DNA of 52,859 nucleotides from a virus (taxonomy: Duplodnaviria; Caudoviricetes), in the IMG/VR virus record IMGVR_UViG_3300027816_000137, positions 1 to 52,859 of that record, one strand, 5' to 3'. The notes below the pieces were generated by a model that did not search any database, had not been told where the DNA came from, and saw only the letters and a program-made list of their open reading frames with translations. The translations under genes were made by a program, and so were the position numbers. Positions 1-52,859 of the stretch are shown one piece after another. How positions within the stretch are numbered: position 1 is the stretch's first letter; each line of letters begins with the position of its first letter.

Positions 1-1
1 G

Positions 2-3000
2 CTTATTCGTGATAGTGAATACGTTACAAGGCTTCAGGGAGACCCATTGTATGATAATCTTACTAAGGAGCAATTAGAGGATGAGGCATTGGCTACAGCG
101 ATAGGTGACAGGGGTGAGAGGTTTGTATTTGAGTCTCAGAGAGAAGGATTCAGAGGATGGATGACGAGAATGCTGCGTAAGCTTGCTCAATATGCAGGGA
201 TATTTAACCTATCTAATAACGAGCTTCGTGCATTGGATTTAGATACTTATTTGAATATGGTGAATGCCAGCTTGCTTGCTGGTCAGCCATTGACAAGAGA
301 ATCTATCAGGAGTTCTACTCCGTCTGGGTTTATGGCTAAGATGAACGATGCTCAGGTTCAATCTCTGACTATCTTGGCTCAGAACTACTTCGATAGAGCT
401 ATAACGAAAGGACGTGATTTAGAAGCTGCTAGAAGAGAGGCTCTGTCTGAACTTAGTGTATTTGTGATAAATAAGTACATGGGTAAGAGCAACTTCGAGG
501 ATTTGATAGGTGCTCTTGATGGTATAATTGAAAGCGTTTCAGCAGAACAGAAAGAAAAGGTTATCCAACAAAAGAAAACTGAAAAGCTAAACCAAGCGTT
601 TAAGTCAACAGAAGTTCAGGGCATAGTAGGAAGTGCTAATCAGGAGGCTTCAAGACTGGCACAAGGTAAGGTAAAAGCTGCTGATGCTGCTGAGCAAGTT
701 ACCAAGATGGTAAAGGATGGCATACAGAAGATGTATGACGATAAGAAGGGGCCTGCCGGAATATCTTGGATTAATATGATGAGCCTTGCTCCATCTATAG
801 CTGCTGATGCTATAATGGCTGCCTATCCTCAGACCAACAGAAGAAGTCTGTTTAATGAGGATATGGTGATTATGACTACTGGTCAATGGATTCGCAATGC
901 TGTATCTAATCAGGTACGTGCTATAAAAGATGTAGAGAAGCGTACAGATGCTATTATAGCTGCTGTAAAAGATATATTCAAACAGATGACTGAAGCGTAT
1001 GGGGTAAACGTTGAGTTGTCCCCTCGCAAGGTAAATGCTATAATAGCTGAGATTGAGTCTGGAGTATTCAACCGTTCTGATGTAATGTCATCTGTAAGTG
1101 ATACGGCAGATGCTATCTCTAAGATACTTGAAACAGAATATAGGAAGAAGCTAATAGAGCAGTCAGCTACATTGATTGATAAGATAAAGCAAAAAGCTTC
1201 TAAGGCTAAATATGGTGCTTCTGACTTGATGACTAAGGCGATGCAGATAGTAGCTATAGACTTGGGTGCTTGGAGAAACAGCAACGCTACGCTTGAGGAT
1301 ATAGCCTCTTTCAATGGAGCTTTAAATGATGTGTTGGGAGGTGATTTAGCTCAGTTTGATTTTGCTATTCAGAAAGCAACTGGTATTGTAGCTGACAATA
1401 ATGTAAAGGTAGAAAACGAGTATAAGAGCTTGACAGACAAGATGAACCGAATGATTAAAAAGGCTGGGAATCTTGACTTGTCGGACTATGCTTCTATAGT
1501 AGCTTTTAAAAAGGCTATGGATGATGTTGCTGAAAGGAAGGGTAATATGGCTCTGTTTACTGCTCAGCAGATGACGGAGATACAGCAGAAGTACGCTCAA
1601 ATATTAACGTCGCTTCCGGCTGGTAAGACCATTGATGATATAGCTAATGAGTTAGAGAATGAAATATCTAATGAGTTAAACGCTAAGGTGAATATTCTTT
1701 CAGCAGACCTCACTTCAGAAGCTTCTTCTGATGTTAGAACTAAGGTGAAAAATCCTTTGCTTTATCATCAATTATTGTCATTATCTAAGCTGTTAAAAGG
1801 AGACGGATATTTAGATAGTTTAAGTGCGAAAGATAAGCTGTCATTAATCAATGCTATTGATGGCATTATGACTAATGGGAACTACAACTACGATGTATAT
1901 AACGAATACATAAAGGCTAAGAAGTACTTCCTTAAAAAGAATATGACTAACTGGGCTAAATCTTTAGCTAAAAACAGACGTTCTTTAAGCGCCCCTGGAT
2001 TAACAGGATTGGTTACTAGCAAGTTCAAGAACTTCTTCAGAGCCTTTACAGATGTAGAGGGGACAACTCCTTCAGCAGAACTTATAGCCGATAACTTCGA
2101 TATACTCAGATTGCATTCTATGGATGTGGAATTGTTTAATGGTAGAGGCAAAGCTGGGTATGATATGTTTGATATGGGATTTTTGGAGAGAGAGATATTT
2201 GCTCCGATGGCATCAGGTGTTGATGGAGCTGTAAACAAGACTCAGGCTAAATTACAGAACCTTCAGGACGCTATGATTCTGCTTGGTGATAAGTCAAACA
2301 GAGCTGTAGTTAAAAAGGCATTAAGAGGTCTTAGAGAACAGTATGGTGTTGGCTCTTCATTAAATTTCAGAAGACTTGCTGCAATGTTCAAAAGAGGCTC
2401 TAATGAAAACTTATACGTAGAGATTTCTACTAGGATGGCATCTATTATAGCTCATCAGATAGACCATATATCAAACCTGAGAGAAGACCAAGTAGCTGAT
2501 GATATGATTCTGAAAAGAAACATATTAGACGGTATTGATGAGGATAAGAAAGAAAATCTTACTATGGCTAAAAGGTATGGTAAACTTGGAGGCTTGTCTA
2601 CGCTTACTGGAAAATATAACGAGTTACTTGATGCGATAGCTTATTCTGCTTTGACAAATAATGGTACTACAACATTAGCAGGATTAAATGAGCAGGAGTT
2701 GCTTGATAAGTTAACTTTATCACAGCGCAAAGCATTGACATCATGGAGGTCATTCATAGATGCCAATAAAGATTTGGTAGAGTCTTCCATGATTATCAAT
2801 GGTAACACCAAAGCGCTTATCAAAAACTACTTCCCAAGAAGGGTTGCTCAGGTAGACGATGTGACAACCATAGCTGACTACGAGGAATACATAAATAGCC
2901 AATTCGAAAATGTAGGATTGTCTAAGGGTCAGATAATGGAGCGTACAGGTAATGCTGGAAGACTAGACCTTAATGGTAATAAGGTAATATTAAACAACCT

Positions 3001-5011
3001 TAAGTCTCTTAATCTTCTAAATCAAATGAAGCCTTACATTGATTACATTAAGGCTATTGGAGAAAGTGTACAGGAGCTTAAAGATATGGCTGCTGAAAAT
3101 CAGGATGAAGCGATGAAGAGGCAGCTTAATTTCGCAGCTGCTTATGCAGAAGGTGTCCAGATTACTATAAAGAGAAGATTAGATAACTCATTGCTTAATG
3201 GAGATAAAGCAGTAAACCAAAACTTCAGTTTCTTATTTAAAGCAGTATCAGTATCTCAGAAGTTTGCTGCTAATATGTGGCTTATATCTACAATGAGACA
3301 GCTTGGTTCTGACTATCCTGCGAATATATTAAAGACATCTGCTGCGTTGGCGTATGCTAATAAGACTGATAAGTTACAGACGTGGAGATTGTTGTCGCCA
3401 AGTAAGTCATCTGTAAAAACTTCTAAAGGTAAGTTTTACTGGGATGACTATGTGAAGATTGCAGAACTAACAGGTTCTCCTGTTTACCGTACCGTTTCTA
3501 TGTACTCAGATAACTTCCTGTATGATTACAGTAAAACACCTGAGCAGGCACAAAGAAAGCAAAGGGTTATGTCTTGGCAGGATATGGCTGTAAAGAAGCA
3601 AGCTTGGATGGAGAGATTCGAAGGTGCTTTTGAAAGGCTTACTGAAGAATCATTTGACCATCAGGCATTTAGCGATGAAAGGGGAGCTTACAGGGCAATG
3701 TTCATGGAAGCTGTAGAAACGGCATCCAAAGCTGCTGATTCTACTATTGACAGACAATTTGGTTTGCCATCATTTGCAAGACAGCCATTGAGGGTTAACC
3801 CATTTGTTCCATTCTTTGGAAGACCTATTAGATATTTAATAAATACATATCTACCAGGTAATTTAGGTAAATATATAACAATACCTAAGACAAATCCATT
3901 TACGTTCATTACAGGGTTTATGATGGGTTATCCATCTATACAGTTCTCTTTGTTTAGGAACTATATGAAACTCGCGTTCTCTAGTACAAGTGGTTTATCT
4001 GCACAAAGTAGGGCAAAATATATTTCTCAAGCTCTTACAGAAGCCTATATCCCTACATTTGCTTATGGTTTAAGTAGGACGTTTTTTGGAATGCTTATGG
4101 CTAGTGCCGGATATGCTGTATATAGTGCGGCTGGAGATGAGGATGAGGAGGAAAAAATGTTCAAGGAAATGGAGCAGCAAAGTTGGTGGGAAAGGCAACT
4201 TAGCAAGTTTAAGTTACAAATGAGAGAAAGTGAAGAAAAAGTATTTGAGAATATTATAAACTCTCTTTCTGCCAACGTTATAGACCCTCAGCAGACATAT
4301 TTTGCTAGAATGGTAGGAGGATTTATGCTGTTTAATTTATGGAAAAAGGAAGCTATCCTTGCTATGGATAAGAGGGAGGTTGAAGAGACTTATGAGTTTA
4401 ATGGTCAAATGCTTACAAGCACCAGAAAAATGACCAAAGAGGAAAGGAGTGCTATGGGTAAAAAGATTAAGCAGGATGAAAGTTGGTGGTGGAATACATT
4501 TAACGTAAGGCCTATAGAGATTTATGGTGGAGAGGAATATGAGAATGCTGTAAGGAAGTATGACATAGGATGGGCAGCAGGAGATGCTACCAAAGGATGG
4601 GAGACCTTGTTTGAGTCAATAGGCGGATTCTCCGAGATTCATAAGACAGCAAGTTCTGTAATGACTACTTATGACTTGTGGAAGGCTCTTGACGAGAATC
4701 AGAACATAAAGAAGGATGAACTGCTTTTGGCTTCTATCCTTAAGGGGTATGGATTGATATTTGCCAACTTTATGCTTGGCGGTAAATACGGATGGACTGC
4801 CAGCTTATTTAGTGGCGATGCTACTAAGCTTTCTAATACCATCATAAGGGATTTAGACAAGCAGAACAAAAGGCACGAAAAAGAACTGCGCGATAAGGAG
4901 AAAAAAGGCTCAAGTGGTGGCGGAGGAATGTATAAGACTGAAGGCAAACGAAAGGGTATGTATGGAGGCGGAAGAAGAAATAAGGGGATGTATGGTGGTG
5001 GAAGACAATAA
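2..5011 (+). CDS. Giant virion-associated (ejected/internal, polyvalent-type) protein, 5'-truncated by the window edge
   Basis: Frame is open from position 2 (>1670 aa) and predicted largely alpha-helical. EDEALATAIG near the start resembles the helix after a zincin HExxH motif in large phage proteins. The C-terminus has GMYGGG repeats. Lies upstream of the structural genes. Confidence 0.6.
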   Translation, partial: LIRDSEYVTRLQGDPLYDNLTKEQLEDEALATAIGDRGERFVFESQREGFRGWMTRMLRKLAQYAGIFNLSNNELRALDLDTYLNMVNASLLAGQPLTRESIRSSTPSGFMAKMNDAQVQSLTILAQNYFDRAITKGRDLEAARREALSELSVFVINKYMGKSNFEDLIGALDGIIESVSAEQKEKVIQQKKTEKLNQAFKSTEVQGIVGSANQEASRLAQGKVKAADAAEQVTKMVKDGIQKMYDDKKGPAGISWINMMSLAPSIAADAIMAAYPQTNRRSLFNEDMVIMTTGQWIRNAVSNQVRAIKDVEKRTDAIIAAVKDIFKQMTEAYGVNVELSPRKVNAIIAEIESGVFNRSDVMSSVSDTADAISKILETEYRKKLIEQSATLIDKIKQKASKAKYGASDLMTKAMQIVAIDLGAWRNSNATLEDIASFNGALNDVLGGDLAQFDFAIQKATGIVADNNVKVENEYKSLTDKMNRMIKKAGNLDLSDYASIVAFKKAMDDVAERKGNMALFTAQQMTEIQQKYAQILTSLPAGKTIDDIANELENEISNELNAKVNILSADLTSEASSDVRTKVKNPLLYHQLLSLSKLLKGDGYLDSLSAKDKLSLINAIDGIMTNGNYNYDVYNEYIKAKKYFLKKNMTNWAKSLAKNRRSLSAPGLTGLVTSKFKNFFRAFTDVEGTTPSAELIADNFDILRLHSMDVELFNGRGKAGYDMFDMGFLEREIFAPMASGVDGAVNKTQAKLQNLQDAMILLGDKSNRAVVKKALRGLREQYGVGSSLNFRRLAAMFKRGSNENLYVEISTRMASIIAHQIDHISNLREDQVADDMILKRNILDGIDEDKKENLTMAKRYGKLGGLSTLTGKYNELLDAIAYSALTNNGTTTLAGLNEQELLDKLTLSQRKALTSWRSFIDANKDLVESSMIINGNTKALIKNYFPRRVAQVDDVTTIADYEEYINSQFENVGLSKGQIMERTGNAGRLDLNGNKVILNNLKSLNLLNQMKPYIDYIKAIGESVQELKDMAAENQDEAMKRQLNFAAAYAEGVQITIKRRLDNSLLNGDKAVNQNFSFLFKAVSVSQKFAANMWLISTMRQLGSDYPANILKTSAALAYANKTDKLQTWRLLSPSKSSVKTSKGKFYWDDYVKIAELTGSPVYRTVSMYSDNFLYDYSKTPEQAQRKQRVMSWQDMAVKKQAWMERFEGAFERLTEESFDHQAFSDERGAYRAMFMEAVETASKAADSTIDRQFGLPSFARQPLRVNPFVPFFGRPIRYLINTYLPGNLGKYITIPKTNPFTFITGFMMGYPSIQFSLFRNYMKLAFSSTSGLSAQSRAKYISQALTEAYIPTFAYGLSRTFFGMLMASAGYAVYSAAGDEDEEEKMFKEMEQQSWWERQLSKFKLQMRESEEKVFENIINSLSANVIDPQQTYFARMVGGFMLFNLWKKEAILAMDKREVEETYEFNGQMLTSTRKMTKEERSAMGKKIKQDESWWWNTFNVRPIEIYGGEEYENAVRKYDIGWAAGDATKGWETLFESIGGFSEIHKTASSVMTTYDLWKALDENQNIKKDELLLASILKGYGLIFANFMLGGKYGWTASLFSGDATKLSNTIIRDLDKQNKRHEKELRDKEKKGSSGGGGMYKTEGKRKGMYGGGRRNKGMYGGGRQ

Positions 5012-5022
5012 AGTGTTGACAT

Positions 5023-5059
5023 AAAGAGCCCAGTTTTTAAGCTGGGTTTCTTTATTTTT
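5023..5059 (+). terminator. Intrinsic terminator
   Basis: CCCAG/CTGGG stem (5029-5046), extended by AAAGA/TCTTT, followed by a T-rich tract just after the stop codon. Confidence 0.7.
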
Positions 5060-5060
5060 G
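5053..5060 (+). promoter_or_regulatory. Bacteroidota sigma-A -7 box (TATTTTTG)
   Basis: Matches TAnnTTTG; 15 nt upstream of ATG 5076 and overlapping the terminator T-tract. Confidence 0.5.
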
Positions 5061-5075
5061 TTAAAAACAAAGAAG

Positions 5076-5588
5076 ATGCCAATTACAGCGTCATTTACAG
5101 CATCACAAAGTTCCGATTGTACTACCTTTCAGATTACCGATACAACAAACTATTCTGCTCCTGAGACTAAGGCTGCTATGACTAGTCGCTATCTGTATCT
5201 GTATAATGCAGATGGAACACTTTATAAGACTATAAATTTCGCATACGCTACATATCCTACTGATATAGTTACGATTACTGGTCTTGATAAAGATTACGCT
5301 TTTACCGTGAATATGGAGATTACTCCTACTACTCCGGTTGTAGGCAGCGTATATACCGCATCTAAGGTTGTGGCATTGGTTTGCTACTCTAAGGTGGCTT
5401 TCTTTGAGAGGCAAAATAAGATGGTGGTTGAACCATCGCTGTTAAACAATACAGAATACCTTAAGGACAGTATGAAGATTGTTCTTGACATTGAGGCGGC
5501 TAAGAATGCAGAAGCGGATACGGATGTTCTGAATGCTCAGAACGCTATTGACAGAATTAAATTCATAACCGATAATGACGCTATTTAA
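5076..5588 (+). CDS. Putative virion structural protein
   Basis: ATG at 5076 after an A-rich leader (preferred over TTG 5058). Thr-rich beta-like N-half and helical C-half; structural context. Confidence 0.6.
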   Translation: MPITASFTASQSSDCTTFQITDTTNYSAPETKAAMTSRYLYLYNADGTLYKTINFAYATYPTDIVTITGLDKDYAFTVNMEITPTTPVVGSVYTASKVVALVCYSKVAFFERQNKMVVEPSLLNNTEYLKDSMKIVLDIEAAKNAEADTDVLNAQNAIDRIKFITDNDAI

Positions 5589-6148
5589 TGCCTCAATATA
5601 CTACTACACAAATACAGCAGTGGATAAGCAGGGCTAACAAGGCTCTGTATAAGCTAGGCACTAAGTCTACTGATGAGCGTTTTTTTGAGAATGACAATAC
5701 ATTTGAGGACGAGAAGATATTGATTTACTGCTTGAAGAAGGCGGTATCTTGGCTTTATACATCACCATCTGTTGACGCTCAACAACTTGCAAGCCTTGTA
5801 TCTTTACTAATAAGCAGGATTACCATATATGATTTCGGTAAGCAGTTGCCTATGTACAACACAGGGACTAGTGAATATGTTGGCTTGTCTGGCGATTATA
5901 TTTCTATTCCTCCTACGCCTCCTGCTGCTGGTGCATCAGTACCTGATGATATAACACTTGTTGGTGGTACAGATATTACAGTTGGCGTTACATCATTTAG
6001 CGACGCTAGACTTCTAAATAAAAGATACAGAATCGTAAGAAATAGTATTAACTTCTACGATTGGTATAAAGGAGGCAGTACGGTGTTTCTTACAGGTGTA
6101 GGTGATAATGTAATTAGTGGAGATGTATTTGTAATACAATTTTATTGA
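5588..6148 (+). CDS. Putative virion structural protein
   Basis: TAATG-coupled to the upstream gene; structural context. Confidence 0.6.
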   Translation: MPQYTTTQIQQWISRANKALYKLGTKSTDERFFENDNTFEDEKILIYCLKKAVSWLYTSPSVDAQQLASLVSLLISRITIYDFGKQLPMYNTGTSEYVGLSGDYISIPPTPPAAGASVPDDITLVGGTDITVGVTSFSDARLLNKRYRIVRNSINFYDWYKGGSTVFLTGVGDNVISGDVFVIQFY

Positions 6149-6149
6149 T

Positions 6150-8720
6150 ATGAGATTATTATTATTAGTTGTCTTTTCGTTTATTTCGTTTGTGGCATTT
6201 AGCCAAGCCCCTCCTATGGCGATAGGTGGAAATCAAGGTATTAGTGTAAAGCGTATTCTTGCTCAGGACTGGATGAGTGTGCCTATTATGGCTGATACTC
6301 CTGTTGCTCCATTAACTGGTTCAGGATGGCCTGGTAAGGGTTATTTAGTATTTGTTGCTCAGAATCCTGATTCTGTTTGTGTTGGGTGTCCACCTGCCGA
6401 TACTTCTCTTTGGGAATACACAGGAGCTAGATGGAAGCGTGTTGGTATGGACTATTTAACTAAGCTTGTATATGGTGGAGATGTAGGTCGTCAGACAAAT
6501 AGGAGATATTTTGTAACTCCTTATGCAGCATTTATAAACGGAAATTATTATACTACTATTAATAATACAAATGTAACTACAGCTGCTAAAACAGCGGATA
6601 GTACCTCTCGTATTGATGTTATTGTTATCACTACTTCTGGTCCAACTGTTAAGGTTGGTATTCCTAATAAGATACCATTTAAGCCACCTGTTGCTGGCGA
6701 TGAAATAGAATTAAGTACGATATACTTTCCTCCATTTGATACAACAGCTAAATTTATCCCATCAACTGCTATAGGGGTTACTAATATATTTAGAGTGGAA
6801 GGGAGGGATAGCATCTATTTCAGCATAGATACAGTTACATTAGCTATAAAGGATAGCATAGGTATATCTAAAAACGATACTGCTACTATGCTTAACAACT
6901 ATAAGTTTACGGCTGCTAATGGGTTAACTAAGGATAGTACTGTATTTAGATTGGGTGGCAGTTTGAATCAGAATACTAATATCAACTTAAATAATAGAAG
7001 ATTATCTTTCGTCAGTGCTGCTGGTGATACTTCTTTAAGAATAACAACACAAGGCAGACTTTTATTAAATACGACAGATACTACATCTAATCACATATTT
7101 TACTCTAATGGTAGAAGTAGGATATTAAGTTTAGAAGTAACTCAAGGAGATAATGCAGGTAGGACTGGTCAAGGTATAAGGATTGATGGAACTGATAGAA
7201 CGTTTGGATTCCAGGGTTCTGGTGGATTATTTGCTACTGATATGTTTAAATACTCAACATGGGTTAACGATACATCTACTGTATCTCTAGGCTCTTCCCC
7301 TACCGTAGCTAGGAATATAATATCAATTTATACAGGATTTTCTAAACTAATTAGTTGTGGTGCAAGTAGTGATACTACAAGAGCTAATGTTTTAAATATA
7401 GCTCCTAGGTATGTATTCAATTGTGATTCATCAAGGAATCTTGTTAGGGGAATATATTACAATCCGTCAATTGTAAATATAAATAGAACAAATCACGTAG
7501 CATACGAGAATACAACTGGGACAAATCTATTGAACTCTGTTAGCGGTAGCACAAGAATAGGGTATAATACATTTGATACTACTTACAGGCTAGATGTCAA
7601 TGGTGGGGTAAAAACTGATTCTGTTATTGTTGATGACCTATATGCTAAGTTTGGAAGATATTTAGGTGATGGTTCTACTCCTTTTGCTCCTATAGAATTT
7701 AGAGCTACCTCCGGCAACAGAGCTAGGATAGATTTAAGACCAGCTAGCAATGGTGGATGGAACTCAAACTGGTATGGTGCTATAACACATAACGGGCCTG
7801 AGACAGATATATTGGCGGCTAACTATGGCAGCTTATATCTTGGAAGTTCTTTTTGGTCGGCAGGTAGTGGTATATACCTTGGAAATACAAGAAACAACCC
7901 TTCAATGTTTATAAGAAATAATAACAATGTACTCATTGGAGATACTGCTAATACTGGGTTTAGATTTGATGTAAATGGAAGGGTTAGATTAAGAGATACT
8001 CTTACATTGTCTACTACGCCTGTAACGGCTGATACTTCCGCTAACGACTTACTAGTAATAAACTCATCTAATGGGCAGGTAAGAAGATTTACAGGCGCTT
8101 TCCCATCTGCAAATCCCACTTTGCAGCAGGTTACAACGGCTGGGAAAACAACAACAGATACAATAAAGGCAAATGCTTTCAGAATACCAACAGTTATAGG
8201 AACTGATGTAATATTTAGCGATGATGGGCAGGCGTATCGTGCTGCTTTTAAGATTGCAGGTTTTTCTGATTATGCTTGGATAAGAGGACAATATCTTGAA
8301 CTTATTTATAATGGCAATAATTCTACCCTAAGCAATATTTACTCAACGAAAAACAATAATATATACCTTCCCGATTCATCAGGAACATTAACTCAACGCG
8401 TGGCAATAAATGGCACTACATACAATACGGCTGTAAATGGTGTTGTAGATATAGGAGACTTATGGCTATCAGGTTCTGATACTCTTGACTTTCCAAGCAC
8501 TGGACACGGAAACTCAGCAGACCTTACATTTACGCTTACAGGAGCTGCCGAAGGAGACGTAGTTGCATTAGGAATACCTAACGCGTCTATAGTAGCAAAT
8601 GGGTCTTTTATAGCATGGGTAAGTGCTACTAACACAATAACAGTAAGGTTTAATAACTACGCTAGTAGTGGAAGTTCTGACCCTGCAAGCGGAACATTTA
8701 AAATTAAAGTACTTAAGTAA
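6150..8720 (+). CDS. Fibre/spike-like protein with a Sec signal peptide and many D-(S/T)-x sequons
   Basis: N-terminus MRLLLLVVFSFISFVAFS|Q. Fibre motifs xLDVNG, TLQQVTTAGKTT and LPDSSGTL. C-terminal LDFPS...VSATNTITVRFNN domain typical of phage fibre tips. Confidence 0.7.
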   Translation: MRLLLLVVFSFISFVAFSQAPPMAIGGNQGISVKRILAQDWMSVPIMADTPVAPLTGSGWPGKGYLVFVAQNPDSVCVGCPPADTSLWEYTGARWKRVGMDYLTKLVYGGDVGRQTNRRYFVTPYAAFINGNYYTTINNTNVTTAAKTADSTSRIDVIVITTSGPTVKVGIPNKIPFKPPVAGDEIELSTIYFPPFDTTAKFIPSTAIGVTNIFRVEGRDSIYFSIDTVTLAIKDSIGISKNDTATMLNNYKFTAANGLTKDSTVFRLGGSLNQNTNINLNNRRLSFVSAAGDTSLRITTQGRLLLNTTDTTSNHIFYSNGRSRILSLEVTQGDNAGRTGQGIRIDGTDRTFGFQGSGGLFATDMFKYSTWVNDTSTVSLGSSPTVARNIISIYTGFSKLISCGASSDTTRANVLNIAPRYVFNCDSSRNLVRGIYYNPSIVNINRTNHVAYENTTGTNLLNSVSGSTRIGYNTFDTTYRLDVNGGVKTDSVIVDDLYAKFGRYLGDGSTPFAPIEFRATSGNRARIDLRPASNGGWNSNWYGAITHNGPETDILAANYGSLYLGSSFWSAGSGIYLGNTRNNPSMFIRNNNNVLIGDTANTGFRFDVNGRVRLRDTLTLSTTPVTADTSANDLLVINSSNGQVRRFTGAFPSANPTLQQVTTAGKTTTDTIKANAFRIPTVIGTDVIFSDDGQAYRAAFKIAGFSDYAWIRGQYLELIYNGNNSTLSNIYSTKNNNIYLPDSSGTLTQRVAINGTTYNTAVNGVVDIGDLWLSGSDTLDFPSTGHGNSADLTFTLTGAAEGDVVALGIPNASIVANGSFIAWVSATNTITVRFNNYASSGSSDPASGTFKIKVLK

Positions 8721-8721
8721 T

Positions 8722-9090
8722 ATGTCAAACTGTATAGATAATAAAGCGACTGAGGTATCAAATGTAATAAAGGCAAATGTAAACTTTACAGTCCTAAAAG
8801 GGGATACTTTTGATGCTATAGTTACATTTAAAGACGCAGAACAAAAGCCTTTAAACTTTACAGGGGCTACTTTGCTTATGCACATAAGAAATCAAAATGA
8901 TGTCCTACAAGCTACATTGCAGTCAGCTTCAGGATTTACTATATCAAGCAACATAGTTACTTTTAATTATGTTACTACATTAGCTCCTGATGTTTATTTT
9001 TATGACTTGCAGTGTACGTTTGCTAGTGGATTAGTGAAAACACTTATTGGTGGTAAATATAAAGTACTAAAAGAGATAACAATACCATAA
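8722..9090 (+). CDS. BppU-N-like baseplate/fibre adaptor protein
   Basis: KGDTF...PLNFTGAT...YFYDLQ...KTLIGG pattern; ATG at 8722 follows the upstream stop. Confidence 0.6.
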   Translation: MSNCIDNKATEVSNVIKANVNFTVLKGDTFDAIVTFKDAEQKPLNFTGATLLMHIRNQNDVLQATLQSASGFTISSNIVTFNYVTTLAPDVYFYDLQCTFASGLVKTLIGGKYKVLKEITIP

Positions 9091-9845
9091 TGGCATTTGT
9101 AGAAGTAATAGGACAACAGCCTCTGATAGAGGTAACACCAAATGAGCCTGCCGAGGTTATCATAACTCCAGGCACTAAGGTTCAGATGAATGTGTTGGTT
9201 TCTAATAACCAAGCTACGAATGTTTCTATTACAGCTTCTCAAGGACTGCAAGGCCCTGCCGGCGCTAATGGTACAATTGGTGTAGATGGGAAAAGCGCAT
9301 ATGAAATTTGGTTGGAAGAGGGGAACACAGGTACAGAGCAGGACTTTTTGGATTCACTTGTAGGTGAAGATGGGGCTCAAGGCCCTCCCGGTGCTAATGG
9401 TGTGGCTATTGACTTTATACAGAATACAACTCCGACAGGAACAGGAACAAGCTCAATTCCTGCCGGGGCTTTGTGGTTTCATACAGATAGCGGTATTCAG
9501 TACACTTATTTCAATGATGGAAATACTTATCAATGGGTTCAGGAAACGCTTCCTTTAGGTCCTCAAGGTCCACAGGGTGCAAACGGTACCAATACTGTCA
9601 ATGGCTCAACAGCTACAACTTTCACAGGATTACTAAAGGGGAACGGTTCGGTTATCAGCGCAACTACTGTGCTTACTGAAATCGGTTTCACTCCTGAAAA
9701 TGCAGCTAACAAAGAGAATACAACTTTAGATACATCTTCTACAAAGTATCCTACTAATAATCTTGTAAAGACAAGTCTGGACAGTTTTGCTGATGATGTT
9801 GACTATGCTATTATGACAAATCAAAGAATACTATTTAATTTTTAA
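9090..9845 (+). CDS. Collagen-repeat tail fibre protein
   Basis: Gly-X-Y runs (GLQGPAGANG, GPQGPQGANG), a GKSAYEIW motif and an FTPENAANK motif. Confidence 0.75.
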   Translation: MAFVEVIGQQPLIEVTPNEPAEVIITPGTKVQMNVLVSNNQATNVSITASQGLQGPAGANGTIGVDGKSAYEIWLEEGNTGTEQDFLDSLVGEDGAQGPPGANGVAIDFIQNTTPTGTGTSSIPAGALWFHTDSGIQYTYFNDGNTYQWVQETLPLGPQGPQGANGTNTVNGSTATTFTGLLKGNGSVISATTVLTEIGFTPENAANKENTTLDTSSTKYPTNNLVKTSLDSFADDVDYAIMTNQRILFNF

Positions 9846-9848
9846 AAT

Positions 9849-10307
9849 ATGAGTTTACCTTCAGGAAGTTTAGTTAGAGTAGCCAACCAGCCGAACGGTG
9901 GTGTGGCTGTGCTTACAGGTACAACAATAGGTACATTGGGAAGTAATACGAATGGTACTACCATTGAAGCAGCAGGAACGTATGGCACAAGGATTATAAG
10001 CCTTACAGCCACTACAAATGATACTGTTACTATTAACGTGTTTATCTACATTTTAAGAGGTGGTAGTACAGTGATTCCTTTGGGGCTTGTGAACGTGCCT
10101 GTTTCAAGTGGTAACACGAATGCTGCAAGGTTTGCTGTGGATTTTCTTAATGGTACGAACATTCCAGGATTACCATTGGATAACACAGGAAGGCAGTATA
10201 TTCCACTTTTAGGTGGTGATGTACTTAGAGCAACGACTTTAGCAAACCTTTCAGCATCTACTTCTTGTTTTATTCAGGCTTCAGGATTAGATTACTTAGC
10301 TCCATAA
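9849..10307 (+). CDS. Putative structural (beta-sandwich) protein
   Basis: G/T/N-rich ORF packed into the fibre cluster. Confidence 0.6.
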   Translation: MSLPSGSLVRVANQPNGGVAVLTGTTIGTLGSNTNGTTIEAAGTYGTRIISLTATTNDTVTINVFIYILRGGSTVIPLGLVNVPVSSGNTNAARFAVDFLNGTNIPGLPLDNTGRQYIPLLGGDVLRATTLANLSASTSCFIQASGLDYLAP

Positions 10308-11131
10308 TGAACGCAAACGGACTATATAATGGATTGGAGGGATACATTGTTCCTGGCACTAATAGTGGTGTTGGGAATGGTGTGGCTAATGGTGCTTATG
10401 GAGAACCTTCTGATGCTGGGAATGTAATACCTGCTAATCCAGTATTGAATGTTGATGCTTCTAAAAAAAGTTCGTACCCAGGATTTGGAACAACTTGGTT
10501 TGACTTAAGTGGTGGTAATATAAATGGTACATTAACAAACTCACCAACTTATAATACAACAAATGGTGGTAGTTTTAGTTTTAATGGTAGTAATACTTAC
10601 GTAGAATTTGGAGACGTATTAGATTTAGGTACTAATGATTTAACAGTAAATCAATGGCTTTATCTTAATTCTTATGGTAATTATTATATATTATCTAAAT
10701 CATTATCTGGTGCTCAAAATTTTAGATTTGGTGTTAGTATTGGATTTGCATTATTAGGAATAAATGATAGACTTGGTGCTTTTATGCAAGGTAATGGAGG
10801 AAGTGATATAGCTACTTACGGTTCAACATTATTACCGCTTAATACTTGGTTTCTTGCTACATTTGTTTACACAAGAAATTCAAATATTAGAATATTTTAT
10901 AATGGTAGAGAAGAGGTGTTAAATGGAAATTCTACGATTTCACAATGGAATGGGTTAGATTTTCAATCAATAAACCCATTTAGAATTGGAGGATTAACTG
11001 CATCAAATAATACAGGTATTCAAAATGTATTTAATGGCAGAATTGCTACAACTCAAGTTTATTTTAGGTCGTTAAATCAATCTGAAATATTACAGTATTA
11101 TTTATCTACAAAATCAAGATATAATATATGA
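10307..11131 (+). CDS. Concanavalin A-like (LamG) lectin-domain virion protein
   Basis: DASKKSSYPGFGTTWFDLSG...FSFNGSN...FNGRIA..QVYFRSL pattern; ATG 10307 overlaps the upstream TAA. Confidence 0.8.
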   Translation: MNANGLYNGLEGYIVPGTNSGVGNGVANGAYGEPSDAGNVIPANPVLNVDASKKSSYPGFGTTWFDLSGGNINGTLTNSPTYNTTNGGSFSFNGSNTYVEFGDVLDLGTNDLTVNQWLYLNSYGNYYILSKSLSGAQNFRFGVSIGFALLGINDRLGAFMQGNGGSDIATYGSTLLPLNTWFLATFVYTRNSNIRIFYNGREEVLNGNSTISQWNGLDFQSINPFRIGGLTASNNTGIQNVFNGRIATTQVYFRSLNQSEILQYYLSTKSRYNI

Positions 11132-11670
11132 CATACAATTTTGACTTTAACATTGAAAAGGATGGCAGCCCTTACCTAACAAGCGATAAGGCAGCTAAGT
11201 ACATCAGCGATATTCTTTATACAAGAGTATCTTCTGACAAGCCTCTTTTAGAATCGAGAGTGGCTGAAGAGCTTGCCTCTACATTAGAAACAACTCTGTC
11301 TGAAGATGAAAGAGTGTACATCCTTAACATCCTTCTCTCTTTAGGAATAGACAACTATGCTAAGGGTAAGCTGGTTCATCCGCTTGTACAGGATGTTGTG
11401 GATGGTGTTCCTGTAATGGTTACAAGGTGGCAGTTAAGAGCGCAGCTTGCTATTCAAGGATTAGAGGCAAACGTAACAGCTGCTATCAACGCACTTCCTG
11501 ACAGCACACAGCAGGAACAGGAGTTTAAAATTAAGGCTCAATACGCTTGGGATTATTCTAACAACATCGAAAGGACAAGTCCTACTGTTACAATGATTCA
11601 GGCTGTGTTAGGACTTACAGATAGTGAGGTGGATGACATATTTGTTAACGCTTATTCAATAGACATTTAA
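11128..11670 (+). CDS. Tail-fibre-associated/chaperone-like protein
   Basis: VTRWQLRAQL...AWDYSNNIERTSP...VDDIF pattern, typical of genes next to fibre genes. Confidence 0.55.
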   Translation: MTYNFDFNIEKDGSPYLTSDKAAKYISDILYTRVSSDKPLLESRVAEELASTLETTLSEDERVYILNILLSLGIDNYAKGKLVHPLVQDVVDGVPVMVTRWQLRAQLAIQGLEANVTAAINALPDSTQQEQEFKIKAQYAWDYSNNIERTSPTVTMIQAVLGLTDSEVDDIFVNAYSIDI

Positions 11671-11972
11671 TGGCATTAGACTTCCCATCTTCACCAACGC
11701 TTAATCAGGTTTACACTTCAGGAGGTACATCTTGGAAGTGGAATGGTTATGCTTGGGATGCTTTCAATCCTTACAATACAATAAGGAGGTTTGCTCAAAG
11801 TGGCTCATTTCTTTATTGTGGAACAGCTTTGTCTGGAAGTAGTGAAAGTGCAACTGTGTGGACTATTATAAGATTAACAATAGCAGCAGATGGGAGTGTT
11901 ACAGCAACAGCAACAGCACAGCCTGCTGGTGGAACTGATTGGACAAATTTTGCCTCTCATACTTATTCATAG
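11670..11972 (+). CDS. Small virion protein
   Basis: MALDFPSSPTLNQVY...WKWNGYAW fibre N-terminal module. Confidence 0.6.
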   Translation: MALDFPSSPTLNQVYTSGGTSWKWNGYAWDAFNPYNTIRRFAQSGSFLYCGTALSGSSESATVWTIIRLTIAADGSVTATATAQPAGGTDWTNFASHTYS

Positions 11973-11991
11973 ATAATTAAATTGATATACT

Positions 11992-13875
11992 TTGCCAGTT
12001 AGATGGGCCATACAAAACGGAAATTTTAGCAGTAGCTCCACTTGGAATGACGGAGCAACCCTTGGTATTCCTACAACAGGAGATGATGTATATACTAATG
12101 GATTCACTGTTAATATGGATGCTAATGCCACTGTTAATAGTTTGAATAATAGTGTTCTTACAGCTCATTTAACAAGGCTAAATCCTGTAATGACAAGTAA
12201 CACTACGCCATCTGGTGTTGCTAGTGCTAGTAGTGGTGGTGCTACTGCTTATCTTGCATTCGATGGTCTTCTTGGTGTTAGTGGCCAGTCTTGGGTATCA
12301 TCTGCTGGTGTACCGCAATGGGTTCAATATCAGTTCACATCTTCATTAATTGTACGTTCTTATTCTATTTTTTATAATGGGTTAGTTGCTGGAAAACCAG
12401 TAAATTTTAACTTACAAGGTAGTAATGATGGAACAACATTTGTGACACTTGATACAAGAACAGGATTCGTGTTTACAAATGGGCAATATAATACACTAAC
12501 AATAACCAATCCTACAACTGCTTATTCTTATTATAGACTAAATGTAACTGCAACAGATTCAGGAAACCCATCAGTAGTAGAACTAACATTCAACGAAGCA
12601 GGTATAACAACAACAGCAGGCGGCTCATTCAATTTCAACACAGCAGGTGTTACTGTTAGTGCTACGAGTACATCAGCTTCATTAAGTGCAGGTGCTACAA
12701 ACCTTATTACTGTCACTGCTACAACAGGAACAGTTACATTGAGTTTGGGGAGTGCTGTGGCAACTTCATTACCTAATTCAACACAAATATTTAACTATAC
12801 TGGGAACTGTAATTTTACTTTGAATGGAATCAGGTTTACTGGTGGTACTACTGGAGCTAATGCTGTATGTATATTAAAATCATCTACAGGGACTATTACA
12901 ATAACAGGAGATTTAGTAGGAGGAGGAAATAATAATCCACCTTGTTTATCTTCAACAGCAGGGAACACAGTTGTCATAGGGAATGTATTTGGTAGTGCAG
13001 CAGGCTTTGGAATATCCCAATCAGCAGGAAACGTAACAGTAACAGGAAATGTTACAGGTGGTACAGGTTCATCTATTCATGGCATATCCCTAACAGGAGC
13101 AGCATCACAATTCACTATTAATGGGAACGTTACAGGCGGTAGTGGTGGTAGTGCTCATGGCATTAACTTTGGTGGTACATTAGGAACTGTTAATGGTAAT
13201 GTTACAGGTGGAGGTGGTTCTTTTGCGCATGGGATTAGTACAACTACAGGAGGTGTAAATGTTACAGGAAATGTTATAGGGAATGTGGGTGCTGGTATGA
13301 CTATATCAGCTAACAGTACAATTATAGGAAATGTCTTTGCTGGAGGTGCAAATAATGGTATTGGTAATCAAAATAACAACTCCTTCACCGTTACAGTAAC
13401 AGGTGATGTATATGCCTCTACAACACAACCAGGAATACAATTAATAGGCACAGGAACACAAGTGGTAAACCTTACAGGCAATATGTACAACACACTTGGA
13501 AGAAGTGCAATATGGTGTCCTAACGTTTTCATCTCTAATACAGCAACAACTCTTTGGAGAATGGATACAGGAGGTGGTAATTACAAGTTCCTGTATTCAG
13601 CAGATAGCACTCCTAACCTTCCTGCTACAACAAACGTAAGAAACGGTGTAACATTTGGTCCTGCTCTATCTTTAACAGGAACAATGGTGACAGTAAGTGC
13701 TGCTAACACAAGAAAGGATGTGCCTACAGACAACACAGTAGGAACAGGAGAGCTGACAAGTGCTGACATCATAAGTGGCATTAATGCAAGCTCTGACAGC
13801 CTTGCTGTAAGACTGAAGAACACACTGACAGATGTAACAGCAGGAAATATTATCTCACAATATAATAATTCGTAA
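11992..13875 (+). CDS. Beta-helical fibre/spike protein with an inserted discoidin (F5/8 type C-like) domain
   Basis: TTG start; many GNVTGG repeats; AFDG...WVS...QWVQYQF...LQGSNDG...YSYYRLNV discoidin pattern. Confidence 0.75.
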   Translation: MPVRWAIQNGNFSSSSTWNDGATLGIPTTGDDVYTNGFTVNMDANATVNSLNNSVLTAHLTRLNPVMTSNTTPSGVASASSGGATAYLAFDGLLGVSGQSWVSSAGVPQWVQYQFTSSLIVRSYSIFYNGLVAGKPVNFNLQGSNDGTTFVTLDTRTGFVFTNGQYNTLTITNPTTAYSYYRLNVTATDSGNPSVVELTFNEAGITTTAGGSFNFNTAGVTVSATSTSASLSAGATNLITVTATTGTVTLSLGSAVATSLPNSTQIFNYTGNCNFTLNGIRFTGGTTGANAVCILKSSTGTITITGDLVGGGNNNPPCLSSTAGNTVVIGNVFGSAAGFGISQSAGNVTVTGNVTGGTGSSIHGISLTGAASQFTINGNVTGGSGGSAHGINFGGTLGTVNGNVTGGGGSFAHGISTTTGGVNVTGNVIGNVGAGMTISANSTIIGNVFAGGANNGIGNQNNNSFTVTVTGDVYASTTQPGIQLIGTGTQVVNLTGNMYNTLGRSAIWCPNVFISNTATTLWRMDTGGGNYKFLYSADSTPNLPATTNVRNGVTFGPALSLTGTMVTVSAANTRKDVPTDNTVGTGELTSADIISGINASSDSLAVRLKNTLTDVTAGNIISQYNNS

Positions 13876-15167
13876 TGGCATTAGTAAGAGCGGTAAAAAG
13901 TGGGAATTGGAGTGATACAACTGTATGGAATACAGGTGCTTTACCTACATCAGCAGACGATGTGTACAGCAATACTTTTACTGTTAGTGTGGATGTAAGT
14001 TTTACTGTCTTGTCTTTAAATAGCATTGCAGGAACAGGGATAACAGCAGGCGGTTCATTTGCTTTCAATACAGCAGTAGTCACAGGCAATGTTACAAGCG
14101 CAACTCCTTTAAATCCAGGTGCTACAAATCTTATTCAGGTGACAGCAACAACAGGAACTGTTACGATTAGTTTGGGAGGGAATGTTGCTCCAAGGGGTGT
14201 AACAAATGATGTATTGATTTTATATAGTGGTAACTGTAACTTAAATATATCTGGAACTAACTTCAATGGTACAACAAATGGCAATACAAACTCTTGCATA
14301 AGCAAAACATCAGCAGGATTAATAACTATTACAGGAAATGTAAATGGTGGTAACGCTGGAGCTAATACTGGAGCTCAAGCGTTTGTTTCTACAAATGGAA
14401 ACACCATAATAATAGGAAATGTTACAGGAGGTATTGGTTCAGGTGGTGGTCATAGAGGAGTAAACCAATCAGCAGGAACACTTACTATTACAGGTAATGT
14501 AACAGGTGGTCAAACAGCTTTAAGTAATAATGGAATCCTATTTTCAGGAACATCTTTAACAGTTAACGGTGCTTTATTAGGTGGAGCAGCTACTGCAATA
14601 GACTCTTCAGCCCCTGTAAACAATATAACAGGAAACGTAACAGGAGGAACAGTTGCAGCCATATTTTCTTTTTCAGCAAACATCATAAACGTAACAGGAA
14701 CTGTAACAGCATCTGCTACATCTCAAGCCATAAGCATGACAAACGCAAACGGTCAGGTGTATCTAAATGGCAACATGGTGAACAACAACGGTAAGATGGC
14801 AATATATGCTCCTATCGTTTGGCTTGATGCAAACAACACAACACAGGCTGATTTCTTTACAAGTGGCGGTGTGGCAAGAACACTATATTCAGAAGATACA
14901 GTGCCTAACACTCCTGCTGCAAACAACGTAAGAAGTGGAACAACATACGGAGCAGGAAGTACATTAGTCGGGACTATCGTTATGCCAACAGCAGCAAACG
15001 TGAGAAATGGTGTGGTTTACGATAATGGAACAACAGGAATAGCACTATTTACAACATCGCAACTATTAACTGAAATATCAGGTAGCTCTGACGCGGTAGC
15101 AGTAAGGATAAGGAACTGCGCTACTCCTCAGATACTTGGTGAAATATTAGAAGCATATAAAAAATGA
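13875..15167 (+). CDS. Beta-helical fibre/spike protein, paralogue of 11992-13875
   Basis: Same N-terminal, TAGGSF.FNTA, GNVTGG and NVRxG..YG motifs as the upstream gene. Confidence 0.75.
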   Translation: MALVRAVKSGNWSDTTVWNTGALPTSADDVYSNTFTVSVDVSFTVLSLNSIAGTGITAGGSFAFNTAVVTGNVTSATPLNPGATNLIQVTATTGTVTISLGGNVAPRGVTNDVLILYSGNCNLNISGTNFNGTTNGNTNSCISKTSAGLITITGNVNGGNAGANTGAQAFVSTNGNTIIIGNVTGGIGSGGGHRGVNQSAGTLTITGNVTGGQTALSNNGILFSGTSLTVNGALLGGAATAIDSSAPVNNITGNVTGGTVAAIFSFSANIINVTGTVTASATSQAISMTNANGQVYLNGNMVNNNGKMAIYAPIVWLDANNTTQADFFTSGGVARTLYSEDTVPNTPAANNVRSGTTYGAGSTLVGTIVMPTAANVRNGVVYDNGTTGIALFTTSQLLTEISGSSDAVAVRIRNCATPQILGEILEAYKK

Positions 15168-15520
15168 GAGGGTTTATACTACTTATAATCGCTTTGCTCC
15201 TATCGTTAGTAGTTCTTCCGGTAGGATTCGCATTTCAGATAATCACCGCATTATTTCGGGGAATAGACAAGTACTTATTCCGCATGGCTAAAAGTATAGA
15301 CCAATTTGGGAATGTAGTATGCGAGCACTTGTTTAACGTGACCTTGATTAAGAAGGGAGGGTACAAGTTCGGAAATGAAGACGTGACAATCTCTCACGTG
15401 TTGGGTATAAACAAAAAGATTAACACATTGACTTTTACAGGTAAACTCTTATCCGATTTATTAAATTTGATTGAAAAAGACCACGTAGAAAAAGCAATAG
15501 AATATGAGCGCAAAGATTGA
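15164..15520 (+). CDS. Conserved phage membrane protein
   Basis: N-terminal TM segment; SIDQFGNV...FGNEDVTISHVLG motif. Confidence 0.6.
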   Translation: MRGFILLIIALLLSLVVLPVGFAFQIITALFRGIDKYLFRMAKSIDQFGNVVCEHLFNVTLIKKGGYKFGNEDVTISHVLGINKKINTLTFTGKLLSDLLNLIEKDHVEKAIEYERKD

Positions 15521-15668
15521 ACCATTAATGATGTCATTGCTAAGCATTATGGCATTCGTAACCCAAAATGACGTAGTTTTCGTCTTCACAATAACAGGTT
15601 ATTCTGTTTGGATTTTACGCAACTTGCCAGCAGCTATCAAAGTAATTAAATCAATTAAAAAGAAGTAA
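15504..15668 (+). CDS. Small membrane protein (holin/antiholin candidate), 54 aa, absent from the ORF track
   Basis: MSAKIEPLMMSLLSIMAFVTQNDVVFVFTITGYSVWILRNLPAAIKVIKSIKKK; hydrophobic with a basic tail; fills the gap exactly. Confidence 0.6.
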   Translation: MSAKIEPLMMSLLSIMAFVTQNDVVFVFTITGYSVWILRNLPAAIKVIKSIKKK

Positions 15669-15669
15669 T

Positions 15670-15903
15670 ATGCCGGAATGGTTAAAAAGACTCACGAAGA
15701 CAGACATCCGTAATACCCTTGCAATATTTATTGTAGTTGGATGCTTTATCTTAATGTATCTACTACAGATGAAACCTATCCCTGAGCAGAACCACGACCT
15801 TGTATTAACAGTAGGAGGATTCATATTTGGAGGAGCATTAGCAGGAGTGGTAGGGTATTACTTTGGTAGTACCAAAACAGATAAAAAGGCTGACTCTGAA
15901 TAA
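15670..15903 (+). CDS. Holin candidate (2 TM)
   Basis: Two hydrophobic helices, a VVGYYFGS motif and a charged C-terminus. Confidence 0.6.
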
Positions 15904-15914
15904 ACACGCAAACA

Positions 15915-16841
15915 ATGAGGGCACTATTCCTTACTTTGTTTTTTTTATATTCGTGTAGTAAGAATGATAACGTAAGCATACCTTCAATCAAATTAGAGGT
16001 TTGCGAATTACCTAATGGCGAGTACAATACTATATTTAGGATGCCTCCTAAAGAGCAAGAAGAAGCACTTAGAAGAAGTGGTGGTAAAACAAGAGACACA
16101 GATAGAGACGGTATAACTGACGAACAAGATAACTGTCCTGTAACATTCAATCCAGACCAGTTAGACTCTGATAAAGATGGAATAGGAGATGCTTGTGACG
16201 CAACACCATTCCCTCCTCCTCCAGCATTTGGACAGTGGGTGATATTTTTAGACTTCGATGGTCAGAACATTACTAGTCCTGAATGGGTTGCTCAAAATGG
16301 AGGTAATCCTTTTTATGCAACTCCTTCTGGTCTTAGCTCAACAGAGGTTAATAATATTGTAGATTCTGTTAGAAAAGACTATCAGCAGTTTGCTCCAATA
16401 GCAATTACCACAGACTCAGCTGTTTACAACGCTGCTTCTCTTGTAAGAAGACAGAGGGTGGTGATAACAGAAAACTTTGAATGGTATTGTGGACCAACAG
16501 CTTGTGCTGGAGGTGTTGCTTATATAGGGTCTATAGAATGGGGGAAAGATGTTCCTTGTTTTGTGTTTAGTAAAGCTCTGTCATATAGACAAAAGTATAT
16601 TGCAGAAGCGATTTCACACGAAACAGGACACACGTTAGGGCTCTACCATCAAATCTTATGTACTGGAACAACTTTTGTAAGAGAACATAATTCTGGAAGT
16701 GGTACTTCTACAACAGGAAGTTCCCCAATAATGGGCAGTTCATATACAAGACCTGGATATTGGTGGATAGGGCCTAATTCATTTGGATGTTCAAATATTC
16801 AAAACGATAGTGTAATCATTAGACAAAAAGTAGGATATTAA
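15915..16841 (+). CDS. Lipoprotein zinc metalloprotease (metzincin) with thrombospondin type-3 repeats
   Basis: Lipobox LYSC; [15 protein letters not shown]...[12 protein letters not shown]; [11 protein letters not shown]; Met-turn PIMG. Confidence 0.85.
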
Positions 16842-16842
16842 T

Positions 16843-17076
16843 ATGAGAATTGATAGAGATATGCACTTAAAAGCTGGGTGCGCTATTAGCTTCGTTGCTT
16901 TGATATTCTTTGAAGCCATAAATGCTCATTGGATGTGGGTAGTTAGTGCTGTGTTCGGTGCAGCTCTTTTTAAGGAATTAAAAGATTGGCACGATTACGG
17001 AAAGTTTGATATCTTTGATGCGTTATATACCATAGCTGGAGGTAGTATCGGTATAGCACTCGCAATCTTTACATAA
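16843..17076 (+). CDS. Small membrane protein
   Basis: Three hydrophobic segments; KELKD...FDIFDALYTIAG motif. Confidence 0.6.
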   Translation: MRIDRDMHLKAGCAISFVALIFFEAINAHWMWVVSAVFGAALFKELKDWHDYGKFDIFDALYTIAGGSIGIALAIFT

Positions 17077-17651
17077 TGAGATACATAACATTTTTATTTT
17101 TATCGCTATTTTTAGTGTCCTGTTTACTGCCAAAGAAACTTGACAAGTTCTTTGACAAGAAACCGACTTTAGCAGCAAAGAAATGCGAAGAGGTGTTTCC
17201 AATAAAGGAAACTACAGATACCGTTACTGTTATAGATTCTGCAATGATGCAAGCATATGAGATGGAGTTTGTATATCTCCACTCAATACTTGACAGCTTG
17301 TTAGGTGGTGGGGTTTCCGATTCGGTAAAACGTGAAATAGTTACCGTATTTCAGGAAAAGAAAGTTCCTGTTATCAAATATAAGTACATTACAAAGACTG
17401 TTGAAAGTACGGCAAAGATTCAAGTTATCAAGGATTCCTTAACTACTATTATTGATGAGTTAGCTGAAGATGTAAAAGAGAAGCATAACGAATACATAGC
17501 TACTTACTATGATTACACCATAGAAAGAGAAAAAGCGGAAAAGTTTAAAAGGCAAAGAAATAGCCTGTATTGGTGGCTATTGATTTTGATAGGTTTATTG
17601 TTTCGCAGACCTGTTGTAAGGGCAGCATCTAAATTAATCACTAAAATTTAA
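17076..17651 (+). CDS. Unimolecular spanin candidate
   Basis: N-terminal lipobox LVSC, coiled-coil middle, C-terminal TM (LYWWLLILIGLLF) then a basic tail; in the lysis block. Confidence 0.7.
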   Translation: MRYITFLFLSLFLVSCLLPKKLDKFFDKKPTLAAKKCEEVFPIKETTDTVTVIDSAMMQAYEMEFVYLHSILDSLLGGGVSDSVKREIVTVFQEKKVPVIKYKYITKTVESTAKIQVIKDSLTTIIDELAEDVKEKHNEYIATYYDYTIEREKAEKFKRQRNSLYWWLLILIGLLFRRPVVRAASKLITKI

Positions 17652-17655
17652 TCAT

Positions 17656-17958
17656 ATGTTTTTAGAAATAGCGCCATTATCAGAAAGTTTTGATATGTTC
17701 ATCGCTCTTGCATTCTGCTATCTTCCTCCGTTTATTTGGTTTTACTTTGGCTACAAAGCATCTAAAAGCGGAAGCTACTATAAAAAGCAGCGTGAAAATA
17801 TGCCTCCCGGATATTATGAGTGGGCCGAGTCAGATATAAATGTTTCCTTTTGGAAAACAGGCTATTTTTATTTTGGATTGACATGGCTTATTTTAGGAAG
17901 TATTTTCTTTTGGGCTTTGCTGTGGCCCGACCATTCTGACGTTTGGTTTGTCAAATAA
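17656..17958 (+). CDS. Membrane protein (2 TM)
   Basis: Two aromatic-rich hydrophobic segments. Confidence 0.6.
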   Translation: MFLEIAPLSESFDMFIALAFCYLPPFIWFYFGYKASKSGSYYKKQRENMPPGYYEWAESDINVSFWKTGYFYFGLTWLILGSIFFWALLWPDHSDVWFVK

Positions 17959-17962
17959 TGTC

Positions 17963-17979
17963 TTGACAAAATTTGTCAA
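17963..17979. promoter_or_regulatory. 17-bp dyad TTGACAAA-A-TTTGTCAA
   Basis: Perfect inverted repeat in an intergenic gap. Confidence 0.4.
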
Positions 17980-17991
17980 AAGTAAATCTAT

Positions 17992-18393
17992 ATGCTGACA
18001 TTCATCTTACCTGCAATATCTGCTGTTATTTGTGCCGCAATCGAATATTTGCGTATCAAAGCAACTCAGGGTAAGGTAGCGAATGTGAGTAAGTTTTGGA
18101 GCGTTACAATAGCTTTCGTCTTTTTCGGCTTCTGTTTGGCTTTATCGATTGATTATTACGACTACATCCTTCCACACCACGTTTTATTTTATGGATTATA
18201 CTTTGTAGGGTGCAGAGGGTTGATATACGATGTAGTTTTGAATCTTCTAAGAGGTCTTAAATACAATTACGTTTCACATACAACAAACAGCTTTATAGAC
18301 CGTATCATTACTAATAAGTACTCATTTATTGTTATAAAGTTTGCATACTTGCTTATTATGATTATATTTGGGGTACTATGGCAATTGCGTTAG
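17992..18393 (+). CDS. Membrane protein (4 TM)
   Basis: Multiple hydrophobic helices; YDVVLNLLRGL..NYVS motif. Confidence 0.6.
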   Translation: MLTFILPAISAVICAAIEYLRIKATQGKVANVSKFWSVTIAFVFFGFCLALSIDYYDYILPHHVLFYGLYFVGCRGLIYDVVLNLLRGLKYNYVSHTTNSFIDRIITNKYSFIVIKFAYLLIMIIFGVLWQLR

Positions 18394-18596
18394 TAAAGTA
18401 CGACTTAAGTAACGAAGACGACAAGATGGACTACAAGAGAGCCAATGCAAGCCTGAATATGGCTTGTTTCATCTTTGAGGTACTTATAAATGGTAAAAAG
18501 AAGTTCAGAGATTGCGATGATGCCGATAAGATATGGGAGTATTTATGGGAGACAGCAAAAGATAATGGAGTCGAAATAGACAACCTAATCCAATGA
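18378..18596 (+). CDS. Hypothetical protein
   Basis: Overlaps both neighbouring genes. Confidence 0.55.
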   Translation: MAIALVKYDLSNEDDKMDYKRANASLNMACFIFEVLINGKKKFRDCDDADKIWEYLWETAKDNGVEIDNLIQ

Positions 18597-19636
18597 CTAA
18601 AAAAGAAAAGTCTGCAATAATAACTGAGTATTGTAAGCAGTACAAAGAATTAAAAGACTATACGCTGGCCAAAAAGATTTACGAGGAAAACAGAAGCACA
18701 TTTGTGTCTATAGATTCAGTAAGAAGTGCTGTTAGAGCAAGAAGAGGACATAATGGAGATTTTAAAAGAGCTGCAACAGCTGATAAATCTCTATATACAG
18801 AGAAGACATACGATACAACCAACTACAAGCCGTTTAAGGAGGTAATAGAAACTGGTGCAAAGATATTAATATTTGATATTGAAACAGCTCCTATAAGGGC
18901 TAAGGTATGGGGTATATGGAATCAGAATATATCTATAGACCAGATAGAGAGCGATTGGTTTATCTTTACTTGGGCAGCTAAATGGCTGTTTGAGGATAAG
19001 GTTTACTCAGGATGCCTTACATCTAAGGAAGCTATAAAGCAGGATGACAAAAGAATACTTAAAGGGATATGGGAGCTGCTGAACGAAGCCGACATTGTTG
19101 TCGCTCACAACGGAGATAAGTTCGATATACCTAAGTTGAATACTAGGTTTTTGCTAGCAGGTATGGAACCGCCATTACCTTACCAATCAGTGGATACCCT
19201 TAAACATATTAAGAGGAACTTTGCATTTACGTCAAATAAACTGGAGTTCGTTAACAGGATGTTGGGGCTACCTAGGAAGTCTAAGCACGAAGGGTTCGAC
19301 CTGTGGAGCAAGTGCTATATTGGTGATAGTGAATCGCTTAAGAATATGCTTGACTACAATGTTAACGATGTTAGGATACTTGAAGAGACGTATCTTAGGC
19401 TGAGACCTTGGATTAAACCCCACCCGAATACGTCACTATTTATTTTGGATGAACACACATACAGATGTCCTACTTGTGGTAGTAAAGACCTTATAGAGCA
19501 GGGGAAGAAGTACTACACTACTGTAAATGCTTATAGTCAGTTCAGGTGTGGAAATTGTGGTGCTACAGGAAGGAAAAGAATTTCCGATATTGCAATAAAG
19601 CAGCGGAGGCATATCCTTTCAAGCAATCCAAAATAA
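18593..19636 (+). CDS. DEDDy/RNase H-like 3'-5' exonuclease with a C-terminal zinc ribbon
   Basis: IFDIET, HNGDKFD and YNVNDV motifs; CPTCG...CGNCG. Confidence 0.85.
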   Translation: MTKKEKSAIITEYCKQYKELKDYTLAKKIYEENRSTFVSIDSVRSAVRARRGHNGDFKRAATADKSLYTEKTYDTTNYKPFKEVIETGAKILIFDIETAPIRAKVWGIWNQNISIDQIESDWFIFTWAAKWLFEDKVYSGCLTSKEAIKQDDKRILKGIWELLNEADIVVAHNGDKFDIPKLNTRFLLAGMEPPLPYQSVDTLKHIKRNFAFTSNKLEFVNRMLGLPRKSKHEGFDLWSKCYIGDSESLKNMLDYNVNDVRILEETYLRLRPWIKPHPNTSLFILDEHTYRCPTCGSKDLIEQGKKYYTTVNAYSQFRCGNCGATGRKRISDIAIKQRRHILSSNPK

Positions 19637-19642
19637 TAGTAT

Positions 19643-19897
19643 ATGATAGACGAAAAAGAGATTATATCACCGATAGAGTATGGTGATAATGAATTATTGA
19701 ATATCATAGACAATCAGTTGATAGTTCTTTCTACCATTGCTGATATAGCTGATTCTGAATACAGAACGTATGACGATGAGATAATAGAGATGAATGTAGT
19801 TAAAAAGAATGCTTATAGGATTATACACGCTGCTCAGAAGAAGATTCAGAAGTACATTAAAACATACGAGTTTAACATAGAAAATAACGATGAGTAA
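19643..19897 (+). CDS. Hypothetical protein
   Basis: ORF packed between the exonuclease and the endolysin. Confidence 0.55.
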   Translation: MIDEKEIISPIEYGDNELLNIIDNQLIVLSTIADIADSEYRTYDDEIIEMNVVKKNAYRIIHAAQKKIQKYIKTYEFNIENNDE

Positions 19898-20507
19898 TAT
19901 GTCATTAGGAATAGATAAGTTAAAAAGCAAGATGCCACCTGTTGCTTATGACAGATTAGTGGATTCATTGTCTAGGACAAAAAGCGTTACTAACAATTTT
20001 AGGTTAGCGCATTTCTTATCTCAGGTGGCTCACGAGTCAGGTAACTTTACAGTTCTATATGAGAACTTAAGGTACTCATCTAATAGGCTAAGGGTTATAT
20101 TTCCTAAGTACTTCCCAACAGTTCAGTTAGCTAATGAGTATGCTATGAAGCCGGAAAGAATTGCTAACAGAGTATATGCTAACAGGATGGGTAATGGTAA
20201 TGAGGCGAGTGGCGATGGATATAAATTCCGTGGGAGAGGATACTTACAGGTTACAGGAAGGTCTAATTACAAGTTATTCAGCGACTATATAGGGGAGGAT
20301 TGCGTAGAGAATCCTGACTTGGTAGCTACTAAGTATCCTATGGATAGTGCTATATGGTTCTTCGATAGAAATAAACTATGGAGCTTGTGCGATAAAGACG
20401 ACAACGCTAGTGTTTTAGCTGTTACTAAGAGGGTTAACGGAGGTACTAATGGTCTTGCTGACAGGCTTACTAAGTTCAGGTTCTTTATGAAGTATTTAAA
20501 CAGCTGA
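19890..20507 (+). CDS. Endolysin, glycoside hydrolase family 19
   Basis: HFLSQVAHESG, ENLRYS, GDGYKFRGRGYLQVTGRSNY and VTKRVNGGTNGLADR motifs. Confidence 0.92.
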   Translation: MSNMSLGIDKLKSKMPPVAYDRLVDSLSRTKSVTNNFRLAHFLSQVAHESGNFTVLYENLRYSSNRLRVIFPKYFPTVQLANEYAMKPERIANRVYANRMGNGNEASGDGYKFRGRGYLQVTGRSNYKLFSDYIGEDCVENPDLVATKYPMDSAIWFFDRNKLWSLCDKDDNASVLAVTKRVNGGTNGLADRLTKFRFFMKYLNS

Positions 20508-20526
20508 CTTCACTTTGTAGTCAACT

Positions 20527-20570
20527 GGTTACAATTTGTAACCGACTTGTTTAGACATTTGTTTAGACAT
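20527..20570. repeat. 17-bp palindrome plus 2x12-bp tandem repeat at the convergence point
   Basis: GGTTACAA-T-TTGTAACC at 20527-20543; TTGTTTAGACAT twice at 20547-20570. Confidence 0.85.
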
Positions 20571-20583
20571 TTTTGTATTTATC

Positions 20584-20796
20584 TCACAGCTTTTTGTCTC
20601 TATTTTTTAATTGTTCTCTGTACCATTTAGCGCCATCCAAATATCCTTGCACATAAGGGTCAACAGAATCGTAGCTTATGGAACTATCTATTTCTTCATC
20701 TGATATTTCAGCTTTATTTTGTTGCTCTTTCCATTTTTGATGCCTTTCAATAACCTGTGCTTGTCTTTCGTATTCATTCCATTGTGCTGGTGTCAT
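20584..20796 (-). CDS. Hypothetical protein
   Basis: EISDEEI...GAKWYREQLK pattern common in small Bacteroidota phage ORFs. Confidence 0.6.
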   Translation of the reverse strand: MTPAQWNEYERQAQVIERHQKWKEQQNKAEISDEEIDSSISYDSVDPYVQGYLDGAKWYREQLKNRDKKL

Positions 20797-20943
20797 ATTT
20801 TATTTTTTATGTTTTTAAATATAACCGACTAAATTTTATCTATTTATCGGAAAGTTTCCGAAGTTAAGTGTATTTTTATCCATAAAGTAGTGGTTATTGT
20901 CAGTTATTTTCCATTATATGCTTTTCAGTATAATACTTCACCT

Positions 20944-21717
20944 ATTCAACCATATTGGCAGATATTAGGCATTGCGCAAATAAGATAGTTATGTACAATT
21001 TAATTTTTAAAAAATTCCGCCCCACTGTACCGCAAAAGCATTAGCAGTACCTTCAAAAGTTTTAGACGCTAATCCGCTTCTTTCTTTGTGTGGTTTGGTT
21101 CTAATATCGTACATCCACTTTTCCATGCGTTTCACTGCGCCAGTCTTTTTATCAATCCATGTGTGGTATTCCATTTTAGGCTTTTGGTTAATTTGTGGTA
21201 CTAATTTGGGTAGTCCTTTCAGCCACAAACAAGTGCTTTTACTCGCTAAATCCCCAAAATGCCAAGGCTGTATAATTTGGTCAGGTTTTCTCCAAACCGT
21301 ACTCATTACCCCTATTGGATTTTCAATCGCTATCCTTTTGCATTTTGCGTTTGCTATTGCCATGAAAAAATTGATAGCATCTTCTTTTAATTTAATATCT
21401 TTTATCCCCTTTGAAAATGCCCATTGTCCGCTTGATGATAAATGAGTGCATGGTGGATGTGCAATTATTAAATCCCACCCTTTATTTATTACCTCAAAAA
21501 TATCGCACTGATAATGCCATTCAGGGTGTCCACCGCTACAAGGCAATAAATCACATGAAAACGCTTCGTGTCCTAATTTTCTAAATGCTTTTGTTGTTGC
21601 CTGACTTTCTTCACAGGCTATTAAAATTCTTGCCATCTATATTTTTTAAAAATTAAACTGATATATAACAGCATATTGGCGGCATTAAAACGACTGCCAA
21701 TCTGCCAACCGTTACCT
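20944..21717 (-). mobile_element. Integron-cassette-like unit with attC-like sites
   Basis: AAC...GTT-bounded elements at 20944-20994 and 21663-21717, both containing CATATTGGC, flank a single promoterless gene. Confidence 0.45.
21007..21636 (-). CDS. DNA cytosine-C5 methyltransferase (short phage type)
   Basis: ILIACEESQ, CDLLPCSGGHPEWH, catalytic AHPPC, ENP and KSTCLWL motifs. Confidence 0.8.
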   Translation of the reverse strand: MARILIACEESQATTKAFRKLGHEAFSCDLLPCSGGHPEWHYQCDIFEVINKGWDLIIAHPPCTHLSSSGQWAFSKGIKDIKLKEDAINFFMAIANAKCKRIAIENPIGVMSTVWRKPDQIIQPWHFGDLASKSTCLWLKGLPKLVPQINQKPKMEYHTWIDKKTGAVKRMEKWMYDIRTKPHKERSGLASKTFEGTANAFAVQWGGIF

Positions 21718-21836
21718 GCTATTTTACTTTATATGCTTTTCAGTATAATACTTTACAGTATAATTACTTTATATCTTTTTGAATATAACCGACTGAATTA
21801 GTTTATATTTTATCACGTAGAAGTACTTTTAGTACT

Positions 21837-22253
21837 TCAATCAGCATAGATATAAACCTCAAGTATATCATCTGACTTTGGTGCTAACCTTCTGTAGCTT
21901 GACTTTATCTTACCTATGAACTTGACGTTATCGTCCGGCACTATCCCATTACCTTTTATCAAGTCCAACAGCACCTTTAACCAGTACCCTGCTTTGTTGT
22001 CTAGGTCAAACGTATGCTTTGCAGAGTGGTAAACTATTTCTATGCTCAACGGATAGTTACTTGGATTAACCTGTTTTAAATTAGGCTTTAATTCGCTGAG
22101 AAGATATAGTTTACTCCACTCCACAAGTTTCTTTCTGACAGCCCAGTGAACACCACCATAAAACAAATTGTTCGTCAGGTAGTAAGATTTACTGCCAACA
22201 GTCATCTTGCTAGGCACATCAGGGTAATAAGCGTATAATAGTATTTCAGACAT
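21837..22253 (-). CDS. RusA-like Holliday junction resolvase
   Basis: FDLDNK...LLDLI...IVPDDN catalytic Asp pattern. Confidence 0.7.
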   Translation of the reverse strand: MSEILLYAYYPDVPSKMTVGSKSYYLTNNLFYGGVHWAVRKKLVEWSKLYLLSELKPNLKQVNPSNYPLSIEIVYHSAKHTFDLDNKAGYWLKVLLDLIKGNGIVPDDNVKFIGKIKSSYRRLAPKSDDILEVYIYAD

Positions 22254-22608
22254 TTATAAGTGCGCTAAATGGTATTAGTATTAGTTTCGATGTCATATTA
22301 TCACCTCCAAGAGAATACCCTTTTGACTTATAGTACTTCCTAGATAACTCTTTAAGTCGCATAGTTTCAACAATTATGGTGCATTTGTTTGGAATATGAA
22401 ACACCCAGTGGTCTGCCTTAGTAACAGCTATGCCGGAAGGCTTACCTCTTGACTCGAACTCAACGGCTATATTCCCTGTGTTCTTAGTCATAAAGTCTGT
22501 CTTTACCTCTACCTTCTCGCACAACAGCATTTCTTTTACGCTATTCTCTCCCGATACCCCTGTTGCCAAGTCTAGGTCAAAGTCGCTTTTAAAATTCATT
22601 TTCTGCAA
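22246..22608 (-). CDS. PD-(D/E)XK-like nuclease
   Basis: EVKTD...TGNIAVEFESRGKPSGI..TKADHW. Confidence 0.65.
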   Translation of the reverse strand: MQKMNFKSDFDLDLATGVSGENSVKEMLLCEKVEVKTDFMTKNTGNIAVEFESRGKPSGIAVTKADHWVFHIPNKCTIIVETMRLKELSRKYYKSKGYSLGGDNMTSKLILIPFSALINV

Positions 22609-22870
22609 GTATTTTGTAGTAATAGTATTCAGCGTCGAATGACTTTTTATTCATTATTTCTTTTTCTATTTTACTTGTAAGGCGAGCCGATGACTCAGGT
22701 GCATACATCATACCTGTTAGGTGGTTACAGAAGCCTTCTATCTCCCAATTGGTTACTGTCTCATCACCTACCATATCAGGCTTTTGTATGGATATGTTTA
22801 CGCTATACACAGCATCGTCCATCTTGATTACCTGCACTAACCTTACAAAATCAGGTAGTCTCTTTGCCAT
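22589..22870 (-). CDS. Hypothetical protein
   Basis: Packed operon ORF. Confidence 0.55.
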   Translation of the reverse strand: MAKRLPDFVRLVQVIKMDDAVYSVNISIQKPDMVGDETVTNWEIEGFCNHLTGMMYAPESSARLTSKIEKEIMNKKSFDAEYYYYKILAENEF

Positions 22871-22872
22871 AG

Positions 22873-23070
22873 TTACTGAGTTGAAGTTACATAAACAGGA
22901 ACTATGCTTTCTCTAACGTACTCTGATAATGTGATGTCTTTATCCTTGCAAGTGGATACTATTTTACTATACTCTTCTGTAGTTACTCTTACCGATATGG
23001 TTACAACAGATTTCTTTTGTGATGTACCTAATCGTTGTCTTGGGTCTTTTCTTTTCTTTCTGATTTTCAT
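22873..23070 (-). CDS. Ribbon-helix-helix DNA-binding protein
   Basis: ISVRVTTEEY...ITLSEYVRE. Confidence 0.7.
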   Translation of the reverse strand: MKIRKKRKDPRQRLGTSQKKSVVTISVRVTTEEYSKIVSTCKDKDITLSEYVRESIVPVYVTSTQ

Positions 23071-23080
23071 ATTACCTGTT

Positions 23081-23482
23081 TTAGTAGTTAAGATTCTGAA
23101 CCTCTGTCTTTAAGTAGGACAGAGTTGAGCGTATGCTTTCTATTTGATAATGGGACTCTTTAATCATCCCTTCTAGCGCCTTTGGGAATATGTTTATAAG
23201 CCCTACAGCATCCCTTACCAGGGCATCGAACTTCTTTGCAGGCATAGCGTCGTGGTCTACCTTCCTCATTTCTATAGCTACTGCTCTGTCTACAAGGAAG
23301 TCCAAGGATGCCTTTAGTCTGCTAGCCCAAGCGTTATACCCATTTAATACTTTAAGCCTTTCTATTAGTAAGTGAGGGTTAGAGTAGTCCACCTCTTGTA
23401 ACATCATTTGGCGGTACTCCTCATACTCAGCCATACATTCTTGTAGTTTCTTATTGAATGTTTCGTTTTCGAATTTGTACAT
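23081..23482 (-). CDS. Helical hypothetical protein
   Basis: Packed ORF with a coiled-coil-like C-terminus (IRSTLSYLKTE). Confidence 0.55.
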   Translation of the reverse strand: MYKFENETFNKKLQECMAEYEEYRQMMLQEVDYSNPHLLIERLKVLNGYNAWASRLKASLDFLVDRAVAIEMRKVDHDAMPAKKFDALVRDAVGLINIFPKALEGMIKESHYQIESIRSTLSYLKTEVQNLNY

Positions 23483-23494
23483 AATCTGTTTTTA

Positions 23495-23701
23495 TTATGG
23501 TCTTGAATCTAATTTACCGCAGTCGTATCCATCTTTCTGCCCGGTATTATAAGCATCAGATAGTTTGTTCTCAAACAGAGAACATATCTCTTTTGCGATT
23601 TGCTCTAGCTTATCGTTATCTATTGCGATATACCTTGGACTTCCAAATGTAATACTAATTTTGGAATGTTTTGTAATAATCTCTTTAATTTTTTCTTCCA
23701 T
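23495..23701 (-). CDS. Hypothetical protein
   Basis: Packed ORF. Confidence 0.5.
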   Translation of the reverse strand: MEEKIKEIITKHSKISITFGSPRYIAIDNDKLEQIAKEICSLFENKLSDAYNTGQKDGYDCGKLDSRP

Positions 23702-24131
23702 TGTTTTTTCTGTTTAAAAAGTGAAAAATAGATGAGTGGCATTGATACCCTAGATACCTTTTGACTACGGATAGTTTTGATGATGGATGTTTTTCCCATA
23801 GGGTAAGGCAGAAGTCTCTTCTTGCTTCTATGTATTCGCTTTTCCTTTTCTCTCCATTATGATAGCAAGAATTAGGGCTGTTTGCTTTTAGCTGCTCGAT
23901 AGTTATTTGATGTTTCTGACAGATGTAACTAGCTACGTTTTCAATGTCAGCTTTTGTAACAGGCTCAAGTTTAACGTGCTGCTTTACAATAACTTCCTTT
24001 ATTATCGTTACAGGTTTAATGGACTGCTCGAATTGAGTAAGAAGAAGCATTATCCTTTTTTCATCGTAACTTTTCCACTCGTAGTCGTTAAAGTAATCCT
24101 TTAGCTCTTTTAAAAACTCCTTCTTAGTCAT
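23685..24131 (-). CDS. DnaA domain-IV-like helix-turn-helix protein
   Basis: ITIEQLK...RKSEYIEARRDFCLTL...YLGYQCHSSIFH. Confidence 0.55.
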   Translation of the reverse strand: MTKKEFLKELKDYFNDYEWKSYDEKRIMLLLTQFEQSIKPVTIIKEVIVKQHVKLEPVTKADIENVASYICQKHQITIEQLKANSPNSCYHNGEKRKSEYIEARRDFCLTLWEKHPSSKLSVVKRYLGYQCHSSIFHFLNRKNNGRKN

Positions 24132-24134
24132 ATA

Positions 24135-25937
24135 TTAGTAATCGTATTTAGGCAGAAAATCTCTGCTGAATGGAAGACAACCTTGCTCATCTACAAATTC
24201 AACAGCACCCTGCATTTTAAGTAATATAGGTTCTCCTTTTGGTGTAGGCTGACCGCCAGTATCCTTGTTCCTTACCTTGTCTACGCTGACCTCTGTAAAC
24301 ATCCAACGCTGATTGTCTTTAATCTTACGATGGAAAACAATGAAGTTGTGTACTTTGTTGTACAAGGCTACACCTCCCTCCACCATAGTAGCGTGAGGCA
24401 TCTTCTGATTGCCATCATTATCAAGCATACGCTGAGATTCAGTATTGGTATGAGCGCTTAGGAACAGCGTCACTTTAGTCCTGCTTGTAAATGCAAGCAT
24501 ATCGCTGTATGCCTCATAGTCGTATTGATACTTACTCTTAGCCATTGTTACGTTGGCTTTCAGAGAGTTATATGGGTCGATAAACACCCCTTTCAAAGAC
24601 TTACGATGAAGCAGAGATTCAGCAAAACCTAGTAACTCCTTGTACTCATACGTTTTATCATTCGTTATGATATAGAAATGGTCGTTGATGAATGTTAGAG
24701 CATACCTGAGCCAATGTTCCGGCACTTCTTTTATCTTCCTTCCGGTAAGGTACTCAATCATCTTCATCTTTACAGATGAGGGATTATTCTCCCCTGTATA
24801 AATCATCCAATTCCATCCGTGGTTGACAGCAGATACGAGCATAAACCAAAGTATTGTAGTCGTCTTACCTACGTTTGAATGCGCTACAAAGGCATAGAAC
24901 TCAGCTTCTTTCAGAACGAAATACTTGTCAAGCTCTTCATATCCGAATCCCTTTCCACTTGCTATTAGTCCTTGACGGAACTGCCTGATATACAGTTCAT
25001 CAGCACCTGTATCACTAAGGAAGTTTAGGTCATTTTCAGCTGATTCGATGTAGTTTAGTGCTTCGTTATACGAGTTCTCTGTTTCGTGTATCGGGGCCAT
25101 CATCCCATAGGTGATGCCATCACGTATTGTCTGCTTAGCAGATTCAGAGCTGTCAAGGTTCCGCTTAGATACTTCGTGAAAAAGTAAAGCTTCAGCTATC
25201 TCTTTTTCTACCTTCCCGGCTGAAACGTAACCTCCCATAAGAACAGATGCCTTGAGTAGTACGTTATGTTTATCTCCATCAGGAGCAAGCCTAATCATCT
25301 TAGCCGCTACGTCAAGCTTCTTGTAGTCTGTAAGACCTGAGCCGATTAGGGGGGTGTATTCGGCTCTTTCTAACTCCGGCTCATCTTCTACGTCATAGAA
25401 GGTGCTGCTGTAAGGATTGATGTAAATATCAGGGTCATAAGAGGCGTACAATACTCTCGATTCATTCTTAGAGGTAGTATCTAGGATTTTATACCTTCGT
25501 ATGATAGCATTGTAGTGCCTTCTATGGTTTCTACCATCGCCTATCTTAATTAATCCGTGACATCCTGTTCCGCTTGGAGATTTCCACAGCGCGTGGATAA
25601 ACTGGTCTTGCTTCAGCCCTTCTATAACTTCTTCTATATTGTCTATGTCATCTATGTCTATGGGTACGTAACTGCTATGCTTTGTGAGGCATTCGTCTTT
25701 ACGGCAAGTATCAGCGCCTTTATCGTTTTTTAACTTTAAGGTGAACTCTCCTGCGTATAGGATACAAGGAAGTTCTGACTTAAGTTCATTTATTTTGGAT
25801 GCGTCTGTACAGCTTCTGACTTTCTCAACCTTATCTTTCCACCTGCCATCTTTGATATACGACAACACCACGTCTAATGGTTGCAGCACAGGGTTGCAAG
25901 TGTCGGTTATATTTTTAAACAACGTTACATTAGGCAT
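24135..25937 (-). CDS. Primase-helicase (BT4734/VirE-N-like primase plus SF4 DnaB-like helicase)
   Basis: LKSELP, PIDID and SPSGTGCHG in the N-half; Walker A AHSNVGKT, IDPYNSL, LSAH and DKVRNKDTGG in the C-half. Confidence 0.85.
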   Translation of the reverse strand: MPNVTLFKNITDTCNPVLQPLDVVLSYIKDGRWKDKVEKVRSCTDASKINELKSELPCILYAGEFTLKLKNDKGADTCRKDECLTKHSSYVPIDIDDIDNIEEVIEGLKQDQFIHALWKSPSGTGCHGLIKIGDGRNHRRHYNAIIRRYKILDTTSKNESRVLYASYDPDIYINPYSSTFYDVEDEPELERAEYTPLIGSGLTDYKKLDVAAKMIRLAPDGDKHNVLLKASVLMGGYVSAGKVEKEIAEALLFHEVSKRNLDSSESAKQTIRDGITYGMMAPIHETENSYNEALNYIESAENDLNFLSDTGADELYIRQFRQGLIASGKGFGYEELDKYFVLKEAEFYAFVAHSNVGKTTTILWFMLVSAVNHGWNWMIYTGENNPSSVKMKMIEYLTGRKIKEVPEHWLRYALTFINDHFYIITNDKTYEYKELLGFAESLLHRKSLKGVFIDPYNSLKANVTMAKSKYQYDYEAYSDMLAFTSRTKVTLFLSAHTNTESQRMLDNDGNQKMPHATMVEGGVALYNKVHNFIVFHRKIKDNQRWMFTEVSVDKVRNKDTGGQPTPKGEPILLKMQGAVEFVDEQGCLPFSRDFLPKYDY

Positions 25938-25979
25938 AATCTACGCGTGAGAGTGAACAATTATTAATACAGATAGAAT

Positions 25980-26002
25980 AGCCCCCCGGAATGCGAGGGG
26001 CT
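25980..26002. terminator. Hairpin/terminator between SSB and primase-helicase
   Basis: AGCCCC/GGGGCT stem. Confidence 0.5.
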
Positions 26003-26031
26003 TTCTCGTTTGCTTATGTTTGATGTAACTA

Positions 26032-26313
26032 CTAGAAGGGGAGGTCGTCGTTAGAGGCCGGAGCTTTTTGAGGCTGAGGCTTCGAGTAAGACTTCTGAGC
26101 TGCTTGCTTACCATCGCCACCTGGAACCCAGCTATCGAATACAGCGTACATCTTATCTCCAGATTTAGTATCTTTAATCTCGATGTTTACCCATCCTTCT
26201 TTATTCTTCTTGGATTTTAAATCTTCAATGAAGGCATCTGCCTTGATGGAAATCTTAGTACCATATTTACCTTTCTTTACGAACAGGTTGTTTGCGTAAT
26301 CTACTTTGTTCAT
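26032..26313 (-). CDS. Single-stranded DNA-binding protein
   Basis: Small OB-like core, flexible linker and acidic DDLPF tail. Confidence 0.75.
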   Translation of the reverse strand: MNKVDYANNLFVKKGKYGTKISIKADAFIEDLKSKKNKEGWVNIEIKDTKSGDKMYAVFDSWVPGGDGKQAAQKSYSKPQPQKAPASNDDLPF

Positions 26314-26319
26314 TTTAGT

Positions 26320-26757
26320 TTATTTTAATGTTTGATAATATTCAATTAAGTCCATATAAATATCTACGGACTTCTTATCAGGGTACTTGCGATACAGATA
26401 ATTGTGAATCTTCCTTATAGCGTGGAGTATAGAAGTTCTGTTCTTTTGACCGTTCAATAGTTTGACAATACTCTCAATGTTTATCATTGATATAGATGTC
26501 ATCATATACCAGCACCAGTGCCTTGTCTCTACGTTTTTGCCGTTTCTTATATCGTTGTCAAGCGTTTCATATCCGACATTGAATACAGCGCAGCAAGCGT
26601 CTCTCCACTTGTTGTACTCTTGAACAACAAAGTCGTCATTCCTTGGCTTACGATATACAATGAAACCTTTTGATGTTAGTTGAGAAGTCCACTTGGTATC
26701 TGTCTTTGAATTGAGGTCGGACAGTATCTGTTCTATTAAAGCCCCTATTGGTGTCAT
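26320..26757 (-). CDS. DnaA domain-IV-like helix-turn-helix protein
   Basis: VFNVGYETL...RNGKNVETRHWCWYMM...NRTSILHAIRKI. Confidence 0.6.
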   Translation of the reverse strand: MTPIGALIEQILSDLNSKTDTKWTSQLTSKGFIVYRKPRNDDFVVQEYNKWRDACCAVFNVGYETLDNDIRNGKNVETRHWCWYMMTSISMINIESIVKLLNGQKNRTSILHAIRKIHNYLYRKYPDKKSVDIYMDLIEYYQTLK

Positions 26758-27137
26758 AAATCTGATTTAATCTGTTTCAATATACCTTCTTCGAAATGAA
26801 GCTCTAAGGTACAAAACTTATCGTTAATAACAGAATAAACTTTGTCAGGCAGCGGTTCTATAACTACCTTGTGGTCTGTATCCAGTATTAAATCTACGTT
26901 TTTCCCAACTACTCCTATAGATATAGTCATATCCCTGAAGACTAACCTGCCTACTTTATCTATGTAATAGAACAGACCTTCGCCCCCAAGGGCATCTGTA
27001 TAGAAGTCGTACTCTGTAAGCTTTGCATAGTTGCCTTCTTTGGTTATTAGCCTTAGGACATTTACAGGAAGGAATGATTTAGGAATCATTACCATGTCGT
27101 TAATTTCATTAGAATCAATGTCTTCTGAATCTTTCAT
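26754..27137 (-). CDS. Hypothetical protein
   Basis: Packed ORF. Confidence 0.55.
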   Translation of the reverse strand: MKDSEDIDSNEINDMVMIPKSFLPVNVLRLITKEGNYAKLTEYDFYTDALGGEGLFYYIDKVGRLVFRDMTISIGVVGKNVDLILDTDHKVVIEPLPDKVYSVINDKFCTLELHFEEGILKQIKSDL

Positions 27138-27267
27138 ACTTTGTTTTTAGTTTAGTGAATGTTTCTTTTATAAATACAATTAGTGTTACGGAGGTGAATG
27201 CGACTGCCCAAGCACATACATATATGACAGACATCATATTATATATGCTGACTAGTAACTTATTCAT
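27115..27267 (-). CDS. Small membrane protein, 50 aa, absent from the ORF track
   Basis: MNKLLVSIYNMMSVIYVCAWAVAFTSVTLIVFIKETF...; fills the gap and overlaps both neighbours. Confidence 0.4.
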   Translation of the reverse strand: MNKLLVSIYNMMSVIYVCAWAVAFTSVTLIVFIKETFTKLKTKYERFRRH

Positions 27268-28048
27268 CGTCTGATACTGACTTTTTAGCCCATCCTGGAA
27301 GGTCTAATGTCATCGGGTCTGAGCCTCCGTAAAACTCATATCCTGAATCAAATAAATCCATATCAAGACAATATGCGAAGTCTGTCATAGCCTTATAAAA
27401 TAGCTTCTTACCTTCTTCAATGTATGTGTCAGATGGTATGAATACCCTGCTTAGGTAGGGGTAAGATGTCTCAATGACTATGTACATAATGTTCTTGCCA
27501 TTCACCCAGTTGTAGATAGCAGCCTGAAGGTGGTACTTTAGGTTGTAGAAATCCCTCTGTATGTCTGAGTACTCGGCAGAAGATACTGTCTTCACTTCGA
27601 AGTTGTATTCAGCATTCATCCCATCAATGTAACCACATACAGGTAGCGCCTCATAGTTCTTGTCAAACCTAGTCTCCTTTGCGTCCATTGCTTGCACGTA
27701 CTTATAGTTAGTGCTGTTCATAAACTGAGTAACCATTTCCTTAGCCTTTAGGAATATGTTTGGCGGTACGGCTTGCAGGTTTCTTTGCGCTATTAGTTCT
27801 AGGAACTTCTGATAGTCTTCCTTGCCCTGATTAGTACGCTTGTTAAAGTCGGGTTCAACGATGTACTTGTCGTCAAATGTTTCGGGTTGTAGTATCAGAT
27901 TGTGTACGACAGAACCTAGCAGCATTGCATCTGTTTGCTTTCTATCTTGCGTCAGGTACTGTACGTAGTGCTGAGGCGACTTGATGAATTGCTTTACTGA
28001 GCTGAACGAAAGCGGACGTTCCTTTAATGTTTCAATTGTTACTTTCAT
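27260..28048 (-). CDS. RecE/exonuclease VIII-like PD-(D/E)XK exonuclease
   Basis: LSFSSVK, MLLGSVVH, GYID, EVKT and YHLQAAIY motifs. Confidence 0.85.
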   Translation of the reverse strand: MKVTIETLKERPLSFSSVKQFIKSPQHYVQYLTQDRKQTDAMLLGSVVHNLILQPETFDDKYIVEPDFNKRTNQGKEDYQKFLELIAQRNLQAVPPNIFLKAKEMVTQFMNSTNYKYVQAMDAKETRFDKNYEALPVCGYIDGMNAEYNFEVKTVSSAEYSDIQRDFYNLKYHLQAAIYNWVNGKNIMYIVIETSYPYLSRVFIPSDTYIEEGKKLFYKAMTDFAYCLDMDLFDSGYEFYGGSDPMTLDLPGWAKKSVSDDE

Positions 28049-28245
28049 TAATTTTCTTTTGGAAGGTTATCAATAGCTTGTAGGACTAGTGAGATTCTTT
28101 CTTCATCTGCTTCTGCGAAGGAAGGCATCTCTTTGGCTATTCTCTTAGCCATAATCTTTGCCTTCTCGTAGTTCGGAGATAAAGACATACAGAATAACAC
28201 AAGCCTTGCTGCTTTTTCTTGAGGGGTTATCATTTGAACGTTCAT
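28048..28245 (-). CDS. Hypothetical protein
   Basis: Packed ORF with a TPQEKA motif. Confidence 0.55.
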   Translation of the reverse strand: MNVQMITPQEKAARLVLFCMSLSPNYEKAKIMAKRIAKEMPSFAEADEERISLVLQAIDNLPKEN

Positions 28246-28442
28246 AGTGTGGGTACTGTTTTAAAGTAAAGTTCTATGTTAAAGTATTTGCTATCATCTT
28301 TTGCTTCGCACAGATGCTTTAGGTTTTTTGCGCAGTGCTGAACAACAGTTACTTTAATCCCAAGTTCTTTTGCTATGTCGACTTTTCTTTTGCCCTGCTT
28401 TAGCATATCAACTATCTCTTTTTTGTTTTCTTCTGTCAGCAT
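28242..28442 (-). CDS. Helix-turn-helix protein
   Basis: GKRKVDIAKELGIKVTVV. Confidence 0.65.
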   Translation of the reverse strand: MLTEENKKEIVDMLKQGKRKVDIAKELGIKVTVVQHCAKNLKHLCEAKDDSKYFNIELYFKTVPTL

Positions 28443-28445
28443 ATA

Positions 28446-29084
28446 CTATTTTTGAAATTGTTTAGAGAATGATTGCCGGAATGTAGCGTGTGTCTTAACG
28501 GAGTCAGGTAGTGTCTTTGCCCATTCGATAGCCTTTGCCTTGTCCTTAATAGCTGACAGCTCTTGCAATGCCGCTTGTAATGGATGCACACCGTTCACCA
28601 CGCCCTGCATATTGTTTATGTATTCTGTAACATCCCATATCTTGTTGCCTTTATCATCTGCCGGATATGGATACTGCTTACCATTGAACTCCTTTGAGCC
28701 TGCGCTAAGGTCAACGATGTCTAGGTCATACAGGAACCTGCCTACTCCGAAGTTTACAGCAGCACGCTTGAAGGCATCTGAGGCGGCTGACTTCTCTGCT
28801 TCGAAGTTGCCTTCTGAGCCTACATCTTGACGTTGTAATACAGAACCATCAGGCATGACTATACCGATAGAGCAATAGATACTTCCTTTCACGTCTTGGT
28901 AGGTCTTAGTCCATCCATAGGTACAGTACTTATCTAGCGCATCCATTGCCTGGCGTGCATCAATGTAGGCTACGCAGGTACACTTTGTGTTGCCCTTGTT
29001 GAATGATTGTACGCGCCATTGATATGGCATTGGTTTAGATAGGTTTTCCGTTAGCTCCTTAAGGAACTTTGCATTTTCTGTCAT
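28446..29084 (-). CDS. Sak/Rad52-family single-strand annealing protein
   Basis: AYIDARQAMDALD and EKSAASDAFKRAAVNFGVGRFLY motifs. Confidence 0.9.
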   Translation of the reverse strand: MTENAKFLKELTENLSKPMPYQWRVQSFNKGNTKCTCVAYIDARQAMDALDKYCTYGWTKTYQDVKGSIYCSIGIVMPDGSVLQRQDVGSEGNFEAEKSAASDAFKRAAVNFGVGRFLYDLDIVDLSAGSKEFNGKQYPYPADDKGNKIWDVTEYINNMQGVVNGVHPLQAALQELSAIKDKAKAIEWAKTLPDSVKTHATFRQSFSKQFQK

Positions 29085-29103
29085 AGTATATGTATTTGAT
29101 TGT

Positions 29104-29175
29104 TTTAAAAAAAGCCCCCTACTTCATTCTCGAAAACAACTTTACTAACTAGTTATTGTTAACAATTAGGGGGCT
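29104..29175 (-). terminator. Long-loop terminator-like hairpin
   Basis: AGCCCCCTA/TAGGGGGCT 9-bp stem, 45-nt loop, U-tract on the - strand. Confidence 0.5.
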
Positions 29176-29296
29176 ATGAGTTATTGATTACGCTCTTTTT
29201 TAATTATCCTTGATAGAAGAATCATTAGAAATATGTAGCCGCAAAATAGTAGGGAAATCATTGATAACATAGCTTTTGTTTTAGGTGAAACTATAT

Positions 29297-29328
29297 GCAA
29301 TATACTACAATAATATTTAGTATCCAAA
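29297..29328 (-). promoter_or_regulatory. Bacteroidota-type promoter TTTG-N20-TATATTGC
   Basis: -33 and near-consensus -7 boxes at canonical spacing, upstream of the recombination genes. Confidence 0.55.
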
Positions 29329-29336
29329 TTTATTTT

Positions 29337-29696
29337 TTAAAATGGCATCTTTGTCTTTGGTGGGTGATAGGAGCTATTTAGTATGTCTATAAACTCTCCG
29401 TCTGTTAGGTTGTGGTACTTGAAGAATATTTGGTCCCAGGTTTCGCTCCTGTTTGTATTTACTAGTACAGCTTGCACTTCACCTTCACCCCACGATGAAT
29501 CCTTGTATTCTTCGGGATTAGAGAACTCGTTAATCAGTTCAAAATCAAACAGTTTGTCTTTGACGTACTGCTCGATATACTCTTTTGACAGCCCTTTGAT
29601 ATAGTCATCGTGTCTCTTGCATACTGGTACGCTGAGTTGGTCACGAATGGCTTCGATGTGCCATACATTGTGGATAAGTTCTAATTTGCCTTGCAT
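29337..29696 (-). CDS. Hypothetical protein
   Basis: ORF with an A-rich leader. Confidence 0.55.
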   Translation of the reverse strand: MQGKLELIHNVWHIEAIRDQLSVPVCKRHDDYIKGLSKEYIEQYVKDKLFDFELINEFSNPEEYKDSSWGEGEVQAVLVNTNRSETWDQIFFKYHNLTDGEFIDILNSSYHPPKTKMPF

Positions 29697-29731
29697 AGTT
29701 TTTTTTTAATTGTTATTTAATATATTTGCTT

Positions 29732-29995
29732 ATGGCTAAGTCTCGCACACAACAATACTACGATAAGAACCCGGATGCAAAGAAGCGTAAAGCTGCTTAC
29801 GATGCGCTGTATAATAAAGACCCCAAACAGCGAAAATATAGGTCGGAACTGAATAAAGCCAATAGGAAAGCCGGAACCTATGGTAATGGGGATAATAAAG
29901 ATATGAGCCATACCAAGAATGGTAAGCTCGTTAAGGAACACCAATCTAAGAACCGTGGTCGTAACGGAGCAGATGGGAAGTCCACAAAAAAGTGA
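29732..29995 (+). CDS. Small basic protein (degenerate HNH-like), probably leaderless
   Basis: K/R-rich; KDMSH...SKNRGRNG. A TATATTTG box at 29721-29728 puts +1 about at the ATG. Confidence 0.6.
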   Translation: MAKSRTQQYYDKNPDAKKRKAAYDALYNKDPKQRKYRSELNKANRKAGTYGNGDNKDMSHTKNGKLVKEHQSKNRGRNGADGKSTKK

Positions 29996-30002
29996 GAGTG
30001 AA

Positions 30003-31292
30003 CTACAATACCGGGCTGTTATACTTGTTGAAGCACATATAGCATACTCCTTCATTTTTATCTAGGTCTTTATCGCTAGCGTATCCGCCACAAGACCAGC
30101 AGCATTTATTATCATCAGGGAAGATAGCCTCCTTCTGCTCAAGGCAGTAGTTAGCAAACTCCAAACACTCATCGAGGGAATCCTCGGAGAGATACTGCTC
30201 GTGATACGCTACATCTATCTTACCCATCTCTTCATACTTAGTGATGTGACCAGTAGTATTAGAGTACACGCCATTACCGCAGTACTTATATCCTGACTTT
30301 ACCAGGACTGAATGGTAGTAAATATCTTCAAACAGCATCTCCTTTAGGTCTTCATTAGTAGGCATATCGCCATACCAATCTAAGCAGTACTCGTCATTAT
30401 TGCTACCACCTGTTACATCAACCTTTACGGCAGATGGCTTGTAGTCATAACCACTATACCAATCGTCATGTGTATCGTAGTAGCCATAAGACTTTTTTCC
30501 GTATATATTTTTTGTATCGTACATAACAGGCTCAGGCTTATGCGGATACTTTTTAATAAGGCTTCCGATGATACCATATACCATATCCTTGGTATTGTTT
30601 ACATCATCCACATCTATTATCTCGTCTGTTGAGTGAGGGTTATGGTATCCGCAGCTCATATTAGCACAGCTTATACCTACCTGTCTTGCTGTCAACTTAC
30701 CTACGTCTGTGATGCCACCTGTATGGAACTTGTACCCATAGTTAGTAATGATTCCTAGTATGTCATCTTGGAAATCCTTTGATGATATTTGTGTACCTGA
30801 TATGGAGGTTACGAAGTCAGCATTACCTTTCCTGTCACATTGTAGGATATACATACAGTCATCGAAGAAGGACAGGTCAGCAAGTCCACTGCCTACGCAA
30901 CCTATCTCCTCGTCTCTGAAGAAGCAGGCTTTGATACTAGGGAAGTCTCTTACCGCAGCTAGTGCGATATAGATACCTACCTTGTCATCACCACCGATAC
31001 CTGTGAAGTTACGCTTAGATAGGTCGTAGGCATATACGATACCATTCTTCTCGTCATATCCTACAGAGTAGTAGTCATCAGGTATGATGTCATGGACAGT
31101 ATCTGTATGGGATACGATGCAAGGATAACCTGCACTAGTTGGGTCTCCCTTGGTCACATACACATTACCATCTACAACGGATACATCTGCACCGAAGTGG
31201 TGTGCGTATTGTACTATGAGGGATGTCATACGTTCTACTTTGCCGGAGTATGATTGCGTTTCGAGAATGTCTCGGAATAATTGTTCTACCAT
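30003..31292 (-). CDS. M20/M28-family zinc peptidase with Tyr-rich and Zn-finger C-terminus
   Basis: SHTDTVH, GGDDKVG, DEEIGCVGS, CDRKG and GYHNPHS motifs. Confidence 0.85.
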   Translation of the reverse strand: MVEQLFRDILETQSYSGKVERMTSLIVQYAHHFGADVSVVDGNVYVTKGDPTSAGYPCIVSHTDTVHDIIPDDYYSVGYDEKNGIVYAYDLSKRNFTGIGGDDKVGIYIALAAVRDFPSIKACFFRDEEIGCVGSGLADLSFFDDCMYILQCDRKGNADFVTSISGTQISSKDFQDDILGIITNYGYKFHTGGITDVGKLTARQVGISCANMSCGYHNPHSTDEIIDVDDVNNTKDMVYGIIGSLIKKYPHKPEPVMYDTKNIYGKKSYGYYDTHDDWYSGYDYKPSAVKVDVTGGSNNDEYCLDWYGDMPTNEDLKEMLFEDIYYHSVLVKSGYKYCGNGVYSNTTGHITKYEEMGKIDVAYHEQYLSEDSLDECLEFANYCLEQKEAIFPDDNKCCWSCGGYASDKDLDKNEGVCYMCFNKYNSPVL

Positions 31293-31317
31293 TGTATTTT
31301 ATTTTAATTGTTATTGA

Positions 31318-32913
31318 TTAGGGTTGCTCTTCTTCTTCGCTTTCGTTCTCTGCCATAAACTTATCGTACTCATCCTGTGTTACCTTGCGACCATCGGGAA
31401 GTTCTTGTGCTTCCTTAATGAGCATCCACTCACCGCTTATCTCACATTGTACGCATTTGTCAATCTTGTAGTAGCAACCATCTACTTCAACGGCTACCTC
31501 ATCTATGTCATCCTCGTGAACATAACCATATTCCTCTACGTATATAGCATCATCTATGTGTATCGTATTTTGTGTGTACTCGCAGTAAGTGGTATTATCT
31601 ACGTGGTAGTATCTATCTCTTGATTCAACGTATGTGATGTTATCATCGTCTTGATGGTAGTATGAGCCTCTAATCTCTACGCTATTCGCCCAGCTAATGT
31701 AGTCGCTATACGAATCACAATACACAGCATCCTCCTCATCTAGCCATTCTCCTTCCCAATCAGACCATACTTGACCATCTCGGTTCTCATCATCATCTTC
31801 TTCCTCTTCCTCCTCTTCCTCATTGTCAAAGAATACCCTTACACTTTTTTCTTCGTGATTAGGATTGAGTATTATATCGTAGAATATACCACTTCTCCAA
31901 CTTCTTGCGTGCTCAGTTACTAGCGATTCATTATACGTCTTTATCATCTCATCTATTACACCACGCCTCCTACCATTATACAGCAATGCAAACGATACCT
32001 CAGAGCGTAATAACTTTGTTTCGTTGTCTATGCTAAAAAAATCTGAATTGAAACTTGGTCCGCTTGTGCTACGAAACTGATAACATCTAAGACCTTGCTC
32101 TCTTTGTGACAGACAGTTGGTAGCGTAGAATTTATCACCATCTTTTACGATGTACATTACTGTATCTAGCCAGGGCATAGACGACCACGACTCATCAATA
32201 TGCACCGGAATCTTTACTATCTCAGGGCTAATCTTGCTGCCATTGTACATATCGAATGCAAAGAAGTGACAGCTTTGTTGAGACTTGTAATAGAAGCCGT
32301 GTCTTTTTGCATACTCAATCATCGTAGTACAATGAGCATCTGTTGCGTGGTAGACGGTATCCATATATGTATTCTCACCATCGAACCAAAGCAATGCCCT
32401 TGCTACAATTTTGTAGTCATTGTTCCTGAGTATCAGCATTGATATACTATCCTGATTCTGTTCATAGAACCTGAAGTATGGCTGACAAGTGTCATAACGC
32501 ATACAGCTACCCATCAGGTTAGATGATGTACTGAATTCTGCGTAGTTGGAATTGAGATAGTAATAGCCAATCATCTCACCGCTTACTACTGAGAAGTTAG
32601 GCGACTCAGCACCTTCTCCGTGTTCATCTCCGTTCATAGATACGTATGACTTAATCTTGTTGACAAAATGCTCTACATTTTTGTCGCTGTATTCATCATT
32701 GCCTTCAAGCATTCTGAATAGTTTACCCGGCTTCATTAGTTGCAGACCTTTGTCGGGCCATCTGCCGTTAACCTTTTGGACGTTACTACCTTTCTTGTAG
32801 AAGCCAAACATAGCACCCCTCAGGTGCACGTTTTCGATGGGTAGGTTTGATGTCAGAGAAATGAATGGGTCTGCTGCTTCGTTTAAGATTTCGAATGTTG
32901 TTACTGCGTACAT
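31318..32913 (-). CDS. Conserved phage protein with a GSCM domain and acidic Cys/His repeats
   Basis: GSCMRY...IVARALLW...YMDTVY; poly-Glu linker; repeated YC..Y...IH.DDA units. Confidence 0.6.
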   Translation of the reverse strand: MYAVTTFEILNEAADPFISLTSNLPIENVHLRGAMFGFYKKGSNVQKVNGRWPDKGLQLMKPGKLFRMLEGNDEYSDKNVEHFVNKIKSYVSMNGDEHGEGAESPNFSVVSGEMIGYYYLNSNYAEFSTSSNLMGSCMRYDTCQPYFRFYEQNQDSISMLILRNNDYKIVARALLWFDGENTYMDTVYHATDAHCTTMIEYAKRHGFYYKSQQSCHFFAFDMYNGSKISPEIVKIPVHIDESWSSMPWLDTVMYIVKDGDKFYATNCLSQREQGLRCYQFRSTSGPSFNSDFFSIDNETKLLRSEVSFALLYNGRRRGVIDEMIKTYNESLVTEHARSWRSGIFYDIILNPNHEEKSVRVFFDNEEEEEEEEDDDENRDGQVWSDWEGEWLDEEDAVYCDSYSDYISWANSVEIRGSYYHQDDDNITYVESRDRYYHVDNTTYCEYTQNTIHIDDAIYVEEYGYVHEDDIDEVAVEVDGCYYKIDKCVQCEISGEWMLIKEAQELPDGRKVTQDEYDKFMAENESEEEEQP

Positions 32914-32934
32914 AGTTTTTGTTTAGATATGAGT

Positions 32935-32962
32935 AAAAGGGAGGAGTTGTTACACCCCTCCC
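32935..32962 (-). terminator. Hairpin/terminator
   Basis: GGGAGG/CCTCCC stem with a short U-tract on the - strand. Confidence 0.5.
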
Positions 32963-32990
32963 GTGATGATGTCATTTGAGTGCTGCCTAA

Positions 32991-33380
32991 TTAACCAAGA
33001 GATGTGTAGCCGAGGTCAATCAAGTGCTGCTCCGCTTCGCTGTTTGCAAACACAGGAACAAGACGCACAGCCTTACCTTTCTTGGTAGGTGATGTGTACC
33101 ATACTACGTTGCCTCCTTGCTTGTGTAGGTAGAAGCCGTGTCCTGCCTCGTCACCTGAAGCTGTAGAGTTTACTACTTCGATGATTCGTGTGTCGCAGTA
33201 GTCTGGTACTCCTAGCGTATCAACGTAGTCATGAAGTTCTGAGGAGTCAAGGTTAAGTACGAAGCCTTGCTTTGATAGCAGGTCAGGCACTGCGTTAAGG
33301 ATAATGTTTTGTACATCACCGTTTTGGTCAGCGTTGTACATTGCTTTCAGCGTGTCGCGAGTTAATGTTACTTGTGACAT
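32991..33380 (-). CDS. Hypothetical protein (paralogue pair)
   Basis: ASGDEAGHGFYL and HLIDLGYTSL motifs shared with 33423-33908. Confidence 0.6.
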   Translation of the reverse strand: MSQVTLTRDTLKAMYNADQNGDVQNIILNAVPDLLSKQGFVLNLDSSELHDYVDTLGVPDYCDTRIIEVVNSTASGDEAGHGFYLHKQGGNVVWYTSPTKKGKAVRLVPVFANSEAEQHLIDLGYTSLG

Positions 33381-33422
33381 TTTAGAGTGACAGTTTTTAT
33401 CGTGGTGTCTCCACGTTATCGT

Positions 33423-33908
33423 TTAATTATTTGAGTTTTGTTTAGTAAATAGTTCTGATATGTTTGTATATCCCATAGACTTAAGGTATTCCTGCTCATC
33501 AGAATCATCTGTAATTACCATTGCCATATCATGTGATGAGTATGGTCTGACAAATACACTGCTGTTTATCAGATAGAACCCTAGCGATTCCTCTTCCCCC
33601 TGCGCAACACCAGCTATTGGGTCAAGAATATTTAACCGCCACATATGTTTCAATTTATTAATGTACGGTTCTATACCAAATATCCCACCAATATCGTCTT
33701 TTCTTTCCCTCATCTTTTGTCTACCTCTTGATAAAGCATTGTCTTTTTGTGGGTTATCTTCTTGTGCGATGAAGTCGTCTTCGATGTCGTCATCATCTTG
33801 TAGTACGTATGGGTGCTCTGATACAATTTCATCCCAGGCATCTCTGAATAGTGAGTCCTTGATTGTCATTAGGCTGTTCTTGACAGCGATTTTTTCTTGC
33901 TTTGTCAT
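33423..33908 (-). CDS. Hypothetical protein (paralogue pair)
   Basis: AQGEEESLGFYL and YLKSMGYTNI. Confidence 0.6.
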   Translation of the reverse strand: MTKQEKIAVKNSLMTIKDSLFRDAWDEIVSEHPYVLQDDDDIEDDFIAQEDNPQKDNALSRGRQKMRERKDDIGGIFGIEPYINKLKHMWRLNILDPIAGVAQGEEESLGFYLINSSVFVRPYSSHDMAMVITDDSDEQEYLKSMGYTNISELFTKQNSNN

Positions 33909-33919
33909 GTGTGTTTGTT

Positions 33920-34222
33920 TTAATTATTAGCGTTTAAGTGATTTATTGCTTCTTGGTACGAGTCAAAAAAGTATTCTTCTCCATCCTCGAAATCAGTTAC
34001 TAAATACTCTACTTCTCTTCCAAACATTGAGCATATACTTACTCCGTTTTCTAGTGCGATATAGACATATCCTGAATTTTCGTTGAATCCAACTTCCATA
34101 ATCCATTCTGTTGCACATTCGTTTGCGTACGCTGCGAATACTTGTGACAGCCCATGCGCTTCACATAACGCGATTCCGTCTTTACTTAATCCGATAATTT
34201 CAATTTGTGTTTTAGTCTTCAT
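33920..34222 (-). CDS. Hypothetical protein
   Basis: Acidic early ORF with an A-rich leader. Confidence 0.6.
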   Translation of the reverse strand: MKTKTQIEIIGLSKDGIALCEAHGLSQVFAAYANECATEWIMEVGFNENSGYVYIALENGVSICSMFGREVEYLVTDFEDGEEYFFDSYQEAINHLNANN

Positions 34223-34241
34223 ACGTTTTGTTTTTTAGTGA

Positions 34242-34478
34242 TTAATTGTGTTTCATGCCGGACATGACTCCGTATCCTTTGCGTTGAGCCAGGCGGTTAA
34301 TCCTGTTTGCTGTATCAAGCGGCACGACCTGAATGGTGTTACCTGTTTTGTGATTGGTTACAGGTATGCACCCGACTCTTTGCGTATTGGAGCAGGCGAT
34401 ACAGGTACTGAAACCGCATTTGCTTAGGCGTAGTTCCGGCATAGGTTTGAGGCAGCGAGAGCAGGGGATTGTAGTCAT
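34242..34478 (-). CDS. DksA/TraR-type C4 zinc-finger protein
   Basis: CSRCLKPMPELRL.....TCIAC matches the C4 finger spacing. Confidence 0.6.
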   Translation of the reverse strand: MTTIPCSRCLKPMPELRLSKCGFSTCIACSNTQRVGCIPVTNHKTGNTIQVVPLDTANRINRLAQRKGYGVMSGMKHN

Positions 34479-34502
34479 AGCTAAAATGTTGAGAGTGAAC
34501 GA

Positions 34503-34859
34503 TTAATTTTTTGCCTTAAGATATACTTTCTGTTCTGAGTACTCGTCAATAACGTACAGCTTTTTGCCTTGCTTGTATAGAGGGAAAGGCACGAGTACAG
34601 TATCCTTTCTACTTATTGAGTAGTACAATGTATCTATTGGCTCTACATTTTCAATACGTCCGTTTTTATCCGAGTACATTTCATTGAATGTTAGCACTCC
34701 TGTTTTAATATAGTTGAGTACTTCACCTTTGTACAGGAAGGAGTCCTTACCAATGTGGTATAGTTCACGTCCGTCATTGTAATCTCTGAATCCGTAGTTG
34801 TCGTATTGTGGCTGTACTTTACCTGAAAGCATCCACAAGAGAAAGATAATTTTGTGCAT
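34503..34859 (-). CDS. Hypothetical, possibly exported, protein
   Basis: Likely start MHKIIFLLWML at 34859, with a short hydrophobic N-terminus. Confidence 0.5.
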   Translation of the reverse strand: MHKIIFLLWMLSGKVQPQYDNYGFRDYNDGRELYHIGKDSFLYKGEVLNYIKTGVLTFNEMYSDKNGRIENVEPIDTLYYSISRKDTVLVPFPLYKQGKKLYVIDEYSEQKVYLKAKN

Positions 34860-34880
34860 TTTATTTGATTTAAGATTAAT

Positions 34881-34912
34881 AAAAAAGGCGGTCAGCATTA
34901 CCTGTTACCGCC
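34881..34912 (-). terminator. Intrinsic terminator
   Basis: GGCGGT/ACCGCC stem followed by a U6 tract on the - strand. Confidence 0.65.
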
Positions 34913-34934
34913 ATTTCCTCACTCAAACAATACC

Positions 34935-35057
34935 TTAGTCGTGTCCTGTCCCTTCTGTAAGGAATAGTTCCGAGTCTTCCATTTCCCATTCGTGTTTGCA
35001 GTACTTATCGAATAGGACAAAAGATAAGGCGATTAGTGCGATGATTAGTATTATCAT
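34935..35057 (-). CDS. Tiny membrane protein (40 aa)
   Basis: MIILIIALIALSFVLFDKY...; A-rich leader. Confidence 0.5.
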   Translation of the reverse strand: MIILIIALIALSFVLFDKYCKHEWEMEDSELFLTEGTGHD

Positions 35058-35068
35058 AGTTGTTTTAT

Positions 35069-35236
35069 TTAGAATGAAACCATTTGGGCATTACCTCTTG
35101 GCTTAGGCGCAGCCCCGTTGTACTTAGCCTTCATCCAAACACCGCATCCACCACCTCCCATATTTCTGACCGGGTTGCAAGATGCCATAACAGAAATGAT
35201 AATTGCTAGTCCGAATAGTTTTTTCAACGTCTTCAT
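35069..35236 (-). CDS. Small lipoprotein (55 aa); in-frame extension runs up to 35371
   Basis: MKTLKKLFGLAIIISVMAS|C lipobox, preceded by its own A-rich leader. Confidence 0.6.
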   Translation of the reverse strand: MKTLKKLFGLAIIISVMASCNPVRNMGGGGCGVWMKAKYNGAAPKPRGNAQMVSF

Positions 35237-35391
35237 AATAGATTTGTTTTTGTGTTTGGTGAGTGATTGTTTAAATACTTTAGTGTCGAAGTAGTGGCAG
35301 TTCGGTGATGGTATGGGGCGTTCATACCTCGTGCCAACATTTAGCTGTTGTGCCCATTCGTTGAAGTTCATTTTGTTTAGAGTTTAAAGTG

Positions 35392-35517
35392 TTAACGAAT
35401 AGAGTTTCTGTTACTGCATTTCTTCCCACCTGTGTTAGCTGCATCGAATGGTGAGTAGTACCTTGTGCAGCTTGACAGAAAGATAATGATGATGAGAGCG
35501 AACGATACCTTTTTCAT
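35392..35517 (-). CDS. Small lipoprotein (41 aa), absent from the ORF track
   Basis: MKKVSFALIIIIFLSS|CTRYYSPFDAANTGGKKCSNRNSIR. Confidence 0.65.
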   Translation of the reverse strand: MKKVSFALIIIIFLSSCTRYYSPFDAANTGGKKCSNRNSIR

Positions 35518-35528
35518 TTGAGTTTTGT

Positions 35529-35672
35529 TTATGGGATGATTGTAAATGTGTAAGTTCCTGATTCATAAAACGGAGGAAATCCGATTAGCCGTACGTAATT
35601 ATACATTCCGTATAGCCTTTCGAGATAGCGTTCCGCTTGTCTTTGTGTACTGAAATGTTTTTTAATTGTCAT
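35529..35672 (-). CDS. Small hypothetical protein (47 aa)
   Basis: MTIKKHFSTQRQAERYLERLYG...; ATGA overlap with the upstream gene. Confidence 0.55.
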   Translation of the reverse strand: MTIKKHFSTQRQAERYLERLYGMYNYVRLIGFPPFYESGTYTFTIIP

Positions 35673-35854
35673 ACACTTACCTTTTTAAATTCTGCAATAG
35701 CCATGATAGTCAGTGTACCAGCAGATGCGAACACTAAGCTAATGGCAAATAGATTGAATCCTGTTGGCTCTAGCATTGCGAAACCTAGAATAGGTACGAA
35801 AGCTGTTACGATTATAGATAGGATTACTGCGAAGAATGATAATACTTTTTTCAT
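35669..35854 (-). CDS. Small membrane protein (2 TM)
   Basis: Two hydrophobic helices. Confidence 0.6.
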   Translation of the reverse strand: MKKVLSFFAVILSIIVTAFVPILGFAMLEPTGFNLFAISLVFASAGTLTIMAIAEFKKVSV

Positions 35855-35859
35855 TTTGT

Positions 35860-36057
35860 TTAGATTGAGGGGTTAAAGTTTGGGTTTGCTGACATCTTGT
35901 TTAATAGTCTGAGTCTTGCCTGACTTTCGTACTCTTTAACGTCCATTCCCAGGAGATGTAGTATTTCCCTAGTCCGGGCGTGGGTGGATTGAGTTTTTAC
36001 GTGTACGTTTCTTCTGATTGTTCCGTTAGCTTTTACGGAGAGGATTTTCTGAGCCAT
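35860..36057 (-). CDS. Hypothetical basic protein
   Basis: Likely start MAQKILS at 36057, after an A-rich leader. Confidence 0.55.
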   Translation of the reverse strand: MAQKILSVKANGTIRRNVHVKTQSTHARTREILHLLGMDVKEYESQARLRLLNKMSANPNFNPSI

Positions 36058-36085
36058 AACATTATTGTTTAAGAGTGAGTAAATA

Positions 36086-36143
36086 GGGGACATCGAGGAA
36101 TCGAACCTCGCTCTACCTTTCGCCTACACTTAGTCTCTGTCCC
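36086..36143 (-). ncRNA. tRNA-like minihelix (acceptor stem plus T-arm; no canonical D or anticodon arm)
   Basis: GGGACA...CGAGG-UUCGAUU-CCUCG-A-UGUCCC-C. Confidence 0.55.
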
Positions 36144-36269
36144 TTTAAGTATAAAAAAAATACAAGTTACCCAAACAGAAACAACCCTTTGTTTAACATC
36201 AGGGCGAGTATAGGCATAGCCTGTTTATGAGTGAGTAAAAAGATTTTGAGTTGAGTTTTCTTAAGTTAT

Positions 36270-36660
36270 CTTTTTATTGCGTATTCTCTACAATTCTCAG
36301 CTTCACAATTTCATACGCAACCCTTACCAATTTCCAATGGATAAGTCGCTGACAGAATCCGTCCTCTGTTAGCGTGTAAGTTTTTCCCCGTTAAACGGTT
36401 GGATACATTACAACGAAAGCAATAACATAAAGATGTTTAATTGCTGTTAACTTCCGCTATGTCAAAGATATTTTTTCGTACAAAGGCGGACAAACTTTAT
36501 CCGTAATGGCAAAAAGAAACTATCTTTTTTTACTTGCCACTTAGCCAATGCGAAGAGAGGCGATACCCTGCTAACATCTGCTAGCTTAACTCCTTTCTGC
36601 TCCCTTAGCAATATCCGATATTGCCTACATTCTGTTTTCAAATGTATACTAAGGGAAACA
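36270..36660. ncRNA. Candidate structured non-coding RNA
   Basis: ORF-free, with at least seven stems including a three-way junction at 36601-36656. Confidence 0.4.
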
Positions 36661-36670
36661 CTAACAAATG

Positions 36671-37099
36671 TTATTCGATACCCGTTAATACTGAATCTGT
36701 TACCTGTTCTTTCTTCTCTCCTCTAAAGTAACGAGAGACCACATTTAACAGACGAGGGAAAGACCATCCGTTTAATGTGTTGCTATATTCTTCACGTGTT
36801 GTAAGGAATGGCAAGAAATCGGAATACTTTAAATTACTTATCTGTTCTGCTGTTATTGGTTTGCCTGTTTCGTCAGAAAGTAAGCGCACATAATCAGAAG
36901 CGAATTTTGTCAGCTGTTTGTAATGGAAGGAAAGTTTACGAGACTCATCCTTTGCATCTTTTACAGCCTGTTTTTTTGCTTCATTGGTTAACTTTCTTTT
37001 TAGCTTTGCTGTTGTGTCTTTCTCTTTTAAGGTGATTACTTTTTTTTCAGTGGCGATTGTTTCGCTAACCTGTGGGCTTTGTGTTGTTGTCTGTTTCAT
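36671..37099 (-). CDS. First early gene, hypothetical basic protein
   Basis: Directly downstream of tandem leftward promoters. Confidence 0.65.
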   Translation of the reverse strand: MKQTTTQSPQVSETIATEKKVITLKEKDTTAKLKRKLTNEAKKQAVKDAKDESRKLSFHYKQLTKFASDYVRLLSDETGKPITAEQISNLKYSDFLPFLTTREEYSNTLNGWSFPRLLNVVSRYFRGEKKEQVTDSVLTGIE

Positions 37100-37135
37100 T
37101 TTGTTTTTGTTTATGAGTGATTAATAATTACAAAG

Positions 37136-37269
37136 TAAAGATATGTATTAATGTAGTACAAAGCAAATAAATATTGTTAAAATATTCATAATGCTTTTTT
37201 ATCTGTTATCATCAATACATCATCAAAGAACTAAAACAAAGATAATATATTAATGTACTACATACCAAA
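37136..37269 (-). promoter_or_regulatory. Tandem early promoters with a boxA-like element
   Basis: TTTG-N21-TATCTTTG (37269-37237) and TTTG-N20-TATCTTTA (37167-37136). Both spacers contain TACATTAATA. GTTCTTTGA at 37231-37223. Confidence 0.7.
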
Positions 37270-37819
37270 TAAAAACAAAACTATCTTTGAAACAATGTTG
37301 CAAATAACTGTTAAAGTTTTGTGAAAGGATTACTAATAATATTAGCAAACATATTGCTAAACATATTAGCACATAACAAAAATACTTTGTTCCTCTTATT
37401 GCATATAGAATAAATATTTTTTCTGTATCTAATCAGCGACAAAGATACCTGAATACATCCGACAGAAGGAAAGAGAAATTAAATAGGGGGAATACCCTTC
37501 CATTGCGTCGGCATATCCCTTTAATAATCAATGAACTAACGGGAACGCATATACGATGTCTTTTAATTAGTAAATTTTAGGCTACTCAGTAGTAAAAATC
37601 GATTTCCCAAATTATCAACTATTGCAAAATGATTGATGTTACCCTGACGCTTTATGTATTATACGCTATTTTAGGAGAATTGGTAAATGCTTGATGTATT
37701 TGCTGGATGTGAGCTGTTATTTTTTTAATTAAATAATTATAAAATACAGCTAAATGTTTTTATAGATATTTAAACAGCAAATATTTTTATTGGATGTGTT
37801 GTGTTGCTGTTATGTGTAG

Positions 37820-38141
37820 CGCATAGTATCCCCTTTGATACGGGATGAATTTCGTTTACATCAGTTTAAGCTTTATGCCTTATGCCGTACGTTGTAGCGT
37901 CAGCTATACACCTTCGTAGCAGCCCAGATATACCTGTAAATCTTCTCATTACTTACAGCTGCTACCCATAAGGGTCTTTATGTGCTTAAACCATTTGCTA
38001 CGCTATCGGGGACACCTCGCTGTCTATGTTGACAGCTACTACCCGACGTCTGGGCTTTGGATTGATAGGGTAAACCTCTATCTCTAGAAAGCCGTAACTA
38101 CCTTGAGGGATAGTGCGTATGTCTGGACTTGTTCCTAGACT
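37820..38141 (-). ncRNA. Candidate ~320-nt structured ncRNA with its own promoter
   Basis: TAACTTTG box at 38153-38146; ORF-free; GC-richer than its flanks; many local and long-range stems. Confidence 0.5.
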
Positions 38142-38208
38142 ACTTCAAAGTTAGCATTAACAGCTGAAATTAAAAAATAATTTATATTGTTTTTTTGCAA
38201 CAATGTTG

Positions 38209-38269
38209 TAAATTTGTAATATCTCAAAAAGCCGTCCCCGACTTGTTTCTACTTGTCGGGCCTTTTTTT
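38209..38269 (+). promoter_or_regulatory. Rightward -7 box followed at once by a terminator-like hairpin
   Basis: TAAATTTG at 38209-38216; CCCGAC-ttGTTTCTACtt-GTCGGG then T7. Confidence 0.55.
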
Positions 38270-38334
38270 AAAGTGTTAATACTATTTTTAACTAATAACA
38301 GCTAATAACACTACATTTACAAAAATTATTCGTA

Positions 38335-38727
38335 ATGAAAAAACTTTTTGTTTCTGTATTACTTTTAACAGCACTTGGCTCTAAAGCACAGGTGTCGCAG
38401 ATAGAGTTTACAGCAGCCGATACACTCACCAACGCAGATACCATCGTTAAAAATATTACTATTTCTAACAGCACCGAAGCTATATTGCTACAGCCTGTTA
38501 TCACTAGATTGTCGGGTACTGCTGCTGGAAAGGTAGTACTTCTGCAAAGCGTTGATGGTACTACTTTTATACGTACAGATAGTATTACTCTGTCTAATGT
38601 GGTGACTAATACAGCTTTTATCAGCAAGGTTAGCCCTGTTGCTCCGTACTACAGAATCGAGTTCATCAGCTCCGGCACAACAGCACTTATCCCAAGATTG
38701 TGGTATTACCAAAGAAAAAATAAATAA
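38335..38727 (+). CDS. Secreted beta-sandwich protein with a Sec signal peptide
   Basis: MKKLFVSVLLLTALGSKA|Q; 3 of its 4 Asp residues lie in DTL, DTI and DSI; SVDGTTF...PYYRIEF beta pattern. Confidence 0.7.
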   Translation: MKKLFVSVLLLTALGSKAQVSQIEFTAADTLTNADTIVKNITISNSTEAILLQPVITRLSGTAAGKVVLLQSVDGTTFIRTDSITLSNVVTNTAFISKVSPVAPYYRIEFISSGTTALIPRLWYYQRKNK

Positions 38728-38729
38728 AT

Positions 38730-39026
38730 ATGTTTATAACTAAAAAAGGTATAAAATCTGTATTTGGAGCTTCTGATAATGGGAAGAAGAAGGTTATTAA
38801 AACAAGTGAAGGTAAAAATATAACTAAATTCAGAAATAATCCAATTAGCGGTGGAGCTGTATTGAAAGTTAAAGATGTTACATATAAAACAGAAAGTACA
38901 CCATCAGTTAAATTTAAAGAGAAACTAATTACTACGCCTAGCGGTAAAAGATATGAAAAAAGAAAGTTGAAAGAAGGAGGAAAAGTAGTAAAAAGAGAAA
39001 AAATACGAGTAGACAAAAACAAGTAA
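38730..39026 (+). CDS. Lys-rich small protein
   Basis: About a quarter of residues are Lys. Confidence 0.6.
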   Translation: MFITKKGIKSVFGASDNGKKKVIKTSEGKNITKFRNNPISGGAVLKVKDVTYKTESTPSVKFKEKLITTPSGKRYEKRKLKEGGKVVKREKIRVDKNK

Positions 39027-39048
39027 TTAATTTAAAAAACAAATACAA

Positions 39049-40251
39049 ATGGCAGTAATATTAAAACCTAGAAGTAATAAGCAGGGTATTGTAGATACTT
39101 CTGCTGACCTAATAAAAATAGAGGGTAGAGAGAATTATACAGTACTCGTAAAAGACTTAGGGGTATTCGAGTGGGTGGTATCTGGTACTGTTGACAGCGC
39201 AAATATATTTGCTGGTAAGAACGGATTTTGGAGCAGAGTGCTTCAATCAGCTGAAGGGCTGTTAGCATATACAGCAGAAGACCAAGCTAATAAGTCAACA
39301 AATGTTATTACTGATGGAGCAAGTGATGTTAAGTATCCTTCTGTTAAGGCAACTAAAACTTATGCCGATTCATTGGTTACTGGACTTCTTGATGACAGAG
39401 GTAACTTTACTCCTGGACTTACATCTCCTGGTGCTTGGCCAACTACAGGTGGTAGCGGAACTGCTGGTGCTATTATGAAAGGTGACATTTGGTTTTGCTC
39501 TGCTAGTGGATTTATGGGTACAACAGCTGTAGTAGCTGGTTCAAGTTTTCGTGCTATAGTAGACACTCCTGGTCAAACAGCTGGAAACTGGAACGTTCTT
39601 AGTGCAGGTGCTATTACTTCAGCTACTCCTAGCTTACAACAAGTAACAGACGCAGGAGCTACTACAAATGATAGCATATTTATAAGCGGAATAAGTGGAG
39701 GTATTCTTTCTACAGCAACTACTACAGATTTTGGTTCTGCTGCTTTGATAACATTTAACTCTCAAGGTGGTGCTATAGAACTTGCTAATACAATAGGAGA
39801 TATAGCTGCAATAAGATGTCAAAATATAAATGGCAACAGAACGTATCAACTTCCTAATGCTTCAGGTACTCTTGCCCTCACCAGTGACGTTGTACTTCCC
39901 TATAAAGTGTATACAGCATCTTTAACTTTTAGTGGAACATCTAATCCAACAGTTACAGTTTATCAAAATACAATAGGAAATGGTTCTGGAGATGGTGTAA
40001 ATGATATAGCTATTACAATACAGAATTTTGGACTTTGGTTTGAAGTAAATATGACAGGTAGCACTGCATTTCCTGCTGGTAAAACTTGGATGCAACCTAG
40101 TTTGTATTTTGGAAACAGTAACTTATACAATGTTTACTTTTATAGAATGAGCAATACACAAATAAGATTTCAATCTATAGACACTACAGATAATTCAGTT
40201 AGTTTTGCAAATGGATTTTCTGTAAATTTTGAAATTAGAGTTTACCCATAA
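39049..40251 (+). CDS. Head/tail fibre protein
   Basis: YTAEDQANK, SLQQVTDAGATT, LPNASGTLAL and a YKVYTASL C-terminal domain. Confidence 0.7.
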   Translation: MAVILKPRSNKQGIVDTSADLIKIEGRENYTVLVKDLGVFEWVVSGTVDSANIFAGKNGFWSRVLQSAEGLLAYTAEDQANKSTNVITDGASDVKYPSVKATKTYADSLVTGLLDDRGNFTPGLTSPGAWPTTGGSGTAGAIMKGDIWFCSASGFMGTTAVVAGSSFRAIVDTPGQTAGNWNVLSAGAITSATPSLQQVTDAGATTNDSIFISGISGGILSTATTTDFGSAALITFNSQGGAIELANTIGDIAAIRCQNINGNRTYQLPNASGTLALTSDVVLPYKVYTASLTFSGTSNPTVTVYQNTIGNGSGDGVNDIAITIQNFGLWFEVNMTGSTAFPAGKTWMQPSLYFGNSNLYNVYFYRMSNTQIRFQSIDTTDNSVSFANGFSVNFEIRVYP

Positions 40252-40277
40252 TATTAAAATTTTAAAAACAAAAAAAA

Positions 40278-40817
40278 ATGGCAGTACAATTAAAACCTCG
40301 TTCTAACAAGCAAGGACTTGTGGACACAACAGCTGACCTCGCTGCAATAGATGGTCGTGAAAATTATACCGTTCTAGTAAAAGACTATGGAGTTTTTGAA
40401 TGGAATGGTACAGGAACAGCTAATAGCATTGATATTTTTGCTGGCAAAACAGGCTTTTGGTCTTTGATTACTAGCTCTGCTGCGGCAGGAAGCGTAGCAG
40501 TAAAAACTTACCGTGCTCTCGTTACACAATCATCTACTTCAGCTCCAACAGCTACTGTTCTTGAGAACAGCTTAGGCGCAGCTGTAGTATGGGCTCGTAG
40601 CAACACGGGTGTTTACACAGCTACTCTCGCAGGAGCATTTACATCTGACAAGACTTTTATCATGTCTTCAGGTAGTACAGGTGCTATCACAGCTGTAAAA
40701 GATGTGGTAACAGCAAGAACATCAGCTGACGTAGTTACTGTTAGCACAGGTGCAGCAGGTACAGCAGCAGATGGTATCCTTAGCGCATACGCTATCGAAA
40801 TACTTGTTTACCCATAA
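40278..40817 (+). CDS. Short fibre/decoration protein, paralogue of 39049-40251
   Basis: Shared ~63-aa N-terminus (LKPRSNKQG...GRENYTVLVKD.GVFEW...IFAGK.GFWS) and shared C-terminal domain ending EI.VYP. Confidence 0.75.
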   Translation: MAVQLKPRSNKQGLVDTTADLAAIDGRENYTVLVKDYGVFEWNGTGTANSIDIFAGKTGFWSLITSSAAAGSVAVKTYRALVTQSSTSAPTATVLENSLGAAVVWARSNTGVYTATLAGAFTSDKTFIMSSGSTGAITAVKDVVTARTSADVVTVSTGAAGTAADGILSAYAIEILVYP

Positions 40818-40840
40818 TAGAATTATAATAATCACAACTA

Positions 40841-40876
40841 AGCCCCGCACTTTTGCGGGGTTTTTTTGTATATTTG
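40841..40876 (+). terminator. Terminator with an overlapping -7 promoter box
   Basis: CCCCGCA/TGCGGGG stem, T7, then TATATTTG at 40869-40876. Confidence 0.75.
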
Positions 40877-40894
40877 ACGCATAATAGAAAACAA

Positions 40895-41539
40895 ATGAAC
40901 TACAAAACACTACGTGGTGAGCTTCTTGTCATTGTAGATAAAGAAGATAAATACGTTCACCAAATAGAAGGTACCGACATCAAACTATTCATCGACAAAG
41001 ACTTCGGATGGAATGAAAGAGAGAAGAACGCTGTTAACGCAGTTGTCAAACATCCCGGCTCAACATCACTTTCAGAGGGTACACGGATTGTATGTTGGCA
41101 TAACTGCTTCACAGAACACTCACTGGTAGATACCATAGATTCAGAAGAGGAGTCTGTATATGGAGGTAAGAAGAAACTGCAACTGCATAAGCTAAATCCA
41201 AAACACGTATTCTTTTGGTTTTCTAATGGTAAACCTGTACCAATGCCTGGATATATACTCGCAGATAGAATATATTACAAGCCAGAATCAGAAGCCATCA
41301 TCCTAACAGAAGTATCTGAACAGAAAGAACAAAACAGAGTGGTAGTAAAATTACTATCAGGAACAAACGATACACCACTTAAAGAAGGAGATATTATCAT
41401 CATCGAGACAATGGCAGACTACGAAGTGGTATATGCTGACGAGGGACGTGAGCACAGGCTGATACGCATCAAAGAAGAAGATGTTATAGCTGTAGACAAC
41501 GGATTTGAAATAACAGAAAAAATGAGGGTAGGAGTATGA
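40895..41539 (+). CDS. GroES-like duplicated-domain protein
   Basis: Two repeats of GroES-like beta motifs (LSEGTRIV; LKEGDIII...RIKEEDVIAV); just upstream of the packaging genes. Confidence 0.6.
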   Translation: MNYKTLRGELLVIVDKEDKYVHQIEGTDIKLFIDKDFGWNEREKNAVNAVVKHPGSTSLSEGTRIVCWHNCFTEHSLVDTIDSEEESVYGGKKKLQLHKLNPKHVFFWFSNGKPVPMPGYILADRIYYKPESEAIILTEVSEQKEQNRVVVKLLSGTNDTPLKEGDIIIIETMADYEVVYADEGREHRLIRIKEEDVIAVDNGFEITEKMRVGV

Positions 41540-41868
41540 TAGACGCAAGCAAACTAAAAGAACGGATAGAAGAACTAGAGAAGGAGCTTGAAGCCTACAA
41601 AGGAGATGGCCTGCAAGGTCTTTACCACGCACTCAACTACCAGCTGTCTAAGCTGTCAGAAGAACTTAACGGAGAGTATGTGTCCTTTAAATCCAAAAAC
41701 GATAAAACATTTGAAAGAGTATGGAAAGCAATGGTGGACTCAAAAGACGTAGCACAGAACCTGCTGTGGCTAAAAAAAGAACTCAAAATAGGAAACGAGA
41801 AGGAGGAGAAGCAGGAGGAGAAACAACTGACAACACGCAACCCGATAGAGGCGTTCATAAAGCAGTAA
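41536..41868 (+). CDS. Terminase small subunit candidate
   Basis: Small helical protein upstream of TerL. Confidence 0.45.
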   Translation: MIDASKLKERIEELEKELEAYKGDGLQGLYHALNYQLSKLSEELNGEYVSFKSKNDKTFERVWKAMVDSKDVAQNLLWLKKELKIGNEKEEKQEEKQLTTRNPIEAFIKQ

Positions 41869-42674
41869 TGCTACATGGAATCCCTTATATAAACGTAAAT
41901 AAAAACTATAACGGAAAAGAAGTAAGAGAGTTCCTGGCAATCTATAGAAACAAGTACTACCAAAAAAACAGGGATTATCTAAAAGTAAAGTACAGCCTTA
42001 AAAAACATAAGGACAAGAAAAGACGAATTATAGCCAACTACATCGAAAGAACAAAGGCAGCATACAGATTACTAAAGAAAGAACAGAAAAGAATAGAAAG
42101 ACTTAAAAAAACAAACAAGAAGAAGCTGGAAGTAGAAAGAAAAAAGTATGACCAGTTTGTAGTACAACAAAAAAAAGAGATACGAAAGAAAGAGAGGGAG
42201 AAACTAAAGTACAAGTACGTAGACGTAGACGGCAATACGAACCCGCGCAATTACGATATAATTACGTGGATTCGAATTTATACTAAAATTAATGTAATTC
42301 GCAGAAGAACAAAATTAAAATCACAAGAAATTTTGATTCTTTTGTGGATATACTCAAATGGTGAAGGAAACTCCAAGTCTACACAGTGGGCAGAGTTCAC
42401 CGATATGGGTAGTAAATACGTCAGGGTGTATTCTCTAAGACTGATTGAGTTCAACCTGATAAAAAGAGAAAAAATAGGAACCGCATATCACTATGATTTA
42501 ACAGAAAGAGGTAATAAATTTATTACACCTATCATAGAGTTTGTAAAACTAAAAACCGCAGATGCAAAAAGAGTCAAACGTAAATATGTACGGAATAGAG
42601 TACAACCTTCCGAAACAACCCCCGGCATACAAGATGGAGGGGACTCAGTACAGCAAGAAGGAACAGTACTTTAG
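41868..42674 (+). CDS. Lys-rich protein with a C-terminal MarR-like winged HTH
   Basis: TAATG-coupled start; ILILLWI...LRLIEFNLI...YDLTERG. Confidence 0.6.
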   Translation: MLHGIPYINVNKNYNGKEVREFLAIYRNKYYQKNRDYLKVKYSLKKHKDKKRRIIANYIERTKAAYRLLKKEQKRIERLKKTNKKKLEVERKKYDQFVVQQKKEIRKKEREKLKYKYVDVDGNTNPRNYDIITWIRIYTKINVIRRRTKLKSQEILILLWIYSNGEGNSKSTQWAEFTDMGSKYVRVYSLRLIEFNLIKREKIGTAYHYDLTERGNKFITPIIEFVKLKTADAKRVKRKYVRNRVQPSETTPGIQDGGDSVQQEGTVL

Positions 42675-44598
42675 ATATACCGAGATACCTGAATCGTTTG
42701 AGCAACTAGAATACGATTCATCAGGTAACGTGCTATGGAATGATAAGCAGTGGGACTTCATCATGAGGGAACTAACCAGATGCCGCGATGGACATTGGTT
42801 CCTTAATAATGGGATGCCTACCTATCTTACAGGAAAATACTACTATTTCCTTAACTACTTCACCCTTGAAAATGGAGATAAACCGCAGTACAGGGACTGT
42901 GATAGAAGATACTACCTGTTCCTGGACCACTGCGAAAAGTCGCCTAACATACTAGGAATCATAAGGGTTAAGTCTCGACGTGAAGGTGCTACCTCGCAAG
43001 CCTCATCTAATCTTATATATACAGCTACAACCACCGAGCAGGCTAAATGTGGTATCGTGTCAAAGACAGGTGATGATGCTAAGTCTGTATTCAAAGAGAT
43101 GGTCGTGTACGCATTCCGTAACCTACCACTATTTATGAAGCCTGATATAGCAGCAGGCGATGACCCTGAGAAGATTCTTAGGTTTATGAAGCAGGTGTCT
43201 AGGATAAAGAAGAAGCAACAGACATCCATCATCGAAAAGCCAGAAGGTCTGAACTCACAGATAGACTTTAAAAATACAAAGCTAAACAGCTATGACTCTA
43301 AAAGAAATACAAGGCTGTTAATAGATGAAGGAGGTAAGTATCCAACAGACGTACCCATCCAAAGGTACTGGCCAATCGTACGCAAGACACTTGAGAAAGG
43401 TAGCCGCAAAGTGGGATTCGCAGAGCTCCCATCAACCGTAAACAAACTGAAAGACGGAGGAGCAGGGTTTAAAATCTTATGGAACGAATCTAACCAGTTT
43501 ACCCATAAGACAACTCCAACAGGACTTTACAGATACTTCAAGCCAGCATACGACGGATACGAAGGATTTATAGATAGGTATGGACTTAGCATTATCGACC
43601 CACCAACAAAAGACCAAGAGAGATTTCTTCAAGAGACAACTACACTTACGATTGATGAGATAAGACTAGGTGCTAAAGAATACCTGAGACAGAGAATCGA
43701 AAAGATAGAAGATGACGAGATGAGGCTGGAAGAAAAAAGGATGATGCCTTTTACAGAAGAAGAAGCCTTCGCTGCCGATGACTCAGAATCATTCTTTAAT
43801 ACTACACTCATCAGGGAACAAATTGAATACCTGAAAGAAAACAAACCACCACTAAGAAGAATCACATTCGGATGGGATGATAAGAACAAAGTAGATTACA
43901 AGGATGACCCAAATGGTAAGTGGATACTACTCAAGCAGCCAAGAGAAACAAACGCAATACACTGGGATGACTCCGGCAAAAAGCCATCTAACATACACAG
44001 GTATAAAATAGGAGTTGACCCATTCGCCTCTACCATCATAGTCGGTAAGGGCTCAAATGGAGTTATCGTAGTATATGAGCAGCTAGACACCACAGACCCA
44101 GAAAACACAGGGATGCCTGTTGCTATGTATGTAGCAAGACCTAAGACAAAGAATCTGTTTCACTCTGAAGTACTTATGGCTTGCCACTTTTTCGGATGCA
44201 AGGCTACTTACGAAAATGCGAATGATGACTATTTCGAATGGTTCATAGACAAAGGACATAAGAACTTTATCACCAAAACTCCTAAGTCTGTTATAGACCC
44301 TAACAGAAAAGCTAAGACTGTTCAGACATGGGGTGTGTCACCGAAAGACCCATTCTCACTAAATAAACAGCTTGAACTTGCTCAGTTTTGGGTGGACAAC
44401 TACTCACATAAAATGTTCTTCAAAGAAATATTTGAAGATATGTTAGAGTACGACCACTTCAACAGAACCAAGTCGGATATTACTGTTGCATTCATGATTG
44501 CACTTGTAGCAGCGGCTGGTGACGTTAGAAATGTGTTGAAAGAAAAGAAGGAGGTAGCACCCTTTCTTGCTACGTACGATATAAGCAACATCAGATAG
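42562..44598 (+). CDS. terL: Terminase large subunit
   Basis: KSRREGAT Walker A, LLIDEGGK Walker B, PST coupling motif, IGVDP nuclease motif. Confidence 0.92.
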   Translation: MQKESNVNMYGIEYNLPKQPPAYKMEGTQYSKKEQYFRYTEIPESFEQLEYDSSGNVLWNDKQWDFIMRELTRCRDGHWFLNNGMPTYLTGKYYYFLNYFTLENGDKPQYRDCDRRYYLFLDHCEKSPNILGIIRVKSRREGATSQASSNLIYTATTTEQAKCGIVSKTGDDAKSVFKEMVVYAFRNLPLFMKPDIAAGDDPEKILRFMKQVSRIKKKQQTSIIEKPEGLNSQIDFKNTKLNSYDSKRNTRLLIDEGGKYPTDVPIQRYWPIVRKTLEKGSRKVGFAELPSTVNKLKDGGAGFKILWNESNQFTHKTTPTGLYRYFKPAYDGYEGFIDRYGLSIIDPPTKDQERFLQETTTLTIDEIRLGAKEYLRQRIEKIEDDEMRLEEKRMMPFTEEEAFAADDSESFFNTTLIREQIEYLKENKPPLRRITFGWDDKNKVDYKDDPNGKWILLKQPRETNAIHWDDSGKKPSNIHRYKIGVDPFASTIIVGKGSNGVIVVYEQLDTTDPENTGMPVAMYVARPKTKNLFHSEVLMACHFFGCKATYENANDDYFEWFIDKGHKNFITKTPKSVIDPNRKAKTVQTWGVSPKDPFSLNKQLELAQFWVDNYSHKMFFKEIFEDMLEYDHFNRTKSDITVAFMIALVAAAGDVRNVLKEKKEVAPFLATYDISNIR

Positions 44599-44629
44599 AT
44601 GTTGTATTTTTGGGAAAATACTACAACTC

Positions 44630-47083
44630 TTGACTCCGTTTTATAATCCAACATTGCAGTTTCAACTCAATCTTGATGGCGTATCAGATAAAGAGCTTGG
44701 CGAGAAAATGGCTAAGTACGTCCATTCCATTGTTTCAAATGAATACTTCGAGAAAAGGAATGTAGAGATTTCTAAGAATATGAAAGTATCCACCGGAAGG
44801 CAGGATATGAGAGACTATATGCAGTTCCTTAACATTGACGGAAAGCAGTCGTATGTTAACCTGGACTGGACTCCTCCAATGATTGCTCCTAAGTTTATGG
44901 AAGTACTTATTGGAGGGTTTATGAAACGTTCAGAGAAGCCAAGATGTACAGCAGTAGACCCTATCAGTACAAGAAAGAAAAAGTACGATAAGGATATGGC
45001 TGAGTTCAGAATGCTTGAGCCTGAGTTTAATAAGATGGCTGATGAGGCACTTGGTACGTACAAAGGACAAGACACATTTGAACCTGAAAGCTATGATGAA
45101 CTGGACATCTTCTTCAACGTTGACTACAGAACACCTGAAGAAATCCTCATGGAACGGGGAGCATCTATGGTTATGCACAACAACAACTGGAATGATATTA
45201 AGCGTAACCTATTATGTCACATCAGAGATGCAGGATACGGAGTTACTTATACAACAGCTGAAAATGATGGAACTGTAACAGTAGAAAATATTAACCCTAT
45301 AGATTACTTCTGCTCCTATTCTGAGAGAAACGACTTAAACGACGCATCTGTGATGGGGCATCGTAAGTCTATGAAACTGTACGAGTTAAGGAAGCAATTC
45401 GGAATGAATGAAGAGCAGCTTTTCGATATTGCCAAAACTTCTAAGGATTGTGTAAACCCTTACACCTTCAAGTGGAAGAATGAATATATGAATCCCGGCT
45501 CCCGACCTTATGACGATTACGCCATTGAAGTTTTGTTCTTTGAAGCAAAGACTGTACGTCCTATGTTTTGGGTTGAGAAGAACAGGGAGAACAGGAAATA
45601 TGTAGAGCGTAAGAAAGGAAGGCCTGAGAATGTAGCCGAAGATAAGATTGTGATACAGAAAGAGATGGAGGTTATTTACAAAGGCGTCTATCTACCTCAG
45701 TCTAATAGACTTCTGTATTTTAAGCAAAACTCTCCAATGATTAGACCTTCTAATCCTAAAGAGTTGACTAAAGCTTACTTCAGCTATTCGGTGTATATGC
45801 CTGGTAATATAGGTATGAACAATACGCCTCTTGCTGAAAGGATTAGTTCTTCAGTGCGTATGATTACGCTCACACATATGAAGATTCAGCAGCTTCTAGC
45901 CAAGATGAGACCATCTGGTATAGCTGTAGATATATCAGGATTGAAGGAGGTAAACCTAGGACAAGGCGAAGTAAAACCTCTTGAGCTACAGCGTGTTTAC
46001 GACCAAACAGGTAACGTATATTACAACAGCGTTGATGAAGATGGCGAAAGAAGAAATATGCCAATCAATGAATTACCAAATATTGGTAATATTAATCAGA
46101 TTAATGCTGCAATACAGGTGTATAATTTCTACGTAGCTAAAATACGTGATGAAATTGGTATCAATGAATACAGAGAAGGTTCAAGCGTTAATCCTAAAAT
46201 GGGATTAGGCGTTTTACAATCTCAAATACGCGAGTCTAACAATGCTACTGATTTCATCTATGATACTTATTTGGAAATTACTGAGCAGACGCTTACGAAA
46301 ATAGGTATCTTACTTCACGATTCAGTAGTGTATGGAGGTAAGGCATATAGAGAGTTCTTTGGTAATGCAGACCTCGCTAATATGTATTTCGAGTTCAAGA
46401 TGGAGATGCTTCCTGACGATGTAGAGAAATCTTACGTAGACCAGTTGGTAAATACAGCAGTTGCTAATAACCTGATAAACTTCGATGACGCATTTAAGAT
46501 TCGCAGGATTGATAATGTGAAGTTGCAGGAGCTATTCCTTACTAGAGCCAAGAATAAGAAGATGAACGAGGAGATGCAGAAGGCTCAGCAGAACTCTGAA
46601 ATGAACGCTCAGATTCAAGAGCGCTCAGCACAGGCTAAGATGCAAGCAGATGCTGCTATAGAAGAGCAGAAAGCTAAACTAAAAGTAATGGTTGAGGAAT
46701 CGTCATCAAGATTTAAGAATGACGAAAATATGCAGAAGTTTGTACATGAAGTTTTACTAACTTCGTTTAAGGAAGGCATACAGCTTACAGGATACGTGAA
46801 GGATATTGTAGATGGCTTCTTTGCTGAGAAGGCAAGGCAGAAACAAATGGAGGAAGAAGCAATAGCTCAACAGCAGCAGCAGGCTCAAATGGAATATCTT
46901 GCTCAGCAAGGTGTTGGACCAGAGCAGATAGCTCAACTGAAGCAACAGATGGATGCTGAGGCTATGGGTGGTGGTCAAGAAGGTGGTCAACAGGGTGGTC
47001 AAGAAGGTGGTCAAGAAGGTGGTCAACCTAACGAACAGCAAATGATGCAGATGATGCAACAGATGCAACAACAACCTCAATAA
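44630..47083 (+). CDS. Portal protein
   Basis: Directly after TerL; 817 aa; YVNLDWTP and IGINEYREGS motifs; Gln-rich tail. Confidence 0.85.
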   Translation: MTPFYNPTLQFQLNLDGVSDKELGEKMAKYVHSIVSNEYFEKRNVEISKNMKVSTGRQDMRDYMQFLNIDGKQSYVNLDWTPPMIAPKFMEVLIGGFMKRSEKPRCTAVDPISTRKKKYDKDMAEFRMLEPEFNKMADEALGTYKGQDTFEPESYDELDIFFNVDYRTPEEILMERGASMVMHNNNWNDIKRNLLCHIRDAGYGVTYTTAENDGTVTVENINPIDYFCSYSERNDLNDASVMGHRKSMKLYELRKQFGMNEEQLFDIAKTSKDCVNPYTFKWKNEYMNPGSRPYDDYAIEVLFFEAKTVRPMFWVEKNRENRKYVERKKGRPENVAEDKIVIQKEMEVIYKGVYLPQSNRLLYFKQNSPMIRPSNPKELTKAYFSYSVYMPGNIGMNNTPLAERISSSVRMITLTHMKIQQLLAKMRPSGIAVDISGLKEVNLGQGEVKPLELQRVYDQTGNVYYNSVDEDGERRNMPINELPNIGNINQINAAIQVYNFYVAKIRDEIGINEYREGSSVNPKMGLGVLQSQIRESNNATDFIYDTYLEITEQTLTKIGILLHDSVVYGGKAYREFFGNADLANMYFEFKMEMLPDDVEKSYVDQLVNTAVANNLINFDDAFKIRRIDNVKLQELFLTRAKNKKMNEEMQKAQQNSEMNAQIQERSAQAKMQADAAIEEQKAKLKVMVEESSSRFKNDENMQKFVHEVLLTSFKEGIQLTGYVKDIVDGFFAEKARQKQMEEEAIAQQQQQAQMEYLAQQGVGPEQIAQLKQQMDAEAMGGGQEGGQQGGQEGGQEGGQPNEQQMMQMMQQMQQQPQ
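46970..47026 (+). repeat. 12-bp coding tandem repeat (GGQE/GGQQ)
   Basis: GGTGGTCAA(GAA/CAG), about 4.75 copies. Confidence 0.9.
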
Positions 47084-47084
47084 T

Positions 47085-47297
47085 ATGATTATCAAGAAAA
47101 AAAATTCAAGCAAACCTTCATTCACAGCGGAAGAGTTAACTAAGTTTAAAGCTATGTATGACGCTGTTAAGTCTATGGAAGAAGATGACGATGAGGATGA
47201 TGAAGACTTGGAAGAGGAAGATGGTTCAGAAGATTTACCTGCCGTGATTATTATGTCTGCAAAGAAGAAGGGTAAGATGATTAAAAAATCAAAATAA
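47085..47297 (+). CDS. Small acidic/basic protein
   Basis: Basic termini with an acidic middle. Confidence 0.6.
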   Translation: MIIKKKNSSKPSFTAEELTKFKAMYDAVKSMEEDDDEDDEDLEEEDGSEDLPAVIIMSAKKKGKMIKKSK

Positions 47298-47298
47298 T

Positions 47299-47688
47299 AT
47301 GCCACTAATAAAGAAGAGTAATGAACCAAATGGGAGTTCAGATGATATTAAAATAGCTAAAATAAAAGCTACTATAGCAAGAGCTGCTGCTATGGGTAAT
47401 AAGTCTGCTATTAGAATGACAATGCCAAATCCTCCATCTCTCATTTTTAAGGATGAAGAAGGATTTATGTCTGAAGGAACTCATTATATGGCCTCTATGG
47501 GTAATTATGCTGTCCCTTTTATACAGCAAGGAAAGGATGGTAAGTTGTTTTATAATAAAAATGCTTCACCAAATGATGCTGAAGCTATACAATTTGATAA
47601 TGAAGAGGATGCTAGATATTTTGCGGAAAATTATAAAAAAATTGCCCCTATGATGAGGTCGTCAAAATTCTTAAAAAAATCTCAATAA
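47299..47688 (+). CDS. Hypothetical protein
   Basis: THYMAS...VPFIQ...AIQFDNEEDARYFAENYK. Confidence 0.6.
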   Translation: MPLIKKSNEPNGSSDDIKIAKIKATIARAAAMGNKSAIRMTMPNPPSLIFKDEEGFMSEGTHYMASMGNYAVPFIQQGKDGKLFYNKNASPNDAEAIQFDNEEDARYFAENYKKIAPMMRSSKFLKKSQ

Positions 47689-47689
47689 T

Positions 47690-47839
47690 ATGCCACTAAT
47701 AAAGAAAGACTCAAGACTTGAAAAAGCAGGTGTATTAGGATATAATAAGCCTAAGCGTACTCCTGACCATCCTAAGAAATCTCATATTGTAGTGGCTAAA
47801 GAAGGGACTCAAATTAAGACAATAAATATTTTTATTTAA
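47690..47839 (+). pseudogene. Truncated small basic protein (N-terminal half of the family represented by 48393-48689)
   Basis: YNKPKRTPDHPKKSHIVVAKEGTQIKTI, then a stop where the xFG motif is expected; the HNH gene starts at that stop. Confidence 0.55.

Positions 47840-52859: not shown

What the first reader, a model, noticed from the sequence alone, without database searches (positions are those of the whole stretch)
6150..8720. Fibre-like protein routed through Sec and loaded with host O-glycosylation sequons: a possible glycosylated virion part made in the periplasm
Seen: the protein sits inside the structural module and shares fibre motifs with the signal-less fibre at 39049 (TLQQVT.AG.TT, LP..SGTL). 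It nevertheless starts with a clean signal peptide cleaved before Gln. By my count 23 of 50 Asp residues are followed by S/T. Sixteen match D-(S/T)-(A/I/L/V/M/T) and six more are D-(S/T)-S, including a run of eight consecutive Asp (DTT, DSI, DTV, DSI, DTA, DST, DTS, DTT). The signal-less fibres show no such excess (2 strict sites in 627 aa, 2 in 430 aa, 4 in 400 aa). Established: D-(S/T)-(A/I/L/V/M/T) is the Bacteroidota general O-glycosylation sequon and is used only on exported proteins; Gln at +1 is the Bacteroidota pyroglutamate rule; tailed-phage parts normally fold in the cytoplasm. Inference: the phage exports a fibre/decoration protein for host glycosylation (and possibly disulfide formation at the Cys pairs), and it joins virions at lysis as a glycan shield or host mimic. 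Alternatively it is displayed on the infected cell.
Basis: partly seen in the sequence, partly recalled or inferred. Interest (0 to 1): 0.88.

Follow-up and report, generated by a model that had tools for sequence, protein, structure and literature searches.

The report
Secreted, sequon-rich phage tail-fibre protein
A phage of Bacteroidota bacteria encodes, among its tail genes, a receptor-binding-fibre-like protein that carries a conserved secretion signal and about four times more host sugar-attachment motifs than chance, so it is probably exported and sugar-coated by the host, which is unusual for a tailed-phage part.

Summary
ORF 6150-8720 (856 aa) starts with a signal peptide (MRLLLLVVFSFISFVAFS|Q). 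It has 50 Asp: 23 are D-S/T and 16 are strict D-(S/T)-(A/I/L/V/M/T) sequons, against 4.1 expected (0 of 20,000 shuffles reach 16).

The signal is conserved. All 68 full-length family members of 80 start M-K/R, then a hydrophobic core, then a small residue before Gln.

The excess is specific to Asp (3.9x; Asn 1.1x; mirror motif 3). It recurs in modules of homologues that do not align to this protein. Inside this phage it is confined to signal-bearing ORFs (29 vs 6.4 expected) and absent from 44 signal-less ORFs (42 vs 37.8).

The protein is built like a receptor-binding protein: a "shoulder" domain, a module shared with the signal-less fibre at 39049, and a tailspike-type C-terminal beta-sandwich. 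Its place in the tail module is conserved in 3 related viral contigs. The terminase points to Flavobacteriia-type podoviruses.

In a cultured relative, Cellulophaga phage phi18:3, three signal-bearing proteins are annotated as MS/MS-detected structural proteins.

I judge export and host O-glycosylation likely. Virion membership is plausible but unproven. No paper on this was found in six searches.

The parts
6150..8720 (+). Whole ORF, 856 aa plus stop: signal-bearing, sequon-rich RBP/fibre-like protein. It starts 1 nt after the stop of the upstream gene.
6150..6203 (+). Signal peptide, aa 1-18, with predicted SPase I cut AFS|Q and Gln at +1
   Evidence: Sequence. Conserved in 68 of 68 full-length family members. 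Modelled as a helix.
6204..6452 (+). Conserved N-terminal region, aa 19-101. It holds the invariant PPM-x-x-GG-x-QG motif, the Cys77/Cys80 pair and the DTS sequon at Asp84.
6456..6752 (+). RBP 'shoulder' / Mtd-N-like beta-sandwich, about aa 103-201
   Evidence: pLDDT 85-94. PDB matches Z 7.0-4.7 are all RBP, fibre or TssK shoulders, then a drop to 3.5. 29 viral-model matches at E<=1e-3.
6738..7085 (+). Run of eight consecutive Asp (aa 197-310), each followed by Ser/Thr; this is the core of the sequon-rich zone (aa 100-500 hold 11 of the 16 strict sites)
   Evidence: DSI at Asp220 and Asp235 invariant in 49 sequences
8094..8390 (+). Fibre module, aa 649-747 (PTLQQVT...LPDSSGTL), shared with the signal-less fibre ORF 39049-40251
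   Evidence: BLASTP 35% identity, E 7e-6
8460..8717 (+). C-terminal beta-sandwich, aa 771-856. A very widespread C-terminal domain, 55-85% identical among very different proteins.
   Evidence: 1467 cluster representatives at E<=1e-10 for the whole-protein query; nearly all of the best 150 outside the N-domain family match only this region. Alignment. Fold nearest the tailspike C-terminal domains, KP32gp38 Z 8.3.
39049..40251 (+). Signal-less 400-aa fibre-like protein that shares the fibre module; 4 sequons vs 1.9 expected
38335..38727 (+). 130-aa protein with signal peptide ...SKA|Q, 3 sequons vs 0.5 expected (internal control)
17076..17651 (+). 191-aa predicted lipoprotein (...LVSC), 5 sequons vs 0.6 expected (internal control)
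15915..16841 (+). 308-aa predicted lipoprotein (...LYSC), 3 sequons vs 1.0 expected (internal control)

Best explanation
ORF 6150-8720 encodes a receptor-binding-protein-like tail fibre of a tailed phage of Bacteroidota. The phage has the genome layout of Flavobacteriia podoviruses. Unlike ordinary fibres, this one is made with a cleavable Sec signal peptide.

Shown: the signal is conserved. The protein has an RBP shoulder domain, a fibre module and a tailspike-type C-terminal domain. It sits in the tail operon, translationally abutting its neighbours. It and its relatives carry 3-5 times more D-(S/T)-hydrophobic sequons than composition predicts.

Inferred: the precursor crosses the inner membrane unfolded and is cut before Gln, which would cyclise to pyroglutamate. 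It folds, probably as a trimer, in the periplasm. There the host's general O-glycosylation system loads glycans on many of its 16-22 sequons, mostly in residues 100-500.

Most speculative step: when the holin breaches the inner membrane, the periplasmic glycosylated fibres meet the cytoplasmically built particles. They dock through the shoulder domain, so the released virions carry host-made glycans.
For: Signal: all 68 full-length family members of 80 start M-K/R, then a hydrophobic core, then a small residue before Gln; the sequence varies while the pattern stays.

Sequons: 16 vs 4.1 expected, 0 of 20,000 shuffles. The excess is Asp-specific: 3.88x against Asn 1.13x, Glu 0 sites, mirror motif 3 sites. 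Every one of the 89 proteins listed (P0002-P0090: 84 returned with the family, 5 that share only the C-terminal domain) is enriched, with the shuffle fraction p <= 0.005 in each. 14 non-redundant segments of homologues that do not align to this protein hold 26 vs 10.9 expected. In the window, 5 signal-bearing ORFs hold 29 vs 6.4 and 44 signal-less ORFs hold 42 vs 37.8. Among proteins that share only other modules, 76 signal-bearing ones give 2.51x and 50 signal-less ones 1.23x, Mann-Whitney p 6e-9.

Published rule (review PMC12871550, passages read): the motif is glycosylated in the periplasm on non-cytoplasmic proteins, is nearly fully occupied, engineered motifs are glycosylated, and the system works across species.

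RBP build: the shoulder domain matches Mtd (Z 7.0), the A-1(L) fibre (6.7), the phage 1358 RBP (5.9), TssK (5.1-5.4) and the p2 RBP (4.7), with the next row at 3.5. There are 29 viral models at E<=1e-3, and the named ones are minor tail, RBP or tail-fibre proteins. The C-terminal domain matches tailspike C-termini, Z 8.3 to about 5.

Tail-module synteny is kept in L002, L003 and L004.

Host: 88 phage records match the terminase and all 86 with a named organism infect Flavobacteriia.

Precedent: phi18:3 gp085, gp086 and gp087 have ...YS|Q...SA|Q and ...NA|Q signals and are annotated 'structural protein, experimental MS/MS proteomics'. A Chitinophagaceae contig has a signal-bearing protein with the same C-terminal domain between tape-measure/baseplate-hub genes and further tail genes. 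Of 69 usable viral-contig loci with this C-terminal domain, 52 have signal-like N-termini.
Against: No tool here shows export, glycosylation or presence in virions. No route is known by which a periplasmic protein joins a tailed-phage particle (my recollection; no paper in searches).

The phi18:3 proteins are not homologues. MS detection in purified particles can reflect co-purifying envelope material. They are sequon-poor, 3 vs 9.6 expected, P 0.009.

The relatives phi38:1 and elemoE have signal-less fibres.

In the viral-contig set, sequon enrichment does not differ significantly between signal-bearing and other proteins (1.89x vs 1.74x, p 0.051).

Several Bacteroidota signal-bearing proteins with the same C-terminal domain have no excess, so export alone does not force enrichment.

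Fold matches have Z below 8, which the tool calls middling. The full-length model is poor (mean pLDDT 60).

The host is inferred, not known. The record is about 49% complete.
Confidence: 0.45

Rival explanations
1. The protein is exported and glycosylated but never joins virions. It is a fibre-derived envelope protein of the infected cell. It might bind or mask the phage receptor or surface glycan (superinfection exclusion, or keeping progeny from sticking to debris and vesicles), or act as an adhesin.
For: The signal, the sequons and the RBP-like distal domains fit equally well. Exported phage proteins inside tail regions are known, such as lambda Lom between tail genes (passage in PMC12309495). 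T5 Llp and lambda Bor are recalled examples. The same C-terminal domain ends many signal-bearing proteins on long chromosomal contigs outside phage context, e.g. the Terrimonas locus L015 with redoxin and DUF1349 neighbours. Tailed-phage assembly is cytoplasmic as far as is known.
Against: The gene is not moron-like. It abuts both neighbours, with a 1-nt gap upstream, shows no composition break and keeps its place in the tail module in 3 relatives. It has a conserved N-terminal shoulder domain of the kind that docks RBPs onto baseplates, and variable distal modules, which is the classic pattern of a virion fibre. No anchor to the membrane or surface was found: no lipobox and no T9SS C-terminal-domain profile.
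Confidence: 0.3
2. The gene has two starts. Translation from Met1 gives the exported, glycosylated form. Translation from the invariant Met23, four residues after the cleavage site, gives a signal-less cytoplasmic form that is the real virion fibre. One gene would then supply both a virion part and an envelope protein.
For: Met23 is invariant in 49 of 49 aligned sequences. Gene callers chose it as the start in 9 of 80 family members and in this window's own record. Dual-start phage genes are known, such as the lambda S holin/antiholin (recalled). This would reconcile cytoplasmic assembly with the signal.
Against: The residues around Met23 are invariant too (PPM..GG.QG), so the Met need not be a start. 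The sequence before it is CCTCCT, with no purine-rich or AT-rich leader, whereas Met1 follows an AT-rich stretch. The sequon excess shows that selection acts on the exported form.
Confidence: 0.1
3. The hydrophobic N-terminus is not an export signal. It could be a buried or membrane-inserting helix of a cytoplasmically assembled fibre, and the D-S/T-hydrophobic excess could be a structural quirk of this fold.
For: No SignalP run was possible. Fibre proteins are rich in Ser, Thr and Asp. Many sequon positions are inherited by homology.
Against: The n-h-c layout with small|Gln holds in 68 of 68 members. The excess is Asp-specific and is not mirrored. It appears in non-homologous modules. It appears in the phage's unrelated lipoproteins and secreted ORFs but not in its signal-less fibres.
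Confidence: 0.05
4. The protein is a type IX secretion cargo. The conserved C-terminal domain would be a new kind of T9SS sorting domain, and the protein would be displayed on or released from the cell surface.
For: A signal peptide plus a conserved ~85-aa C-terminal beta-sandwich at the extreme C-terminus of many Bacteroidota proteins is the layout of T9SS cargo.
Against: No T9SS C-terminal-domain model or any other NCBIfam model matches at E<=1. The domain also occurs on signal-less proteins and in genome bins labelled Acidobacteriota, Patescibacteria, Planctomycetia, Opitutus and Rhizobium. Its nearest folds are phage tailspike C-termini.
Confidence: 0.05

Closest known systems
Phage receptor-binding proteins with an N-terminal shoulder domain (lactococcal phages p2 and 1358, Bordetella phage BPP-1 Mtd) and the T6SS baseplate protein TssK
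   Same: Beta-sandwich domain at residues ~103-201 (Z 7.0-4.7). A conserved N-terminal part with swapped distal modules. A place among the tail genes.
   Different: None of the matched proteins is known to me to carry a signal peptide (recalled). There is no detectable sequence similarity. About 80 conserved residues and a signal precede the shoulder domain here.
Cellulophaga phage phi18:3 gp085, gp086, gp087 (KC821620)
   Same: Large proteins (547, 785, 559 aa) with Bacteroidota-type signal peptides and Gln at +1. They belong to a phage that shares the terminase, capsid-region genes and GroES-like gene order with this one. The record annotates them as structural by MS/MS.
   Different: No homology to this protein. 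They lie before the terminase rather than after the giant protein. Sequons are depleted, 3 vs 9.6. I could not read the source paper.
Substrates of the Bacteroidota general O-glycosylation system
   Same: Signal peptide plus D-(S/T)-(A/I/L/V/M/T) sequons. The review states that motifs in non-cytoplasmic proteins are nearly fully glycosylated and that the motif is enriched in the phylum's non-cytoplasmic proteins (PMC12871550).
   Different: All described substrates are cellular. The word 'phage' does not occur in that review. The density here is 1.9 sites per 100 aa.
Exported proteins encoded inside phage tail regions: lambda Lom; T5 Llp and lambda Bor (recalled)
   Same: A signal-bearing protein encoded next to fibre genes (Lom: passage in PMC12309495).
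   Different: Those are small barrels or lipoproteins with no fibre architecture and are not virion parts. This one is an 856-aa RBP-like protein abutting its neighbours.
Glycosylated virions of mycobacteriophages
   Same: Phage structural proteins that carry glycans. I saw only a search listing and one abstract that mentions putative phage glycosyltransferases and capsid glycosylation; the primary study is recalled, not read.
   Different: There the phage brings its own glycosyltransferases and acts in the cytoplasm. Here no phage glycosyltransferase is needed, because the host's periplasmic system would act on an exported protein.

Membership tests
Sec / signal peptidase I substrates | N-terminal n-region with a positive charge, a hydrophobic h-region, and small residues at -3/-1 | tested here: met
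   MRLLLLVVFSFISFVAFS|Q. 68 of 68 full-length homologues keep M-K/R, the core and small|Q. Judged by heuristic only; SignalP not run.
Sec / signal peptidase I substrates | Actual translocation and cleavage | not testable with these tools
   Needs an export reporter or N-terminal proteomics.
Bacterial lipoproteins (signal peptidase II) | Lipobox with Cys at +1 | tested here: not met
   No Cys in residues 1-76.
Bacteroidota Gln +1 (pyroglutamate) rule | Gln as the first residue of the mature protein | tested here: met
   68 of 68. The rule itself is recalled, not read here.
Bacteroidota general O-glycosylation substrates | D-(S/T)-(A/I/L/V/M/T) motif in a soluble, non-cytoplasmic region | tested here: met
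   16 strict sites, all after the signal. Motif definition from PMC12871550. The non-cytoplasmic location is inferred from the signal.
Bacteroidota general O-glycosylation substrates | The host has the system | tested here: inconclusive
   The host is unknown. Terminase relatives all infect Flavobacteriia. The promoter-motif scan gave 4 vs 1.4 expected, reached by 5 of 100 shuffles.
Bacteroidota general O-glycosylation substrates | Glycan attached | not testable with these tools
   Needs glycoproteomics.
Phage tail fibre / receptor-binding protein | Fibre or RBP folds | tested here: met
   Shoulder domain Z 7.0-4.7 with a gap to 3.5. 29 viral models at E<=1e-3. C-terminal domain Z 8.3 to a tailspike C-terminus. 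All Z values are middling by the tool's own note.
Phage tail fibre / receptor-binding protein | Encoded in the tail module, with a conserved position | tested here: met
Phage tail fibre / receptor-binding protein | Sequence match to a curated fibre family | tested here: not met
   0 Pfam, PHROG or NCBIfam families. Only a 99-residue module is shared with ORF 39049.
Phage tail fibre / receptor-binding protein | Present in virions; trimeric | not testable with these tools
   Needs virion proteomics or cryo-EM.
T9SS cargo | C-terminal domain that matches the type A or type B sorting-domain models | tested here: not met
   No NCBIfam model at E<=1. The domain also occurs outside T9SS-bearing phyla.
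Phage moron (Lom/Bor-like) | Autonomous unit with its own signals and a foreign composition | tested here: not met
   1-nt gap to the upstream gene, overlap or abutment downstream, no GC break, conserved synteny.

The most novel reading that the evidence does not exclude
Some tailed phages of Bacteroidota build their particles in two compartments. Heads and tails form in the cytoplasm. The receptor-binding fibres are sent through Sec into the periplasm, where the host's own O-glycosylation machinery coats them. They dock onto particles only after the holin opens the inner membrane. Virions would then leave wearing host-type glycans, without any phage glycosyltransferase. Sequon density, enriched in this family and depleted in phi18:3, would be a tunable trait under selection.
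Probability: 0.35. Interest if true: 0.92.

Novelty: new variant of a known kind. Interest (0 to 1): 0.76.

Why it matters
Parts of tailed phages are held to fold and assemble in the cytoplasm. Bacterial protein glycosylation is rarely considered for phage particles. This report describes a conserved family of at least 80 proteins, and a wider class on at least 52 further viral contigs, of fibre-like phage proteins with secretion signals. This family and many others of the class are sequon-rich, though the viral-contig set showed no significant difference from signal-less proteins.

That suggests phages of an ecologically dominant phylum (gut, soil, ocean) expose their host-recognition proteins to the host's periplasmic glycosylation system. 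If the proteins sit on virions, host range, immune recognition and stability of these phages could depend on host glycan loci. Gene callers that start at an inner Met hide the signal, as happened for this window's own record.

If the proteins stay on the cell, this is a new class of fibre-derived envelope proteins, possibly for exclusion. Either answer can be tested now with Cellulophaga phage phi18:3 and its host.

Tried and rejected
Curated families: Pfam, PHROGs and NCBIfam gave nothing for the protein. The PF26696 label on some homologues could not be reproduced or named.

Sequence searches: tblastn against 50,697 phage records found no match for the whole protein and 2 weak matches for the C-terminal domain. 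PDB sequence searches gave 0 hits for the C-terminal profile and one chance-level hit for the protein.

Folds: Foldseek of the full model against PDB gave nothing at E<=0.001. The weak rows were mostly fibres and tailspikes.

T9SS reading: rejected as the main reading.

Homology to phi18:3 gp085-087: none by BLASTP. hhalign probabilities were 0.2, 13 and 0.2.

Complex prediction: residues 19-300 with the two upstream gene products gave 'no answer' (score 0.00). This is neither support nor evidence against binding.

Promoter consensus TTG-N19-TAnnTTTG: 4 matches vs 1.4 expected, reached by 5 of 100 shuffles. Not used as host evidence.

tRNAs: none found.

Protein atlas: only leads below 0.9, all viral clusters, one Mtd_N-bearing.

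Viral-contig survey: the sequon difference between signal-bearing and other proteins was not significant (p 0.051). My signal heuristic misfiled some proteins both ways: L057 and L126, and P0146, P0158 and P0231.

Rows dropped before counts. One search left out proteins under 250 aa, those not starting with Met, and members of the N-domain family. One search left out 8 loci cut at the 5' end and the 3 loci of this protein's own family. One search used only unaligned segments of at least 60 aa and removed redundancy by shared 4-mers (58 segments to 14).

Literature: searches found no paper on Sec-routed tailed-phage fibres or on phage proteins as substrates of Bacteroidota O-glycosylation. Passages read in PMC6199706, PMC8143477, PMC3338817, PMC5723332 and PMC12309495 did not bear on it beyond lambda Lom. 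One passage states that phage DGR targets lack signal peptides. Supplements were closed. The proteomics tables behind the phi18:3 annotation could bear on the claim and were not seen.
Full report
WHAT IS THERE. The window is a 52.9-kb linear IMG/VR virus record that CheckV rates about 49% complete. It is a tailed phage. PHROG scans find a terminase large subunit (42562-44598), a portal (44630-47083), a capsid-region structural protein (50463-51827), tail-fibre and tail proteins (9090-9845, 11992-13875), an endolysin (19890-20507) and a leftward replication block.

ORF 6150-8720 (+) encodes 856 aa. It follows a giant protein that is open at the window's 5' end (1669 aa here, at least 2944 aa in a relative) and two small genes. 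Its ATG lies 1 nt after the upstream stop. Collagen-like and discoidin-domain tail proteins follow it.

Shuffles of the mature sequence expect 4.1 strict sites, and none of 20,000 reaches 16.

The excess is specific to Asp. X-[ST]-[AILVMT] is 3.88 times expectation for Asp, 1.13 for Asn and 0 sites for Glu, and the mirror motif occurs 3 times. Pro-[ST]-[AILVMT] is also raised, 3.2 times. Eleven of the 16 sites lie in residues 100-500. The two modules shared with signal-less proteins (650-856) are not enriched.

THE SIGNAL PEPTIDE IS REAL AND CONSERVED. A word-indexed search found 150 relatives. An exhaustive HMMER search found 3126 cluster representatives at E<=0.001; most of these share only the last ~85 residues.

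Eighty proteins carry the N-terminal GG-x-QG motif of this family. Sixty-eight have a complete N-terminus, and all 68 start M-K/R, run through a hydrophobic core and end small-residue|Gln (ATA|Q, AIA|Q, AFS|Q and so on). Nine were called from the inner Met and 3 are cut. The residues differ between members while the pattern stays, which is what a translated, selected signal looks like.

The window's own gene call on record (834 aa) starts at Met23 and so hides the signal. SignalP could not be run.

THE SEQUON EXCESS TRACKS EXPORT.
(a) Every one of the 89 proteins listed (P0002-P0090: 84 returned with the family, 5 that share only the C-terminal domain) has 3-5 times the expected number.
(b) In 14 non-redundant segments of homologues (3,422 aa) that do not align to this protein, 26 sites occur against 10.9 expected. 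The excess is therefore not only inherited.
(c) Within this phage, the five ORFs with signal or lipoprotein N-termini hold 29 sites against 6.4 expected. The 44 signal-less ORFs (12,834 aa) hold 42 against 37.8. The signal-less fibres have 2, 2 and 4 sites.
(d) Among proteins that share other modules but not the N-domain, 76 signal-bearing ones have 2.51 times expectation and 50 others 1.23 times (Mann-Whitney p 6e-9).

Against this, in 69 usable loci from viral contigs the two classes did not differ significantly (1.89 vs 1.74, p 0.051). Several signal-bearing Bacteroidota proteins with the same C-terminal domain have no excess at all. Enrichment is thus a property of particular families, not of export as such.

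WHAT THE SEQUON MEANS. A 2025 review (PMC12871550; passages read) makes five points. The Bacteroidota system glycosylates Ser/Thr in D-S/T-(hydrophobic) motifs of non-cytoplasmic proteins after the glycan is flipped to the periplasm. Sites in the common motifs are nearly fully occupied. Engineered motifs become glycosylated. Proteins are glycosylated across species. The motif is enriched in the phylum's non-cytoplasmic proteins. The review does not mention phages. If this protein is exported in such a host, multiple glycosylation is therefore the expected outcome.

HOST. tblastn with the terminase found 88 phage records. All 86 with a named organism infect Flavobacteriia: Flavobacterium 68, Cellulophaga 15, Tenacibaculum 2, Maribacter 1, at about 28% identity. 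ORFs 49315, 50463 and 52047 are weakly similar to gp103, gp104 and gp105 of Cellulophaga phage phi18:3. The GroES-like gene before the terminase is shared too. The Gln +1 habit and the lipoprotein signals fit the phylum. A Bacteroidota promoter scan was inconclusive.

WHAT THE PROTEIN IS BUILT LIKE. No curated family matches.

The full-length model is poor (mean pLDDT 60) apart from two domains. Folded alone, residues 19-300 give pLDDT 70, with 85-94 over the core.

Residues ~103-201 form a beta-sandwich. Its ten best PDB matches are all N-terminal 'shoulder' domains of phage receptor-binding proteins or fibres, or of the T6SS baseplate protein TssK: Mtd Z 7.0, cyanophage A-1(L) fibre 6.7, phage 1358 RBP 5.9, SPP1 gp22 5.7, HFTV1 fibre 5.6, TssK 5.1-5.4, p2 RBP 4.7. 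The next row falls to 3.5. Against predicted viral structures, 29 matches reach E<=0.001, and the named ones are minor tail, receptor-binding or tail-fibre proteins.

Residues 649-747 align to the phage's own signal-less 400-aa fibre-like protein (35% identity, E 7e-6).

Residues 771-856 form a beta-sandwich nearest the C-terminal domains of phage tailspikes: KP32gp38 Z 8.3, then phi297 gp61, LKA1 gp49, APK14 gp49, HK620 and R2 pyocin fibre at Z 4.5-5.9. All these Z values are middling by the tool's own note.

The family shows the classic fibre pattern of a conserved N-terminal third and swapped distal modules. The gene's place in the tail module is kept in three related viral contigs at 67-72% identity.

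THE C-TERMINAL DOMAIN IS A SUBJECT OF ITS OWN. It is 55-85% identical among very different proteins and always sits at the extreme C-terminus. It occurs in genome bins labelled Bacteroidota, Ignavibacteria, Acidobacteriota, Patescibacteria, Planctomycetia, Opitutus and Rhizobium. Most carriers have signal-like N-termini.

Some carriers lie in phage tail modules. L007, for example, sits between tape-measure and baseplate-hub genes. Others lie in ordinary chromosomal context (L015). T9SS sorting-domain models do not match.

A CULTURED PRECEDENT. In Cellulophaga phage phi18:3 (KC821620), gp085, gp086 and gp087 (547, 785 and 559 aa) begin MKNKITIIMILMSISFGYS|Q, MKKTIYILSILLLTISGVSA|Q and MKHTFSIVLFFILSIGLNA|Q. 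The record annotates each as 'structural protein, annotation based on experimental MS/MS proteomics analysis'. Signal-bearing proteins have therefore been detected in purified particles of a phage of this group.

Four caveats apply. They are not homologous to the protein studied here. No family could be assigned to them. Particle preparations can carry envelope contaminants. I could not read the source paper or its tables.

Their sequons are depleted, 3 against 9.6 expected, P 0.009, the opposite of this family. The relatives phi38:1 and elemoE have signal-less fibres, so the trait is patchy.

HOW IT MOST LIKELY WORKS.
Shown: a conserved signal, an RBP-like build, a tail-operon position and a sequon excess tied to signal-bearing proteins.
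Inferred from established knowledge: Sec export, SPase I cleavage before Gln, folding in the periplasm, and O-glycosylation at many of the 16-22 sites.
Speculative: the fate of the protein.

I put 0.45 on the reading that it is a virion fibre that docks through its shoulder domain once the holin joins the periplasm and the cytoplasm. I put 0.30 on an envelope-resident role (receptor masking, exclusion or adhesion), 0.10 on a dual-start gene that gives both a cytoplasmic virion form (from the invariant Met23) and an exported form, and 0.05 each on a non-export artefact and on T9SS cargo.

A complex prediction of the N-terminal part with the two upstream gene products gave no verdict and counts for nothing either way.

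NOVELTY. Six full-text searches and the passages read found no description of Sec-routed fibres of tailed phages. They found no description of phage proteins as substrates of the Bacteroidota O-glycosylation system either.

Known neighbours of the idea are lambda Lom (an exported protein between tail genes), mycobacteriophage virion glycosylation by phage-encoded enzymes (listing and one abstract only; the primary work is recalled), and streptococcal phage tail proteins that end up on the cell surface (recalled).

I file the protein as a new variant of a known kind: a phage RBP/fibre with a secretion signal and host-glycosylation sequons. If the two-compartment assembly is true, it would be a categorically new assembly route.

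EARLIER NOTES OF THIS SCAN. I tested that independently and it holds.

Noticed in passing
window 8460-8717; loci L005-L049 and L054-L133: The last ~85 residues form a domain that is 55-85% identical among thousands of otherwise unrelated proteins, always at the extreme C-terminus and mostly on proteins with signal peptides. It occurs in genome bins labelled Bacteroidota, Ignavibacteria, Acidobacteriota, Patescibacteria, Planctomycetia, Opitutus and Rhizobium. Such conservation suggests a shared partner or sorting role. No Pfam or NCBIfam model covers it.
   Followed up: partly
L050 (KC821620) 7892-13584: Cellulophaga phage phi18:3 gp085-087 have clear signal peptides with Gln at +1, are annotated as MS/MS-detected structural proteins, and are depleted in the O-glycosylation sequon (3 vs 9.6 expected, P 0.009).
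   Followed up: partly
window 2-5011; L003 1-8835; L053 38852-49936: A giant protein precedes the fibre genes: open at the 5' end and 1669 aa here, at least 2944 aa in a related contig. A 3694-aa 'structural protein' occupies the corresponding last place in the structural gene block of Flavobacterium phage elemoE. It ends in a Gly/Arg/Lys/Met-rich tail (GMYGGG repeats). No PHROG match.
   Followed up: no
window 6216-6218 (Met23): The Met four residues after the predicted cleavage site is invariant in 49 of 49 aligned homologues and is the start that gene callers often choose. It may be an alternative start that gives a signal-less isoform.
   Followed up: partly
window 40853-41539: A GroES-like gene sits just before the terminase, as in phi18:3, phi38:1 and elemoE. 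elemoE also carries a GroEL gene.
   Followed up: no
window 38187-38216: A match to the Bacteroidota promoter consensus (TTG-N19-TAnnTTTG) lies about 120 nt upstream of the secreted 130-aa ORF that opens the rightward late block. The motif count in the whole window is not significant (4 vs 1.4).
   Followed up: partly
L051 (NC_021796) 14185-14784: phi38:1 gp084, next to the endolysin, has a hydrophobic N-terminus ending in Cys and 3 sequons vs 0.3 expected. This is the same pattern as the exported small proteins of this window.
   Followed up: no
L007 6942-8258: A Chitinophagaceae-binned contig with tape-measure and baseplate-hub genes carries a 438-aa signal-bearing protein with the same C-terminal domain inside its tail module. 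It is a second, unrelated phage type with the same trait.
   Followed up: partly
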